64,000 nucleotides of DNA from Thermoplasmata archaeon (GTDB lineage: Archaea > Thermoplasmatota > Thermoplasmata > Thermoplasmatales > GCA-001856825), in assembly GCA_021792255.1 (NCBI GenBank), contig JAJYUZ010000001.1:416001-480000 (forward strand), given 5' to 3'. The translations under genes and the position numbers were made by a program. Under the pieces are notes generated by a model. The model worked only from the letters and a program-made list of their open reading frames with translations. It had not been told where the DNA came from and searched no databases. Below are positions 1-64,000 of this stretch, one piece after another (within the stretch, counting starts at the first letter, position 1; every line of letters starts with the position of its first letter).

Positions 1-1
1 T

Positions 2-664
2 TCTGGATTTCCAGAGCTAATGGAGAAAATTCAAAAGATACTGAAGGCAGGACCGAACAACTGGATCGGAGTCCAAACGGGACTGGAGACTGGAAGCGAA
101 ACGCTGGCAAAGAAGCACATGCCGAACAAGACTATGCCTCTCAAGATAGGACCGGATGGAAGCTGGGAGGAGATTGTCTGGCAGGGCGTGTACAACGAAA
201 CTAAGTACTACTGGAGATCAGCATTCACACTGCAGGTTGGACAGCCTGGTGAGACCGAGGAAGATCTGTGGGAAACGGTCGCTATGATTAACAGATTGAG
301 CAATTCTACCCTAACGGATGGTAGACCCTTCGAGTTCACAATCACTCCACTGCAAAATGTTCCAATGGGAAGAATTACTTCAAAGAAATTTGACAGCGAC
401 CTGCTTAACGAAGCTGAGCTAGGAGTTTACTATGCTTCCTATCGGCACCTCGCTAAAATGGCATCCAGAAGAAGATCAGAGGGAGAAGGTAACATGATCG
501 TCAGAGCAGGAACGGGGGCGATCGTGTCAGTAGGCGGATACCTCATGATGAAGGTAGTAGAAGATGTAGCAAGAAAGAAGGGAGTCGACATTTCAAAGGT
601 CAAGAGATATGGTCTGGAACAGAGAAGGGAGTTTTCTTCTCAGAGTTCACTTGCACATGCGTGA
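2..664 (+). CDS. C-terminal part of a radical SAM protein, probably B12-binding, GDGT ring synthase (GrsA/GrsB)-like; 5' end outside window
   Basis: Frame is open from the window edge. Segments WIGVQTGLETGS, HMPNKTMPL and AFTLQVGQPGETEED resemble archaeal class B radical SAM Grs-type enzymes; the CxxxCxxC motif is not visible in the window. Confidence 0.6.
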   Translation, partial: SGFPELMEKIQKILKAGPNNWIGVQTGLETGSETLAKKHMPNKTMPLKIGPDGSWEEIVWQGVYNETKYYWRSAFTLQVGQPGETEEDLWETVAMINRLSNSTLTDGRPFEFTITPLQNVPMGRITSKKFDSDLLNEAELGVYYASYRHLAKMASRRRSEGEGNMIVRAGTGAIVSVGGYLMMKVVEDVARKKGVDISKVKRYGLEQRREFSSQSSLAHA

Positions 665-715
665 TGCAGAATATTGTCCTCAGTGGTCAAAGAGCTTCAC
701 GATCAGGAATAAGAA

Positions 716-1804
716 TTATTCGCTCTTCGACAACGGATAGACCCTTCCTCTCCAGACCACCTTCTTGCTGAACTTTCCTGACATCAAGTTCCAGACGTAC
801 ACGAAAGGTAAAATGAATGTTAAAGAAAGAAAATACCATACTCTTACCGGGACCTTCCTTTGACTATTAAAGGAGTTGAAGAAATAGACGAAGAGGAAAA
901 CCGCGAACAGATCGTTCACCAACACTGAGAAGACGATTGCCGATAGGAGAAGATAAATTGAGGCCAAGTAGTAAACCATACCGAACAAGAAAGTCTTATT
1001 ACTGGAATAAATCGAAAATGCAGTCTGTCGATTGGACCATTCGAGGAACGTTCGAAAGTCGTCGGTGGAATATATCTTTGGTCTTGACTCGGGAACATAA
1101 GAAATTTTGAGTCCCTTTGCCTCAGCAATTCTCAAGATTGCTATGTCGTCGGAAATCGATTGAGAAAATGATTTTAAAGACTCCTCGTCTAACAATTCTT
1201 TCCTGAAAGCCATTGAACCACCCCAGACGAATTTTGTCAAGTTCGATTCCATCATAGACTGTCCTGCAAGACCCCAGAACATCTTTAACTTGCTCCAGAA
1301 GCCTCCTGCGGGATAGAATATGGGGAACGAAGTGGAGACACCTACCTTTGGGTCAGAGAGGGGACCAACCAGATTTGCAAGCCACGACCGTTCAGCCCTG
1401 ATATCGGAATCTGCAACGACATAGGAATCGTATTCAGGGTATCTCAAAATTGCAGAATATATCGCCCTCACTTTTCCACTACATTTGGTGCAGCTAGCTG
1501 TCGATTCTATGTACTCGATTCCTTCCTTCTTCAAGTAAGGTACTGACAGATCCTCGACACTGTCTACTACGGCCATCAGATCGAACGAGCTAAAGTCCTG
1601 GTTCTTCAGAGAGGCCAGGTTTTCGTCTAGTTCAAAGTCGACTCCTCTCGTAGGAACGATTACCAAAACTCTTGACTGAGGTGAGGTAGATATCTGTGAA
1701 AGGAAGCTATCCCTCTTATGATCGTTTCTGCTGAGGTACGTTAGCATGATCCCCGCAGAAAGCAAAATATTTAACGAAAATATGACCCACAAGTACAGGT
1801 ACAT
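716..1804 (-). CDS. Membrane GT2 glycosyltransferase, ceramide-glucosyltransferase/HpnI-like
   Basis: N-terminal TM helix, VIVPTRG, DSD, WGGSMAFRK, SDD and WSNRQ motifs, C-terminal TM helices ending WRGRVY. Confidence 0.8.
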   Translation of the reverse strand: MYLYLWVIFSLNILLSAGIMLTYLSRNDHKRDSFLSQISTSPQSRVLVIVPTRGVDFELDENLASLKNQDFSSFDLMAVVDSVEDLSVPYLKKEGIEYIESTASCTKCSGKVRAIYSAILRYPEYDSYVVADSDIRAERSWLANLVGPLSDPKVGVSTSFPIFYPAGGFWSKLKMFWGLAGQSMMESNLTKFVWGGSMAFRKELLDEESLKSFSQSISDDIAILRIAEAKGLKISYVPESRPKIYSTDDFRTFLEWSNRQTAFSIYSSNKTFLFGMVYYLASIYLLLSAIVFSVLVNDLFAVFLFVYFFNSFNSQRKVPVRVWYFLSLTFILPFVYVWNLMSGKFSKKVVWRGRVYPLSKSE

Positions 1805-1941
1805 TTTTGCGGGAAGTCGAGCCAGACAAATAAAGTTTCTCTGATTTTAGAAACGAATTTATCGTGCTCCACGGACCTGTAGATGGGACAATTGAATGCG
1901 ATAATGGAAATGTAGAAGTAAGATCAGGTTTTAACAGTAAT

Positions 1942-3096
1942 ATGGTAAATACACCGTATGGTGGGAAACTAAAGGTATCCTTGGACCTAAAGAATCAGGA
2001 GAAACACATTGAAGGACTAAAGGGTATGACTCAAGTCGAACCATTTACCGATTTCTTTTATGATTCCCTGAAATTGGGTGACGGTGCATACAGCCCTTTG
2101 GAGGGATTCATGAGCGAAGAAGAAGCCAACAGCGTCATGAAAAAGAAAAGTCTGCTCAACGGTCTCCCCTGGACTATACCGATTATTTTCACAATTAATG
2201 CCGATATGAGCGACGGACTCAGACCAGGAGATCAGATAGCACTTCTTGATCCGACTCACAGACCATACGGTGAGATGGAGGTTGAGACGAAATTCAAGCT
2301 AGACAAGAAGGAGATTGCAGAGTCGATCTACGGCACCAAAGAAATGAAACATCCAAACGTTCAGGACTTGTTTGAAAAATACGGCGATAAAGCTATATCT
2401 GGTAGAGTCAAAATATACAGAGATCCGGAATTACCTGGGGGAGCCTACGAAAGACATCCCTCGGAAGTGAGGGAAGAATTTACCAAAAAAGGCTGGAAAA
2501 ATGTCGTTGCCTATCAGGCCAGGAATCCACCACACGTTGCCCACGAGTACCTTCAGAAAGTGTCGCTCGAGTTCCCTGGAATAGACGGTCTGTTCGTACA
2601 CCTAGTCGTCGGAAGATTGAAGAAGGGGGACTACAAAGCAAACGTCATTCTTGACTCCTACGATGCCCTCATCAGGAATTATTACAGGATGGAGAAAACG
2701 ATGATGGGTTCGCTTTCAATCACGATGAGGTACGCTGGACCGAGGGCTTCGATTTTCTTGGCGATAATCAGAAGGAATTATGGGGCGACTCATTACATTA
2801 TTGGGAGAGACCAGGCGGGCGTTGGTAATTACTACGACCCGTACGCTGCTCAAAGAATATTTGACGAACTTGACGTGGGGATGATTCCGCTAAAATTCAA
2901 GGACACTTTCTATTGTAAGAGGTGCATGGGAATCACTTCTGAAAGCGTTTGTCCGCACGCCATTGGGGACAGGATGATTATAAGCCAGACAAATATAAGA
3001 GAGATGCTGAGAACTGGCCAAGAAATCCCTACCGAAATTCTGAGGCCAGAGATTGCGAGAATACTCAAGAAAGGGGACGTCATCAACGAAGGGTAG
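1942..3096 (+). CDS. sat: Sulfate adenylyltransferase (ATP sulfurylase)
   Basis: PYGGKL start, YSPLEGFM, QARNPPHVAH, MRYAGPR, GRDQAG, YCKRC...CPH zinc site. Probable start ATG 1942; ORF track starts at 1864. Confidence 0.95.
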   Translation: MVNTPYGGKLKVSLDLKNQEKHIEGLKGMTQVEPFTDFFYDSLKLGDGAYSPLEGFMSEEEANSVMKKKSLLNGLPWTIPIIFTINADMSDGLRPGDQIALLDPTHRPYGEMEVETKFKLDKKEIAESIYGTKEMKHPNVQDLFEKYGDKAISGRVKIYRDPELPGGAYERHPSEVREEFTKKGWKNVVAYQARNPPHVAHEYLQKVSLEFPGIDGLFVHLVVGRLKKGDYKANVILDSYDALIRNYYRMEKTMMGSLSITMRYAGPRASIFLAIIRRNYGATHYIIGRDQAGVGNYYDPYAAQRIFDELDVGMIPLKFKDTFYCKRCMGITSESVCPHAIGDRMIISQTNIREMLRTGQEIPTEILRPEIARILKKGDVINEG

Positions 3097-3203
3097 GAAA
3101 TAAGGCGGCCAGGAAGTGTGAAATAATTCCTGCATTCATTCCTGGTTGAGTTTCTTGAATGAGAGTCGGAAATGTTTATGTTTTGAAAGAAATAACCATT
3201 GCT

Positions 3204-3277
3204 GGGCCCGTAGCTTAGACAGGTAGAGCGACCGGCTCTTAACCAGTAGGTCAGGGGTTCAAATCCCCTCGGGCCCG
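3204..3277 (+). tRNA. tRNA-Lys (anticodon CTT)
   Basis: Cloverleaf: GGGCCCG acceptor stem, anticodon loop CT-CTT-AA, GGTTCAAATCC T-arm; no encoded CCA. Confidence 0.95.
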
Positions 3278-3551
3278 TGTTTCATTTCGTGGTTCCCCTT
3301 TCCCCTGCCTCAGTCTTGCAAAAACTGACTTCCTCACACGAATAAATTCCGTGGGGTTCCCGATTCAAAGAGTTGCAACTCGTAAGGATAGTACATATCT
3401 TCCAACACCCGCGTTCCTGCCCCCTTGTTGCTACTCAGCCAATCCTTAGCATCTATGAAATAGACTCTTCTTGCGTTCATCTAGAATTTTAATAATTAAA
3501 TTTTTACAATCGTCACTCACTTATCGAACTTCTTGTCCTGAGCACTTTTTG

Positions 3552-3878
3552 TCACAATGAGTTGGTTCTTAATATCTGGTGCACTAGGTCTACATACCGT
3601 GGATTGATAAAATAATAACTAAATTTCCACTCCTCTCGCCTCTTTAGTAGGCCTACCTCGTACATCTTTAGAAGGTGAGCTGTAACGGTTGGTTGGGGCA
3701 GCCCGAGGGCCGGTTGGAGTTCACACGAACAAACGCTATTGTATTTTGAGATAATCTCTAGTATGGCTATCCTGCCTTTGTTTCCCAACACCCCTAATAT
3801 CTTTGAAAAATCCTCATATTTCTCTGAGTCGACTTCATCTATCTTTCTTATACTGCAGTACTCTGCCTCATCTTTCAT
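3552..3878 (-). CDS. arsR: ArsR/SmtB family transcriptional repressor
   Basis: LGNKGRIAIL, VCSCEL metal-binding box, QPTVTAHL HTH; overlaps the acr3 stop. Confidence 0.9.
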   Translation of the reverse strand: MKDEAEYCSIRKIDEVDSEKYEDFSKILGVLGNKGRIAILEIISKYNSVCSCELQPALGLPQPTVTAHLLKMYEVGLLKRREEWKFSYYFINPRYVDLVHQILRTNSL

Positions 3879-4936
3879 TTACTTATCTCCATTGAACTTA
3901 ACTTCTTCACCGTATTTATTCTCTGTTCCCTCCCGAGCTGAACCCATACTAGGAAGAGCATCAAGGGAATCTCCAGTAGGGGCCCAATGGCGGTGGTTAT
4001 TGCAACGTAGGGATAGATCGCAAATGCCGCTATCGCAATAGCAATGCTCACCTCAAAGTCTCTGGCAGATACTGTAAACCCTACCGCAGTCGAGTCGGGA
4101 TAATTATGCCCAAGCTTCCTTGAAGCGAGATAACCTGTCTGAAAGAGTAAAAAATAGAAGATGAGCATCACTATGCCCACCATCCAGACTAACGATGGTG
4201 TATCAATTATTCCGTAGCCCTCTCCCCAGAATATGACTAGTATTGTGAACAGCAGCGCTAATGTCTGCACTGATCCCAATTTGTTTAGCACCCGAGAGAA
4301 ATAGGCTTTTCGGCGCAGCAATCTTCTGGTTGTTATTCCCGCAATCAAGGGTAAGACGAGGTATAGTAGTACACTCTCCAGAATTAGTGCAGGACTTACA
4401 ATTACCGATGTGCGTGCAAGGAGGTATACCAAGAAAGGGGTAGTTATGACCTGAATTATTGAGTTCCACGCAACAAAAGACACTCCCAGTGGAAGATTAC
4501 CGTGAGCAAGATCAGTCCAAACCATTACCATCGCAATACAAGGAGCCACCCCAAGCAGAATTATTCCAACAAGCATCTGAGATGCAATGTTAGAACTTAT
4601 TAGATTCAAAGGCCTGTAGACTTCATAGACGAAAAAGTAAGCAATACCCGCCACCAGAAACGGAGCTATAGCATAATTGAGCATGACCATAAGTCCCACT
4701 GTTTTAACGTTCCTGAGACTCTTTCCCAGCTCATTCAACCGGACCTTGGTCATTGCTGGATATATCATGAAGAAAAGACCAACTGGAATCCCGTATGTGG
4801 CCACAATTGAGCCGCCCGCTTTAATCTTTAGTCCTAGAGCGAGCCCTGCGACAATGGCGATAACAACGAAGACGGGAAACAATATGGTTTTGATACCAAT
4901 TTTCCTACGAATGTTATTAACTGCCATGGAAGTCAA
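3875..4936 (-). CDS. acr3: Acr3 family arsenite efflux transporter
   Basis: MIYPAM, APCIAMVMVW, RDFEVSIAIA and GPLLEIP signatures; about 10 TM helices. Confidence 0.92.
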   Translation of the reverse strand: MTSMAVNNIRRKIGIKTILFPVFVVIAIVAGLALGLKIKAGGSIVATYGIPVGLFFMIYPAMTKVRLNELGKSLRNVKTVGLMVMLNYAIAPFLVAGIAYFFVYEVYRPLNLISSNIASQMLVGIILLGVAPCIAMVMVWTDLAHGNLPLGVSFVAWNSIIQVITTPFLVYLLARTSVIVSPALILESVLLYLVLPLIAGITTRRLLRRKAYFSRVLNKLGSVQTLALLFTILVIFWGEGYGIIDTPSLVWMVGIVMLIFYFLLFQTGYLASRKLGHNYPDSTAVGFTVSARDFEVSIAIAIAAFAIYPYVAITTAIGPLLEIPLMLFLVWVQLGREQRINTVKKLSSMEISK

Positions 4937-5445
4937 TTAGACTTGATTACTTTTATAAATTCTGGCATAAATTCACTCAGGTCAAAGTGCGTTCTCGCAG
5001 TGATGATAGTTTCGGATGACCTTATCACTGGCGAATCTACGAATATCGCACCTGCATTTTCAACCTCCGATCTAATGGTAGGATGACCTGTAACCCTCAT
5101 CCCTTTTAGGAGTCCCGCCTCGGCCAAAAGGAGAGGAGAGTGACATATTGTTGCAAAAAAAGTACCCTCATCTGACATCTTCCTGACAATATCTACGGTT
5201 CTATGATTCCGCAGCAGGTTCTCAGGGGATTTAGCACCCGGGAAAAACACGAAATCGTACCTTAATGGAATATCTGAAAGCAGTCGTGTTGGGGTTATCT
5301 GATCGATTCCAAATTGCCCTTTGTATGGTCTATTTTGCCATGCGAGAATGTCGAAATCAATTTTCTCCTCTCGCAACCTGTAATAGGGAACCCAAAGTTC
5401 TAGATCATGGAAGCCTTCATCGAGCATTATTGCGACCTTTTTCAT
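4933..5445 (-). CDS. PfpI/DJ-1 family protein (C56 protease/deglycase)
   Basis: GFHDLEL, FFPGA, TICHSP nucleophile elbow, VTGHP. Confidence 0.9.
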   Translation of the reverse strand: MKKVAIMLDEGFHDLELWVPYYRLREEKIDFDILAWQNRPYKGQFGIDQITPTRLLSDIPLRYDFVFFPGAKSPENLLRNHRTVDIVRKMSDEGTFFATICHSPLLLAEAGLLKGMRVTGHPTIRSEVENAGAIFVDSPVIRSSETIITARTHFDLSEFMPEFIKVIKSN

Positions 5446-5454
5446 GGCTTCGAA

Positions 5455-5489
5455 TTATAATATCGTATTAAAACATTATGATATGATAA
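5455..5489. promoter_or_regulatory. Imperfect inverted repeat, candidate ArsR operator
   Basis: TTATAATATCGTA-N9-TATGATATGATAA (11/13 complementary), 10 bp upstream of the pfpI-acr3-arsR operon start. Confidence 0.55.
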
Positions 5490-5639
5490 ATATGAAATAT
5501 ACCACCCAGAAAACAAGTTATCTCTGTGTTTGCGTGGTTATCGGCTATGTACTTATGAACAACTGCGATCTCAAACTGCCCCAGTTATCAGGAGCGTCAG
5601 ACTTACATTGACCCGGATGTTTTGACGAATGATTGTCTA

Positions 5640-5980
5640 TGAGATGTCATCTTCTTTTTACTCTTGCAGTTTCTTCTATGCTCCGACCTCGTATTAGAGC
5701 TCTTCGTACAGTCCTCGAGGTGTTGTCGGTATTCCTTTATAAATCTCCTTAGTCCTCAAGTCCTTCTCTGTCAGCTTTGATACTCCGATTTTGAACCGTT
5801 TTTCGTATTGCCCTGTCGAGCGCTCTTTGTTTAGAAGATTCTGAAAGAAAGGTTTAAGCTCCTCATATTTTGGAGCGTACTTTATTGGTGTAAGAATCGA
5901 TCCGACTTCATCGTTTATTCTCCTTTCTATACACTTTAACTGCACTGCCTGTCTACTTTGTCGTTAATGAAGGTCCCAGT
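5640..5980 (-). pseudogene. Degraded C-terminal fragment of a GTP-dependent PEP carboxykinase
   Basis: LTPIKYAPKYEELKPFF...SKLTEKDLRTKEIYKGIPTTP aligns by eye with LTPIGYIPKYEDLRPLF...SKLIEKDLRIREVYRGLTTTP of the intact gene at 40543-42453. Frameshift near 5947 (FINDKVD in another frame) and in-frame stops. Confidence 0.85.
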
Positions 5981-6067
5981 TCTGATATTATACCGATTTA
6001 TATCTAAACTGGAGGATAATACTACTGTCAATAATAAAATTCAAAAGCTCAGAGTCATTACAATTCA

Positions 6068-8422
6068 ATGGTTAGAAGGAAGGGAACAGCGAAGTTCAAT
6101 CTGTTTAAAGACATATTCGGATTAGAGATTGCCAACGAGTCACTTTCTTTTACCCTACGTAGAGACAAGTTAGAGAGTAAGTATTCGAATAAGAGTCAGC
6201 CTTCAAGTGTAGCACAGAGACTAAGATTAAATGGACTTACAATTGATTCCAACAGAGTGATTTTTGACTTTGGCCCTAGCACGCTTGAGTTTGCTTCAGT
6301 CTCAGACAGGTTGTTCCATTTTACTTGGTTAAGTAAAGGAACGACGCTTCCAAAATTCAGAGAAGACCTGACTCAAGTCAGAGATGGGAAGCTAGAAGAT
6401 TTCAATTTGTCGTATAAGAATGACGTAGTTTCTATTGAAATGGGGAATGTAAATATTAGCGTCGATAGAAAAGGATCGATAGAGTACAGGTACAGGGGAG
6501 ATGTCTTAAGGAACGATTTACCTCCATTGATCTCGTCTAGAGTCGTGCACAAGTCGAAGGTTCGAACCAAGAGCAAGTTTTTTGGGACTGGGGAGAGAGC
6601 TCTTCCATTCGATCTGAGGGGAAACAAAGTGATCCTCTGGAATCACGACGCTAACGGAAGCTATGGTCCTGGAGTTGATCCTCTTTATATTTCCATCCCT
6701 ACGATCGTTGACATAGATTCCACGGTTGGTTACGGCATAGAATACATGAATCCTAGCAGAGGTGCAATAGATCTTTGCAAATCCAAGAAGGATCTCTTGG
6801 TCGCTGAGTTTGATTCTGCGGGACTGGAGTATTATGTTGCATTTGGAAATATGGAGGAAATACTGGAAGAATTTGCAAAAGTCACGGGATTTCCGATGCT
6901 TCCTCCTAGATGGTCCTTAGGGTTCCATCAATCCAAGTACAGCTACATGAGTCAACAGCAAGTAGAGGAGATCGCTGATAATTTCCAGAAGCTACACCTT
7001 CCTCTGTCTGCCATACATATGGATATTGACTATATGGACGGATTCAGAGTGTTTACTCTAAACAAGAACACATTTCCTGACCTTAAGAGACTTTCTCATA
7101 GTTTTAAGACAAGAGGAATAAACTTGGTACCAATACTTGATCCAGCAGTAAAGTGGGATGAAAAATACTCAGTTTTCAATGAGATGATATCGAACCGAAA
7201 CTACGTAAAAGACCCGGAAGGAAAGGCGATAGGAGCTCCGGTCTGGGCAGGAAAATCTGTCTTTCCAGACTTTTCATCCGATAACACACAGAAGTGGTGG
7301 TCTTCTCTTTACTCTTTCTTTGCGACATATGAGATCAATGGGGTCTGGCATGACATGAACGAACCAGCGGTTTTCTCTCTTTGGGGGGATAACAGTCTTC
7401 CGCAACACGCAATTCACGAAAAGGGAACCCACACCGAAATTCACAACATATATGCCCTGTACATGGCCAAGGCCGGATATGAGGGAATGACAAATAGTGT
7501 TAATGAACAAAGACCATTCTTTCTGTCGAGATCTGGATGGGCAGGCATTCAAAGATACTCGTTTGTATGGACGGGGGACACTGAGAGCACCTGGGCGGAA
7601 CTCAGACAAACTGTTCCCACTATACTTAACCTCAGCCTATCGGGAATTCCCTACACTGGGGTAGACATTGGTGGGTTTAGTGGCACTCCTTCCAGAAGTC
7701 TTTTCATAAGGTGGTTCCAACTCGGTTCATTCTTGCCACTTTTTAGAACTCATTCAGCTAGGGGAAACGGAGAAAGAGAGCCCTGGGCGTACGGAGAGGA
7801 TGTGCTAGAGATAATCAGAAAATTTCTCGAGATTAGGTACTCACTCCTACCGTACTGGTTTTCTGTGGCGTACGAAAGTCACAAAACAGGACATCCGATT
7901 ATAAGACCCGTCTCTTATCTCTATCCAGAGATTTTTGACGAACACTCGTTTATGGTTGGAGATTCGGTCTTGGTGTACCCAGTGCTTGAAGAATCTGTTG
8001 CCAAAATGACGCTAAATCTTCCTCCCGGAAGGTGGTACTCCCTTTGGGATTCTAGCGTAAGTGAGGGAGAAGTCACACTGCTGACGGATGAAAAGTCCTT
8101 TCCCGTTTTTATAAGGGAGGGAAGTGTGATTCCGAGGGAGGATGGAAAGCTACACTTTGACATCTATCCCGCTGGTAACCTCAAGTTTACTTTCTATGAG
8201 GACGATGACAGATTGCGCCCCAACTTCAAGATTATCAAATTTACTGGGAAAACAGAGGGGAACATTTTCGTGCTCGAATACGCAACTGAGGGTGACCTCC
8301 AGAACAGTGAAGAGATATCCCTCGAATTGAAAAATATGGACTACGTCTTCAAGGAGACAAAAAGCAGCAGACTAACTGTATCAAGACGGAGAGGAACCGT
8401 CGAAATCGTCCCAAAGAAATGA
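6068..8422 (+). CDS. GH31 alpha-glucosidase
   Basis: HMDIDYMD, WHDMNEP nucleophile, WTGD acid/base, GVDIGGF, FRTHS. Confidence 0.93.
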   Translation: MVRRKGTAKFNLFKDIFGLEIANESLSFTLRRDKLESKYSNKSQPSSVAQRLRLNGLTIDSNRVIFDFGPSTLEFASVSDRLFHFTWLSKGTTLPKFREDLTQVRDGKLEDFNLSYKNDVVSIEMGNVNISVDRKGSIEYRYRGDVLRNDLPPLISSRVVHKSKVRTKSKFFGTGERALPFDLRGNKVILWNHDANGSYGPGVDPLYISIPTIVDIDSTVGYGIEYMNPSRGAIDLCKSKKDLLVAEFDSAGLEYYVAFGNMEEILEEFAKVTGFPMLPPRWSLGFHQSKYSYMSQQQVEEIADNFQKLHLPLSAIHMDIDYMDGFRVFTLNKNTFPDLKRLSHSFKTRGINLVPILDPAVKWDEKYSVFNEMISNRNYVKDPEGKAIGAPVWAGKSVFPDFSSDNTQKWWSSLYSFFATYEINGVWHDMNEPAVFSLWGDNSLPQHAIHEKGTHTEIHNIYALYMAKAGYEGMTNSVNEQRPFFLSRSGWAGIQRYSFVWTGDTESTWAELRQTVPTILNLSLSGIPYTGVDIGGFSGTPSRSLFIRWFQLGSFLPLFRTHSARGNGEREPWAYGEDVLEIIRKFLEIRYSLLPYWFSVAYESHKTGHPIIRPVSYLYPEIFDEHSFMVGDSVLVYPVLEESVAKMTLNLPPGRWYSLWDSSVSEGEVTLLTDEKSFPVFIREGSVIPREDGKLHFDIYPAGNLKFTFYEDDDRLRPNFKIIKFTGKTEGNIFVLEYATEGDLQNSEEISLELKNMDYVFKETKSSRLTVSRRRGTVEIVPKK

Positions 8423-8504
8423 GGGAGCAAATTCATAGAGGATTCACAGTTTTTGTCTCCATTTCTGAACAAATCTAGTGAGTGACTTTAATTTAGAAAC
8501 TCGA

Positions 8505-9611
8505 TCAACTGTTTGTCTTTTGGGCAACCTTCTTTAGGGCCGAAGGAGAGGCAGACTGTTTATTCTTCACTTTCTTTCTTTTTTGCACCCTCTTTGTATC
8601 TATCTCCAGGATAAGTTCTGACATTCTTACGTCTTCAAGCCTCGCCGTCTTACCTCCGACCGAGTAGGTCCTCCCTCTGGAATTGATGAAGAACGTGTGT
8701 CTCAGACCCATCACTATTTCAGCGGCAGGGATTTCTCCCTTTAACACTACCTCTTTATCTCTCAGCATTCCCTTAACCTCTCCCCTGAAACTGTGTTCTA
8801 TTTTGTTGATAGAATTAATCGCTTCACAGGCAAACCACGCGGATGAAAAGACCCATTTCTTCCTTGATTCGAAGTCCGCGACATACTCTCCCGGCAACCA
8901 TATCGTATGGTAATAATAGTAGCTGAGAACGTGAATCATCTCGTCCTCACCGAAGTAGAGTGCGTAATGATTATCGATTCCTATCCCGTCGACGTTAAGA
9001 ACTCCAGTTGATCTATCTACTATCAGGACCTCAGACGCAGATCCAGGACGCCTCCGAATGATCATTTCTGTCCTAAGTGATTCAAGTGATTCATCGTCTG
9101 TATCTGGATAAACCACTAGACCGATCGTAATCCCCCTTCTCGCTGCTTCGATTAGGTATTTTTTTACATATCTGAAAGTGGGGTTAGTCACAGAAATTAA
9201 AATTTCAGTTTTAGCTCCGTTGATCATTGACTTCACGCTTTCATTTATGTATTGTTTCTTGTTCATTAGCCAAAGGGCGGGTATTGCACTCTTCCCGCTC
9301 ACCTTTCGGGCCTTGACGAAATCAGAGATCTCTTTCTTGAAGACCTGTAGGCTTTCTATGTTTCGGTCCAAGACTGTTTCAACAGGAAGGGCTCTGTAAG
9401 TCCGTTTTTGAGCCATGCTTCCCTCTATGTAACCTTTGTCTGTTAGTGTCTGGAACACGTCATATACCCTAGGTTGAGGAACCCCAGAAATCTTGGCTGC
9501 TTCTGTCGAAGTGAGCGGACCATTGATGACCAGACTTCTATATATTTTGATTTCGTACTGTGAGAGGCCAAGTTTTTCTAAACCGGCAAAAATTTCCTCT
9601 TCCTGCGGCAT
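8505..9611 (-). CDS. trmB: TrmB family sugar-sensing transcriptional regulator
   Basis: LGLSQYEIKIY...SGVPQPRVYDVFQTL HTH; C-terminal sugar-binding VGGKTARLED. Probable start ATG 9611, not 9923. Confidence 0.9.
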   Translation of the reverse strand: MPQEEEIFAGLEKLGLSQYEIKIYRSLVINGPLTSTEAAKISGVPQPRVYDVFQTLTDKGYIEGSMAQKRTYRALPVETVLDRNIESLQVFKKEISDFVKARKVSGKSAIPALWLMNKKQYINESVKSMINGAKTEILISVTNPTFRYVKKYLIEAARRGITIGLVVYPDTDDESLESLRTEMIIRRRPGSASEVLIVDRSTGVLNVDGIGIDNHYALYFGEDEMIHVLSYYYYHTIWLPGEYVADFESRKKWVFSSAWFACEAINSINKIEHSFRGEVKGMLRDKEVVLKGEIPAAEIVMGLRHTFFINSRGRTYSVGGKTARLEDVRMSELILEIDTKRVQKRKKVKNKQSASPSALKKVAQKTNS

Positions 9612-9787
9612 GAATTTATCCTCATTTGCCGAAGAATATCCTACCTCATCAATATTCCCCTCCCTTTCCCAAAATAATGTTTTTTTACCCGGAGATATAG
9701 TATGGTAAATCGATTTGATACTTTTGGCAGTAGTAGAGTTGTAGAAGGTCTGCAAAGTATAATATCTGTCAAATCTATACTTGGTGT

Positions 9788-10996
9788 ATGCCGGCGCTGT
9801 CCATACAGAACGTTCGGAAAAAGTTTGGCAATAAGGTAACTGCTCTGGACGATGTTTCTCTTGATGTCGATTCGGGGGAGTTCTTTGTTCTTCTTGGGCC
9901 GTCAGGAAGCGGGAAGACAACACTGATAAGATGTGTTGCTGGACTTGAAACGGTTGATTCTGGAAAGATAATCATCGGTGATAGGGTTGTTACTGATTTT
10001 CCCCCCGGTGAAAGAAATGTTGCGATGGTCTTTCAGAATTATGCTCTCTACCCATTCCTTTCTGTTTATGATAATCTCTCTTTCCCCCTCCGAGCACGGG
10101 GACGACTTTCAAAGCTGCTGAAGGCCCAGTCCTCAGTGGGAACAGCGCAGAGTACGAGCAAACTGAGTTCCATGCTCGGATATGGTCCTGTCAACCGCCA
10201 GACGTTGAAGAAGGATATAGACGATAGAGTCCACACCGTTGCAAAGATGCTGCAGATAAACGATCTTCTAGACAGGAAACCTGGTGAAATCTCAGGTGGA
10301 CAACGTCAGAGGGTAGCTCTTGGGAGAGCACTAATACGTGACGCAAGCGTCTATTTGATGGATGAGCCTCTGAGCAATCTTGATGCCAAACTAAGATCTT
10401 CGACGCGTGTCGAACTAAAGAATCTGCAAAAAACATTGGGGATAACAATTGTGTATGTAACTCACGATCAGATCGAAGCTATGACGATGGGTGATCGCAT
10501 CGGAGTGATAAACAAAGGCAAGCTCATTCAGATGGGCGAACCTCACGACGTTTACAATCTTCCGGAAGACCTATTCGTTGCCAGCTTCCTAGGAGATCCA
10601 CCAATCAACATTATAGAAGCAAAAGTGTCACAAGATGATGCGTCCTCAATAGAATTTGGAGGGTACAAGTTGACCATCCCCGGTAAACCCTCTTTCACAT
10701 CCTTTAGAGGAAGTAAACTGAAGATGGGAGTAAGACCAGAAGATGTCTTAATATCGGACGTAGGCGCAAGTGCAGTGGTAAGACTTGTCAGATCAATAGG
10801 GCGCACAAACTACGTGTCCATGGCACTCACTGAAACGCAGGAATCCGTCACCAAGGTGACCACTGAGGAAGTAAATCTGAAGGACGGCCAGACAGTGAAA
10901 GTGCTTCCTAACATTTCCGCTCTTGATATATTCGAAAGTGAAACGCAGAAGCTCGTCTGGTCAAGCAAGAAAAAAAGTCATTCTGCCAGGAACTAA
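9788..10996 (+). CDS. malK: MalK-type sugar ABC transporter ATPase
   Basis: GPSGSGKT, VFQNYALYP, ISGGQRQRVALGRA, MDEPLSNLDAKLR, C-terminal TOBE-like domain. Confidence 0.92.
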   Translation: MPALSIQNVRKKFGNKVTALDDVSLDVDSGEFFVLLGPSGSGKTTLIRCVAGLETVDSGKIIIGDRVVTDFPPGERNVAMVFQNYALYPFLSVYDNLSFPLRARGRLSKLLKAQSSVGTAQSTSKLSSMLGYGPVNRQTLKKDIDDRVHTVAKMLQINDLLDRKPGEISGGQRQRVALGRALIRDASVYLMDEPLSNLDAKLRSSTRVELKNLQKTLGITIVYVTHDQIEAMTMGDRIGVINKGKLIQMGEPHDVYNLPEDLFVASFLGDPPINIIEAKVSQDDASSIEFGGYKLTIPGKPSFTSFRGSKLKMGVRPEDVLISDVGASAVVRLVRSIGRTNYVSMALTETQESVTKVTTEEVNLKDGQTVKVLPNISALDIFESETQKLVWSSKKKSHSARN

Positions 10997-11022
10997 AGTC
11001 CCATAACGGTTGGCTTGAACTC

Positions 11023-11949
11023 TCACTTGTACATCGTTATTGAGAATCCTGCAATGAGATATTTCTGGAATACCAGGAATATTATGAATATTGGCAGTCC
11101 CATTATAACAGCGAAAGCAGAAAACATGCCGTAATTTATGGCGTGCGAAGATATCTGGGTCGTAGCGTACATACCCAGAGCCAGATTCCAAAGACTATTT
11201 TTTGTCACCATGATGTTGATGTAAGCATAATCGGTATACGGCCCCAAAAAGGATAGCAAGAGTGCCAATATTAGCACAGGTTTTGTCATGGGTATCAATA
11301 TTCTGAACAACGCCTGCGTCCTCGAATAACCGTCGATTTGAGCGGCTTCCTCGAAATCCTTTGGAATCGAGTCTATGTAGTTCTTGCTAAGCCAAGCAGC
11401 AAATATGACTGCACCTGCCGAGTAAGTGATTATCAGACCCCAATATGTATTCGTGAGGTGTAAGGACGAAAACATGTCGTAGTAAGGTATTATCATTATG
11501 ACGAAGGGGAATGTGGACAGAATCAGAAGCATGTAGAGTATTGCCTTCTTTCCAGGTATGTTAAAACGCGCTAGTCCAATCCCTGATGTTATCGATAGGA
11601 CCAATCCCAGTACAGTTGCCGTTCCGGCATAAATAAGGGTATTCGGGAACCAGAATCGTAAGAGGGAGTCGTTCTGGTATGCAAAGAGTGCAAAGTAATT
11701 GTCGAATGACAGCTTCGTGATAGTTGGAAGCATGGAAGTAACAGAAACTGAAGCAAGAGATGCTAATGGACTTAGAGAATTGACCACGATGTAGTATATT
11801 GGAAAGACTGCGAAAACTCCCACCAAGATTAGAACGATGTGTGTCAATACCCGCTTTGTCTTCCTAATCCTTCTGTAATAATTATTCCTGGCTTCACTAA
11901 CCGATTTCTGTTGTATTTCATTTCCGGGGGTATTTTCGTTATTTATCAT
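11023..11949 (-). CDS. malG: Maltose/maltodextrin ABC permease (MalG-like)
   Basis: EAA loop IPKDFEEAAQIDG; 6 TM. Confidence 0.85.
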   Translation of the reverse strand: MINNENTPGNEIQQKSVSEARNNYYRRIRKTKRVLTHIVLILVGVFAVFPIYYIVVNSLSPLASLASVSVTSMLPTITKLSFDNYFALFAYQNDSLLRFWFPNTLIYAGTATVLGLVLSITSGIGLARFNIPGKKAILYMLLILSTFPFVIMIIPYYDMFSSLHLTNTYWGLIITYSAGAVIFAAWLSKNYIDSIPKDFEEAAQIDGYSRTQALFRILIPMTKPVLILALLLSFLGPYTDYAYINIMVTKNSLWNLALGMYATTQISSHAINYGMFSAFAVIMGLPIFIIFLVFQKYLIAGFSITMYK

Positions 11950-11957
11950 ATTTCACC

Positions 11958-12872
11958 TCAGTAGAGCACGCTCATCATCTTCGTGTACTTGTTAATGACA
12001 ATGACAAACACGAGTAGAAAGAGAACGCTTACAATTGCATACGCGGATGCTACTCCAAACTGCAGCAGGGATTGCTGTTCGTAGTACGTGTAAGTCACCA
12101 ATATGTAAGTTGATGTTCCTGGCCCTCCATTAGTAAGTAGATATGGAATGTAGAAGTTGTTCCAAGTAAAAATGAAACCAAACACCGTTATGAACGCGAT
12201 CTGCCTCTTCAAAAGGGGGAGAGTTATTCTCCCGAGCACACCAAACGTTCCATATCCATCCATTCTTGCGGCATCGTAAAGCTCATTCGGAACGCTCTGG
12301 AGGGAGGCAGTGTAGACGATCGTGTAGTAAGGAAAGGACAGCCAGAGATTCACCATTATCATGGAAAACATGGCAAGTGCTGGAGAACCAAGCCAGAATA
12401 TCTTGTGTATGCCAAAGAGAGCGAGGAATTTGTTCACGAATCCCAATTGGTAATCCAGTAGTCCCCTCCACACGAGAATCGTTATGAATGCTGGATAGGC
12501 CCAGGGAACCAGATACGCTGTCCGGTAAATTTTGCGGCCCCTAAGGCCCGGTTGATTCATCAGTAGCGCGAGAATGAATCCCATAGACGCCATGAGCACT
12601 ATGCTCCCACCACTCCAGACAGCCGTCTGTCCGAGTATCTTTAGGAGCGTCCCCGAGGATATAATGACGACATAATTACGCAAACCAACTATCTGATAAT
12701 AAAAGAGGTGCGCGATGCTCCGATTTGTAAGTGAAGAGAAAATACCAATACCTAAAGGATAGAAGTCTAGAAACCAGAGAACGGCAAGCACAGGTAGAAT
12801 GTAAATTATTCCTTTCCACTCGTATCTCTTTTTAATCGAGTTCGAATTTCCTGCCGACCTAAACATACTCAT
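11958..12872 (-). CDS. malF: Maltose/maltodextrin ABC permease (MalF-like)
   Basis: VPWAYPAF, ELYDAARMDG, LTNGGP. Confidence 0.85.
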   Translation of the reverse strand: MSMFRSAGNSNSIKKRYEWKGIIYILPVLAVLWFLDFYPLGIGIFSSLTNRSIAHLFYYQIVGLRNYVVIISSGTLLKILGQTAVWSGGSIVLMASMGFILALLMNQPGLRGRKIYRTAYLVPWAYPAFITILVWRGLLDYQLGFVNKFLALFGIHKIFWLGSPALAMFSMIMVNLWLSFPYYTIVYTASLQSVPNELYDAARMDGYGTFGVLGRITLPLLKRQIAFITVFGFIFTWNNFYIPYLLTNGGPGTSTYILVTYTYYEQQSLLQFGVASAYAIVSVLFLLVFVIVINKYTKMMSVLY

Positions 12873-12875
12873 CCT

Positions 12876-12912
12876 CAGAATAAAAAATAAATTAAGAAAA
12901 AATAAGGAATTT
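12876..12912 (-). terminator. Oligo-T tract between malE and malF (partial terminator)
   Basis: A-rich run on the + strand gives T-tracts on the transcript about 30 nt after the malE stop. Confidence 0.45.
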
Positions 12913-12941
12913 ACTCTGGCAACATAGAGTGATTCACTTAT

Positions 12942-14351
12942 CTATATTCTGTTGGTCACTCCAGCTTGTAATATAAGGGTAAAGACTTGCGCTGTTGAAT
13001 TCTCTAGAACCATCGTTAGAGGCACTCCATTAGTTTGCAAGCCAGAAATTATTGCTGCTTCAATCTGATTCATCGTGGAAGCTGGTGTTATTGCAGAGTT
13101 GCCCGTAGCATTCTGTTCAAGATTTGATGCGCCCTGCCCAAAGGGAGTCCAGTAATATGCCATCTGCGGGATGTTGGGGAATTTCTGTGTGTGACTCTCC
13201 TGCGCCACCCATCCAGCTACCAGTGGATCCGATCCGGGGTTTGCACTGATGTAAGTTCCCACTGACTTAAGAGCTGGTAGGTCGCCCGCTTGGGTATAAA
13301 GATTTAGCTGAGCAGTGTAGTTCGTCATTTCTTCAACAAATTGGACAGAAGCCCATATCTGAGCTGCGGTTGCCCCACTTGCCTTGTTGTTCGCTACTAG
13401 GTATCCGATTGATCCCCAGAGAGGTTGTGGCCAAAATCCAGTCGCATTGTTGAACGGCATCGGAGCTACTCCTAGGTTATTGCCAAGCGCTTTCAGGTAA
13501 GTAGATTGATCCCAAGGCCCGTCAAACATGAATGCGGAGTGGTTAGACTCAAAGTATGCCTGCTCATCGCTCATTCCGCTCAGTCCCGGCTGGTCTATAT
13601 GATACTTAACTGTCCAGTTCCAGACATAGCTCATCGCGGCTACGTCCGGAGTGCTGTTCAGCATTGGGTAGCCCGTAGAATTAAATATCTCGCCTCCAAA
13701 TGCAGGATACCAAGCTGCGAATCTGTATCCTGAAGTTGCTCCTATGTCATATGGTAATCCAAGATATGATGAACCCATGTTCGTCACGTTGACCGCGTCC
13801 TGAACCATCTGATACAGAGTGGACGGTGGTTGCCCATTGGGTAGCAAAGCCTTGTTGTAATACATTGCAATTCCATTTGTATTTACTGGCAGACCATAGA
13901 TTGCTCCATTAAGTGTCCAATCGCTTATAGTACCTGAGGTGTAGTTGGAAAACACGCTTGAAGGCAAATACTGACTTAGATTTACCAGGAGACCTCCACT
14001 GTAGAGGCTCCCACCATTATCGCTTGAATCCCTGTAGACATTAGGTGCCGTACCAGAAGTAGCATCGGTAACAAAATTTGTTGACCCGACTGAAACCCCA
14101 TAAGTTATATCGACGGTAACATTAGAATGTGCTGCTTCGAAAAGTGCCAAAGACTGATTGAATGCTGCTGATTCACCACCAGATGCACTTGTATCCCAGA
14201 TTGTAATAGTCACCTTTGCAGCGGGTGGTGTGCTTTTGTGAGGCAGTGAAACCGCAACAGCGACGGCAGCAATTATCACCACAACAACTATTGCCACAAT
14301 TAAAACGTTCCTCCGGCTTTTGGGAGGACTACCACTATCAGTAGTACTCAT
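12942..14351 (-). CDS. malE: Sugar (maltodextrin) ABC substrate-binding protein, N-terminally membrane anchored
   Basis: N-terminal TM, YGLPVN..MYYNKALL, FDGPW, PNIPQMAYYW; many NxS/T sequons. Confidence 0.85.
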   Translation of the reverse strand: MSTTDSGSPPKSRRNVLIVAIVVVVIIAAVAVAVSLPHKSTPPAAKVTITIWDTSASGGESAAFNQSLALFEAAHSNVTVDITYGVSVGSTNFVTDATSGTAPNVYRDSSDNGGSLYSGGLLVNLSQYLPSSVFSNYTSGTISDWTLNGAIYGLPVNTNGIAMYYNKALLPNGQPPSTLYQMVQDAVNVTNMGSSYLGLPYDIGATSGYRFAAWYPAFGGEIFNSTGYPMLNSTPDVAAMSYVWNWTVKYHIDQPGLSGMSDEQAYFESNHSAFMFDGPWDQSTYLKALGNNLGVAPMPFNNATGFWPQPLWGSIGYLVANNKASGATAAQIWASVQFVEEMTNYTAQLNLYTQAGDLPALKSVGTYISANPGSDPLVAGWVAQESHTQKFPNIPQMAYYWTPFGQGASNLEQNATGNSAITPASTMNQIEAAIISGLQTNGVPLTMVLENSTAQVFTLILQAGVTNRI

Positions 14352-14439
14352 AGGATAATATATGAAACTCCTTACCTTAAATGTTTGCTTTGGGCTACTG
14401 GACCAAACTAATATAGCCCAACGGGGTTCATTACATTAC

Positions 14440-16314
14440 ATGCCACAAATTGTGAGCTCTGATGGATTCTTTAGTAAAGTTAGATTCCAAATGAGCAAAT
14501 TTGATGGAATCAAAACTGCATATCTATCCGGTGACTTAAACTGCTGGGGAGAGGGAAGCATTGTTCTCAGTGGCGAGGATTCGTTGTCGGTAGATGTAAC
14601 TCTCCCACCTGGACATTATAATTACACAATACTCATCAACCAGTACCAACGTTATCTAGAAAGTGGTAGACCGAGCAAAAAAAGATCGAGCATAGAGTTA
14701 GGTCTAGGGAAGGTGTATCATAACCCTGATCTGTCACAATTCTCCTGCATCTCTCAGGGGCTGATGGAACTGAGAGTAGCCGTTCCAAAAGCGACCAAGA
14801 AGATCGAACTTTTGTGTAAGGGAAACACGATCAAAGAAAAGAGGGTGAAACTTGACAAATATGATCTGGGAGTTTTCTTTGTTAACAATCCAGGTGATTA
14901 CGCTTTTGTGGTAGACGACAAAAGATACCCGGCACAAGGGAATTTTTCCCCGAAGAATGAAACTCGAAAATTGTACGATTCCAGTGGAATAATTTATCAC
15001 ATCTTTCCGGACAGATTCAATAGATCGGAACAGAGCGATGGCAGAGTGTTCGAGAAATGGGGGGCGGCACCCAAGTACAACAATTTCTTTGGCGGGAACA
15101 TTAAGGGCATAACCGAGAAACTGGGATACCTGCAGTCTATAGGAGCCGAGTTTCTTTACATAAATCCAATTTTCAAGGCCAATTCTAATCACAGATACGA
15201 TGTCTCAGATTACTATGAAGTAGACCCTATTTTGGGGGATATGCAATCATTAAAGGAATTGGTTCAAGAGGCCCACAGGAAAGGTATGAAGATAATTCTT
15301 GATATGGTCTTTAACCACTCATCCACAACATTCGCGCCTTTTCTAGATGTCATTAAAAATGGAACAAATTCGAAGTTCTTCGATTGGTACTTGTTCCACT
15401 CAAACGACTTTAGAGTTTACAGAGGGAGATACAAACCCACCGATAAAAATAATGAACCTTCTTACGAGACATTTATGGGTCATGGCCTCTTGCCGAAGCT
15501 GAATCATTTGAACAAGGAAGTCAGGAACTATTTTAGAGGAGTGATCCGGTACTATGCAGAAGAGATTCGAGTTGATGGATTTAGATTCGATGTTGCCCAT
15601 TCCATGTTCCTCGATTTCTTCCGAGAGCTGAATGAAGATTTTGATCGGAGGAAGGAAAGGAAGATTACGATAGGAGAAGCTTGGTGCCTGTCTCCACTAT
15701 TCTTTAGAGAGAAATATTGGAACAGCGTGACCAACTATTACCTCAGAGACGCAATAATATCCTACGTAAACGGTTCAATAGATATTTCTGAATTCGATAC
15801 AAGGCTTGAAAAATATATTATCACCACTGGAAGGACGGAAATAGAGGGAGTGATGAACATTCTCGATTCTCACGACACGATAAGGATATTAAACAAATTC
15901 AAAGGGAGTTTGAACAGAGTAAAACTAGCATTCGCAATACTCTATTTGCTAAATGGATTGCCTACTATATATTATGGCGACGAAGTCGGCCTCCATGGAG
16001 GGAGAGATCCGGACGATAGAAGATGTTTTCCGTGGGAAAAAATAGACAGTGAACTGCTTGTCTTTTTCAAAAATCTGGCCGATTTTAGAATGAGGCACGA
16101 CATTGGATATGGGGGGGCTATTTCTTGTCTCTCGAATTCATCGTGGGACGCCCTCATTCGCTATAGAAAGAAGGATCAGATCAGACTCTACGTGCCAAAG
16201 AAACTGACTAAACTCCCTGAAAATACAAAGGATTCGCTTGTCGTCAAGCGATATAACACAGCTAGTAACTACGTGAGCGCGGGTGACTTTTTCTTTACAA
16301 TAACTTCTCGCTGA
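14440..16314 (+). CDS. GH13 cyclomaltodextrinase/neopullulanase-like enzyme, cytoplasmic
   Basis: IYHIFPDRF, NHRYD, DMVFNH, GFRFDVAH, IGEAW, LDSHD; N-terminal CBM48-like region. Probable start 14440; ORF track starts at 14362. Confidence 0.9.
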   Translation: MPQIVSSDGFFSKVRFQMSKFDGIKTAYLSGDLNCWGEGSIVLSGEDSLSVDVTLPPGHYNYTILINQYQRYLESGRPSKKRSSIELGLGKVYHNPDLSQFSCISQGLMELRVAVPKATKKIELLCKGNTIKEKRVKLDKYDLGVFFVNNPGDYAFVVDDKRYPAQGNFSPKNETRKLYDSSGIIYHIFPDRFNRSEQSDGRVFEKWGAAPKYNNFFGGNIKGITEKLGYLQSIGAEFLYINPIFKANSNHRYDVSDYYEVDPILGDMQSLKELVQEAHRKGMKIILDMVFNHSSTTFAPFLDVIKNGTNSKFFDWYLFHSNDFRVYRGRYKPTDKNNEPSYETFMGHGLLPKLNHLNKEVRNYFRGVIRYYAEEIRVDGFRFDVAHSMFLDFFRELNEDFDRRKERKITIGEAWCLSPLFFREKYWNSVTNYYLRDAIISYVNGSIDISEFDTRLEKYIITTGRTEIEGVMNILDSHDTIRILNKFKGSLNRVKLAFAILYLLNGLPTIYYGDEVGLHGGRDPDDRRCFPWEKIDSELLVFFKNLADFRMRHDIGYGGAISCLSNSSWDALIRYRKKDQIRLYVPKKLTKLPENTKDSLVVKRYNTASNYVSAGDFFFTITSR

Positions 16315-16357
16315 GAAATTTCAGTATTATTTCTCTGAAGACTGATATTGCTGAGCT

Positions 16358-17044
16358 TTATTCCTTGAGTTTAAACCTGCCGATTTTTTCCATGATCTCA
16401 AGCAATTCCTTAGAGTACGGAGATGAATCGAATAGATCCGTTTCTGTCACTCGAGAGTAATGACCATTTGCGTGGATGATCCTTCCTTTCCCCTGGTGGA
16501 AAGCAACGTGACCCTCGAAAAATACCAAATCCCCAGGAAGTGCGGACTCGAAGTCTGGTACAGTTTCTGATGCCTTACTTTGCTGATCAGAATTTCTGGG
16601 AATCTCCGTCCCAGAAAAACGAAAGAGTCTTTGAGTATATCCGGAACAGTCAAATCCGAAATCGGATGTCCCTCCCCAAAGGTAAGGGATACCGACGAAC
16701 CTCCTTGTCAAATTGACTGGGATGAAGGTTTCCTCGATCGGGCGGAGATATCTCTTAGGTAACTTGAAAACGCTGACGTCACGCTTGCTCACATACGATC
16801 CAAAGGGAAAAGACAACTTTTCACTTCGAACTTGATGTGACAATTTATAGTGTCTTTCACTCCATTCTCCTAAGAGAGCAGTTTTCACGTATCCTATCAC
16901 TCCATCTACGCTCTTCACCTTAGAAAAAGTTCCCAAGTTCTCTAGTAATTCGACAGACTCTCCGAAGATTACCTGTGAATCTCTTTCAGATTCCGTGGAA
17001 GGTTTAGTCCAGATATCTGCAACACTGGTAACGATCATCTGCAT
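16358..17044 (-). CDS. ykfC: SH3b + NlpC/P60 gamma-D-glutamyl-diamino acid endopeptidase (YkfC/dipeptidyl-peptidase VI-like)
   Basis: SQVIFGE (SH3b), PYLWGG..GFDCSG catalytic Cys, IPRNSDQQ, GDLVFF.GHVA, IIHA; no signal peptide. Confidence 0.88.
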   Translation of the reverse strand: MQMIVTSVADIWTKPSTESERDSQVIFGESVELLENLGTFSKVKSVDGVIGYVKTALLGEWSERHYKLSHQVRSEKLSFPFGSYVSKRDVSVFKLPKRYLRPIEETFIPVNLTRRFVGIPYLWGGTSDFGFDCSGYTQRLFRFSGTEIPRNSDQQSKASETVPDFESALPGDLVFFEGHVAFHQGKGRIIHANGHYSRVTETDLFDSSPYSKELLEIMEKIGRFKLKE

Positions 17045-17100
17045 TAGATTTCGAATGAGTGCAGTTAGAAAAATGTTTTGCCAAAATTCCTTTCTAGGCG

Positions 17101-18351
17101 TTAATTCTCGTTCAGAAGACTGGTCAATAAATTTGGAAGTTCTATTACTTCCTCGCTCTTGTTCAAGTTTGCAAAACAGATCGGACAGGCGGTAACTATC
17201 TTTTGCGCATTCACGCTCTTCAGTTGTAGAAACCGATTTTGGGACACCTTCTCTGCTATCTCTCCATAGAGCAATTCGTCCGGACCACCACAGCAGGAAG
17301 TGTTTTCACCGCTCATCTTTGGAAGTTCTAGATTCGTAAGATTTGACAGAAGTCTTGAAGGAGAATTGTTGATCTTTCCTCCTCTGGTCAGCAAGCACGG
17401 CTCGTGGAGTGTCGTCGAAGCATCAGACTTTTTGAATTTCTTAGTGTCCAGAATGTCTAAGTAGTATAGAACTTCTAAATCGAAGCCCCTTACATATTTT
17501 GGATACTTTGAAGTCAGGAGGTCGTAGGTGTGGGGATCTGCGACAATCAATCTTTCTATTCCTTTTGCCTTTAGCAGCGAATAAACTCTGTTTGCATATT
17601 CTGAGAACTCTTTCTCGTACCCAAGATCGTACAAGAATGTTCCTGGATAAGGTTCATCCTTTCCGAGATAAGAAAACGATATTCCTGAACTTTCTAGCAG
17701 GGTGACAATGTTCCTGAGTTCAGTTTCCATATATGATTTCATTTTCTTATCTAAGCTCAGCCCTGCGACTTTTATAAGCGATGGATGCTTGGAAATGAAT
17801 CCGGCGAACCGTTGGGAGAGTTTCTTTCCTAACAATTTTTTCATCCTTCCAAGCGACGTGCTATATGGCATTAACTGGAACATATTCCCGGTGTAAAATA
17901 AAGTCCTAGAGCCATCTTCAAAATGCAGATCTTGGGCCCACTTAGAGCACTTCTCTCTGACGCCCAAGGGATTCATGTACTTCATCGTCACACTTACAAT
18001 CATCTTGGCAATCTGTTGCTCGTTCTGTTCATTAAAATAATCTAGGTTCGCAATGACCGTCCTCGACAATTCACTGACTCTACCTGCATTGACTCCAGCA
18101 GGGCACACTTGGAGACACGCATTACAGCTTAGGCAACTGTAAAATGAATCAGAGAATCTCAGCTCGATTTTCCCCTTTTCAGAAATTTCCCTGAGAAGAT
18201 AATTTCCTAAATCGACCCTTCCTCTAGCTCCGTATATTGAATTAAATCCCACGGCTGGAAAAGTTGGACAAACCGACTCACAAAAACCGCAGTTTATGCA
18301 CTTACCTGCTTCATCAGATATCAGCTGAAGTATCGGATCCTCAAACGTCAA
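17101..18351 (-). CDS. GlcF-like Fe-S subunit (two 4Fe-4S plus CCG domains)
   Basis: CINCGFCESVCP, CLSCNACLQVCP, HEPC, SCCGG, ACPIC; overlaps the GlcD-like gene. Confidence 0.88.
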   Translation of the reverse strand: MTFEDPILQLISDEAGKCINCGFCESVCPTFPAVGFNSIYGARGRVDLGNYLLREISEKGKIELRFSDSFYSCLSCNACLQVCPAGVNAGRVSELSRTVIANLDYFNEQNEQQIAKMIVSVTMKYMNPLGVREKCSKWAQDLHFEDGSRTLFYTGNMFQLMPYSTSLGRMKKLLGKKLSQRFAGFISKHPSLIKVAGLSLDKKMKSYMETELRNIVTLLESSGISFSYLGKDEPYPGTFLYDLGYEKEFSEYANRVYSLLKAKGIERLIVADPHTYDLLTSKYPKYVRGFDLEVLYYLDILDTKKFKKSDASTTLHEPCLLTRGGKINNSPSRLLSNLTNLELPKMSGENTSCCGGPDELLYGEIAEKVSQNRFLQLKSVNAQKIVTACPICFANLNKSEEVIELPNLLTSLLNEN

Positions 18352-19741
18352 AGATCTTTCCCCTGTTCAGCAGATTTTTTGGATCTATGGTAGTCTTAAT
18401 GGACTTCATTAGTTCCATCGTTCCTGGTGAATTTTTGAGTCTAAATTCTTCCTTGAGCAAGTCCTTTTTTTCCATTCCGATACCGTGTTCCGCGGATACA
18501 CTTCCCGCGTGCTTTAGTGAAATCATCCCCAACTCCTTTTGGAAACGTTCTACGCTCTCCACCTTTTCCTTGCTTGAAAGATCCACAAAGATGTTTGCGT
18601 GTATATTTCCGTCCCCTATGTGACCGAAAATTGCGGCTCTGATTGCAAACGATTCCATGGATTCCTTTACTTCTTTCAGGGTAGCGGGCAGTTCTGAAGT
18701 TGGTACCACTATGTCGCTCAAAACGACACGCTCTGAAGTCGATTTCCGTTGCGAAAGTATCGAAGAGTATAGCCCTTTTCTTGCCTCGTACATTTTCTGC
18801 ATTTCACTTTCGTCAGTGGTTACCTTGACCGAAATTGGATGAAATTCTGATAGCATCGTTGCAACCTCTTTGAGTTGTCTTTCGAGAGATTCTTTTGTAG
18901 ATGCGATGTCTAATAGAAGCATATAGTTGGTTTTCTCGGGGAATTCTATCTCCTTTGTTAGCCTTATAGATTCGAGCGATATTCTGTCCATGAATTCTGC
19001 CACTTGTGGATTTATTCCCTTTCCCTTGATTGATGCAACCGCCTTTCCTGCGCTTTCTATGTCTTCAAAATAGGAGAGGACTCTTCCTACCTTTTCTGGC
19101 TTAGGCCAAATCTTTAAAATGGCCTTGGTCATAATTCCGAGAGTCCCCTCGCTTCCAATCAGTAGGGCCGTGAGATCGTACCCAGCGCTTCTCTTGAGAG
19201 TCATTCCGCCCATCTGCACGATCTCTCCATTGGGCAGTACGGCCTCTATCCCAAGCACCCAGTCCTTGGTGACCCCATACATTGCTCCCCTGAGTCCTCC
19301 AGCGTTTGTTGACAGAGACCCGCCAACAGTGCATACTCTAGAGCTCGCAGGGTCTGGTGGATAGAAATGGTCATATTTTGACAAAAACTCGTTCAAGTCG
19401 TCTAACCTGACTCCCGACTCCACGAGTGCGTATCTGTCCTCAACCTTGACTTCCAAAATCTTGTTGAACTTCGAAAGACTGATTATTACTCCGTTGCCAT
19501 TGAGAACTGATGACCCTGTCAGGGAAGAGCCACCGCCCCTTGCCGTCATCTGCACATCGTTTTCATAGCAGTACTTCATTATTTGAGACAGTTCTTGGAC
19601 GCTTTCTGGGATGACAACAGCTAGAGGGAAGTCACCTTGGTGCTCTGATGCATCTCTCGTGTAAGGAATCATTTCCTCTTTGGAAAAAAGAACGTTATTT
19701 CCTGAAATTCTCCTCAATCCTGAAGAAATATCCATTCTCAT
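18341..19741 (-). CDS. FAD-linked D-2-hydroxyacid (D-lactate/glycolate) dehydrogenase, GlcD/Dld-like
   Basis: RGGGSSLTG, PPDPASS, NAGG, GSEGTLG, GHIGDGNIH, SAEHGIG, DPKNLLNRGK. Confidence 0.9.
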   Translation of the reverse strand: MRMDISSGLRRISGNNVLFSKEEMIPYTRDASEHQGDFPLAVVIPESVQELSQIMKYCYENDVQMTARGGGSSLTGSSVLNGNGVIISLSKFNKILEVKVEDRYALVESGVRLDDLNEFLSKYDHFYPPDPASSRVCTVGGSLSTNAGGLRGAMYGVTKDWVLGIEAVLPNGEIVQMGGMTLKRSAGYDLTALLIGSEGTLGIMTKAILKIWPKPEKVGRVLSYFEDIESAGKAVASIKGKGINPQVAEFMDRISLESIRLTKEIEFPEKTNYMLLLDIASTKESLERQLKEVATMLSEFHPISVKVTTDESEMQKMYEARKGLYSSILSQRKSTSERVVLSDIVVPTSELPATLKEVKESMESFAIRAAIFGHIGDGNIHANIFVDLSSKEKVESVERFQKELGMISLKHAGSVSAEHGIGMEKKDLLKEEFRLKNSPGTMELMKSIKTTIDPKNLLNRGKIFDV

Positions 19742-19953
19742 CTGGAATTAAGATTAATTCAATAAGTTTACGATTATGAGTACCTCTGCGTTATTTATTT
19801 GACCCCATTAGATGGAAGAGGACTGAAATGGTCCACTCATCCTCGAATTTTAGAATTGTTCAGATCTGACGTCGACATGAATTTGTTCTATGGCTCCGGA
19901 GGAATCAGGTTGATCTGACCGGTGGGCTAAGTATATTATTCAGGTCATCATAT

Positions 19954-21099
19954 TTGCTTATGAAGAAGATACCGGCGTTGCTAGTGACAGTTATATTGAT
20001 TGTGTTGACCCTTTCCATAACAAATTTTGTTGCCCCTACGTATTCTTCTTTAGGTCACAGCGACAATGGAAATTATCCGGCCGTCTCTCAGGCATCTTAC
20101 TATAATGGCACAAAGGCGGTGGACTATGGGCTTATGGTTCACACCGATTACATTCACAAAGCGTACTATCCAGCAGGAATTAATCAGTCGATTCTTCAGA
20201 AGAACTTGGATTACTTTAATTCAGAGGACTGTGCCCATTTTGTCTCGGAATCTCTAATCGCGGGAGGACTCACAGTGTTGGCAAGCAATCCACCGGGGGA
20301 CAATTTGACCAGCTACGATCAAGGATACTTTGGGAACGGGAGCTATGGAATTGTAGGAGTATACAGACTCGCTGATTGGCTTGCGGGATACGACCTGCCA
20401 ATCTTCCCTAACAATGCTACGGACGAGCAAACTATCGGATATTATCCAATCCCAGCGTCCTACGCTGGCAGCCCACAAGCGACCATGTTCTATGTTTTCA
20501 ACTATACGATGTTCCCATCATATTTCCTTTCACCGGGTGACGTGGTCATGGATGGAGGCGCGGGAGGCGGTCACGCAATGCTATACATCGGAAACGGACA
20601 GGTTGTCCAAACGGACCCCGCTGCGATATGGAATTATTCCCCTGCCGTGGACAATAATATCACTTTTTATGGTATATTGAGCTACTTTGGAAAGAATGTT
20701 TCTTCGCTGTACGTTCATATTCCTACTTTTGGTGAAAAGAGCGTAAGAATATCGGTACTGAACGACAATACGAACATAACAGGAAACCTCTCTGCAGTCA
20801 AGGCTGGAGAAAAACTGACGTTTATTGGCTCTTTCCCGAACGGAGTTGGTGAAGGGAATTACACCTATCAATGGATCGTTAACGGAAAATCAATGTCCAA
20901 TAGTCAGTTCTTTAACCTCACTCCATCATCGGGAACGTACAACATTGAAGTCGTATCCACCGGTTCAACTGGATCTGTAAATACGTCTATGTCATTTACG
21001 ATTGGTGGTAGTTCAACAACGACAACCATTCTGGTTGTTGGATTGGTAATTGTGGTAGCAGCTGTCTCTGCAATATTCCTCTTCAAAAGGAGAAAATGA
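19954..21099 (+). CDS. Secreted, C-terminally anchored Amidase_6/NlpC-P60-superfamily Cys hydrolase
   Basis: Signal peptide, AVDYG, DCAHFVSESLIAGG (Cys), PGDVV..GHAMLYIGNG (His), Ig/PKD-like segment, Ser/Thr linker, TM helix and KRRK. Confidence 0.7.
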   Translation: MLMKKIPALLVTVILIVLTLSITNFVAPTYSSLGHSDNGNYPAVSQASYYNGTKAVDYGLMVHTDYIHKAYYPAGINQSILQKNLDYFNSEDCAHFVSESLIAGGLTVLASNPPGDNLTSYDQGYFGNGSYGIVGVYRLADWLAGYDLPIFPNNATDEQTIGYYPIPASYAGSPQATMFYVFNYTMFPSYFLSPGDVVMDGGAGGGHAMLYIGNGQVVQTDPAAIWNYSPAVDNNITFYGILSYFGKNVSSLYVHIPTFGEKSVRISVLNDNTNITGNLSAVKAGEKLTFIGSFPNGVGEGNYTYQWIVNGKSMSNSQFFNLTPSSGTYNIEVVSTGSTGSVNTSMSFTIGGSSTTTTILVVGLVIVVAAVSAIFLFKRRK

Positions 21100-21182
21100 G
21101 TTGGCGATTGGTGAAAGAGAACTTCGCGCGCATAATACCTCTCGAATGAGGAAGGACAAGCTTACTCTAGATACGGTGAAGT

Positions 21183-22319
21183 ATGAAGACTAGCGAAACG
21201 TATGCATTCTCTACGATATATACCGGACAAGGGATAGTCCACAGGGGATTCCTGAAGATAATCGACGGATCGATTGAGGAATTAGGTGAGGCTCCTCAGA
21301 ATTCCATTGACCTCACGGATAGGATTGCAGTCCCCGGATTCATAGATATACACACTCATGGAATTAATGGAATCGACTCCTTCAACCTGACGAAGACAGA
21401 GCTCCTAGAGTGGAGCCAATTGTTACTAGAAAGGGGGACACTGGGATTTGTGCCGACTATCGTTTCTGCTCCTATTGAGAAGATAAAGGGTTTCTTGGGA
21501 GTCTTAAAGAGTTCTGAAGGATCTGAAAACGGAGCCGAAATAATTGGAGGAAGAATGGAAGGGCCCTTCATAAGTCATGTCAGGAAGGGAGCACACGATC
21601 CGTCTTTACTCAGAGTTCCTGCGAATACCAATTTTCAAGCAATCTTGTCGCAATTCAAAGGAATTCTTAAGATTGTAGACATTGCACCCGAACTGGACGG
21701 AGCTGGAGAGCTAATTTCAGAACTGGTCAGAGAAGACGTGGTGGTATCAATCGGTCACACGGATTGCGATTCCGTCACCGCGAAACGCGCATTTGCCTTG
21801 GGAGCGACGCTGGTGACGCACCTGTACAATGCGATGCGACCATTTCATCATCGATTCCCCGGGGCAATTGACTTCGCATTGTTAGAGAAGAATGTTATGG
21901 CAGAGATTATCTGTGATCTCGTTCACGTATCTCCTGAAGCAATCAAACTCGCCATCAGTAATAAAGGAGCAAAAAGAATTGTGCTTATTACTGACTCGAC
22001 GCCAGCAACTGGCAGGCCCGATGGAAAATACAAACTAGGTCGACTTGATGTTCTAAAACAGGGAGATAAGTGCACGATAAGTGGGACAGAGACGCTGGCA
22101 GGAAGTGTACTCACCATGGATAGAGCAGTCAAGAATCTAGTAGACTTAAAATATGATCTGGATGAGGTGGTCAAGATGTCTTCAAAAAATCCTGCTACCT
22201 TACTCGGAAGGAAAGACTTGGGCAGTATAAAGAAAGGGAAAAAGGCCAATATTACAATTCTGGACAAATCCCTAAGAGTAAGAGGTGTCGTTTCCAGGGG
22301 TGCGCTGATAGAGTTCTAG
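21183..22319 (+). CDS. nagA: N-acetylglucosamine-6-phosphate deacetylase
   Basis: PGFIDIHTHG, EGPF, APE, GHT, HLYNAM, LITDS, LAGS. Confidence 0.95.
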   Translation: MKTSETYAFSTIYTGQGIVHRGFLKIIDGSIEELGEAPQNSIDLTDRIAVPGFIDIHTHGINGIDSFNLTKTELLEWSQLLLERGTLGFVPTIVSAPIEKIKGFLGVLKSSEGSENGAEIIGGRMEGPFISHVRKGAHDPSLLRVPANTNFQAILSQFKGILKIVDIAPELDGAGELISELVREDVVVSIGHTDCDSVTAKRAFALGATLVTHLYNAMRPFHHRFPGAIDFALLEKNVMAEIICDLVHVSPEAIKLAISNKGAKRIVLITDSTPATGRPDGKYKLGRLDVLKQGDKCTISGTETLAGSVLTMDRAVKNLVDLKYDLDEVVKMSSKNPATLLGRKDLGSIKKGKKANITILDKSLRVRGVVSRGALIEF

Positions 22320-22353
22320 TAATGTCTAATATTATGTTGGCTATGCGATAATC

Positions 22354-23196
22354 ATGCCTGAAAGGGAAAGATTGCCAGACACCGAAAAGTCAAATCCTAG
22401 AACAACGAACATCCCTGAACTTTCAACCTATGAAATCGTCAATCTGATTCATTCGGAGGACATCAGTGCATTTAGAGCCATTGACGGCACAACAAGACCC
22501 ATTTCTAAAGTCATAGATTCTTGTTTCAAAAAACTAATGATGGGTGGAAGGGTTGTGTATGTTGGATCTGGCACCAGTGGCAGAATCGGAGCACAAGACG
22601 CGATTGAAATGTGGCCAACGTATGGACTGGGTAAGGAGACATTTGATTATGTGATAGCAGGAGGTGAACGAGCCCTGACCAGGTCAATCGAAGGTGCAGA
22701 AGACTCAAGAGAAAGTGCGGTAGAAATGATCGAGAAGAAAAACATTACTGCTAACGACTGTGTAATAGGTATTACCGCATCTGGCCGAACGCCATTCGTG
22801 TTCGGAGCTTTGGAGAGCGCATCTAAAAAGGGAGCCTATACCGCTGCGATAGTGAATTCGAGAAATTCTCCATTGAAGGAAGTATCGAGAAATGTCATAT
22901 TCCTGAACACGGGAGAAGAAGTCATCCAGGGATCAACGAGAATGAAAGCTGCGACCGCTCAAAAGATGGTTCTGAACATAATCAGCACATCTCTTGCAAT
23001 CAAACTGGGACGAACTTACGGAAATCAAATGATTCATATGAAGGCGTCTTACAATGCAAAGCTAAGAAACAGGGCAGTCAGAATTCTAGCACAAAGGTTC
23101 GATATTTCTGTGATCGAAGCAGAGAAGAGACTCAAATCGCACAAGTACAACTTGAGCGAAACAGTAAAAGAGCTGGAACAGGTCAAGAGAGATTGA
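22354..23196 (+). CDS. murQ: N-acetylmuramic acid 6-phosphate etherase
   Basis: TEKSNP, GSGTSGRIGAQDAIE, EGAED, GITASGRTP, EVIQGSTRMKAATAQKMVLN. Confidence 0.95.
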   Translation: MPERERLPDTEKSNPRTTNIPELSTYEIVNLIHSEDISAFRAIDGTTRPISKVIDSCFKKLMMGGRVVYVGSGTSGRIGAQDAIEMWPTYGLGKETFDYVIAGGERALTRSIEGAEDSRESAVEMIEKKNITANDCVIGITASGRTPFVFGALESASKKGAYTAAIVNSRNSPLKEVSRNVIFLNTGEEVIQGSTRMKAATAQKMVLNIISTSLAIKLGRTYGNQMIHMKASYNAKLRNRAVRILAQRFDISVIEAEKRLKSHKYNLSETVKELEQVKRD

Positions 23197-24265
23197 GGAA
23201 TACCGTGTTGTGAAAGAGCCTCCTCAATCTTAAATTCTTAATATTCTCCCTCGTAGGATATACCCTGTTCGTCAGGAGAATACACGCCAACTTCATGTCA
23301 GAATTAATGCATATAGAGGTCCCCGTAAAACCAGTATGGCCGAAAGTACCGTATGGAGAAAATTCTCCCATGAAACCGTTGAAATCAAATGACTCGCTCT
23401 TTACTTCCGGCACTGGCACCTTCGTCATCCAACCCAGTCCAAACATTCCACCAAGATGTGCATTCTTATTCCTCGTTGCCAGTTCCCAAACACTCCTCTG
23501 TAGAAGCTCTCCATTCGCGAGAGAATGAATTATCCTGTTTATCTCTGAAGCGGTCGAAAATAGGCCCGCGTGTCCAGCGACCCCTCCGAGATAGTAAGAC
23601 TTTTCATCGTGCACTTTCCCCCACACCAAACCTCTTTCTTCTGTAACTTCGGTAGGAGCTATTCTTTCCTTGCTCTGATGGGGGTTAAATCCCGAGTTCT
23701 TGAGTCCGAGTTTTTCCGCTACTTCGTGTTTCCAAATCGTGTCAAGGGGCTTGTTGTGCAGTTCTTCCAGTACGAACCCGAGAAGTATGTAATTCAGGTC
23801 GCTGTAAAGCTCCTTCTTGTTCACAGTCGCCTTTTCTGCTTCTACTTCGATTCCAGAAAGATATGCCCTTCTGTCTCTTCCCGCGGTGTAGAGAGGTTTG
23901 TCTGGTATGAGCCCTGAAGTATGAGTCATCAGATTTTCTATGGTAAATTTCCCCAGATTCGGGAATTCTCCAAACAACCCGATATCAGCTATCGAATCCT
24001 TTAAGGATATCTTCCCTTTTGCGAGAAGCCTGCACATCAGCAGGGACGTCACCAGGGGTTTCGTTAGCGATGCTAGATCGAATATCGTGTCTTTGTTGTA
24101 GCTGAACCCCAGTTCGTCGATTTGTCCAAATGCGTTTTGATAAAGGACCTTTCCATCGAGAGAAACGAGGGCGCTCAAACCCCTTGTGGAGGAAGGTACA
24201 TTGTCGTGCAGCACCGAGTCGATTTCAGTGGAAAGCTTCTCTTCATCAATGGTACTCATATTCAA
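23183..24265 (-). CDS. Beta-lactamase-fold serine hydrolase, AmiE-like MurNAc-L-Ala amidase candidate
   Basis: FDLASLTK (SxxK), YSDLNY, GKVHDE, GVAGHAGLFS, GHTGFTG, LTNRVYP; no signal peptide. Confidence 0.8.
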   Translation of the reverse strand: MNMSTIDEEKLSTEIDSVLHDNVPSSTRGLSALVSLDGKVLYQNAFGQIDELGFSYNKDTIFDLASLTKPLVTSLLMCRLLAKGKISLKDSIADIGLFGEFPNLGKFTIENLMTHTSGLIPDKPLYTAGRDRRAYLSGIEVEAEKATVNKKELYSDLNYILLGFVLEELHNKPLDTIWKHEVAEKLGLKNSGFNPHQSKERIAPTEVTEERGLVWGKVHDEKSYYLGGVAGHAGLFSTASEINRIIHSLANGELLQRSVWELATRNKNAHLGGMFGLGWMTKVPVPEVKSESFDFNGFMGEFSPYGTFGHTGFTGTSICINSDMKLACILLTNRVYPTRENIKNLRLRRLFHNTVFLNLS

Positions 24266-24312
24266 CTATCTTCTATTGGTATTATAATCATTCTGATTTC
24301 AGCTCCTTCGAA

Positions 24313-25212
24313 TCACCTTGGTTTTAATAGATCCTTTTTCATTATTGTGAATCTTCTGGTCACCTTGAAACCAAATCTTGAATAGAGGTGAGTGGCCCGT
24401 TCGCTTGTCCACAAAAAGTAAGCGTGCTTCAGACCCAGCCCCTTCATGTTGTTCAACAATTGGGCTAGGATCAGTGCCCCTATCCCCTTTGATCTCTCTT
24501 TGTCCTCGACGCCGAATGGACCAAACCTTTCCCCCGGGGAGTACCACATGTCGCCCCTTCCAGCAGAAAACATTCCATAGCCAACTATTCTCCTTCCGAT
24601 TCTTGCAATCACAACTTGATCCTTGATTCCCATTTCAGCGACTCCCTTTGCACGATAGTAACAGTCGGAATTGAAGTTCTTTTCCACGAACGAAAGGAAC
24701 TTGGCCTCTTCACCTTGTCTGAGGGAGGAAACTTCAAACTCACTCGGCTCTATTTCTAAGTGCTGCATCTTTCCAATTTCTGCTTCCATGGAAATAGCCT
24801 CTTCGTGTGGGACGAAACCCAGCCTACCCAGTTCCCTTGCCAGCGAACGATACCTAACGGCGTCCACTCCTGGCATCAAGTAATTTGGTACCACATTAGA
24901 GTAGTATACCGTTTTCACTTTTCTATTGAGGAATTCTTCAAATTGCAAGTCCATTAATTTTCCAAAATTCTTCCTATCCTTGAATCCGCTCCCGAAGAAC
25001 CACCCCTTGTCGCTCTCGGAGGATTCGTAGTAGAATTTCTTCTTCCTAGTTACAGCGAGCGAGAATGCATCTTCCAGTGTAATCGGTAAAATGGGGTTCA
25101 AGTATTCGTCCTGAAGAAAGCTTCTTCGGATTTCCCGAGTCGTCACCGGATCGAGGCTATAAAATGAATTCCACTTTTTTTGAATTTCTTCTGCAGAATC
25201 ATTCTTACTCAT
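24313..25212 (-). CDS. GNAT N-acetyltransferase, possibly GlmA-like glucosaminide acetyltransferase
   Basis: FGPFGVEDKERSKGIG acetyl-CoA motif, LYSRFGF, NYLMPGV segment; 299 aa (tandem-GNAT size). Confidence 0.7.
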   Translation of the reverse strand: MSKNDSAEEIQKKWNSFYSLDPVTTREIRRSFLQDEYLNPILPITLEDAFSLAVTRKKKFYYESSESDKGWFFGSGFKDRKNFGKLMDLQFEEFLNRKVKTVYYSNVVPNYLMPGVDAVRYRSLARELGRLGFVPHEEAISMEAEIGKMQHLEIEPSEFEVSSLRQGEEAKFLSFVEKNFNSDCYYRAKGVAEMGIKDQVVIARIGRRIVGYGMFSAGRGDMWYSPGERFGPFGVEDKERSKGIGALILAQLLNNMKGLGLKHAYFLWTSERATHLYSRFGFKVTRRFTIMKKDLLKPR

Positions 25213-26185
25213 AGAGATAGCACGCCACTAGGTGGTCTTTTTCAACTTCTCTGAACTTAGGCCTCTCCTTCCTGCAGTTGTCCATTACGAATGGACACTT
25301 GTTCGCGTAACTGCATTCATTTTTCCCCTCGTTGACGTATTCAGATATCTGTCCCTTTGACTCGTCCAAATTCCACTTCTTCTTGGGATCGGGGACAGGT
25401 ATTGAATCTATCAGGGACTTAGTGTATGGATGCATGGGGTTGTTTATGATCCTGTCAGATTTGGCGACTTCCACCAGCTGACCGAGATGCATGACCGCAA
25501 TTCTATCCGAGACATATTGAGTGACTGCAATGTCGTGTGAGATGAACATCATTGATTTGCCAAACTTGCGTTTCAGATCCAGAAGAATATTTAGGATGTC
25601 GGCTCTCAGTGAAACATCAAGCATAGAAACTGGCTCATCGGCGATGATGAAGTCCGGATTGTTGATTACCGCCCTGGCTATACCTATTCTTTGCCTTTGA
25701 CCGCCACTCAGTTGGTTCGGGAATTTATTCAGGAACTGTTCCGCTGGTGTCAGGCCAACCATTTCTATGGTCTCGATCGCCTTATTCAGAACTTCTTCCT
25801 CTTTCAGTTCCTTGTGAAACACTCTGAGAGGCGTAACTATTGATTTATAGACTGAGATCACCGGGTTTAGAGAACTGTATGGGTCCTGGAAAATCATCTG
25901 TGTCTTTTCCCTGAAACCGAACAGCTGGCGCCCTGTGTATTTCATTATATTGTTACCATTGAAAATTATTTGTCCGGAATCGACGTCCATTAACTTCAAC
26001 AGCGCAAGTCCTAGAGTCGTCTTTCCACTGCCGCTCTCCCCTATGAGTCCGAAAATTTCGTGCTCTTTGATCTGCAGTTTGACCTGGTCCAGGGCTCGTG
26101 TTGTCCTGCTCTCTCTCCTTATGATCCCTCTCTTGTTGATGAAATCCTTCGTGAGTTCATTAGTTTCGATCGTACTACTTTCCAT
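25205..26185 (-). CDS. oppF: Oligopeptide ABC ATPase OppF
   Basis: GESGSGKT, LSGGQRQR, ADEPVSMLD, HPYT, C-terminal Cys cluster; start 26185 follows a GGTGA SD. Confidence 0.9.
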   Translation of the reverse strand: MESSTIETNELTKDFINKRGIIRRESRTTRALDQVKLQIKEHEIFGLIGESGSGKTTLGLALLKLMDVDSGQIIFNGNNIMKYTGRQLFGFREKTQMIFQDPYSSLNPVISVYKSIVTPLRVFHKELKEEEVLNKAIETIEMVGLTPAEQFLNKFPNQLSGGQRQRIGIARAVINNPDFIIADEPVSMLDVSLRADILNILLDLKRKFGKSMMFISHDIAVTQYVSDRIAVMHLGQLVEVAKSDRIINNPMHPYTKSLIDSIPVPDPKKKWNLDESKGQISEYVNEGKNECSYANKCPFVMDNCRKERPKFREVEKDHLVACYLYE

Positions 26186-26189
26186 CAGA

Positions 26190-27161
26190 TCACCTTCCAT
26201 AGAGATGACACGCGGCATAGTGTCCCTGTGAAACCATTTTCAATTCTGGCACCTCGTTCTTACACCTGTCGAATACGCTGTCGCACCTGTCCTTGAATGG
26301 GCATCCTTTAATTTCCTCTGAAAGATCTGGTGGAGTTCCTCTGATTCCCTTGACGGACTTCTCTTGTTCGAGAGATGGAATCGAGGCCAGTAGGGCCTTT
26401 GTATATGGATGCTGAGGACTGTCGAAGATTTCGTTAGATGGTCCACTTTCTGCAATCTTACCCGCGTACATCACATTGACTTTGTCTGCTATGTTAGCCA
26501 CCAGAGAAATATCGTGCGTAATGAAGATCAGTGAAATTGAAAGGTCATCCTTTAACTTGAGTAGCCTCGTCAGTATCTGTCTCTGAACCACTACGTCAAG
26601 GGCAGTCGTGGCCTCATCTGCTATTAGAATCTTAGGATCACAAGACAATGCCAGTGCTATGTTGACTCTTTGTTTCATCCCACCGCTCAACTCGTGAGGG
26701 AAAGATTTTCTAACGTTCTTGGTGAGCCCCGCAAGTTGAAGCATATAGTCGATCCTCTCGTCCACCTCATCTTCCTTGTACCCGTGTTCAACCATAACGT
26801 CCCCCATCTGATCCTCAATTCTCATTACTGGATTTAGTGAGTTCATAGCACTCTGGAATATCATAGAGACTTCTTTCCATCTGTACTTTCTGAGCGCGGA
26901 TGGTTTCATCTTTAAAACATCAGACTTCCCCTCACTCCCGTAGTACACAACTTTTCCACCCTTGATTTTCCCCGGATATTCGAGGAGTTTAAGGAAGGTC
27001 ATTGCCAGTGTGGATTTACCAGATCCGCTTTCACCCACTATCCCAATCACTTCTCCCTTGTTGACATCAAGACTGACGTGTGAAACGGCTTTTATTGTCC
27101 TATCAGGAAGTACGTAGTCTACGGAGAGATCGACCACTTCCATAATCGTTGAAGTCGTCAT
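26190..27161 (-). CDS. oppD: Oligopeptide ABC ATPase OppD
   Basis: GESGSGKS, PHELSGGMKQR, ADEATTALD, HPYT, CPFKDRC. Confidence 0.9.
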   Translation of the reverse strand: MTTSTIMEVVDLSVDYVLPDRTIKAVSHVSLDVNKGEVIGIVGESGSGKSTLAMTFLKLLEYPGKIKGGKVVYYGSEGKSDVLKMKPSALRKYRWKEVSMIFQSAMNSLNPVMRIEDQMGDVMVEHGYKEDEVDERIDYMLQLAGLTKNVRKSFPHELSGGMKQRVNIALALSCDPKILIADEATTALDVVVQRQILTRLLKLKDDLSISLIFITHDISLVANIADKVNVMYAGKIAESGPSNEIFDSPQHPYTKALLASIPSLEQEKSVKGIRGTPPDLSEEIKGCPFKDRCDSVFDRCKNEVPELKMVSQGHYAACHLYGR

Positions 27162-28063
27162 TTCCCATTCCCCTTTGAAGCTTTTGAAATTTCGTATATC
27201 GCATTCGATAGGAAATTAGCGCCAATTCCCAATATCACGATCCCCAATCCCGGGGGAAGTAGCCACCACCATGCTCTGTAAACGATTCCATCTTCGGCCT
27301 GGAAGAAATATAGCATGGTCCCCCAGTTCACAGACCTTAGGTCTCCAAGACCAAAAAAGGCAAGACCAGCTTGAGCTACTACTCCACCGACTGCCAAGAA
27401 TATCGCATTGATGAAGATTATAGGAAGGAGGTTCGGAAGGATATCTCTGATAATAATCTGCATTCCATTCAGCCCCGAGAGCTTTGAAGCCATGATGTAT
27501 GGTCTTTCTTTGAGAGACAGTGTTTGCGATCTTACTACCCTAGCAAGAAAAGGCCAACTCAAGATCGAGAGGACAAAAATCGTAGTTTCCAGAGTCGGTG
27601 GGAGAAATGCGGAAAGTATGACGAGCAAAGGAAATCCCGGGATCACCAGCAGAACGTCTACTGCCCTCATCAGTACGTCGTCGACCTGTCTTCCAAAGTA
27701 TCCTGCCACCACTCCAACTAGAACTCCTATGAAAGCAGAAAGGAGCGCGATGCTTAATCCCACGACCAGAGATGTTCCAGTACCGATGAGGAACCAAGAG
27801 AATATGTCAGCCCCTTCGTAATCGGTACCTAGCAGGTGTTGATAACTCGGTGGTTGGAAGGCTAGAGAGTTAGTGTTATAGGGCGAATACGGAGCAAAAA
27901 AGTATCCGAATATCGCAAGAAGACCCAATGCCGTCAGAATTATGAGACCCGCCCGTCCTTTTTTGTGCGACCATACTCCCTTCATGAAGCTCCTGAACCT
28001 GTTCATCGGGCTATTGCTTGCCAACGCCCTTTGTATTTCTTCCGCTCTTGCTTCGGACATCAT
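27158..28063 (-). CDS. oppC: Oligopeptide ABC permease OppC
   Basis: HLLGTD, RSQTLSLKERPY, WWWLLPPG. Confidence 0.9.
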   Translation of the reverse strand: MMSEARAEEIQRALASNSPMNRFRSFMKGVWSHKKGRAGLIILTALGLLAIFGYFFAPYSPYNTNSLAFQPPSYQHLLGTDYEGADIFSWFLIGTGTSLVVGLSIALLSAFIGVLVGVVAGYFGRQVDDVLMRAVDVLLVIPGFPLLVILSAFLPPTLETTIFVLSILSWPFLARVVRSQTLSLKERPYIMASKLSGLNGMQIIIRDILPNLLPIIFINAIFLAVGGVVAQAGLAFFGLGDLRSVNWGTMLYFFQAEDGIVYRAWWWLLPPGLGIVILGIGANFLSNAIYEISKASKGNGK

Positions 28064-29058
28064 TTTAAAACCACCCTTGGATCCAAATACGCATACAGCA
28101 AATCGACTATAAAATTGGCAATAATGGTAGTAAATGTAATCATGACGAAAATTCCCTCGATCAGAGGATAATCAGAGACCGTCACGGCATTGTATAGAAC
28201 ATATCCAATCCCGGGGTAAGAGAATACGACTTCGACCAGAAACGCACCTCCAACGATTGATGCAAACGCTAGTGCGACGCTGGTCGCAACAGGTAACCTG
28301 GCGTTCTTGTTCACATACTGTTTCCTTATCGTATTGTCACTAAGTCCTTTGGCCTTGGCAAGGAGAACATAGTCCTCGTCTAGCACAGTCACTACCGTAT
28401 TTCTCATCAGAAGTGCAAATCCCGTGAAAGACGTGATAACAAGAGTTATAATCGGGAGCGCAGAATGTCTGAGTACCGATAGGACGAATGGAAGATTAGT
28501 TCCAGGGGTTACCGTTATTCCATATCCCTGAGCCACAGGGAATATATGAAAACCATTGATCACAATCAGAACTGCAAAAACGAGTTGGAATATTAGAGCC
28601 AGCCAGAAGTATGGTACTGAAGTGAGAGATATAGAAAAGCCCTGCAAGAATGAATCGCTTGCGCCTCTCTTCCATCCTGAATAGGAGCCAATGAATATTC
28701 CTAACACGATTGAAATCATCAAAGAGGTACCTAGGAGAAACAGGGTCCAAGGGAGATGTGTCATAATCAATTGCGAGACGGGCTCTGGATAATAATAGAA
28801 CGAAGGTCCAAAGTTTCCATGAATAAGGGACCCCCAAAATCCGACATATTGTTGCCACAGGGTACCTCCAAGATGGAGTTCGCTCTCGATTATCTTGAGC
28901 TGGTATGGATTTATGCGCCCTGCATATTTTGTAAGCAAAACATCCATAACTGGATTTCCCGGTACAGCCCTAGGAAGAAGAAAGACAAGGGTCAAAGCAA
29001 TGAAAAGAGTGATCGCCATATATATGGTTCTGCGTATAAGATACCGAAGCGTTATCAT
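28060..29058 (-). CDS. oppB: Oligopeptide ABC permease OppB
   Basis: PGNP, EDYVLLAKAKGL, VEVVFSYPGIG, DYPLIEG, LDPRV. Confidence 0.9.
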   Translation of the reverse strand: MITLRYLIRRTIYMAITLFIALTLVFLLPRAVPGNPVMDVLLTKYAGRINPYQLKIIESELHLGGTLWQQYVGFWGSLIHGNFGPSFYYYPEPVSQLIMTHLPWTLFLLGTSLMISIVLGIFIGSYSGWKRGASDSFLQGFSISLTSVPYFWLALIFQLVFAVLIVINGFHIFPVAQGYGITVTPGTNLPFVLSVLRHSALPIITLVITSFTGFALLMRNTVVTVLDEDYVLLAKAKGLSDNTIRKQYVNKNARLPVATSVALAFASIVGGAFLVEVVFSYPGIGYVLYNAVTVSDYPLIEGIFVMITFTTIIANFIVDLLYAYLDPRVVLK

Positions 29059-29337
29059 TTCAATGTTATTAGCTCATGTGATATAGTCCTTTTTGAACCT
29101 GAACTTACCCTCCCCTCACTTCAATCTCATAGTCGTATACTTTGGTGACGAACCTAAAAATTAAGATCGGAGGTGCTCGTCTATCTAAGATAATTCTAAT
29201 TGCGAGTTTTCATAATTTAAATTTTAATTGAAATGCGTTCTTAACGACCCACTTTTTTAACTGTTTTAAGTGGGGTTTAAGTAGTTTATCTCTTAAAAGA
29301 CCAGAAATCTATAAATTCAGGATGTATTATAAAGTCT

Positions 29338-31182
29338 ATGACGTCTGAAAATTCTGGAAACAAAGGAACTAAGGTACGGAGTAAAATCTTGACAATAGCA
29401 ATTGTTACCTTCGTTCTGACTATGTCTTTCGCAGTTCTTTTTGCGAATGGAAACGCAGCAACGCAACCCAGCGGAACGTATATCTGGGGTACTCCGGTAA
29501 GTACTCCGGTCACGGACCTTAACCCGCTTGTGGCAACCAATCTTGCAGGCGAAGCGACAGCAATAATGTATCCAACAAGTCTTCTGTATCCTCTGTCAGA
29601 TGGCAGTTTGATACCCTGGCTAGCAGAAAACTACACGATAAGTTCAAACGGCTTGGTCTATACATTTAATTTAGTCCACAACGCAACGTGGATGAATGGA
29701 ACGAGTGTCGCTGGTCCAATAACTGCTCAGGATGTTGCATTTACATTCAATGTCCTTAAAGCAAATTCGACGCTCGATTCGTATGGAGTAGATCCCTATC
29801 TCAAGTCTGTCACCGCTGTGAACAACTATACGGTCCAATTCGTGCTTAACTCATCTTCAATAATGATGTTGACGTATCTTGCAACACAAACGGTAATACC
29901 CGCCGCGTGGGGATCCCTAGTGAATGGCAATCTTTCGGCGGTAGGAGGCTACAACAATCTTGACACACCTCACCAACTGCAGGCAGGGCCTTTTATCCTA
30001 CAGTCTGCAAGTGAAACCTCATTAAACTTCGTTGCAAATACTCATTTCTGGATGGGTACACCTCACGTACTGAATTTGATCGTTGAGCCGTTTAAGTCTA
30101 CCTCCGCAATGACTCTCTCATTCCAAAGTGGAGCTATTGACGCAGAGTATCCGGCCATCAGCGACTATGCTGCACTAAGCACAACCTCTAATGTAGTCAA
30201 CAATATTTACAAGGAACCCTGGTCATACTACCTGTGGGACAACACACAAGTAGCACCATACAACAACACGAGTTTCAGACAGGGGCTTGCTTATGCAATT
30301 AACAAGACTCAAATCATGCAGAAGGCAGAAGATGGCATAGGCGGAAGCGGATCGTATGGAGGAGAACCTTGGACGAATACTTCTTGGTGGGCAGCAGGTT
30401 TGCCCGAGTATAAGTACAACACCACACTCGCTACGCAGTCATTCGAAGCCGCTGGTCTTACTATGAAGGGAGGTTTCTGGACATATCCAAACGGGACTGC
30501 AGTGCAGATCAAGATCGTGGATCCACCAGTTTCTGATTGGACTACGGCTGCCTCTTTCATTGCCAATGACTTGGGCCAGGCAGGATTCCAGGTAACGGAG
30601 TCTATAGTGCCTTTCAGTACATGGGCAACCGACATGTTCCACAGCAAAGTGTCCCAAGCAACTAATGTCATCAGCTACTTTGGTGCAACGCCATCATACT
30701 CCAACGCTTGGTATGTGTTACAGGACCTTTATTCCTACAACAGCTTCTGGGATGGCTATATAACTCACTGGAACAATGCAACGGTCAACAACATATTCAA
30801 TCAGACAGCGACCTTGGTCAATAACAACACATTACTGCTCCAAAAACTTGCAGTAGCACAGAGAATAATTGCACAGCAGGTACCAATGGTTCTGATAGGA
30901 GATGTTGGCAATTACTATGCGTATAACGATCAGAAGATAACCGGATTTGTTGCAAACGAGCCACCAGATGGAACCTACAATCTGATAAGAATATCAGTAC
31001 CATCCTCGGTAACGACTACCCCAACTTCGACGATACCTTCCTACGTGTATGCACTGATAGTAGTGATTGTTCTGATAGTTGTCATAGTGCCTATAGTCTA
31101 CATAATGTCCAAGAGAGGAAAGGCGAAGAAAACGGAAGAAGCCCCCTCGACACAACCGCAGGAACCTGAAAAGAAAACATAG
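29338..31182 (+). CDS. oppA: Family 5 (OppA/DppA) substrate-binding protein, archaeal type with C-terminal anchor
   Basis: Signal peptide, PWLAENY, ITAQDVAFTF, GPF, FRQGLAYAINK, Thr-rich linker and TM; many NxS/T sequons; divergent from oppBCDF. Confidence 0.88.
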   Translation: MTSENSGNKGTKVRSKILTIAIVTFVLTMSFAVLFANGNAATQPSGTYIWGTPVSTPVTDLNPLVATNLAGEATAIMYPTSLLYPLSDGSLIPWLAENYTISSNGLVYTFNLVHNATWMNGTSVAGPITAQDVAFTFNVLKANSTLDSYGVDPYLKSVTAVNNYTVQFVLNSSSIMMLTYLATQTVIPAAWGSLVNGNLSAVGGYNNLDTPHQLQAGPFILQSASETSLNFVANTHFWMGTPHVLNLIVEPFKSTSAMTLSFQSGAIDAEYPAISDYAALSTTSNVVNNIYKEPWSYYLWDNTQVAPYNNTSFRQGLAYAINKTQIMQKAEDGIGGSGSYGGEPWTNTSWWAAGLPEYKYNTTLATQSFEAAGLTMKGGFWTYPNGTAVQIKIVDPPVSDWTTAASFIANDLGQAGFQVTESIVPFSTWATDMFHSKVSQATNVISYFGATPSYSNAWYVLQDLYSYNSFWDGYITHWNNATVNNIFNQTATLVNNNTLLLQKLAVAQRIIAQQVPMVLIGDVGNYYAYNDQKITGFVANEPPDGTYNLIRISVPSSVTTTPTSTIPSYVYALIVVIVLIVVIVPIVYIMSKRGKAKKTEEAPSTQPQEPEKKT

Positions 31183-31189
31183 TATTTGA

Positions 31190-31230
31190 CCATCTTTTTT
31201 TTATTTTTCTTTATTTTCTTTCAATTTTAA
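31190..31230 (+). terminator. Oligo-T archaeal terminator after oppA
   Basis: TCTTTTTTTTATTTTTCTTTATTTTCTTT directly after the stop codon. Confidence 0.6.
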
Positions 31231-31304
31231 ATCACAGCTAACCTCTTTTGAATCGCTAGGATTTGTGACCACATTTTAATTATACGAACCTGAATTCTCT
31301 CCAG

Positions 31305-32519
31305 TCACCGGTAGATTAGGAATTCTTCTCTATTCTCGATAAACAACGACTCATCAGATTTCAGTTTCTCTTCAAGCGCTTCCATTTCACCGTTTTGGAG
31401 GTAGTTTCTTATCAGAGAAGTGCCAGCAACTCGGTCAAAATAGTCGTTGTGAAACTGGAATTCTTCTGGATAGTCGTGAATTAATAAGTCCAGTAGCCTG
31501 GCACTGAATATGAATGGCCTAAATTTGTTCCTGTCTCTTATGTGAACCTCAATGCCCTGACATTTCATACCCTGGAACTTTGAGAACGTCGGTGTGAACC
31601 TGATCTCGCTTACTGCCACACCGGGCATATTAAGATCGTTGATTTCGTGGGCGAATTTGTGACCATCTATCCACGGTGCACCGATTATCTCAAACGGTTT
31701 TGTAGTTCCCCTTCCTTCAGAGACGTTTGTTCCCTCGAACATTACCTGTCCGGGATAAACGGTGGCCGTGTCAATTGAGGGCATGTTGGGAGACGGAAGT
31801 GTCCATGGCCATCCCGTTTCATCAAACCACATTTTTCTATTCCAAGAAGCCATCCTTGAGATTCTTAAATCGACCCTGTTCTCGAACAAATTTGCATTGG
31901 TCATCGAGGCAAGCTCCCCTAACGTCATTCCGTGCCTCATCGTAATGGCATAGGCACCAATATAAGATCTGTACTTGGGATAATCAAGAATTGGCCCTTC
32001 CACGCTCGCTCCGTTTATCGGATTTGGTCGGTCCAAGACTGTCAGCTCGATCCCCCTATTGGCACAAGTTTCCATTGCATTGACCATCGAAGCTACGTGC
32101 GTATAAACCCTTGTTCCCACGTCTTGAATATCGAAAATCACCGCATCCAGCTCCGATGCTATCTCTTCTGGAATATACTTTCCAGTATCTTTTGTATCGA
32201 ACGATCTCATCTTGCCGTCCGTGCTCGGGATTCTCTGCTCTTTTTTACCTTGTCTGTATATGCTATAGACCATGACGCCTAGTTCTTTGTCAAAATAGGA
32301 AGGTACAGACTCGCCTGCCTGTTCGTTGATATGAAATCCGTGCTCGGGTGAGAACAGAGCAGAGATTTTAATTCCGAATTTATTTAGTAGGTAGTCTGCT
32401 GTATATCCCAGATCAAAAGAGATTCCAGTCCTATTAGTTATTAGACCAATTCTCTTTTTTTGCAATTGCTGAGCGAATTCTTTCCCAACCGTTTCTAGGC
32501 CAACTTTGACGCGCACCAC
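31305..32519 (-). CDS. namZ: Exo-beta-N-acetylmuramidase NamZ (DUF1343/YbbC, GH171)
   Basis: GLITNRTG, LFSPEHG, FDIQDVGTRVYT, LDRPNP, RHGMTLGEL, PSPNMP, EGTNVSEGRGTTKPFE. Confidence 0.92.
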   Translation of the reverse strand: MVRVKVGLETVGKEFAQQLQKKRIGLITNRTGISFDLGYTADYLLNKFGIKISALFSPEHGFHINEQAGESVPSYFDKELGVMVYSIYRQGKKEQRIPSTDGKMRSFDTKDTGKYIPEEIASELDAVIFDIQDVGTRVYTHVASMVNAMETCANRGIELTVLDRPNPINGASVEGPILDYPKYRSYIGAYAITMRHGMTLGELASMTNANLFENRVDLRISRMASWNRKMWFDETGWPWTLPSPNMPSIDTATVYPGQVMFEGTNVSEGRGTTKPFEIIGAPWIDGHKFAHEINDLNMPGVAVSEIRFTPTFSKFQGMKCQGIEVHIRDRNKFRPFIFSARLLDLLIHDYPEEFQFHNDYFDRVAGTSLIRNYLQNGEMEALEEKLKSDESLFIENREEFLIYR

Positions 32520-32637
32520 CTCGTAGATTTCTCCAACTCTTAAGTGTTGCTAAATTATATACTGCTCCAGTAATCTGTCAGCGACCAGTCTAATAGGCTC
32601 AATTTCAGAATGCCGATAATAATTTCATTCTCTGGTT

Positions 32638-33690
32638 ATGCAAAGAATTTTAGACCCAGTGGAATTGAGTTGGGTGAATATTGTATCAGTAGACGGCGGG
32701 GCAACGAAAACTATAGCCGTTGTCTACAACGAAGAAAAAAAATTGCTGGGAGCAGGAGTTTCTGGTCCATCGAACTACAGAAACGTCGGTGTTCGGATGT
32801 TTAAGATCAACCTTTTGAGCGCAATCGAAAAGGCAGTAGCTTCATCTGGAGCATCCGATATAGGGGAGTACACTTTTGCGCTAGCTGGAATGAAGGATTC
32901 CAAGAAGTCCTCAGATAAGATCATGGGGATTCTTAACGCGATCATTCCTAGCTCTAATATTTCGTTCTTCAATGATGGGGAGGCGGGTTTCTTCTCAAGG
33001 TTCCCTGAAGGGAGAGGAATTGTAGTGGCTCCAGGTACCGGAATGGTATCATACGGACGCATTGGAGAAAAGATCGAAAGATCGTCGGGTTGGGGTTGGT
33101 TTCTGGACGACGAAGGAAGTGCCTTTTCGATCGGTAAGCGGGCACTCCAGGAGGCAGTAAAATTAATGGACAAGAGGGACGAAAGAGTGTCGATTCTGCC
33201 TGATTTTGTGAGACAATATTACGGACTATCTGCGGATAGAGACATAATCAACATAATACACAGAAGAGTGTTCGATGTCAGGGGGATAGCTCTACTGTCT
33301 CGATACGTTTCAAAATTTGCAGTGGAGGGGGATCCCGTCTCTTTGGGAATAATGAAAGAAGCAGCGGAGGAGACATCACGAGCTGCAGTTTCACTCTACA
33401 AGAGACTGGGAGAGCCCAAAGATATCGCGATTAGTGGGTATGGCGGGGTTCTGAGAGCAGGCGAGTGGTACTGGGACACGATCAAGAAGAACATCGAAAA
33501 CAAAATAGGAAAATCTCAGTTCAGACCTCCAATTTCTGGATACGAAGCGGTTCTAGGTTCCATAGTACTGAAATACAAAATCCTTGGAGTGAACGTCGAC
33601 GAGGCTATGGTTACTGACTTTAGGAAGCAATTATCGGTACTGATTGATAGAATGAGCGTTGAGGACAAGAAAGAGTTTCTTCTGCTTTGA
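32638..33690 (+). CDS. BadF/BadG-family amino sugar kinase (MurK/NagK-like)
   Basis: VDGGATKT, GPSN, ND, PGTG, GWGWFLDDEGSA; start may be GTG 32674. Confidence 0.85.
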   Translation: MQRILDPVELSWVNIVSVDGGATKTIAVVYNEEKKLLGAGVSGPSNYRNVGVRMFKINLLSAIEKAVASSGASDIGEYTFALAGMKDSKKSSDKIMGILNAIIPSSNISFFNDGEAGFFSRFPEGRGIVVAPGTGMVSYGRIGEKIERSSGWGWFLDDEGSAFSIGKRALQEAVKLMDKRDERVSILPDFVRQYYGLSADRDIINIIHRRVFDVRGIALLSRYVSKFAVEGDPVSLGIMKEAAEETSRAAVSLYKRLGEPKDIAISGYGGVLRAGEWYWDTIKKNIENKIGKSQFRPPISGYEAVLGSIVLKYKILGVNVDEAMVTDFRKQLSVLIDRMSVEDKKEFLLL

Positions 33691-33723
33691 ATGATGACAA
33701 TTATTCTGAACTCGGACAGAAAT

Positions 33724-35148
33724 CTAGAGGTTTGCTCCCTCTATTTCCCCTGGATCATAAAATCCGAGTATCGAGTATAAAGAAGCCAGAACACTTTCGA
33801 GCTTTTCGCTCATCGCACTGATGTAACCAACCTGTTCGTTAAGAAGACTGGAATCTACTGGTATTCCTGTCGAAACAAAACAGCATTTATTGCTATTCGA
33901 AAGTTCGTTTATCATCTTCCATGTTTCACTCAAATGAAGATTCTTTCCTATGAAGATCACATTTGCGTTTTCTAACTTCAGTTCGTCGTTGAGATAGCGT
34001 ATCTCGTTCTCTATCTTCAGATCGTTAAGCTTCTTGCCTAATTGTTGATACATAGTAAAGGGCCAGGAGCTTTCGTCCCCCCTATTCCGGAGGGGCACGA
34101 TAAAGACGCGTTTCTCCAGATCAAGTTTCTTCTTCCTGATCCACTTTATTGCATTAACTGATATCCAATTCATAACTTCAGGTGGAGAGGATGTGTGACC
34201 GGACGGATGGATGTTCATTCTCAGGAGCCTTTCCTCTTTTTGTTTCGTGTCCACCTCGGCTCTCTTTTCAAGATGTTCAAATATTTCTAGTGCCAGATCA
34301 GGGTCTGCGCATTCGAGAACGTCTGCGCCTCCGGAAAAAGACGATTTGGTGAACTCTGCAACTGAAAAATTTGCAGATATTGCTTTCATATCCAGAGAAT
34401 CCGTAATTATCAGATTTTGGAATCCCAGATCCTTCCTGAGATACGACATTATTTTATTAGACATCGATGCTGGGAAATCTGGGTCTAGGGCTTCGTATTT
34501 GATGTGGGACATCATTATACTTTTCACATCTTTCTTTATTGCACTCTTGAATGGAGTGATGCTGTTCATTATTGAATCTGCCCCTCTTCCGTCAACTGGC
34601 AGTTTTAGATGTGAATCCTCACGCACGTAACCGTGTCCTGGAAAATGTTTCGCAGTAGCAGCAACTCCAGCAGCCTGTATTCCTTCTATATAGCCCTCGC
34701 CCAACCTAGAAACTACTTCTGGGTTTGCCCCGAACGACCTCTCCATCACTATTGGGTTGTCTGAATTGGAAAATGTGTCGAGGACAGGGGCTAGGTTCCA
34801 ATATATTCCGACCTCCCTAAGCTGATGTCCGGTGATGTTTCCAGCGTACCTCGCAAAGACCTGGCTTCCAAGGACCCCGAGAGCATAATTGCTTGGTAGG
34901 TAATCTAGGTCCCTTATTCTGACAACATTCCCTCCTTCTTGATCTATGGCGATTATCGGTCTTTGAATTTTTAACTCCTTGTCGTAGAAAGAGAAGATAG
35001 TTCTAATCAAATTTCTCAAAGAGTCAATACCGTTGAAATCCCTTCCCAGGAGCACAATTGATCCTGGCTTTATCGTATTCAGAACCTTCTTCGTTTTCTC
35101 CATGTTGGTTCCGTCGATGCCGGGCTGAAGGAATAGTCCTGATCTCAT
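33724..35148 (-). CDS. nagZ: GH3 beta-N-acetylglucosaminidase
   Basis: IDQEGG, NLAPVLD, RSFG, NagZ signature KHFPGHGxxxxDSH, ITDSLDM; no signal peptide. Confidence 0.93.
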   Translation of the reverse strand: MRSGLFLQPGIDGTNMEKTKKVLNTIKPGSIVLLGRDFNGIDSLRNLIRTIFSFYDKELKIQRPIIAIDQEGGNVVRIRDLDYLPSNYALGVLGSQVFARYAGNITGHQLREVGIYWNLAPVLDTFSNSDNPIVMERSFGANPEVVSRLGEGYIEGIQAAGVAATAKHFPGHGYVREDSHLKLPVDGRGADSIMNSITPFKSAIKKDVKSIMMSHIKYEALDPDFPASMSNKIMSYLRKDLGFQNLIITDSLDMKAISANFSVAEFTKSSFSGGADVLECADPDLALEIFEHLEKRAEVDTKQKEERLLRMNIHPSGHTSSPPEVMNWISVNAIKWIRKKKLDLEKRVFIVPLRNRGDESSWPFTMYQQLGKKLNDLKIENEIRYLNDELKLENANVIFIGKNLHLSETWKMINELSNSNKCCFVSTGIPVDSSLLNEQVGYISAMSEKLESVLASLYSILGFYDPGEIEGANL

Positions 35149-35287
35149 CGCTAATTATCCATTTCCTGTATATAATTTGATGGAGAGCTTTGAGTATCTT
35201 TGGTTAATGCCTTTCCCAGTGTCCTATCGATAGTTCACTTCCTTCCCTGAAAGACTGGGTTTAATTATTTGTAAGGCATGCTTTGCC

Positions 35288-36352
35288 ATGATATCTTCAG
35301 TCGAGTTCAAGAGAATCGAAATTGCAATGAAGAAGCCTTTTGTTATAGCAATCGGAAGCACTTCAGTCTATGAAGGATTCATCGTGAAGGTGAAGACTGA
35401 CGACGGATACGAGGGAATAGGAGAGGCTGTGCCGACGCCACATATCATGGGCGATACCATGGGTTCGGTCGAGAACGAGCTTGGAATATTCCAAAAGAAT
35501 ATAGTTGGAATGGAGACCAGCCCGGAAAGGATCAATGAGAAGATGTTCTCTCTCGCAAGAAATTCAAAGGCGAGCAGAGCGGCAGTAGATATGGCCATTT
35601 GGGACATTATAGGAAAAAAAGCGAAACTTCCAGTTCATTCCATCCTTGGAAATTACAGGAGCGAATTTGAGACAAGTTACACGGTCGATCTAGTAGAGCC
35701 AGAAGTTGCAGGAAGGGAAGCCGCAGAACTGCTGAGGGATGGAGTCGTTGTTTTCAAGATTAAGCTCGGATCTGGATTGGAAAAGGACTATGCTAGGGTA
35801 GAAAGGGTTAGGAAAATAGTGGGTGATGATAAGGAGGTATATGTGGACTTCAATCAGTCATACTCTGCAAAGAAAGCAATAGCACTATCAGAAAAGATTT
35901 CAAAATTCAACATAGAGTTTCTTGAACAACCCGTGCCCGCAAACGATGTGAGAGCGCTGAGGTTTGTCAGGGAGCACACGTCTATCCCCGTGATGGCAGA
36001 TGAGGCTGTCATGTCACCTCAGGATGCTGCCACAATCATACAAAACGAAGCAGCCGATATGATAAACCTGAAGCTCATGAAGTCAGGGGGCATCACAGAT
36101 GGGTTGACCATCATCAAGACTTCACAATCGTTCAGAATTCCTGTGATGATTGGTTGCATGGTGGAGACCAGACTGGCAAATACTGCGGGCTTGCACCTGG
36201 CTCTTTCTCAACCAGCCGTCAAATATACCGATTTAGATGGGTTCTCTAGCTTAAAGGAAGATATAGTCAACGGCGGAATCTCCTTCAAGAATGGAAAGAA
36301 TTCGTTGGGAGATGGACCGGGATTGGGAGTCAATCTCAAAAAAGGTTATTGA
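35288..36352 (+). CDS. ykfB: L-Ala-D/L-Glu dipeptide epimerase (YkfB/YcjG-like, enolase superfamily)
   Basis: PFVIA, GIGEA, FKIKLG, DFNQ, EQP, ADE, NLKLMKSGG, GCMVE, DLD (epimerase DxD). Confidence 0.88.
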   Translation: MISSVEFKRIEIAMKKPFVIAIGSTSVYEGFIVKVKTDDGYEGIGEAVPTPHIMGDTMGSVENELGIFQKNIVGMETSPERINEKMFSLARNSKASRAAVDMAIWDIIGKKAKLPVHSILGNYRSEFETSYTVDLVEPEVAGREAAELLRDGVVVFKIKLGSGLEKDYARVERVRKIVGDDKEVYVDFNQSYSAKKAIALSEKISKFNIEFLEQPVPANDVRALRFVREHTSIPVMADEAVMSPQDAATIIQNEAADMINLKLMKSGGITDGLTIIKTSQSFRIPVMIGCMVETRLANTAGLHLALSQPAVKYTDLDGFSSLKEDIVNGGISFKNGKNSLGDGPGLGVNLKKGY

Positions 36353-36523
36353 AGGAATTTTTCTGGATTGATATCCATTATGATACGTTCCGAGTTCACT
36401 CTAGACTGTAGAAAGACCTTGGATCATTCGTTCAAATCGCCCCATAGCTTTATCGCTAAGTCGGATGCTGCGAAGAAAGATTTGATGAAAAGAAATATTA
36501 AAGCTCCTTGGATTTGACTGAGA

Positions 36524-37615
36524 ATGAACGAATCTTTATCATTTATCTTTAGGGACAAGAAGGGAAGAGACATCCATTCCCAATCTTCAAAACTGCCAAT
36601 GATACCTGCCTCAAACATGAAGATAGTGACTGGACTCATCAGTTCTTTTTTGCTTGGAGAAAATTTTGAAATCTTGACTGAATTCAGAATCTCGGGAGAC
36701 AAACTCATAGTTTCAGGAGGCCCCTCTCCGTTACTGCGGACACCAGAGGTAGAAACGATACGAGAGCAACTTGGGAAATATAATGTGACTAGGGTAATGT
36801 TCAACGGAAGCTTTGACTGGAATGAATACGCTCCGAAATGGGCCCCTGAAGACCAAAATGAATGTTATCAGTCGAGAATTTCGTCCTTCTCGCTCAATGA
36901 AAATTGTATTCCTAGAACGAAAAAAATTCGTGTGACGAAGACATATGACCCGCATTCGGAAAGAGGGGTCTCAGACATCCGACCATATGACACTCTTTCG
37001 AAGAAATTGCTTCGCGATTCGGCTGATAATATTTTCCCTTCTTTTGAATTTACAACCTTCTCCAAAGGAAAACTCGTTTATGTTCACAAAGAAAAGATAG
37101 GAGACATACTCGAACATCTGGAACCTATTAGCTGCAACTTTTCGGCCGATAGCTTATACAAGTTCATTCACCATTTCCGAACCGGACTGCCAGGAAGCTG
37201 GAAGGGAGGTTCTGAAACCATAATGGAAGAGATTGGAAAGCTAGGTCTGTCAGAGCCGGATCTATTTGTCGTGGATGGATCGGGTCTTTCATCTCTCAAC
37301 AAACTTACTCCCTCCTTTTTGTCCAGACTGATGAGATTTGCTGTTGAACACAATGGTGGCAAATTCTTGGAATATCTGCCATCTCCAGGAACTGGAACTT
37401 TAGAGAAGAGACTCGAGGAATTCAGGGACTATGGAATCAAGGCGAAGACCGGATCTCTTACCGGAGTGGCGACCCTCAGTGGATACATAAAGAAACTCGA
37501 CATCACTTTTAGTATCATGTTGAACAACACAGGCAAGAAAGGCAAGGCTGCCAGCGACGTTGTAGATGAAACTCTCGGGGAAGGGATCGATAGGATAGAG
37601 AAATTACGGAAATGA
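36524..37615 (+). CDS. dacB: Peptidase S13 D-Ala-D-Ala carboxypeptidase/endopeptidase (PBP4/DacB-like)
   Basis: PASNMK (SxxK), SCN (SxN), DGSGLS, AKTGSL (KTG), LSGY; no signal peptide. Confidence 0.88.
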   Translation: MNESLSFIFRDKKGRDIHSQSSKLPMIPASNMKIVTGLISSFLLGENFEILTEFRISGDKLIVSGGPSPLLRTPEVETIREQLGKYNVTRVMFNGSFDWNEYAPKWAPEDQNECYQSRISSFSLNENCIPRTKKIRVTKTYDPHSERGVSDIRPYDTLSKKLLRDSADNIFPSFEFTTFSKGKLVYVHKEKIGDILEHLEPISCNFSADSLYKFIHHFRTGLPGSWKGGSETIMEEIGKLGLSEPDLFVVDGSGLSSLNKLTPSFLSRLMRFAVEHNGGKFLEYLPSPGTGTLEKRLEEFRDYGIKAKTGSLTGVATLSGYIKKLDITFSIMLNNTGKKGKAASDVVDETLGEGIDRIEKLRK

Positions 37616-37710
37616 GCACCGAAAGAAACATTGCTTTGGAAGAGCACTATGCTTCCTCCTAGCGGGACTTGAACGTTCAAAAGTTGTCTCCTTTAAAAAA
37701 TCGACATCCT

Positions 37711-38979
37711 TTATTGACCAAGTGGAAGGGCGAAAGTGTTGAGCATATCATCGAGGCTCTCTTTCCTTTTGATGATAATCTCTTCGGACCCATCTAGTAG
37801 GAGTTCAACGGGTCTCTTCAAGAGGTTGTAATTAGACGCCATCGAGGATACGTAAGCGCCACAATTGAGAAAGGCAATCGTGTCTCCTTCTTCAATCTCT
37901 GGGAGCGACACTCCTTTGAACAATATATCAGTGTTCTCGCATACCTGCCCTCCAATATTACACTTCACAATATGAGGATCTGTGGCCTTATTCGCAACCA
38001 GAATGGGATGAGTCGCTCCGTACAGAGGTGCCCTTATCAGCGAATTCATACCGACATCTGTTCCAATGTACAGTCCGTCATAGCTCTTCACATTCGCGAC
38101 CCTGCCCAAGAGAACTCCTGTGTTTGCAATTATATAGCGACCAGGCTCTATAACGAGTCTACAATTCTTGAAGAAACCTCTCGATCGACTGTCCTCGAAG
38201 TTCTCTAAGATGTATTTGGCTACGGATCTTATATCAAGTTCCTCCTCATCTTTCTTGTACGGAACACCCAAGCCACCTCCAATATCCAAAAATTCGAATT
38301 CTATGTCATTATCTTGGGCGATCCTTTCTGCAATGGAGAAGAACATTCTGGACGATTGCCTGAAGAACGACGGGTCAAGAACGTTCGATCCAGTCATCAT
38401 GTGTATGCCAAATCTCTTACATCCGTGTGCCTTTGCGGTCTTGTAAGCATTATTAGCGGCCTCTGGGGGCATACCGAACTTGCTGCCTTTGCCGCCCGTG
38501 GTTATTCCTTTAAACTCTCCCTTGCCTATTCCTGGATTCACTCTGAAAGACACCACGTTTGGAAGATTGTCCTTTATCAGTTCCATTTGGCCGACATCGT
38601 CAAAATTTAATATCACACCTTCAGCCGATATTTTCGCTAACTCATCCTTCGATAGGTTATTGGGGGTAGCAATTATCCTATCTGCGCTGGCTCCGACCCT
38701 TAGTGCCAACAGTACTTCGTTCAGGTTCGCTGCGTCAAAACCAACTCCCATTTCTCTCAAGATTGAGAGAAGGGCTGGATTGAAATTCGACTTGATGGAA
38801 AAAATGACAGACAGGTAGTCTGCATTGAAAGCATCTGAGAGTTTCTTTACATTTTCCTGAATCTTTCTCTTAGAATACACAATGAGTGGGGTACCATACT
38901 TCCTACTCAGTTCTACCAGATTCCTGTCGTCAAGAAATAGATTATTGTTCTTTACATCAAAGTACCTTAGATAATCCAC
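37711..38979 (-). CDS. lysA: Diaminopimelate decarboxylase
   Basis: YGTP, FSIKSN PLP lysine, FRVNP, SKFG, DIGGG, EPGR, GQVCENTD, GAY, SNYN. Confidence 0.9.
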   Translation of the reverse strand: MDYLRYFDVKNNNLFLDDRNLVELSRKYGTPLIVYSKRKIQENVKKLSDAFNADYLSVIFSIKSNFNPALLSILREMGVGFDAANLNEVLLALRVGASADRIIATPNNLSKDELAKISAEGVILNFDDVGQMELIKDNLPNVVSFRVNPGIGKGEFKGITTGGKGSKFGMPPEAANNAYKTAKAHGCKRFGIHMMTGSNVLDPSFFRQSSRMFFSIAERIAQDNDIEFEFLDIGGGLGVPYKKDEEELDIRSVAKYILENFEDSRSRGFFKNCRLVIEPGRYIIANTGVLLGRVANVKSYDGLYIGTDVGMNSLIRAPLYGATHPILVANKATDPHIVKCNIGGQVCENTDILFKGVSLPEIEEGDTIAFLNCGAYVSSMASNYNLLKRPVELLLDGSEEIIIKRKESLDDMLNTFALPLGQ

Positions 38980-39121
38980 GTCCTTCTATAATTTATGGAT
39001 ATTTTAGCTCTTTGACTGTCATTGGATCCTCTCAGAAGATTTCACGCTTCGAACTCTGATAAACACAGAAACGTTTCTTCTGCTAGCAAACGTGATTGCA
39101 TAGGGAGCAAGCAATATTCCA

Positions 39122-40396
39122 TCAACGTTTCTTCCAACCGTGACTGAGGATTTGCCAATCTCCAGATTCCACGTTCTCAAGAAATCCTTTGGTCCACGAA
39201 TATTCTGGGTGTAGGGAAAGAAAAAGAGAACTGTCGAATCTGTCAGAACACGGTTTCCCCCACTTAACTTGAGACTCTCCCCTAAGTGCACCTTCCCCTG
39301 AGACTATCTTACCATCTATTGATCCTACTGGATAAAATGGTCCCTTCTTGTCAAACGCGTCGAGATTGGGTTCGATCTCTCTGTGGCCACAGATAGAGTT
39401 CTTACCAGGATTCATTTTTTGCAGGAAGTGGTCGTGGTGATCTGAAAGTATTTTCTTGTAGTCGAGAGTATCTTTTCTTCCATTCCTCAACAGTTCTTCT
39501 AGTCGATACAACCTGCTGTTGTCGGAGTTGATCGAACCGTCGTAAGATATGCTAGATTCTTTTCTCACTTCTTCAAATTGGACATAGTTACTGGAGGGAA
39601 AAAAGCCGTTGTTTTTCTTCAAGAACACGTGGTTGTAAGTGGCGATCTCAAGCAATCCTATCTCCTTATTCTTGCCATCTCCGATAAGGTAGTCGTTCGC
39701 GTATCCTCCGGTGTTCCCATCAATGATGTACTTAGCAAATTCGTCTATGGAATTGGAATTCTGAATAGCTAACCTGAGTCTCTGAAATATCGGAGTTCCC
39801 TTTACGTTATAGGTATCTATCCCGTCCAGGGTCGTCTCGCTTGCCATGATGCCCTTTTCGTTGTAGTAAAAGTCTGTCCCGCTGAAAACCAGACCGGGAG
39901 CAGTCTGCATTACGAAACCTAGCCCTTCATCTGGAGTTATCTTCAGCATCAGATTGAAATTGACGCCAGTGAAGTACCTCCACCACGTCGTGTGAGCGAG
40001 CATCACATCACTGTCTGTAGTGTAGTCTCCTGTTGCCACGAAGGAAGTGCACGATCCGTGGTTTCTAGCCTTACCGACCGACAGGAAACTTTCTGCATCA
40101 AAGGTGACATTTAACGCGAAAATGTCATCAAAATTTATTTGGTCGGGTGCGACCGAGTTGTACCCTTTAACTATTCCTTCCATTTCCTCCTTAATGTCTC
40201 CATCCAGGGAGGAGAGAAAATTGTCTTTCGAGAACTCTACAAGCCACTGCCAGCTCTTAGAAAAATCGTGCGTGAAGATAAAGCTGAAGGTATCGATCGT
40301 CCTTCTAATTTCTTTGCTAAAATTCTGGCCTATTTCCCTGCCTATTTCAGCTGGTGTACCTGCTACCTCTTTGAAAATGAACCTATCTCGTTCCAT
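39122..40396 (-). CDS. C45 family Ntn-hydrolase (peptidase/acyltransferase/amidase)
   Basis: EEMEGI, GSCTSF autoprocessing Cys, LAHT, SETT, NTGGYAN. Confidence 0.75.
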   Translation of the reverse strand: MERDRFIFKEVAGTPAEIGREIGQNFSKEIRRTIDTFSFIFTHDFSKSWQWLVEFSKDNFLSSLDGDIKEEMEGIVKGYNSVAPDQINFDDIFALNVTFDAESFLSVGKARNHGSCTSFVATGDYTTDSDVMLAHTTWWRYFTGVNFNLMLKITPDEGLGFVMQTAPGLVFSGTDFYYNEKGIMASETTLDGIDTYNVKGTPIFQRLRLAIQNSNSIDEFAKYIIDGNTGGYANDYLIGDGKNKEIGLLEIATYNHVFLKKNNGFFPSSNYVQFEEVRKESSISYDGSINSDNSRLYRLEELLRNGRKDTLDYKKILSDHHDHFLQKMNPGKNSICGHREIEPNLDAFDKKGPFYPVGSIDGKIVSGEGALRGESQVKWGKPCSDRFDSSLFLSLHPEYSWTKGFLENVESGDWQILSHGWKKR

Positions 40397-40542
40397 TCAC
40401 TAACCCACTCTTTAGAAACAATTTTTCGATTTTGATAAGGATTTCGGTTGAAACAGAGATGCTTTTAACTGGTATATTCGAAATTGACTCGTGCTGTCCG
40501 TTCCCGAATTGGACGATGAATATCTTTTTGGGAGAAATCCTC

Positions 40543-42453
40543 TTAGAGCGTGAACGGTGAGACGTCCTCTCCGTGACTTTGCTGGAGTTCCTTTAACCGA
40601 GCAATCTCCTTGTCAAGCTCCGTCAGGACTTGCTTTGGAGTCGTGGTTAAGCCTCTGTATACTTCCCTTATCCTAAGATCCTTCTCGATCAATTTGGATG
40701 TCCTGATCCTGAACTGAGCATCGTACTGATCCTTTGTGTATTCTTTCTGAAGGACTGTCTTGAATAATGGTCTCAAGTCCTCGTATTTGGGAATGTATCC
40801 GATCGGAGTTAATGTCGCTTCACCTTCTCCGTGAACTCTCTCTTCCATCCACTTCAACCATACTGCCTTGTCCACTTTCTCGTTGAGGAATGCGCCGTTC
40901 TCCTTCAGGAAATAATTGACTGCAAAGATCAAGGGCTTCTTCTTCAGCTTGACCCCGAACTTGAGATAGTTTTCCAGATATTTCCCAAGATCTACAGAAA
41001 GGAATTCCATTATTGACATTGCGTTGAATGTCCTCACTCCTGTCTTTCCGATCGAGGCTGCCGTGGTTTCTGATTCGATGCTCGCTCCTTTGTTTATCAC
41101 TCCGTGATTCCAATCTAGAGATTCACAGACTGGAGGCCATGTATCACTATCCCTGCCACCAAAAATAATACCTTCCACCGGGACTCCCTCCTTGCTATCG
41201 AGAGCCGCCTTGTCTAGGCCCGAAAACGAGCTCAGTTTGACTGTGAATCTGGCATTCTTGTGAGAAGCAGGTATGTCCTTCCCTTCGGAGTCCTTGTTTC
41301 CTTTCTTCCACACTGCGCTGTGATTTTCTCCGGTTTCCGGTATCGAAACCCCCATTCCGTTCCAGTAAGGTTCTCCGTTGTTTATCAGTACATTCGAGAA
41401 AATTGTTTCATCGTTGCCGTACAGGACATCCCATATCGTACCATCGTCCTCCTCGTTCACACCGTCTATTATTCCAAATACCCCATATTCCAAGTTTATG
41501 GCACGTGCAATTCCATCCTTCTCCTTGATGAATACTAGGTCATCTCCAACGATCCTTTCTGACGGAACCATGCAGGTAGAAGTCTTTCCACAAGCTGACG
41601 GAAATGCTCCCGTGAAATATGTCACCCTGTTTCCCTTTCCATTGACGCCCATGAGGAACATGTGTTCCGACAACCAACCTTCCTCTAGTGCCTTCTTTAT
41701 CGTGAGTCTAAATGCCAGTTTCTTGAGTCCCACGGTGTTACCTGCGTACTGAGTGTTTACAGAGAGACTCGCGTTTCCCTCCAGATCGAAGAACACTCTC
41801 CTGCCCTTGATGTTCTTGGTAGTCTTTCTTGAATCGACCTCTCCCTGACTGTGGATAAATTTTAGAAAATTTGTCTCAGGATTGCGTATAAAATATTCGT
41901 AATCGGACCTGTAGAGGATCATTTCGCTGTGCATCACATAATATGAATCCGTAATCTGTACTGCTTTTAACGAAAGAGGGGAATTCTTCGGACCAAGAGA
42001 AAAGAAGCCTATGAGCATGGTTCTTCCCTTCATTATGCCCTTCATCAGGCTTTCTATCTCGTTTATTCCCGCGGTCCTTTCCATCGTGTTTATGAATGGA
42101 AGCTTTTCCCTTTTTTCTGTCAGAACCTTAGTATTCTCCTTATCCCTGGCCTGATCGAGGTAGTTATCAAAATGATATGTGTGAGAGGTCTTCTTCAAAA
42201 GTTTCTCCTCGCCATATTCTAGTGACTTTCTTCTTATGAATTCATAATCCTCATCTGAATCGGTCACCAGGAATACGGAAGAGGGTTCCATTAGGTCAAT
42301 GTAGTGTGATATGAATTTCTGAAGATCCTGGTTCTCTATAAATTCGATTTTTTTTGTTTCGGAGGGAGGGAAAATAGGTCGATTAGATATGTTAGAACTT
42401 TTCATATATTTCATGAGAGAATATCTTGTAATAACTTTATCTATAATATTCAA
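40543..42453 (-). CDS. pckG: GTP-dependent phosphoenolpyruvate carboxykinase
   Basis: QYAGNTVGLKK, WLSEHM, AFPSACGKT, VGDD, HKNARFT, FGGRD; true start probably slightly downstream of 42453. Confidence 0.95.
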   Translation of the reverse strand: MNIIDKVITRYSLMKYMKSSNISNRPIFPPSETKKIEFIENQDLQKFISHYIDLMEPSSVFLVTDSDEDYEFIRRKSLEYGEEKLLKKTSHTYHFDNYLDQARDKENTKVLTEKREKLPFINTMERTAGINEIESLMKGIMKGRTMLIGFFSLGPKNSPLSLKAVQITDSYYVMHSEMILYRSDYEYFIRNPETNFLKFIHSQGEVDSRKTTKNIKGRRVFFDLEGNASLSVNTQYAGNTVGLKKLAFRLTIKKALEEGWLSEHMFLMGVNGKGNRVTYFTGAFPSACGKTSTCMVPSERIVGDDLVFIKEKDGIARAINLEYGVFGIIDGVNEEDDGTIWDVLYGNDETIFSNVLINNGEPYWNGMGVSIPETGENHSAVWKKGNKDSEGKDIPASHKNARFTVKLSSFSGLDKAALDSKEGVPVEGIIFGGRDSDTWPPVCESLDWNHGVINKGASIESETTAASIGKTGVRTFNAMSIMEFLSVDLGKYLENYLKFGVKLKKKPLIFAVNYFLKENGAFLNEKVDKAVWLKWMEERVHGEGEATLTPIGYIPKYEDLRPLFKTVLQKEYTKDQYDAQFRIRTSKLIEKDLRIREVYRGLTTTPKQVLTELDKEIARLKELQQSHGEDVSPFTL

Positions 42454-42650
42454 TTAAACCAAGTCTAATCACAGTTATTTATCATAGAACAAAACTCATC
42501 TTTCCCGCGTCTAGCAACAGTTTCTGTTGAAAAAATACAGGATTTGTCCACATTGTACCGGGATGACTTTACCGATCCTGAACTGCTACTTTTAGAATAA
42601 AAAGAAATAAAATTATTAATTATGAGAACGCGTTGGTCTTCGGCAGTGGT

Positions 42651-42791
42651 TTATTTTTCGTCTTTCTTCTTTATTCCTTTCATTATGCCTTTCCCAAAGC
42701 CTTTTACGACGTCCGCTCCCTTCTTGGCCGCGTTTCCCACAACTTCTCCTGATTTTTCCACTGCTCCTTCCTTCTTTTTCTCTTCTTCCAT
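42651..42791 (-). CDS. 46-aa Lys/Gly-rich small protein, below the ORF-track size cutoff
   Basis: ATG preceded by GAGGAGGT SD; MEEEKKKEGAVEKSGEVVGNAAKKGADVVKGFGKGIMKGIKKKDEK. Confidence 0.7.
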   Translation of the reverse strand: MEEEKKKEGAVEKSGEVVGNAAKKGADVVKGFGKGIMKGIKKKDEK

Positions 42792-42990
42792 TTTTTGACC
42801 TCCTCTAGAGTAATTTCACTTCACGTATAAATTATCTTCCCTGAATAGTGTGATATTGCTTAAACAGGGTGAATTGCTTCTTAAAGCTGCTCTGATGAAT
42901 ACGATTTTTCGATTGAGAGTGAATTCTCTCTGTTATGGGCTTTTGGAGACCGATCTAACGTGACCGCCAAAAGACCCGGTTTGAACTTTT

Positions 42991-44268
42991 TTAAGTCTTT
43001 TGCACTCTATGTTCCCTCACCTGGAATGAATATACTACTATTCCGGAAAGAATCATCAAACTGCCGAGATATAGTGCCTGGGAGCCAAGAGTTAACATTA
43101 TCACTGCAGACAGAAAAACCGAAATTATCGGCAGGTAAGGAAAGAGGGGAGTATTGAAATCACCCTGTAGTTTTCTCCTCCTGACTATTATTACGGCTAC
43201 TCCCGTCAGCGAGTATGAGAAGATCACTCCGAAATTTGATGCTAATGCTACATATTGCAGATTCCCAAGAAAGAGAGATAATATTGCTAGAGTTCCGATA
43301 ATTATCACTGCTCTTTTTGGTGAGTCGCCTCCCTTTCCTTCTATCCATTTTGGGAAGAGACCATCCTCGCTCATTTGGAGGAGCGTTCTGGAGCCTGCAA
43401 CTATGAGCGAAAGAGTTACAGTAACAGTCGCAATAAGTGCGATAATACTTACCGTAAACGAGACAAAAAATGGAGCACCTGAATAACTGAGCGCACTTAC
43501 TAGAGGATCGGCCGATACGCCATAGAGTTTCCAGGGCATCATCGCCAGCATCCCTAGAACGACAAGAATGTAAAGAACGGTGCTCACGACGAGCGATATC
43601 ATTATCGCCTTAGGCACATTTTTCCTTCCATTCTCCACCTCTGGTGTGAGCGTCGCTATGGTGTTGAATCCAGAATAAGCAAAGAATGCCAGGGAAGCAG
43701 CTTCTATAATGCTCAAGGGCCCGTGTGGCAAAATAGGGGTAAAGTTAGAAGGGGACCATTTACCATAGAAGAATGATATTATAATAAACAGTACCAGTCC
43801 CGCGCTGGTTACAAAGACCAGAATCTGTTCAATTTTGGCTACTACCTTAATGCCTGCATAATCGACCGCAGTTATGGCGATCAGGAAGATTATCGAGATA
43901 GCGAGGATGATGAATTCTGACTGAGAATGAAAGAAGGATAGCAAGTACGATGAAAAACCCAGTGTCACTGCTGCCCCAGCTATTGCATAAGATATCCCCC
44001 TCAGCCATCCCACTAGGAAACCTAGAGAATCGCCCATTGTGACCCTGATAAATGAGTAGAGACCTCCGTGAGAGACTATTTTTGAGGACAGCTCTGCACT
44101 GCTGAAAGCGACAGTCATCGCTAGGAAAGCGGTGAATGCAAAGGCAATAACTGCGCCTGGACCGGACTCTTTGATGACGACTCCTGCGAGCACAAATATC
44201 CCTGCGCCGATGATATTACCCAGGCCGATGGCGGCTGCCTGCCCCATCGTTATCCTTGAATCGCTCAC
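42991..44268 (-). CDS. APC family amino acid permease
   Basis: GNIIGAGIF, GP, FFAYSGF, E..N..NVPKA; about 12 TM. Confidence 0.9.
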   Translation of the reverse strand: MSDSRITMGQAAAIGLGNIIGAGIFVLAGVVIKESGPGAVIAFAFTAFLAMTVAFSSAELSSKIVSHGGLYSFIRVTMGDSLGFLVGWLRGISYAIAGAAVTLGFSSYLLSFFHSQSEFIILAISIIFLIAITAVDYAGIKVVAKIEQILVFVTSAGLVLFIIISFFYGKWSPSNFTPILPHGPLSIIEAASLAFFAYSGFNTIATLTPEVENGRKNVPKAIMISLVVSTVLYILVVLGMLAMMPWKLYGVSADPLVSALSYSGAPFFVSFTVSIIALIATVTVTLSLIVAGSRTLLQMSEDGLFPKWIEGKGGDSPKRAVIIIGTLAILSLFLGNLQYVALASNFGVIFSYSLTGVAVIIVRRRKLQGDFNTPLFPYLPIISVFLSAVIMLTLGSQALYLGSLMILSGIVVYSFQVREHRVQKT

Positions 44269-44321
44269 TCCTTGTCATGAGAAGCGATATTAATACGTTG
44301 TCCGAGTATCTCTGGAAAATC

Positions 44322-44693
44322 TCAGAAATACGCCCAGAAGTTATCCTGCCAGAGATCATACTCTTCCTCCACTTCTCTGGCAAATTGCCTCTTAAATGTT
44401 TTCTTTTTCTCTTCTTCGCGATACAAGCTCAGGATTTCTTCCTTGCTTGTCTTTGATAGCGTATCAAATCTTTGTCTCACTTGTTTCTCCAAGATCGGGT
44501 GCAGTCTGGACATCTTCGATCCAGTAAAACAGACTTTGAAGAATCTTTCGTTCCCCATTTTGACGTGAAAGATCCTCCAATCTATGTCTATCTTATTCGT
44601 GAATTCGTTTCCAACGAGATTGGCAAGAGCCTCGGTAATCTGTTTTTGGTCCACATCTGAGACTTTAAAAGTTATCTCAAGTCCTTTTTCCAC
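44322..44693 (-). CDS. Hypothetical protein
   Basis: 123-aa ORF with natural composition and a distinctive EEEYDLWQDNFWAYF C-terminus. Confidence 0.7.
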   Translation of the reverse strand: MEKGLEITFKVSDVDQKQITEALANLVGNEFTNKIDIDWRIFHVKMGNERFFKVCFTGSKMSRLHPILEKQVRQRFDTLSKTSKEEILSLYREEEKKKTFKRQFAREVEEEYDLWQDNFWAYF

Positions 44694-45117
44694 TCAGCTT
44701 CCCTAAATATTGATCAAAGTTCCATTTTTAAATCTATCCTTATCTAAAATGACGACTATGGGATGAATTAATAACAAAAGAAGCAGGCACTCCTAATCTC
44801 ATTCATTTTTCAAGAGAATAAGATTCTCACTGGCTCCAATTGATGTAAGAAAACTTCCTCATCCTATCTTTGGTTTCCTTTTCAATCCTAGTGGAAATTG
44901 TTTCTATGACAAGTAATACCAATTAGTAATAAACATATCACCATTCGAGAAAACCATTATCTTCGCGCTACAAACACACAGGAATGCCCCTCTCCAATGG
45001 GACGTTGCCTGAAAACAAATGTCTGCAATGCCCACGAAGGACAAAGTCCTCGTGCAAAGTCAGAACATATTTTGAGAGCCTATCTTGCTGTTTCGACTTA
45101 TAAAACGCCTTTTCGTA

Positions 45118-45202
45118 TGCGGAGGGAGGGATTTGAACCCTCGGATCCCTACGGAGCCAGACCCTCAATCTGGCACCTTTGACCTAGCTCGGCAACCTCC
45201 GC
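45118..45202 (-). tRNA. tRNA-Leu (anticodon GAG)
   Basis: Reverse complement: GCGGAGG acceptor, CCAGA-TTGAGGG-TCTGG anticodon arm, long variable arm, GGGTTCAAATCCC T-arm; 85 nt, no CCA. Confidence 0.95.
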
Positions 45203-45332
45203 CCAGCAGAAAAGTTATTCATTTTATTTATTCTTTGGCAAATAATCGGTCGTTCTATACCATATTTCTCGAGTCGTTCGTAATTCGCATGAGCATAAAT
45301 CGTTTAGATTTTAGATGGTGCAATATTTTGAG

Positions 45333-46223
45333 TCACCACTTTTGTCCCGTAATCCTCTCATATAGACTTCTATATAAGGAAGAAGTTTCAGACAGCATGT
45401 TCTCTGGAAGTGGTGGAATGGACGGTTCCTCCAATTTCTTGCTTCTCGCATCTAAGAGCTTCTCGTAATATCCAGTTCTTCGGTAGTACTGCCTCACGAA
45501 TTCCTTGCTTCTCTCCACGAGGGTGCCGTTTCTCTCATATTCATCCTTCTCCCAGAATCTGTCCTCATCGGCAGTGCCGAAGGTGTCAACCAGGACTGGT
45601 TCTCTCTCGTCGTCCAGTGCAAACTCTTTCTTTCCATCCGCGTGTATGAGGCCTCTGTTGAGGGACTCGCTGTTGATCTTTTTGTCCATCTTCAGGATAG
45701 TCTCCTTTATCTTCTCTACGTCTTCACTGCTCAGCCCTCCAATCTGTTTTGCTTCTGAGACATCCAACGGCCTGTCTGTCTTTTCGAATTTTGTCGTCAT
45801 TTCAAAAAGCGGTTCTGGTATCTTTTCTCCATGCTTTGGAATATTCTTGAATCCCAGATCCTGGAATCTCGTTTTCCCCTTTTCGAATCTGTCTAAGAGT
45901 GAGCCGGCTACGTAGTACCGCACAATGAATTCAAGCGGAACCAAGTAGTTCTTCATGCTTTCAGAGGCTCTGCCCTCGATGATCTCAAATTTCTTTACAA
46001 TCATTTCTTTCTTGTTTCTGAACTCGAGAAGATGATTCGGAATTTGCAATTTCGATGCTTGTTCAAACCAGTACGCTGAGGTCCTTGCCAGGGACTCTCC
46101 CTTGTCCGGGACGAGTGAAGGGATGATCTTGTCAAAAACGGATATTTGATCTGTGAAAACAAATAAGAGGTTTTCCCCGATGTCGTAGACCTCTTTTACC
46201 TTGCCCTTTCTTAAAAGCTTCAC
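45333..46223 (-). CDS. purC: SAICAR synthetase
   Basis: GKVKEVY, DQISVFD, PDKG, PLEFIVR, DGKKEFA, DEDRFW, SKEFVRQY. Confidence 0.93.
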   Translation of the reverse strand: MKLLRKGKVKEVYDIGENLLFVFTDQISVFDKIIPSLVPDKGESLARTSAYWFEQASKLQIPNHLLEFRNKKEMIVKKFEIIEGRASESMKNYLVPLEFIVRYYVAGSLLDRFEKGKTRFQDLGFKNIPKHGEKIPEPLFEMTTKFEKTDRPLDVSEAKQIGGLSSEDVEKIKETILKMDKKINSESLNRGLIHADGKKEFALDDEREPVLVDTFGTADEDRFWEKDEYERNGTLVERSKEFVRQYYRRTGYYEKLLDARSKKLEEPSIPPLPENMLSETSSLYRSLYERITGQKW

Positions 46224-46404
46224 ATTTCATTATCTCGAGGTAAACATTAATTTTTCGTCGTTTTTCAATGAATGAATCCTGATAGAAGTTAATTACGGCC
46301 CCAGGAAAAAAGAACCAAACATTACAGGCTGCTTTCGGACATTTATTCGATAGTCCTCCGGTTAGATTGGAAATGTATATTTTGAAGATTGTAATGCATC
46401 CTAT

Positions 46405-47412
46405 ATGGCGACAGAAATCAAGGTCAAATATGGAACTGATCTATTAAAGAAGGGATTTGCCAAGATGACAAAAGGAGGGGTCATTATGGATGTTACAAAT
46501 GCAGATCAAGCCAAGATAGCAGAGGGAGCCGGAGCCATTTCGGTTATGGCGCTAGAGAGAGTTCCAGCGGACATAAGGGCAGAGGGGGGAGTGGCTAGAA
46601 TGGCGGACCCGCTCAAGATTAAGGAAATAGTGGAGGCGGTCACAATCCCGGTCATGGCCAAGGTCAGGATAGGTCACCTTGCTGAGGCCAAAGCTTTAGA
46701 GGAACTCGGAATAGATATGATAGACGAATCCGAAGTTCTTACCCCAGCGGACCCATTTTTTCACGTAAACAAGAAAGAGATCACCATTCCATTCGTGTGC
46801 GGTGCAAGAAACCTCGGAGAGGCTGTCAGAAGAATCTGGGAAGGAGCCGCTATGATTAGAACGAAGGGTGAAGCAGGCACTGGAGATATAATAGAAGCGG
46901 TCAGACACGTTAGAATGGTCAACCAGGGAGTCCAGGAAGTCGTGCTGGCCGACGAAGACGAGCTCTGGGAAATGACGGCTAGCATCTCGAAGAGTTACGA
47001 GAGCCTTATTAGAGAGGTGAGAGGGGGGCTCTACGGGAGGGAGATTGTGACAGACAAGGATGTAATATTTGGCAACTACACATATGGAGAAATTAAATCT
47101 GGAATTCACGAAGTCTTGAAGGAGATTAAGAAGGCAAGGAGACTCCCAGTAGTGAATTTTGCTGCGGGAGGAATTGCATCTCCGGCTGACGCGGTACTGA
47201 TGATGGAACACGGCGTCGATGGAGTTTTCGTCGGAAGCGGAATATTCAAGAGTACCAATCCGGACAGGATGGCGTCTTCGATAGTGCAGGCAACCGCAGC
47301 GTGGGACGACCCTTCGATCCTGGTGGAAACGAGCAAGGGGTTACCGGGGATGAAAGGAAGGGACGTAGGAAAGATGGAGGCATCTGACAAGATCCAAGGC
47401 CGAGGATGGTAA
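46405..47412 (+). CDS. pdxS: Pyridoxal 5'-phosphate synthase lyase subunit
   Basis: [54 protein letters not shown]. Confidence 0.97.
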
Positions 47413-47421
47413 ATTTACATA

Positions 47422-48234
47422 ATGAATTTCCTAACAGTCGTCGGTCACATCAACGTAGACATAGTACTTGATATTGAGCAGATTCCGTCTTTTGGAAGCG
47501 AGGAGATTAGGGCCATAGACACAAGACTGGGTGGCACTGGTGCTAATATCGCAAAATTTGCTGCAGCCCTTGGCACACCGGTCAATCTGATATCGAGAAT
47601 CTCCAGAAAGTTTCCAGAAGACCTCCTGTATTCCCTCAAGCGAGACAACCTCAGGCTGTCGCTCGAAATCGGCGACGAAGACGGACCCATTTGCTACATT
47701 GCAGATGCCAAGGATAATCAAATTGCTTACATGTATCAGGGGCCTATGAACAATCCTGGAAAGGAGTACGAGATCGACAGCAAATACTGCCACTTTGCGA
47801 CATCCAACCCGGATTGGATCCTCAAACTGATGCGCAAGAGCAAAAGTATAAAGGTCCTGGACCCGGGACAGGAAATAAAGTACAGATGGAAAAAGGAAAA
47901 ACTCAATGAGGCTCTAAGGATGGCAGATTTAGTGATGCTGAATGAGCAGGAGTTCAACTACCTGTCATCGTTCACCAAGATCGATCCGGAGAAAACTATA
48001 GTGACTCTCAGCGGAAAGGGAGCAATATTCAGGGACGAACTCATTCCTACTGAGCACGTTCCGAAAGCGTCATCTCTTGGTGCAGGTGATATGTTCAGGG
48101 CTGGATTCTACTCCGCACTATATCGTGGAAAGGGAACGAGAGATTCCATCGCCTGCGCGAATAAAGTCACAAGCTTCTATCTGAGTAATGGAATGAATAC
48201 GTCTATCGGGTACGAATGGAATAAGAGTTGCTAG
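47422..48234 (+). CDS. PfkB/ribokinase-family (nucleoside) kinase
   Basis: GHINVD, GGTGANIA, DPGQ, NEQE, GAGDMFRAGF. Confidence 0.88.
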   Translation: MNFLTVVGHINVDIVLDIEQIPSFGSEEIRAIDTRLGGTGANIAKFAAALGTPVNLISRISRKFPEDLLYSLKRDNLRLSLEIGDEDGPICYIADAKDNQIAYMYQGPMNNPGKEYEIDSKYCHFATSNPDWILKLMRKSKSIKVLDPGQEIKYRWKKEKLNEALRMADLVMLNEQEFNYLSSFTKIDPEKTIVTLSGKGAIFRDELIPTEHVPKASSLGAGDMFRAGFYSALYRGKGTRDSIACANKVTSFYLSNGMNTSIGYEWNKSC

Positions 48235-48341
48235 TCCTTCGTTAGTGGTCAAGTCCCGTTTAAGAGGAAGGACCGAGATGCCATTTTCTTCCTTCTAGAA
48301 CTGAGCTTTAAATAGATATAATCGCAAGAAATAACCTCTAA

Positions 48342-49586
48342 ATGAGCACATCTTCAGGGAAGGACAGATGGTTTCTGTCCTACTTCCCAATGAACACTTC
48401 TTCAGGCATCATTAGCCCATTAGCTCCACTTTTCATCACAGAACTTCTCGCGGGCGGAATCGTAGATTATTCGGTATACGTCATTGCTTCATCGATCGCG
48501 ACCATTTTGGGCCTATTCGTTTGGGGCAGCCTTTCCGATAAGTTGGGAAAGAGACGAATCTTCGTGCTCATAGCATTTGTCTCGTTAGCCGTGACTTCCG
48601 TTATGCTAGCTATTTCGTTCAACACAGAGTACTTCATCTCCGTATCATTCTTATCAGGATTTTTTGGTAGCGCAGCGACCCCTGTCTCGTCCATCCTAAT
48701 AATGGAACTTACGGAGAGAAGGGACTGGGCGATGAAGATATCAAAATTCTCCCAGTACAACAGCTATGGAAACATAGCTGGAGTAATCTTTGCTTCAGTT
48801 TTCACCGGGGCATTCCCGAAGGCATTTCTGTTGAGATATCTGTACCTGTTCGCCTTTGCATTTTACGTAATATCAGCAGTACTTGGTTACATGTACATCC
48901 CAGAGAGCTCGACGAGGATCAACAGGGACGAAGTCCCGATCAGGACGTTTAGAGTGATTGAAAGGGTCAGATACATTCCTTCGCAGATAATCCACTTCAA
49001 TTTCCATTTCAGGGAGCTTGCCAGTGATCTGAAATTCATTATCATAGGGTTCATGATAATGATGACCGGATTTCAGCTATTTTTCGTTGCATTCCCCATA
49101 ATGTTGAGATCACTCGATGTGACGTCATCGGTATATTTCCTCATCTATCTCGGAAATTACCTCTTTGGTGCAATATCGTTCGGATTTTCTGGACAGACTT
49201 GCCTAAGATACGGAAACAGGAAAGTCGCTACAATGGCAGTCATCGCGAGGATATTCATCTTCCCCTCAGTGATAGCACTCGTTGCACTCGGTATGACCCA
49301 TCGTCCACTGCTTTTCGTAGGATTGCTGCTCGTCTATTCGGTGCTGGGGGCACTCTGGTCCTTCATTTCAGTCGGAACCGGTACAATGGTCTCAAATCTG
49401 TCCAAGCCCGAGGAGAGAGGAAGAGTTAGTGGGACGTACAACGCTGTCCAAAGCTTTGGAGCGGTCATCGGTTCTGCACTGGCAGGAGTAATTGTTAGCA
49501 GTGTAGGCTACTCTCCCGATTATCTCATAGCTTCTGGAATTGTCGTTGCTGGTCTCCTGATATTTCTGCGAGAACGGTCAAAGTGA
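48342..49586 (+). CDS. MFS transporter
   Basis: 12 TM, WGSLSDKLGKRR motif A, ERGRVSG. Confidence 0.88.
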   Translation: MSTSSGKDRWFLSYFPMNTSSGIISPLAPLFITELLAGGIVDYSVYVIASSIATILGLFVWGSLSDKLGKRRIFVLIAFVSLAVTSVMLAISFNTEYFISVSFLSGFFGSAATPVSSILIMELTERRDWAMKISKFSQYNSYGNIAGVIFASVFTGAFPKAFLLRYLYLFAFAFYVISAVLGYMYIPESSTRINRDEVPIRTFRVIERVRYIPSQIIHFNFHFRELASDLKFIIIGFMIMMTGFQLFFVAFPIMLRSLDVTSSVYFLIYLGNYLFGAISFGFSGQTCLRYGNRKVATMAVIARIFIFPSVIALVALGMTHRPLLFVGLLLVYSVLGALWSFISVGTGTMVSNLSKPEERGRVSGTYNAVQSFGAVIGSALAGVIVSSVGYSPDYLIASGIVVAGLLIFLRERSK

Positions 49587-50219
49587 TTGTTCCATTTTCA
49601 CTATTTTTCCGTTAGTGAAAATGGGGATCACTTCGGTTGTGTCCTGTTGCAGACAAAAATCAAGATCTGCATCGAATTTGTGTTTCTTTAGAAGAGCCGC
49701 CCCGTTTCCAATTCTAGCCCTGTTGATATTGACATCGATGTTAGAGCCTGGTTCGAAAATTTTCTTGGTAAGAGCGTAGGCAAACTCGTTGTCTTCTGTA
49801 GAGACTCCGTTCCTCAGGTTCGCCGGAAAGATGTGAACTTCCTTGTTCCTTAGGTGCCTCGATAGAGAGGTAATGTTTAGAAATGATCCGATAAGAGTTC
49901 CTTCTCCAGCCCTCAGAATTGCGCCGGATCCATTAGTTGTCTTAAGGACTATCCTTGCGCCTTCAAGGTCCAGTTCAGAGGTCTGAGTAGGGGAATTGCC
50001 GTACTCGAACCCATCGATCGGCAAAAGATCGTTTTCACCAAAGAGAAGATATCCCTCCTTCTTTAGCGAGTAAGCCGTGTTTACTTCACTGACAGGTACG
50101 ATTTCTTTCGCTCCCTTCTTGATCATCGTTACGATATTTGAGGTAGCCCTGAAGATGTCTGCAACTACCGGTGTCCCATAGACGTTCCGAATATACCTGC
50201 CATCCGTAATTCTAATCAT
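49578..50219 (-). CDS. comB: 2-phosphosulfolactate phosphatase (ComB) family
   Basis: DIFRATS, GE, GNSP, TTNGS, GSFLN, ED. Confidence 0.82.
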   Translation of the reverse strand: MIRITDGRYIRNVYGTPVVADIFRATSNIVTMIKKGAKEIVPVSEVNTAYSLKKEGYLLFGENDLLPIDGFEYGNSPTQTSELDLEGARIVLKTTNGSGAILRAGEGTLIGSFLNITSLSRHLRNKEVHIFPANLRNGVSTEDNEFAYALTKKIFEPGSNIDVNINRARIGNGAALLKKHKFDADLDFCLQQDTTEVIPIFTNGKIVKMEQSL

Positions 50220-50578
50220 TGAACCATTTCCAGTTTTATTTCGATGCCCTCGTTATTGAAGGCTCTCCAGGAATACAGGTTGAATGGATATCCCACGATG
50301 ATGTGAACGTTCCCGAATTTTGAATAAAGGCTTCTATCATCGTTGCTCGGATGTATGACCCCCGACGGGTGCGAATGAATTGTTCCTACGTACCCGAGAT
50401 CTATTGGCCTGTTCCAAAGCTGCATTATAGCACTTCTGTCGCCTGAGATCGTTCCCGGTAGGAGGGCGATTTCATATATTATATCCTTCTTCGCCTTGAG
50501 GATGGCTGCGAATTCGTTTGGAAGAGAGTCTTTGCTGCTCTCCATAACGAGCTCGATGACCCCCCTCCGTATCTTCAT
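50216..50578 (-). CDS. JAMM/MPN+ (Mov34) metalloprotease
   Basis: PNEF...HSHPSG...PS..D motif. Confidence 0.88.
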   Translation of the reverse strand: MKIRRGVIELVMESSKDSLPNEFAAILKAKKDIIYEIALLPGTISGDRSAIMQLWNRPIDLGYVGTIHSHPSGVIHPSNDDRSLYSKFGNVHIIVGYPFNLYSWRAFNNEGIEIKLEMVQ

Positions 50579-51381
50579 GACATTTTCTCCCTGGTATTCT
50601 TGTAAAAGTCTGAATTGAATCTTATGAATCTTGCAGGATATTCGCTTTCTGTGAACGAAATCTCATCGTGGAACCCGACTTCTATTCCCTCCTGCCCATC
50701 GAGAGTGAGCATTATGTTTCTTCCTTTGTCAAGGGCTACCGCCCTGATTGTGGACTGAGATGGGACCACCATGCTTCGCGCACTGAGGCTGAAAGGGGCC
50801 ATGTATGAGATTATGAATGCCTTTACCTTCGGGTCCAGGATCGGTCCCCCGACGCTAAGCGAATATGAAGTGGAACCAGTTGGGGAGGCAATGATTATAC
50901 CATCCGCCCTGATGTTGTGAATGAAGTCGTCGTCGAGATAGATTCCAAACCATCTGATCTTGGAAATGATCATCGTCTTTAACACTGCCTCGTTCAGCGA
51001 GTCTGGCAATCTCTTCGAGTTCACCGTGGTCTTTATTCTCGCCCGCTCTTCAATCTTGTAATCTCCTCTCAGGAACTTGTTCAAGCACTCTAGGGCCGTC
51101 CTGGAATCGGCCTCAGCAAGGAATGCAAGACTGCTAACATTTACCGGTAGGACCGGAAGTTTCGTCTTCTGAATGGTCCAGAGGGCAGTACCATCCCCTC
51201 CGACCGTGACTATTGCATCTGCTTTTATCTTTTCTATCCTTTCCCCGTCCATTTTCAAATCCTTCGACGTTCCCAATTCAACTACAAAATCGTGGCCATT
51301 CTCTGTCAGAAAATTGGAAAGGAATCTGATGACCTCAGCGCATTTGGGGCACTCCGGCTTTGAAACGAACCCTATCTTCAT
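50575..51381 (-). CDS. ppnK: NAD(+) kinase
   Basis: GGDGT, LNE, ADGIIIASPTGSTSYSLSVGGP. Confidence 0.93.
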   Translation of the reverse strand: MKIGFVSKPECPKCAEVIRFLSNFLTENGHDFVVELGTSKDLKMDGERIEKIKADAIVTVGGDGTALWTIQKTKLPVLPVNVSSLAFLAEADSRTALECLNKFLRGDYKIEERARIKTTVNSKRLPDSLNEAVLKTMIISKIRWFGIYLDDDFIHNIRADGIIIASPTGSTSYSLSVGGPILDPKVKAFIISYMAPFSLSARSMVVPSQSTIRAVALDKGRNIMLTLDGQEGIEVGFHDEISFTESEYPARFIRFNSDFYKNTREKMS

Positions 51382-51535
51382 GCCTAGTGCACCTCCTTTG
51401 GCAGAAAAGCAGACGCAAGGATGCTATTCATTATCGGGTAGGAATCATTACCAAATATATAAAAAATACAGAAAGAAGGATACATCGAGAACTGCACCAT
51501 AAAATAGAAATTTCCGTAACATCTGGAGAAATTGC

Positions 51536-53617
51536 ATGAAATTAGGGAGGCGGGATACCGCTATTATCATCTCCATAATCGTAGCCGGGGTAGCGATAAG
51601 ACTCTTCCCTAACGTTCTTAATTACGCCTGGGGGAACGACTACGGCATCTACTACTATCTCAGTCAGGCATTCCTAAGCGGCAGGGCCCTTGCCTATCCG
51701 CCAAATTCTCCTTGGGGCACAGATGGCTACCAGTATTTTCCAGTTACTTACATAATCGTCGATATAGTCCACTACGTGACACACGTCCCGATTGCGGTAG
51801 CTCTTGACTACTCCATCCCCTTCCTTGGGGGACTGACACCATTCCTAATCTACATGATATCGAGGGAGATCGGCTTTGACAGGAACATCTCTGCTTTGGC
51901 CGGATTTCTGCTGGTCGTAAGTCCTGTTCAGCTGTACCAGACTTCTCAACCCAACTACCTGACGACGGGCCATTTCTTTCTCCTGCTCTCCATCTACTTC
52001 TTTCTGGCATACCACCGGAAGAGAATATTTGCAGTACCCATGGCAATCTCTGTGGTCCTCCTGGTGCTGTCACATCAACTTTCGACCTACTTTTTCCTGA
52101 TCGCAATCATTGGAATGGTCTTCTCCGTAAATCTTCTCAGCACCAAATGGAAACCCAGACTGATTGCGGATATGCTGACCATAGAACTCTCTGGTACGCT
52201 CATGATTTCGTACCTTCTCCTGAGAGTACCGAACATGGTGTCATTCTTTTCGAAGGCCGTGCACGGTCTGGGGTATGGTGCAGTCATAACGCTCTTTTAC
52301 GCTCTAGTCCTTGGGATGTACTTCATCCTAAGGAAGATCAACTCTACGAACGTCAGAGAGAGGACGATCAAGATCATAGAGAAAATGAAACTGGAAATTG
52401 CACCTAGAAGGGATGTGACTCTCGTTTTTGTGGCCTCGTTGACGCTTATAGGGATTTTTTTTATCCTGAGTCTCATTGGTTTCATTCCAAAGTACATAAC
52501 GTACGAGGTTTTGCTGATCTCTCTCCCGTTCATAATATTCATCTCCATTTCCGTGGTCGGAGTCAAGTATTTCCTCGTTGAAAACAACATTTCCGAGGTC
52601 TTTGGATGGACCATGGCGATCATATTCTCGATGGTCTACAGTTTCCTCTCAAAAAATACCGTCCTGATACCAGCTAGATCCATTGAATACCTTTCGGAAC
52701 CCTTCTGTATTGTTGCCGGTTATGTCTTGATAAAGTGGTATCAGTACTTCCGGTCCCATAAGAAAATAAGGGCAGTCAGAGTCGGGCAGGTATACGGAGG
52801 TGCAGCAACAGTCTCCTCACCCATTGCGATAAACACTCCAGCGGGAATCAACGTGATAACTATGCCGAGGACGAGAACTGTGAACACCATAAAGCATTAC
52901 ACCTACACGGTCAGGAGACCCGTCGAAAATATCATTGTCATAGCGGCTATTTCCCTGGTTCTCCTGATGGGAGTTGCGAGCTATCCGATGGTCTCAGACT
53001 TCGTGCCTTCCCACACGGAGGCGATCACGCTTGAGGACAATTCCACCATTCAGTACCTCGTTCAGACGGGGAACACGAGCCTCTCTGTTGCAACCGATCA
53101 TCAGATAGGGATACTCCTCTATTCATACGGATACAGCTCACCCTTCAACAACATCTCGGTCCTCTGGAATTCTACGAGCTGGTTTGGTGCCATAGGCGAA
53201 ATAACCGGAGATAACGGTTCCTATGCTCCGCTTGGTTACGTATTCCTGAACTCATACATGCTGAGGTACGGCGTCTGGGGGTTCAATAGTTCCCAGAATC
53301 CTAACGAGGCTGCAATAATGGTGAATGGTTCGGCATTCACGAAGTTCTTCGAACCTCCGTTCGAACTCGTTTATGAAAACAGTTCCACGACTGTCAACAG
53401 TACGACCTATCTGTTCGAACTGAACTGGACTTATCTCGGAGACAGGGGATACAACCTCGCGTTCTACGAGGGTCTCTACCAAAGCAAAAGTATCAGGGCC
53501 TCTGCTATCCCACTTTCTCCCACTTCTCAAGCTTCTGAACTGACGAAAGAGTACTCCCTCTCTTTATCTCTTCTCTTAACCTATTCTCTCTCTCAGCCAC
53601 GTCCACGGCTCTATTAG
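51536..53617 (+). CDS. Large polytopic membrane protein, possibly GT-C-fold glycosyltransferase
   Basis: TM1 followed by GNDYGIYY loop, many TM helices, HQLS motif, extracellular C-terminal domain rich in NxS/T sequons. Confidence 0.5.
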   Translation: MKLGRRDTAIIISIIVAGVAIRLFPNVLNYAWGNDYGIYYYLSQAFLSGRALAYPPNSPWGTDGYQYFPVTYIIVDIVHYVTHVPIAVALDYSIPFLGGLTPFLIYMISREIGFDRNISALAGFLLVVSPVQLYQTSQPNYLTTGHFFLLLSIYFFLAYHRKRIFAVPMAISVVLLVLSHQLSTYFFLIAIIGMVFSVNLLSTKWKPRLIADMLTIELSGTLMISYLLLRVPNMVSFFSKAVHGLGYGAVITLFYALVLGMYFILRKINSTNVRERTIKIIEKMKLEIAPRRDVTLVFVASLTLIGIFFILSLIGFIPKYITYEVLLISLPFIIFISISVVGVKYFLVENNISEVFGWTMAIIFSMVYSFLSKNTVLIPARSIEYLSEPFCIVAGYVLIKWYQYFRSHKKIRAVRVGQVYGGAATVSSPIAINTPAGINVITMPRTRTVNTIKHYTYTVRRPVENIIVIAAISLVLLMGVASYPMVSDFVPSHTEAITLEDNSTIQYLVQTGNTSLSVATDHQIGILLYSYGYSSPFNNISVLWNSTSWFGAIGEITGDNGSYAPLGYVFLNSYMLRYGVWGFNSSQNPNEAAIMVNGSAFTKFFEPPFELVYENSSTTVNSTTYLFELNWTYLGDRGYNLAFYEGLYQSKSIRASAIPLSPTSQASELTKEYSLSLSLLLTYSLSQPRPRLY

Positions 53618-54797
53618 CGATCTCCTGAGCTTGCTCCTCTGGAATCACCACTACGCCGGAATAATCCGCGATTATGTAGTCTCCCGTTCTTATCTTCCTT
53701 CCGCTGATTTCTATCTCGCTACCAATTTCACCAAAACCTTTTGGATCTCCGGCATTGGAAGAAACGTATCTGGAAAACGCCGGAAAAGGAATATTTATTA
53801 TTGTATCCAAGTCCCTTATTGCTCCCCAGATTACGACCCCCCTGACCCTCTTAGTGACTGCACTCCAAGACGCCAGCTCTCCCCATATAGCATCCTCTCC
53901 CCCATCGGCGTCAATGACTATTATGTCCCCTTCCTTTGCGTGATCTATCGCCTCTACTGGCTTTGCCCAGTCACCGTTCACCGTCTTGACTGTCAACGCT
54001 CTTCCCACTATCTTTGTTCCTGGCTTGATCCTAGGAATTATTCCGTGAATTGCTCCTTCCCTGTGCATAGCATCGGAAACGTTGCACGAAGAAACGGTCG
54101 ATAGTGCTTCGATGATCTCGTTCTTGGAATATTTCTTGTACATCTCCCCGTGTTCTGCCACTCCAGTTGCCATAACTCTCTTTATCGATGCAGTCTCCTC
54201 GGTGACGTTCGGAGCCTTGGTTATCGCTCCACCAACGATTATGATCGAGGCTCCTCTCTTGATAACTTCTGGTATGGATTCCTTGTTCAGTCCCCCCGCC
54301 ACAGCTACTGGTACTTTAGTCACTGCAACCACTTTCTCGAGAATCTTTAAGGGGTTCTTGCCTATCATCTGCATGTCTATTCCAACGTGTTCGCAAAAAT
54401 ATTTTACTCCCAATTTTTCGAGCTGCCCTACCCTCTCTTCGACGTTTTCCACCTGAAGAAGGTCGATCATTATTTCTGCGCCATACTTCTTTCCGGCCTT
54501 TACTGCCTCCGTGATGGTAGGGTCGTCACTTATACCGAGTATGGTAACTACCTGAGCTCCGCTCTTTGCCGCGAGTTCGGTCTCAAATCCTCCGACGTCA
54601 GCAGTTTTCATGTCCGCGACGATTATCTTGTTTGGGAAATTTTTCTTTATTTCCCTTATTGCCTGCATCCCCTCGCTCTTTATCAGAGGGGTTCCCACCT
54701 CAATCCAGTCTGCTCCACCTTCTACCGCTTCCTTTGCCACCTGTAGCGCTCTGTGAAGATTCTCAAAATCCAAGGCTACCTGAAGAACAGGTTCCAT
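53505..54797 (-). CDS. hps: Bifunctional 3-hexulose-6-phosphate synthase / RraA-like fusion
   Basis: LQVALD, IEVGTPLIKSEG, ADMKTAD, HVGID; C-terminal NVSDAM, GDWAKP, WGELAS, GAIRD, GDYIIAD. Confidence 0.9.
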   Translation of the reverse strand: MEPVLQVALDFENLHRALQVAKEAVEGGADWIEVGTPLIKSEGMQAIREIKKNFPNKIIVADMKTADVGGFETELAAKSGAQVVTILGISDDPTITEAVKAGKKYGAEIMIDLLQVENVEERVGQLEKLGVKYFCEHVGIDMQMIGKNPLKILEKVVAVTKVPVAVAGGLNKESIPEVIKRGASIIIVGGAITKAPNVTEETASIKRVMATGVAEHGEMYKKYSKNEIIEALSTVSSCNVSDAMHREGAIHGIIPRIKPGTKIVGRALTVKTVNGDWAKPVEAIDHAKEGDIIVIDADGGEDAIWGELASWSAVTKRVRGVVIWGAIRDLDTIINIPFPAFSRYVSSNAGDPKGFGEIGSEIEISGRKIRTGDYIIADYSGVVVIPEEQAQEIANRAVDVAERENRLREEIKRGSTLSSVQKLEKWEKVG

Positions 54798-54974
54798 AAT
54801 ATCGCCGTTTAAAATTGAGAATAACTACTTTAAGTTATCATGCAATCGGGACCTAACTTGTAGTTCCGAATCTTTTGTTTTAAAACTACAGAAGAGCATC
54901 AAAAGATATGCCCACTTCTGTCACAGATCTGATTGAGAAAAAGTTTGAGCTCCGTATAAGCATTAAGGCTCACA

Positions 54975-55030
54975 TCAATGATTGATTGTAACGCGCACAA
55001 GCGTTAGAGGTCTGAAACCCACTCTGATCC
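54975..55030 (+). ncRNA. Candidate C/D-box guide sRNA
   Basis: Box C-like ATGATTGA at 54978 and box D CTGA at 55024, about 50 nt; intergenic, next to nop5. Confidence 0.35.
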
Positions 55031-55061
55031 TTCCGATATCTGTGGTGCTGATCCAGGAGGA

Positions 55062-55859
55062 TCAATTCTTCGTGTTCTTCCTTATTTCTTCAATTCTCTT
55101 CTTAAGTTTTACATCAGATTCCGATGCAATTCCGACAAGATCTGCCCTTGCGGCCTTCACTATCGCATTCGAGTACGCTCTCGATATTCTTCCTGAACTC
55201 CCCCTTGGCGCTTTGTATATGTCTGGAATCTCATAAATCAGGCCGTGTTTCGGTGGCGTACCTCGTCCCTTCCTGAACCTGAAGAATGCCTTTTCTGCAC
55301 CTATTATCTGCACCGTGCTCGCCGAACTAAGTGCCAGATTTCTGATTCCTCTAAATGACTTTAGCAGTCTTGCGGCAACCTTGTAACCAACGACCTTCTT
55401 TAGGTTTGGAGCTGCCCTCTCGACGTACTCATCCAGGGACTCTTCCAGCTCTTTGCTAAACCCCCTCACCTCAGTAAGTATCTTTCCAAGCTGATCCGAA
55501 AAGTCGCTCTTTACAGAGGTCGCATACTTCATGAAGACGGAAGTTTCTTCGGTTTTCTGCTCCAGAAAGTTCTCGAACTTTTCCATTTCGTCTAGAGTCG
55601 TGATTATTTTTTCGATTAACTGATCTTCAGTCAACTTTGTGGAAAGCAGTTTTTTGTTAAGTAGCTCGAGACTTTCCCTTAGAACGGTATAGTCAACACC
55701 TTTCTTGTTGAACTTAGAAGAAAGGGAAACCGATTCACCGTTGTAGTCCGCTTTTCCATTTTGGATTATGTCTATATAGATTGTTGCAAACTCTTCCCTT
55801 GTCAAAGGATATTCCTTTCCCTCTCCCTTGAGTTTGTCGACCGAAACCAGATAAAGCAT
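55062..55859 (-). CDS. nop5: Nop5/Nop56 C/D-box sRNP protein
   Basis: APNL..VVG..VAARLL, ASTVQIIGAEKAFFR, PPKHGLIY, GRISR, ARAD. Confidence 0.9.
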   Translation of the reverse strand: MLYLVSVDKLKGEGKEYPLTREEFATIYIDIIQNGKADYNGESVSLSSKFNKKGVDYTVLRESLELLNKKLLSTKLTEDQLIEKIITTLDEMEKFENFLEQKTEETSVFMKYATSVKSDFSDQLGKILTEVRGFSKELEESLDEYVERAAPNLKKVVGYKVAARLLKSFRGIRNLALSSASTVQIIGAEKAFFRFRKGRGTPPKHGLIYEIPDIYKAPRGSSGRISRAYSNAIVKAARADLVGIASESDVKLKKRIEEIRKNTKN

Positions 55860-55914
55860 TATTCATTGAAAAATGGCAAAGATAAATACTTTCGTGAGTG
55901 TTTGTGTGTTTTCA

Positions 55915-56035
55915 TAGATGAGAACGGCGGATTGAGGAACGGATTCTATGGACGGAAAATGAAGACGAGGTTTGGGGAGATAGACGACCTCACCGTTCCC
56001 AGTGACAAGGAAGGGATATTCAGATTTGCCGCTTA
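55915..56035 (+). mobile_element. IS256-family transposase remnant
   Basis: RNGFYGRKMKTRFGEIDDLTVPSDKEGIF matches the IS256 N-terminal RNG.Y.R...TR.G.I..L.VPRDR.G.F motif; remainder absent. Confidence 0.75.
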
Positions 56036-56626
56036 TCCGACGGTCGCGTGGGTTTTTTCACCTGGTACGTCCACAAGGGACTTGGTATCTTTGTTGTGAT
56101 CAGTGGTACTGATCCGAACACAGGTCTGCCTATCATACTGATTCCTTGGCTTTCCTTTTGATTATTAGGTCAAAAAATCGCGTTCGAAACTATGGCGTCG
56201 CTCTCTACGAGAGAAAGGAAAATTTGGAATAAGAAAGAGAATTGGTTGTCACAAAATGGTGCGCTTATTACAGTTTAAATCAGAGAAGACATATGCACTG
56301 AAAGATTAGAAACAGATTTGGTTCAATTAAAGAGTTCTTTCTACCGTGTTTCCAAGGTTCTACTCTCTCACAGAGCTTCCGGAGAAAGTATTCCACGAGG
56401 CCGTAAAATAAGTAGTTCCTCTTGACCAAAGGGCCCCGAACTGAAGGTGTAACAAAAGTCCCAACCCCGCACAATAATAACGATTGAATACAGGAAGTAG
56501 TTCGAGACCACAAAGTCCTGTCCTTATATTCAACTGGTCACATGATGATACAAGACTGTCATTTATAGAGGTATGAATTCTTTACTAAAAGTAAAGATAT
56601 AATACCACAATTCCATATATTATAAG

Positions 56627-56854
56627 ATGGTAAAGAAAGGGACTATAAGTTCGAAGGGACAGATTACGTTGCCCAAAGTGTTGAGAGAAAAATACCATTT
56701 CAATGCTGGGGAGACAGTTGTGATGCTTGATTCTGGAGACGGTATTTTGATAAAGCACCCCCGAGAATCGCTTCGTGGACTTCTGAAAGAAGAAATTGAT
56801 ATTGACAAATTTGAAAAAGAATTAAAGAAACTTCGAAAAGAGTGGACAACATGA
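56627..56854 (+). CDS. vapB: AbrB/MazE-type antitoxin (VapB)
   Basis: ISSKGQITLPKVLREK AbrB motif; ATGA overlap with the PIN gene. Confidence 0.88.
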   Translation: MVKKGTISSKGQITLPKVLREKYHFNAGETVVMLDSGDGILIKHPRESLRGLLKEEIDIDKFEKELKKLRKEWTT

Positions 56855-57252
56855 CGGACTTCCTCATGGATACAGTTGCGCTTGTTCACTATCTTGAAGA
56901 TAATTTGCCACGCTCGGCTGAGTCTGCAGTTGATCAGGCAGAAAGAGGAAAGGGATCTCTGCTTCTACCTCAAATAGTCTTGGGTGAGTTCATCTATATC
57001 ACACTAAAAGGTCGATTAAACATCCCAAATCCTATTAGTTCAATCGGACAGATTATAGATCAACTCAGAGGCTCTCCACTATTTTCAATTTCGTCCATGC
57101 CCCTGGAAGCATGGGATATCTTTACGCAACTAAAGGTTCCTGAATTACACGATCGCATGATTGCGGCAGAAGCTTTGGCGAGAGATCTTCCCGTAATTTC
57201 AAATGATCCGTCATTGGCTTCTGTAAAGGATCTTAAGATAATCTGGAAATAA
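56851..57252 (+). CDS. vapC: PIN-domain toxin (VapC)
   Basis: LMDT, E, HDRMIAA, SND acidic tetrad. Confidence 0.88.
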   Translation: MTDFLMDTVALVHYLEDNLPRSAESAVDQAERGKGSLLLPQIVLGEFIYITLKGRLNIPNPISSIGQIIDQLRGSPLFSISSMPLEAWDIFTQLKVPELHDRMIAAEALARDLPVISNDPSLASVKDLKIIWK

Positions 57253-57387
57253 TAGGATTTGGTCATTGCAAGCCATTCAACCACTCTTCTACATAGAAAT
57301 TGTTTTACTGGGAAAGAGAATGTTTATCCAGAATTTTGGTCGCAGAGTTCCCTTTCAAGTATATATAACAAATGTGAATTAAGAGAA

Positions 57388-57840
57388 GTGAAAGCACCAG
57401 ACTTTGATTCGTTGTTCAAAGAATTTGAAAGTGAATTGAAAGTTCAAAAAGAGGATATCGCATTGTTTGTGGTTCGATTCCTTAACACGAAGATCCCGCA
57501 CTACAACTGGGTTGGAATCTATATGATAGATGGTGAGAACCTTGTGCTGCGAACTTATTCTGGCCCTAAAGAGACAGAGCATACAAGGATAAAAGTGGGC
57601 GACGGGATATGCGGACTTGCAGCAAAAGAAGAGCTTACGGTGATAGTACCAGACGTTTCAAAGGATTCGAGATATATCGCTTGCTTCCCGGAGACAAAAT
57701 CTGAGTTGGTCGCCCCCATCTTTAAGGAAGGGAAAGTGACTGGTGAAGTAGACATAGACAGTGATTTTGTCAATCCATTCACCAATCAAGACAAACATTT
57801 CCTTGATAGAATAATAAACTTAATAGGGAGAAGGCTATAA
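57388..57840 (+). CDS. msrC: GAF-domain free methionine-R-sulfoxide reductase (fRMsr/MsrC-like)
   Basis: NWVGIY, GDGICG, VPDV, YIAC, SELVAPI, GEVDIDS; probable GTG start 57388. Confidence 0.82.
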
Positions 57841-57899
57841 CTAAAAAAGGGAGATTTGTGACAGTTTCAAGTATTGTTAAGTATTCCACAGGTGGTATA

Positions 57900-58091
57900 A
57901 TGGCGAATAAAAAGTATTCTAAATATGAAAAAGCTAGGATAGTTGGTGCAAGGGCTCTTCAGATTTCCATGGGAGCGCCCATCATCATAGAAATTCCAAA
58001 AGATGTCATAGACCCATTAAAGATTGCTCTCGTCGAGTATGACAACGACGCTATACCGATGACCGTAAAAAGGAAAACTCGGGCGAAGTAG
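57900..58091 (+). CDS. rpoK: RNA polymerase subunit Rpo6 (K)
   Basis: [20 protein letters not shown]. Confidence 0.96.
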
Positions 58092-58096
58092 ATTTT

Positions 58097-58480
58097 ATGA
58101 AGAACTGGAGCGGGCACATCATTTTCCCACAAAACTTTGAATGGAAGCAACTCGAGAAAAGCTTCCGGGGAATGATGGAACTCTTCTTCAAGGAAACGAA
58201 CGAGATGGAAGATGAGCCTGATCACAGGGACGTGATCATAATGCTCAACATGCAGGACATAAAGAACAATAGGAAGCCAGAGGGATATACCAGGGAAGGA
58301 AAACTGAGAATGATTTTCCCCCTAGACAAGAAGGAAATTACTATCCTTGCAGGACTGCCAGAAACGTACGTCAGAGACGTATCGGAAGACATAAGCAAGT
58401 ATCTGCTCACAAAGAAAATCAGGCACATTCTGGAATTTGACCAGATGAAGTATACTGCTTACAGAAAGAAAAGAAAGTGA
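58097..58480 (+). CDS. Hypothetical protein, likely co-transcribed with rpoK
   Basis: 127-aa ORF starting 5 bp after rpoK. Confidence 0.7.
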   Translation: MKNWSGHIIFPQNFEWKQLEKSFRGMMELFFKETNEMEDEPDHRDVIIMLNMQDIKNNRKPEGYTREGKLRMIFPLDKKEITILAGLPETYVRDVSEDISKYLLTKKIRHILEFDQMKYTAYRKKRK

Positions 58481-58760
58481 TTAGAACTCTGCGAAGCAAT
58501 AAATTTTTTGCTGTGGCTCTTTACGCATTTATATGAGCCAATATCATCTGGATCATTCCTGAGGGTTTTACCATTCTTATGGTTTAGAGTATATACTTCT
58601 AAGTAATTTATTCAAAATTAAAAGCAAAAGCTGAGCTGACGAAAATACAAGGTGATAAGGAGTTTAGCCTTTTTGTAAAGGAAGTCTCTGGAAAGCCGTC
58701 CGTACCTGCTACACAACTAGCTGATCTATATTGAGAAATCCCGTGATTGTTCTCGATGCA

Positions 58761-59906
58761 TCACGACAAGAACTGGACTATTCTCTCTGCACCTTCTTCT
58801 AGATCCTTGTCAGCAAGAGCGAAGGATAGTCTGACCCTGTTTTTCCCAGAGGGTCCAAATCCAGAACCCGGGGTGACTAGCACCTTCTTTTGTTCCAGGA
58901 GACCGGTCGAAAATTCTTCGCCGGTCATCCCATTTTTAAGTCTAGGAAATGCATAGAAGGCTCCGGCCGGTTTATTGAATTCTATCTTGTCACTCTTTGT
59001 AAGGATGGAATGAAGAATGTCTCTTCTTTTCTGGAATATCTTTTTAAGACTTTCTGGAAATGCAGGTTCGTCTATCGCCTTCAAGGCGGCATATTGTGAA
59101 ACGGACGGAGCGCAGGTGATCGTGTGCTGCTGGTACGCGTCCATGTAGGATGTGAATTCTGGTGGAGAGATCAGATATCCGATCCTCCATCCCGTCATGG
59201 CGTGACTCTTTGAGAATCCGTTGATGATGAACGATCTCTCTCCCATCTCTGGATATGAGAGTATGGAAATGTGCTTACCTTCGTAGATTATCTTTTCATA
59301 GAGCTCGTCCGATACAACGTATAGATCGTTGTCTGCGGCCACTTCGGCGATACTCTTGATGTCTTGACTGGATGCGACCCAGCCGTGGGGATTGGATGGT
59401 GAATTTATAATGATCATCTTCGTCTTGTCGTCTATCTTCTCTTTGAGTCCTTCTATGTCTGGACTACCGTCACTCTTTGACGGAAAATATTTGGGTATTC
59501 CCCCAGCTATCTTGATTATCTCCGGATAAGATACAAAACTGGGGTCCTGTATCAGAACGTTGTCCCCAGGTTCTATAACTGCTTGCACGGCCATATTGAT
59601 TGCAAACTTTGCAGGAGTGACAATCACGTTGCCGCTCTTTATGTCCTTCCCCGTCATTCCGTGATACTTCTGTGCCACCTTGTCCCTTAACTCCTTGATT
59701 CCCAGAGAAGATGTGTAATGGGTCTTCCCCTCTCTTGCTTTCTTCGCTGCAAAATCTATAACGTCTTCGGGAGTCGTTGCATCCGGCTCTCCTACGCCGA
59801 ACGATATTGGGTTCTCTCCCTTTTCCTTGAGTTCTGCGAACTTGTTGTTGAGCGAAACTGTCGGAGAGGGAAGTATTGCTTTAAACCTTGACGATACCAT
59901 TTCCAC
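58761..59906 (-). CDS. Class I PLP aminotransferase (aspartate/aromatic)
   Basis: GEPD, NSPSNPHG, SDELYE, GFSKSHAMTGWRIGY, PGSGFG. Confidence 0.92.
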   Translation of the reverse strand: MEMVSSRFKAILPSPTVSLNNKFAELKEKGENPISFGVGEPDATTPEDVIDFAAKKAREGKTHYTSSLGIKELRDKVAQKYHGMTGKDIKSGNVIVTPAKFAINMAVQAVIEPGDNVLIQDPSFVSYPEIIKIAGGIPKYFPSKSDGSPDIEGLKEKIDDKTKMIIINSPSNPHGWVASSQDIKSIAEVAADNDLYVVSDELYEKIIYEGKHISILSYPEMGERSFIINGFSKSHAMTGWRIGYLISPPEFTSYMDAYQQHTITCAPSVSQYAALKAIDEPAFPESLKKIFQKRRDILHSILTKSDKIEFNKPAGAFYAFPRLKNGMTGEEFSTGLLEQKKVLVTPGSGFGPSGKNRVRLSFALADKDLEEGAERIVQFLS

Positions 59907-60138
59907 TTCATGTTCCTTTCAATATTTAAATTTCTGACCCTTCGGATGCTACTTATCTCATTCCTTCGGTGCTGTCCACCGGGTGCATAGAATGGAAATG
60001 TTTGGTTCTTCCTTTATATCTACTGACCTCCTTCCAACAAAGGTACTTGCCCTAATTCCTAGAGTACCTTTTGAGCAAAACAGAAGGGCTTTCCGTTTCG
60101 TTCAGAAAAAGTAAATAAATAAATCGGTTTTTAGTAAT

Positions 60139-60894
60139 GTGTCCATCCAGGTCAATTCTCTTAGCAAATTTTACGGGGATAAGCAGGTGCTATCTGATTT
60201 CTCTATAGAGATTAAAACCGGAGAAATCCACGGTATCCTGGGACCTAACGGATCCGGCAAGACTACCCTCCTAAAGATAATGGCCGGCATTTCACAATTC
60301 GATAAGGGAACGGTCACTGTGGGCGGAGTTGACGCAAAGTCTGATCAAATAGGTGTGAGGAAGATTGTCGGTTATGTTCCGGAGACCCCGTGGCTCTACG
60401 AAAGTCTTACACCTTACGAATATTTCAGCTTCATTGGCTCGATTAGAGAGATTCCTAATGATATCGCGGAGCGAAGAGCGAATGATCTTACCAAGGCGTT
60501 TGGAATGGAAGAGTACAATGACCAATTCATAGGGAGCCTGTCCTTTGGAACCAAACAAAAAGTCTCGATCATTGCCTCTCTGATACACGCTCCAAAAATA
60601 CTGATACTAGACGAAAGCATCAATGGGCTTGATCCTCAGTCTGCAAAGATATTCAGAGATCTGCTGAGGAGCCTTGCTCAGGACGGCATGACTGTCGTCT
60701 TCTCGACCCACATCCTGGAAATTGCTGAAAACGTGTGCAACGAAATTGCCATAATGAATACGGGTAAAATCGTGGCAGAGGGAAGAACAGAAGAACTTTT
60801 AAAAGAAAGAAATCTGGAAGACGTTTTCATTGGCCTCACCTCTACGGAAGATATCAGTTCTGTGGTGAACGCGTTAAGGGGAACTTTACGCTAG
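60139..60894 (+). CDS. ABC-2-type ATPase, no adjacent permease
   Basis: GPNGSGKT, LSFGTKQK, LDE, STH. Confidence 0.88.
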   Translation: MSIQVNSLSKFYGDKQVLSDFSIEIKTGEIHGILGPNGSGKTTLLKIMAGISQFDKGTVTVGGVDAKSDQIGVRKIVGYVPETPWLYESLTPYEYFSFIGSIREIPNDIAERRANDLTKAFGMEEYNDQFIGSLSFGTKQKVSIIASLIHAPKILILDESINGLDPQSAKIFRDLLRSLAQDGMTVVFSTHILEIAENVCNEIAIMNTGKIVAEGRTEELLKERNLEDVFIGLTSTEDISSVVNALRGTLR

Positions 60895-60936
60895 CCTTCG
60901 ACAAAATTATTAGTTGATGAACTTCATGCAATAGCT

Positions 60937-62022
60937 ATGTTATCATACAGCAAGATTTCTATTCCTCTAGTAAAACCATTCAAGACAAGTTTTGGAACTC
61001 AACTCACTCGAGATGCCATTTTGTTATTGTATCAAGACGGTGAGACCAGAGCATTCGCCGAGGCAGTCACAGAAAAGGGTCCGTATTACGGTTATGAGGA
61101 CAATTACACGGTTCTTCACGTAATGAACGACCATCTGAAAGGAATTTTTTCTCCTGATCTGGAACCGCATGAATTCAATGAGAAGGCCAGGAAGATTCGT
61201 GGACACAACATGGCAAAGGGTGCCGTGGAAATGTTGCTGTGGGATATTAACGCTAAGCGAGAAAGGAAACCTCTACACGAATTCCTGGGAAAGAGCAAGG
61301 GTTACGCAGATGTTGGAATTTCAATTGGAATGTCCACGATCGAAGACGAATTGAGGACCATAGAAGAATCCATAAAGAAGGGATTCAAGAGAATCAAAGT
61401 CAAGATTGAGAAGGGTTACAACGTAGAGTTGCTAAAGGCCATTAGAGAAAAATTTGGAGACGTCCCGATCAGCGCAGATGCAAATCAGGGGTTCACTAGG
61501 GCGGACTTCAAGCTCCTAAAAAAATTGGATGAATTCAATCTCGTGTACCTCGAACAACCTCTTCCGCTTGAGGACATCAACGGTCACGCCCTTCTGAAGA
61601 AGGAAATCAAGACTCCCATCTGCCTGGATGAAAGTATTGAATCCGTAGAATCAGCCATGAATGCGATTGAGAGGGGAGCGGTGGACGTCATAAACATTAA
61701 GCCTGGGAGAGTTGGAGGACTGCAGAATTCCCTTGACGTTATGGAAAAAGCCAAAGAGAACGACATAAAGATTTGGATAGGGGGGATGTTAGAGACCGGA
61801 ATTGGCAGATCATTCAACGTTTCATTGGCCGCTAATTCGTTGGTGAATATGCCTGGCGATACTTCGCCAAATTACAGATACTTTAAGAAGGACATAACGA
61901 ACGAGACCTTCGAAATGAAGGACGGCAAGATTTCACCGTTTAAGGGAGATGGAATTGGAGTATCCCTCGATTACGAATTCCTGAGTAAGGTGCAGATCGA
62001 AGGGGGCAGATTGCTTGATTGA
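60937..62022 (+). CDS. menC: o-succinylbenzoate synthase / N-acylamino acid racemase (NSAR/OSBS subfamily)
   Basis: PFKTSFG, RIKVKI, DAN, EQP, LDES, NIKPGRVGG, GGMLETG, PGDTS. Confidence 0.85.
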   Translation: MLSYSKISIPLVKPFKTSFGTQLTRDAILLLYQDGETRAFAEAVTEKGPYYGYEDNYTVLHVMNDHLKGIFSPDLEPHEFNEKARKIRGHNMAKGAVEMLLWDINAKRERKPLHEFLGKSKGYADVGISIGMSTIEDELRTIEESIKKGFKRIKVKIEKGYNVELLKAIREKFGDVPISADANQGFTRADFKLLKKLDEFNLVYLEQPLPLEDINGHALLKKEIKTPICLDESIESVESAMNAIERGAVDVINIKPGRVGGLQNSLDVMEKAKENDIKIWIGGMLETGIGRSFNVSLAANSLVNMPGDTSPNYRYFKKDITNETFEMKDGKISPFKGDGIGVSLDYEFLSKVQIEGGRLLD

Positions 62023-63121
62023 TTTGACGGAAGTAGAGAAGATATATCCGCTGATGGTAGAATATAGGAGATACATCCACGAGAATCCAGAGCTCGGAAT
62101 GGAAACTGTTGAGACAAAAAATTACGTGAAAAAACTTGCCAACGATCTGGGATTTGTGGTAAGAGAGATTGGAAACGGTCTCATCGTTGATTCGGGAAAA
62201 TCGCCACGAATTGCACTGAGAGCCGATATGGATTCTCTTCCGATAGTGGAGGAGACGGGGCTCGCCTTCTCTTCCAAGAACATGGGAAAGATGCACGCTT
62301 GTGGCCACGATTTGCACACGTCGGTGTTGATGGGTGCAATGATCTACTGCAAGAGGATGAGCCTAAAGCCCGTACGATTTATTTTCCAGCCTGGAGAGGA
62401 AATCGGACAAGGCGCGTCAATGATGATAGAGGGTGGTTCGCTGGACGGAATATCTCACACCTTCGGACTTCATTCCTGGCCCGCCTTGAACGTGGGAGAA
62501 TATTCTATTTGCAGAGGAAAGGCTATGGCCGCGGTAGATAGTTTTGAAATAAAAGTGAAAGGAAAGGGTGGACACGGCGCCTACCCTCATCTAGCATACG
62601 ACACCATCCTGGAATCATCACGCATAATCCAATATCTACTTACCGTGCCTGCTAGAAAAATAGACCCGCTAGATTCTGCGGTCCTGAGTATAGGCTACGT
62701 GAACGGGGGAAAGGCGAACAACATAATTCCTGCAGAAGTCAATATTGGAGGGACAGTAAGAACCTACAAGAGCGAGGATTCGGAGATCATTGAGAATGAA
62801 ATTAACAAACTGAAGGGAGAGCACGTCGAAATCTCTTATCACAGGGAGCTACCTCCTCTGATAAACGAAGAGAAATTTTCCAAACTTGTGGATTCTGTCG
62901 CTTCCAAATACGTCAAGCAAGTCGAAGCAAAACCGACAATGGGAGGAGAAGATTTTGCATATTACTGTTCAAAGGTTCCGAGTGCATTTGCGTTTCTCGG
63001 AACGGGCAAGATCCAGGGCAGAGAAGTTTCTAAACACTCGAGCGTATTCGATATAAACGAGGAAGCTCTGAAATATGGCCTTCTGCTGCATTTATCTGCC
63101 ATCTATTCCACCTTGGTTTAG
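62015..63121 (+). CDS. M20D amidohydrolase (aminoacylase/desuccinylase-like)
   Basis: HENPEL, LRADMD, MHACGHD, QPGEE, GGHGA, GEDF. Confidence 0.9.
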   Translation: MIDLTEVEKIYPLMVEYRRYIHENPELGMETVETKNYVKKLANDLGFVVREIGNGLIVDSGKSPRIALRADMDSLPIVEETGLAFSSKNMGKMHACGHDLHTSVLMGAMIYCKRMSLKPVRFIFQPGEEIGQGASMMIEGGSLDGISHTFGLHSWPALNVGEYSICRGKAMAAVDSFEIKVKGKGGHGAYPHLAYDTILESSRIIQYLLTVPARKIDPLDSAVLSIGYVNGGKANNIIPAEVNIGGTVRTYKSEDSEIIENEINKLKGEHVEISYHRELPPLINEEKFSKLVDSVASKYVKQVEAKPTMGGEDFAYYCSKVPSAFAFLGTGKIQGREVSKHSSVFDINEEALKYGLLLHLSAIYSTLV

Positions 63122-63139
63122 TTAAAATAACATTTATTA

Positions 63140-63532
63140 TTGATGCTGTTATTTGGTAGAGTGGTCGATCCCGCAACGAATTATTTTTCCTGCACCGATA
63201 AGGAGAGGGCAATTTTCGAGGCTGGAGTTAAACTAGGTTCAATTTATCATCAATATACAGGAATACCAATCAACGAGAACAACGTCGATTATGTGGAGAG
63301 AGCTATTGAAAAGGCAACTGCCGCTCAACCTTTCGTAACCAAAGTGAAGGTGAGCGTCGATAGGAGAAAAGTTGGAAAGGCTAAATCCACATACAGGTAC
63401 AAGACCCTTCTGGGAGACATGATGGACGTCAGATTGCAGATCAGGTACGGAAATGCGGTCGTAGAAGGAAAGATGGCATGGGTTCCCTCAATGAGATACC
63501 CCCTAATGAGATTCAAGGTGCTCAAGGGATGA
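63140..63532 (+). CDS. mptD: Archaeal dihydroneopterin aldolase (MptD)
   Basis: YF...DKERAIFEAGVKLGSIYHQYTGIP and C-terminal YPLM. Confidence 0.85.
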   Translation: MMLLFGRVVDPATNYFSCTDKERAIFEAGVKLGSIYHQYTGIPINENNVDYVERAIEKATAAQPFVTKVKVSVDRRKVGKAKSTYRYKTLLGDMMDVRLQIRYGNAVVEGKMAWVPSMRYPLMRFKVLKG

Positions 63533-64000
63533 AGGTAAAAATCTCACTGGCCGGACTTCCTGGAGTTGGAAAGACCCAAACGCTCCTCAAAACGATTGAC
63601 ATTCTTGAAAAAGAGGGAAACGTCATCGGTGGAATCCTGACCGAGAAGGTCATGGACGGAAAGGAGTCAGTCGGCCTTAAGGTGCTGGATTGGCACAGCA
63701 AGAATTCGATCATATTCGCGCACAAGAGCATAAACTCGAGGATCAGAATAGGAAAATTTGGGGTAGACCTGAAGGCATTTGATCAGGTCGCGATTCCTGC
63801 GATTGAATGGTCGAGAGACAACGCTGACGTAATAGTCGTTGATGAAGTAGGCAAAATCGAGCAAGAGAGCAAGCCATACACAGAGATAGTTAAAGAGGTA
63901 ATCGAGCTGGACAAGATGATGATTCTTACCCTACACAAGAAAGGTAGAAACCCCCTGCTCCAGGAGGTTAAGAAAAGGGACGACGTCAGGAGTCTGGAGG
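63529..64000 (+). CDS. THEP1-family NTPase, 3' truncated by the window
   Basis: GLPGVGKT Walker A, GGILTE, IGKFGV, IVVDEVGKIE; ATGA overlap with mptD. Confidence 0.88.
   Translation, partial: MKVKISLAGLPGVGKTQTLLKTIDILEKEGNVIGGILTEKVMDGKESVGLKVLDWHSKNSIIFAHKSINSRIRIGKFGVDLKAFDQVAIPAIEWSRDNADVIVVDEVGKIEQESKPYTEIVKEVIELDKMMILTLHKKGRNPLLQEVKKRDDVRSLE

Follow-up and report, generated by a model that had tools for sequence, protein, structure and literature searches.

A candidate surface-tethered papain-like hydrolase tied to murein-catabolism genes in Thermoplasmata

A gene located immediately 5′ of nagA and murQ in a mine-drainage Thermoplasmata archaeon encodes a protein in which a papain-like Cys–His domain is carried on an archaeal surface-protein scaffold. 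We consider it probable that this protein hydrolyzes stem peptides or cross-links outside the cell and so supplies an Opp-type importer and a cytoplasmic muropeptide pathway. The gene lies in a window of 64,000 nt (contig JAJYUZ010000001.1, positions 416,001 to 480,000), and all coordinates refer to that window (Table 1). Peptidoglycan is one of the largest bacterial necromass pools; to our knowledge, whether and how archaea consume it is largely unexplored. The locus is a concrete, testable case for feeding: even where loci are rearranged, one hydrolase predicted to face outward stays genetically linked to a peptide-type importer and to a nearly complete cytoplasmic pathway that would handle the sugars of murein as well as its D-amino-acid peptide. 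A 2025 demonstration of archaeal murein hydrolases left the choice between conflict and feeding open (PMC12352652).

Table 1. Features of the target gene and its neighborhood, in window coordinates; residues are numbered on the 381-aa ORF.
Feature	Position	Strand	Description and basis
TATA-box-like element TATATTAT	19932..19939	+	~25 nt 5′ of ATG 19960; read from sequence
Whole ORF	19954..21099	+	381 aa from TTG 19954, stop codon included
N-terminal basic (KK) and hydrophobic segment, residues 1–27	19954..20034	+	Hydropathy; model helix 6–21
Catalytic domain, residues 48–262	20095..20739	+	Papain-like NlpC/P60-CHAP fold; Amidase_6 remote relative
C93 codon, proposed nucleophile	20230..20232	+	Sole Cys; N-terminus of helix 93–103
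H207 codon, proposed general base	20572..20574	+	Invariant; directly before strand 208–213
Q219 codon, candidate third polar residue	20608..20610	+	12 residues past H207, in invariant Q-T-D-P; role inferred
PKD/Ig-like β-sandwich, residues 263–351	20740..21006	+	pLDDT ~90–96; Foldseek and VIA matches
Ser/Thr-rich linker, C-terminal transmembrane helix and KRRK tail, residues 352–381	21007..21096	+	Hydropathy, model
nagA	21183..22319	+	Directly 3′ of target; NCBIfam
murQ	22354..23196	+	After nagA, same strand; NCBIfam
Cytoplasmic NlpC/P60+SH3 peptidase	16358..17044	-	Divergent neighbor; Pfam
Fe-S/CCG subunit	17101..18351	-	Divergent neighbor; Pfam
FAD-linked oxidase	18341..19741	-	Divergent neighbor; Pfam
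Remaining murein-catabolism cluster	23183..38979		Pfam, NCBIfam

The target is not a chance ORF, because 87 clusters of database proteins (90% identity) match its product with E values from 6e-63 to 3e-245. The true start is probably the ATG at 19960, which yields a protein of 379 aa: M3 hardly varies across the family alignment, a near-identical database protein (P0001) is 379 aa long, the protein atlas sequence begins at residue 3 of the ORF, and the spacing to the TATA-box-like element fits this codon. That element suggests that the gene has a promoter of its own and is expressed from a leaderless or short-leader mRNA. We also looked for an operator common to ten of the cluster's intergenic regions; no k-mer exceeded shuffled controls (the best occurred in 4 regions; shuffled maxima were 3–4). 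Metagenomes from three studies, covering mine drainage, mine tailings and sediment, contain the DNA, and no RNA dataset is listed among the public sequencing runs that carry it.

The layout of the protein is that of a surface protein. Hydrophobic stretches fall within residues 1–31 and 349–380, and the AlphaFold model places helices at 6–21 and 358–380. The first 27 residues are predicted to be a signal peptide or N-terminal anchor. An N-terminal hydrophobic segment recurs in 81 of the 87 homologues, a C-terminal one in 84 and the basic tail in 86. The protein carries 14 N-x-S/T sequons against 4.8 ± 1.9 expected, a count reached in 0 of 5000 shuffles, and seven of these sites are kept in at least 15 of 21 relatives. 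Export signal, C-terminal anchor and sequon excess together describe an exported, N-glycosylated archaeal surface protein, with cleavage and glycosylation as predictions. The fold of residues 263–351 matches PKD, Ig and FN3 domains (Z 8–9), three β-sandwich classes that these data do not separate, and the matches include the PKD domain of the archaeal S-layer protein 1l0q. PF00801 scores 14.7 bits on the target, below its cut-off of 23.5, and PKD_3 (PF16820) gives sub-threshold matches in 13 of 21 relatives (best E 1e-4). This domain would act as a stalk and possibly as a substrate-binding module. When 23 window proteins, a set that takes in the whole cluster, were scanned by hydropathy and sequon density, only the target and two solute-binding proteins combined N- and C-terminal hydrophobic segments with a high density of sequons. 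The scaffold proposed in an earlier, sequence-only reading (signal peptide, sequons, Ig/PKD-like segment, transmembrane helix, KRRK) is thus borne out by hydropathy, model helices and sequon excess, and its description of the target as the sole predicted exported enzyme of the cluster holds by this simple criterion.

Domain libraries recognize the protein poorly. At E ≤ 0.01, searches with Pfam and NCBIfam returned no match for the target, and Pfam recognized no cell-wall-binding domain in it. The two closest catalytic models stay below their cut-offs: Amidase_6 (PF12671) scores 14.4 bits, or 14.7 in a six-frame search of the genome, against 23.2, and NLPC_P60 (PF00877) scores 15.0 bits against 23 (E 0.025), over residues 192–221 only. 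In that six-frame search PF12671 matched this gene only. Sub-threshold matches recur among relatives (Amidase_6 in 17 of 21, NLPC_P60 in 16 of 21), and the best family member reaches E 4.7e-4 with the Amidase_6 model. Profile comparison makes the relationship clearer. We aligned a profile of the catalytic-domain family (A2, from which a copy with four in-frame stops, L023, was excluded) to a profile of eight PF12671 domains (A3), for which a Paraconexibacter genome (L024) served as a route into Actinomycetota. hhalign joined the two with 94.8% probability (E 5.4e-8) over 127 columns, pairing the DC..FVS..L..GG and GD...H motifs. Among the 30 nearest neighbors in a protein language model, 28 were Amidase_6 clusters. 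The stretch containing the conserved His also aligned to RipA and RipB at E ~0.03–0.05. Searches of PDB sequences with alignments A1, A2 and A3 gave matches at E 0.02–1 only, or nothing relevant, and detected no solved structure of any Amidase_6 member. An exhaustive search of 1.84 billion representatives returned a single full-length family member plus family fragments and, beyond these, only matches confined to the PKD part; a search of 5.8 billion proteins with the A2 profile returned the same family only (28 matches) and no bacterial bridge. By these searches the family is unannotated and invisible to Pfam-based surveys, which would miss it.

The residues expected of a working Cys–His enzyme are strictly kept. 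The ORF contains the motifs DCAHFVS (around C93) and GGGHAM (around H207), and D92, C93, H95, D196, D200, H207, Q219, T220 and D221 are invariant in an alignment of 21 sequences. More broadly, all 87 homologues contain DC[AS]H, and 84 of them contain G.GH...QTD. The window protein has no cysteine besides C93, and in 11 of 20 aligned relatives the counterpart of C93 is likewise the sole one. H207 aligns with the His-bearing stretch of RipA and RipB and with the conserved His of Amidase_6, and the matched part of RipA ends at the residue paired with Q219. A long conserved insert, at about residues 104–175, separates the Cys helix from the His strand.

The full-length AlphaFold model (pLDDT 76.6, with low confidence at loops 114–117 and 155–169) displays the papain-like core, with C93 at a helix N-terminus and H207 just ahead of a strand. 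Folded by itself from an alignment of 23 sequences, the catalytic domain was modeled poorly (pLDDT 58), and that model was left out of the structure searches. When the full model was compared with the PDB by Foldseek, PKD/Ig matches crowded the results, which were uninformative on the catalytic part. We read the catalytic part from a structure search over 48,161 PDB representatives, taking the matches whose alignments start at residues 45–53 and end at 256–301. Among the matches listed, every one that lies mainly on this part is an NlpC/P60, CHAP or Tae peptidoglycan hydrolase with Z 8–10 over residues 49–260, a range that the search tool itself calls "middling"; they include Lys2972 (Z 10.2), LysIME-EF1 (9.2), Tae3 (9.1; 114/118 residues aligned), SagA (9.0) and Tae4 (8.5; 152/161 aligned). 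The conserved Cys and His typical of the NlpC/P60-CHAP superfamily are both present, with C93, H207 and Q219 invariant. The Amidase_6/NlpC-P60-like Cys/His pair proposed from the letters alone is thereby backed by fold, by hhalign and by language-model neighbors, and the fold check, in which a fold other than papain-like would have counted against the proposal, came out papain-like.

The surroundings of the gene point to murein. nagA and murQ are identified by NCBIfam, scoring 282.7 bits against TIGR00221 (cut-off 225.65) and 311.2 bits against NF003915 (cut-off 168), respectively, and the target's place directly upstream of them on the same strand, as first described, is confirmed. On the other side, the Fe-S/CCG subunit and the FAD-linked oxidase are likely a D-lactate dehydrogenase pair, and all three divergent neighbors are devoid of hydrophobic N-termini. 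The remaining cluster encodes a β-lactamase-family protein (PBP4B/AmiE-like), a GNAT protein, OppFDCB, OppA, NamZ, a BadF-type sugar kinase, NagZ, an MR/MLE dipeptide epimerase-like protein, an S13 DD-peptidase and LysA, with hydrophobic segments in OppA and the permeases only. The peptidoglycan in question would be foreign, because no transpeptidase or transglycosylase family was found in the 93.6%-complete genome; a role in recycling the cell's own wall was rejected on the same ground. There is a single Mur_ligase_M match, to a family that also matches in three archaeal control genomes. Nor was a GH25, GH73 or SLT family found in the genome, so extracellular cutting of glycan strands is not visible, which weakens the case for whole sacculi as the substrate.

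The association with murein genes extends across the family, which we saw only in Thermoplasmata-type metagenome genomes. At 23 of 23 archaeal loci the target has murein-catabolism genes as neighbors, their arrangement taking three or more different forms, and at most of these loci it adjoins an Opp-type peptide importer. A 24th locus, in the Paraconexibacter genome, was dropped from all counts: the protein there has a methyltransferase-like motif, and its match to the PGDV.DGGA pattern is due to chance. Among 401 sampled genomes of the class, eight carry the full-length gene and one a fragment. All nine carriers are murQ-positive, a group of 17 genomes, and the gene was found in none of the 384 murQ-negative ones; because the genomes are related, these counts are not independent observations. 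The proposed link to nagA-murQ is supported, and a check for homologues independent of murQ/nagZ clusters found none in the 23 archaeal loci and nine carrier genomes. Eight of the 17 murQ-positive genomes are without the target, and in five of these, seven stretches held no substitute exported hydrolase (the search turned up only solute-binding proteins, a PNGase-A-like protein and an exported protein that matches no Pfam family). The pathway can thus run without the target.

Taken together, these observations argue for the following model. The protein would be a type-I-like, N-glycosylated surface protein whose papain-like Cys–His domain (C93 and H207, probably with Q219) faces outward, held at the cell surface by the PKD/Ig-like stalk and the C-terminal membrane helix. 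Outside the archaeal cell, the domain would attack the peptide moiety of bacterial peptidoglycan by amide hydrolysis, at either a cross-link or stem-peptide bond (endopeptidase, which we favor) or the bond between MurNAc and L-Ala (amidase). OppA, encoded in the cluster at 29338..31182, would capture the soluble products for import by OppBCDF, and NagZ, NamZ and the AmiE-like amidase would dismantle them in the cytoplasm. The sugars would then pass to a MurK-like kinase, MurQ and NagA, the lactate to the putative D-lactate dehydrogenase pair, and the peptide to the S13 peptidase, the YkfC-like NlpC/P60 peptidase, the dipeptide epimerase and LysA. One point against the model is that very acidic, iron-rich mine water is a chemically demanding setting for an exposed free thiol and Cys–His pair. 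An enzyme built to act in acidic mine water while tethered to a cell could attract the interest of enzymologists as a murein hydrolase stable in acid.

Some of the same evidence can be read differently. A surface Cys-peptidase or amidase might act on something other than peptidoglycan, such as γ-glutamyl polymers, other D-amino-acid peptides, environmental oligopeptides destined for Opp, or the cell's own surface glycoproteins during maturation. The NlpC/P60-CHAP superfamily includes members that do not act on murein, PDB sequence searches gave weak matches to PLAAT/LRAT-type acyltransferases (E 0.5–1), curated peptidoglycan-hydrolase models were not reached, and the Opp-type importer adjacent in most loci is a peptide importer. 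We nevertheless regard such a substrate as unlikely, since the structural matches listed for the catalytic part are all peptidoglycan hydrolases and the gene is synteny-linked to NagZ, MurQ, NagA, the S13 peptidase, LysA and the YkfC-like peptidase, a set specific to murein breakdown. That the gene was found in none of the 384 murQ-negative genomes sampled, even though Opp systems and surface glycoproteins are widespread in the class, also counts against a non-murein substrate. That the domain has lost catalysis and serves as a receptor, binding murein fragments and passing them to OppA or sensing them, appears highly improbable. A precedent exists in RipD, an inactive peptidoglycan-binding NlpC/P60 protein for which NCBIfam has a model, one listed for a neighboring gene here, and the target does adjoin a binding-protein-dependent importer; against this, the strict retention of the nucleophile and base candidates and the lone cysteine, in the target and about half of its aligned relatives, are the pattern of a working active site.

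A more consequential alternative extends the favored explanation rather than replacing it: the tethered hydrolase would be a contact-dependent antibacterial weapon that breaches the walls of living neighbors, chiefly Gram-positive cells with exposed murein, so that they die or leak and the catabolic cluster uses the debris. In favor of this reading, phage endolysins and the type VI effectors Tae3 and Tae4, all lytic enzymes, are among the closest folds. Bacteria-killing archaeal peptidoglycan hydrolases have been shown experimentally in Halogranum salarium, the Discussion of that paper asks if bacteria themselves are a resource, and the patchy spread of the target (eight full-length carriers in 401 genomes) resembles that of the weaponized hydrolases described there (PMC12352652). 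The membrane-helix anchor, however, would limit reach to cells in direct contact, the target has no recognized cell-wall-binding module, and we found no partner muramidase or delivery system in the cluster; the neighbors of the gene are always involved in catabolism and uptake rather than in immunity-like functions or secretion. A weapon role is accordingly quite doubtful in our estimate, and the nutritional front-end role is better supported than the killing role. The suggestion in the earlier reading that the enzyme cuts intact sacculi and might lyse living bacteria gained no support here. In its boldest form, a Thermoplasmata lineage would use unnamed, glycosylated, tethered murein hydrolases as the "teeth" of an import-first wall-eating pathway, opening living Gram-positive neighbors on contact. 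We think this picture unlikely; if true, these archaea would be contact-dependent bacteriolytic feeders, not mere debris scavengers.

Amidase_6, a "putative amidase domain" of Bacillota and Actinomycetota, is the nearest known family and is classed in the NlpC/P60-CHAP-amidase group of papain-like enzymes (PMC10318531). It shares with the target the motif order of a Y-N..A..YA helix, D-C-x-x-F-V-S-x-x-L-x-x-G-G and G-D...D...H. The target differs in its much longer Cys–His insert (114 residues from C93 to H207), in its archaeal host and in its tethering through a PKD domain and membrane helix rather than bacterial wall-binding repeats. Our literature search found no biochemically defined bond specificity for Amidase_6. 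The B. subtilis members yhbB and yjcM are listed as uncharacterized; since no Amidase_6 structure is detectable by sequence either, bond specificity cannot be transferred from this family to the target. The NlpC/P60 DL-endopeptidases (RipA/RipB, LytE, CwlO and SagA) and CHAP endolysins (LysIME-EF1, LysGH15 and PlyGRCS) have the papain-like fold in common with residues 49–257 (Z 8–9), with the Cys at a helix N-terminus, and RipA and RipB add an alignable His-bearing stretch, PGD..(x)..GH..Y.GNG..V(Q/E). Identity to these enzymes is only 5–18%, the PF00877 cut-off is not reached, and the target has an extra conserved lobe (104–175) and is without SH3, LysM or coiled-coil modules. The type VI amidase effectors Tae3 and Tae4 give the best coverage among small single-domain hydrolases, with no match at the sequence level in PDB sequence searches; Tae3 is grouped with Amidase_6 in PMC10318531. 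They are injected bacterial toxins with immunity partners, whereas the target is a tethered archaeal surface protein, predicted to be glycosylated, in a catabolic cluster.

At the level of the pathway, the cluster has MurQ, NagZ, NamZ and an AmiE-like β-lactamase-family protein in common with the muropeptide rescue system of B. subtilis (murQ-murR-murP-amiE-nagZ-namZ; PMC8054146). The B. subtilis versions of NagZ, AmiE and NamZ are secreted enzymes that break murein down extracellularly (PMC8054146), whereas the archaeal homologues have no hydrophobic N-terminus even in their longest possible ORFs. The predicted outward-facing Cys/His hydrolase present here is missing from the Bacillus operon as described there, and uptake would proceed through an Opp-type ABC importer and a BadF-type kinase instead of a phosphotransferase system. 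A literature search that reached a minority of subscription journals found no earlier description of murein catabolism in Thermoplasmata, the only related paper being that of Strock et al. 2025 (PLoS Biol, PMC12352652). The modular peptidoglycan hydrolases of that paper are likewise archaeal and aimed at bacterial murein, and Thermoplasmatota are noted there as rich in such genes. The survey called for a Pfam catalytic domain together with a Pfam cell-wall-binding domain; the target, with zero Pfam families at E ≤ 0.01, falls outside this definition and thus would not be picked up by it. The enzymes tested there are secreted M23 peptidases, whereas the target is predicted to be membrane-tethered and is encoded in a catabolic cluster.

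The open reading frame at window positions 19954-21099 (381 codons; residues are numbered from its TTG) encodes a protein with both DCAHFVS (C93) and GGGHAM (H207), as an earlier sequence-only reading had it. Translation likely begins at ATG 19960, because M3 is nearly invariant across the family alignment, a near-identical database protein has 379 residues, the protein atlas entry begins at residue 3, and the spacing of the TATATTAT element agrees; the mRNA is possibly leaderless. In a simple hydropathy scan, residues 1-31 and 349-380 each include a hydrophobic stretch, and the AlphaFold model has helices at 6-21 and 358-380 and a confident beta-sandwich at about 263-351 (pLDDT 89-96). The C terminus runs from GGSSTTTT through the hydrophobic helix to KRRK. 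N-x-S/T sequons number 14, against 4.8 +/- 1.9 in shuffled sequences (0 of 5000 shuffles at 14), and seven are conserved in at least 15 of 21 relatives. Terminal hydrophobic segments, sequon excess, beta-sandwich, Thr linker and KRRK tail together bear out the archaeal surface-protein scaffold that had been proposed.

Features in the window and in related loci and genomes (L, loci or stretches fetched from other genomes; G000, source genome)
Feature	Position	Strand	Remarks
Alpha-glucan utilisation block	6068-16314		separate block
Murein-catabolism cluster	16358-38979		near complete
SH3+NlpC/P60 peptidase	16358-17044		divergent from target
Fe-S/CCG protein	17101-18351	-	divergent from target
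FAD-linked oxidase	18341-19741	-	divergent from target
TATATTAT element	19932-19939		about 25 nt upstream of ATG 19960; read from sequence
Target	19954-21099	+	candidate murein hydrolase
NagA		+	downstream of target; 282.7 bits (cut-off 225.65)
MurQ		+	downstream of target; 311.2 bits (cut-off 168)
Beta-lactamase-family protein			beyond NagA/MurQ; best NCBIfam match PBP4B
GNAT protein	24313-25212	-	beyond NagA/MurQ; 299 aa
OppFDCB, OppA, NamZ			beyond NagA/MurQ
BadF-type kinase, NagZ (GH3), MR/MLE epimerase-like enzyme			beyond NagA/MurQ
S13 DD-peptidase	36524-37615	+	beyond NagA/MurQ
LysA			beyond NagA/MurQ
Phospholipase_B-like protein	39122-40396	-	beside LysA; PF04916, E 2.4e-10
One of two copies	L023:626-1249		4 in-frame stops
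OppA-like protein	L027:16250-19900		extends past fetched stretch
OppA-like protein	L030:16805-19900		extends past fetched stretch
PNGase-A-domain protein	L029:90-1883		PF12222, E 4.8e-17
Mur_ligase_M match	G000:C3:116678-117343		442-aa frame; outside window

At E <= 0.01, no Pfam or NCBIfam model matches the target. With Pfam at E <= 10, matches below the curated cut-offs appear: around the Cys, Amidase_6 in 17 of 21 relatives (best E 4.7e-4); around the His, NLPC_P60 in 16 (best E 0.012); and over the beta-sandwich, PKD_3 in 13. The target itself, at 14.7 bits, is the only PF12671 match in the whole 1.59-Mb genome. Compared by hhalign with eight PF12671 domains from Actinomycetota genomes, the family's catalytic domain aligned over 127 columns at 94.8 % probability (E 5.4e-8), with the two catalytic motifs matched to their counterparts, and Amidase_6 clusters make up 28 of its 30 language-model atlas neighbors (score 0.92). 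Foldseek matches of the model are dominated by the Ig-like domain. In a second, Foldseek-independent search of 48,161 PDB representatives, the listed rows covering mainly the catalytic part (start 45-53, end 256-301) are all NlpC/P60, CHAP, or Tae peptidoglycan hydrolases: Lys2972 (Z 10.2), LysIME-EF1 (Z 9.2), Tae3 (Z 9.1; 114 of 118 residues aligned), SagA (Z 9.0), PlyGRCS (Z 8.9), and Tae4 (Z 8.5; 152 of 161), along with LytE, CwlO, RipA-like, and YkfC-like proteins. Although a Z of 8-10 is "middling" on the tool's own scale, the match carries weight because a single family occupies these rows and the small enzymes are almost wholly covered.

In the model, C93 begins helix 93-103 and H207 immediately precedes strand 208-213, which is, as predicted, a papain-like arrangement. 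A PDB profile search aligned PGD..DGG.G.GH..Y.GNG..VQ to the His-bearing stretch of RipA/RipB (E 0.03-0.05), with Q219 at what we take to be the position of the third catalytic residue of RipA. The target differs from Amidase_6 in that its Cys and His are separated by a long and strongly conserved insert (about 104-175, partly at low model confidence) that contains NPPGDNLT and GSYGIVGVYRLA. A recent classification groups Amidase_6 with NlpC/P60, CHAP, and Tae effectors and lists it among families possibly using a Cys-His pair alone (PMC10318531). The domain is a remote Amidase_6 relative inside the NlpC/P60-CHAP superfamily and, by Pfam's own criterion, not a member of Amidase_6. Profile alignment, language-model neighbors, and the papain-like modeled fold, with its NlpC/P60, CHAP, and Tae matches, uphold the assignment first made from the sequence.

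Homologues form 87 clusters at 90 % identity (E 6e-63 or better), every named one "hypothetical." Where a source is named, it is Thermoplasmata or Thermoplasmataceae, apart from one "Bathyarchaeia" bin and a single partial record from Methanomassiliicoccales. DC[AS]H occurs in all 87 and G.GH...QTD in 84; an N-terminal hydrophobic segment is found in 81, a C-terminal one in 84, and a basic tail in 86, with a median of 3.25 sequons per 100 residues. C93 is the sole cysteine in the target and in 11 of 20 aligned relatives, as would suit an extracellular protein whose thiol is catalytic. An exhaustive search of 1.84 billion representatives returned one full-length family representative and fragments, other matches covering the PKD part only, and a profile search found no bacterial bridge to the family. 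Two copies are present in the "Candidatus Bathyarchaeia" bin (DRTY-6 bin 76; loci L001 and L023), in "Candidatus Sysuiplasma superficiale" (L007, L020), and in a further genome, G080. The stops in the L023 copy are consistent with frameshifts, making it either a pseudogene or an assembly error, and the "Bathyarchaeia" label may reflect mis-binned Thermoplasmata contigs.

By Pfam and NCBIfam, the gene set for bacterial murein breakdown around the target is strikingly complete. Bacterial muropeptide recycling comprises GlcNAc and MurNAc removal, peptide release, phosphorylation, an etherase step yielding D-lactate, deacetylation, D-Ala trimming, gamma-D-Glu-mDAP cleavage, L-Ala-D-Glu epimerization, and mDAP decarboxylation. 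Judged from family names, the cluster would serve most of these steps. NagA and MurQ lie where they had been described, and the claim that no other enzyme of the cluster is exported also stands. In a scan of 23 window proteins, hydrophobic segments at both ends were confined to the target, OppA, and a sugar-binding protein unrelated to the cluster; these three have 2.6-3.7 sequons per 100 residues versus 0-1.4 in the other twenty. Even the longest possible ORFs of the window's NagZ, AmiE-like, and NamZ homologues showed no hydrophobic N terminus, and no cluster enzyme but the target carries export signals.

Several neighbors merit description. The FAD-linked oxidase and Fe-S/CCG pair, which resembles a D-lactate dehydrogenase, directly adjoins the cluster and could oxidize the D-lactate released by MurQ; by tblastn it occurs among the 23 archaeal loci with target homologues only in L022, the nearest relative. 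The GNAT protein, whose GNAT domain is C-terminal and whose N-terminal half is uncharacterized, recurs in seven of these loci (L003, weakly, L007, L009, L010, L013, L016, and L022). The cytoplasmic Phospholipase_B-like protein has only a weak match to that family; in L002, too, a homologue is found close to the cluster. It may be an Ntn-type amidase of the pathway. The S13 D-Ala-D-Ala carboxypeptidase homologue lacks an N-terminal hydrophobic segment and is apparently cytoplasmic, an unusual location for its family. The alpha-glucan block comprises GH31, a TrmB regulator, a MalK-type ATPase, two permeases, a sugar-binding protein that is glycosylated and anchored at its C terminus, and an alpha-amylase-family enzyme.

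Scanning one genome per species yielded 24 loci, of which 23, all archaeal, were retained; L024, where the pattern matched an unrelated protein by chance, was dropped. We looked for homologues away from murQ/nagZ-type clusters, and all 23 loci have at least one of NagA, MurQ, NagZ, NlpC/P60 peptidase, S13 peptidase, or LysA in the fetched DNA. An Opp system is usually nearby, and MurQ is within the fetched DNA in 11. The immediate neighbor differs between loci: S13-LysA adjoins the gene in eight, with the S13 peptidase directly downstream, Opp does so in others, and NagA-MurQ does so in the window and its closest relatives. The association therefore outlasts rearrangement. Given the relatedness of the genomes, and with several loci on short contigs, the 23 are not independent events. 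Among 401 sampled genomes of the class, 17 have MurQ (E <= 1e-30), eight encode full-length homologues, and one has a contig-end fragment. All nine carriers are murQ-positive, the gene is absent from all 384 murQ-negative genomes, and eight murQ-positive genomes are without it. In the fetched clusters of five of the latter, no substitute hydrolase was evident; their exported proteins are solute-binding (two very large), one without Pfam match, and one PNGase-A-like. The two OppA-like proteins exceed 1000 aa, one with a Big_1 domain, and the PNGase-A-domain protein (genome G007) is sequon-rich and near the murQ cluster. The target is therefore a front end that is accessory to the pathway rather than one of its core steps. 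Profile match, model, hydropathy with sequons, and synteny agree with the family, fold, location, and context first read from the DNA. That interpretation is thus supported in part, with the cutting of intact sacculi and the killing of bacteria as its putative elements.

In the source genome (completeness 93.6 %), no transpeptidase or transglycosylase family was found, and the single Mur_ligase_M match, far from the cluster, belongs to a family also matched in three archaeal control genomes and is probably not a murein ligase. The target's murein substrate would therefore be foreign. GH25, GH73, SLT, Amidase_2, Amidase_3, and S66 families were not found in this genome, leaving the target as the only recognizable candidate for attacking extracellular murein; no enzyme able to cut glycan strands outside the cell was seen there.

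We consider it probable that the target is a surface-tethered hydrolase of a murein peptide amide bond, followed by capture and import through OppA and by breakdown in the cytoplasm. After export and N-glycosylation, the protein would stay anchored to the cell surface through its C-terminal helix, and the PKD-like domain would act either as a stalk or as a module for binding. Cys93 and His207, a pair that Q219 probably orients, would hydrolyze a peptide-part amide bond in murein fragments or in wall material touching the cell; OppA would capture soluble products for import, and cytoplasmic enzymes would complete the breakdown. Since the AmiE-like amidase, NagZ, and NamZ sit in the cytoplasm, glycan-linked muropeptides would be imported, which favors a cross-link or stem endopeptidase giving small soluble fragments. 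We infer that such an endopeptidase takes somewhat over half of the expectation and a MurNAc-L-Ala amidase about a quarter, with other bonds sharing the remainder; neither literature passages nor a PDB sequence search yielded an Amidase_6 member with defined bond specificity. Against this reading stand the sub-cut-off scores, the lack of a wall-binding module, the middling fold scores, the absence of the target from about half of murQ-positive genomes, the limited reach of a membrane tether, and the chemical demands on an exposed thiol in acidic, iron-rich water. Target DNA is found in mine-drainage, tailings, and sediment metagenomes.

Action on a non-murein substrate is unlikely, being hard to reconcile with exclusive co-occurrence with murQ. 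Slightly less likely still is contact-dependent bacteriolysis, a version of the lysis of living bacteria suggested earlier: the target's relatives include lytic enzymes, and a 2025 survey shows archaeal hydrolases able to kill bacteria (PMC12352652), but the tether, the want of partners, and the purely catabolic neighborhood point to feeding first. That the protein is a noncatalytic receptor is highly improbable because the catalytic pair is so strictly conserved.

Feeding on murein through a surface hydrolase, our preferred reading, resembles known systems in part. In mode of action, the target would be like the NlpC/P60, CHAP, and Amidase_6 murein peptidases and amidases; it falls under the cut-offs of PF00877 and PF12671 and is by these a member of neither. 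The cluster resembles an inverted form of the Bacillus murQ-amiE-nagZ-namZ rescue system, with import first and digestion inside; B. subtilis secretes NagZ, AmiE, and NamZ and digests murein extracellularly (PMC8054146). The AmiE amidase of B. subtilis belongs to PF00144, the Pfam family of the window's beta-lactamase-family protein. In literature that largely excludes subscription journals, we found no account of murein catabolism in Thermoplasmata or archaea; the only related work found was that of Strock et al. (PMC12352652), the 2025 survey of archaeal murein hydrolases, whose Pfam-based definition would leave the target outside. The chemistry and superfamily of the target are already known; new are the family, its archaeal glycoprotein tether, and its constant position at the entry to a pathway by which archaea would consume murein.
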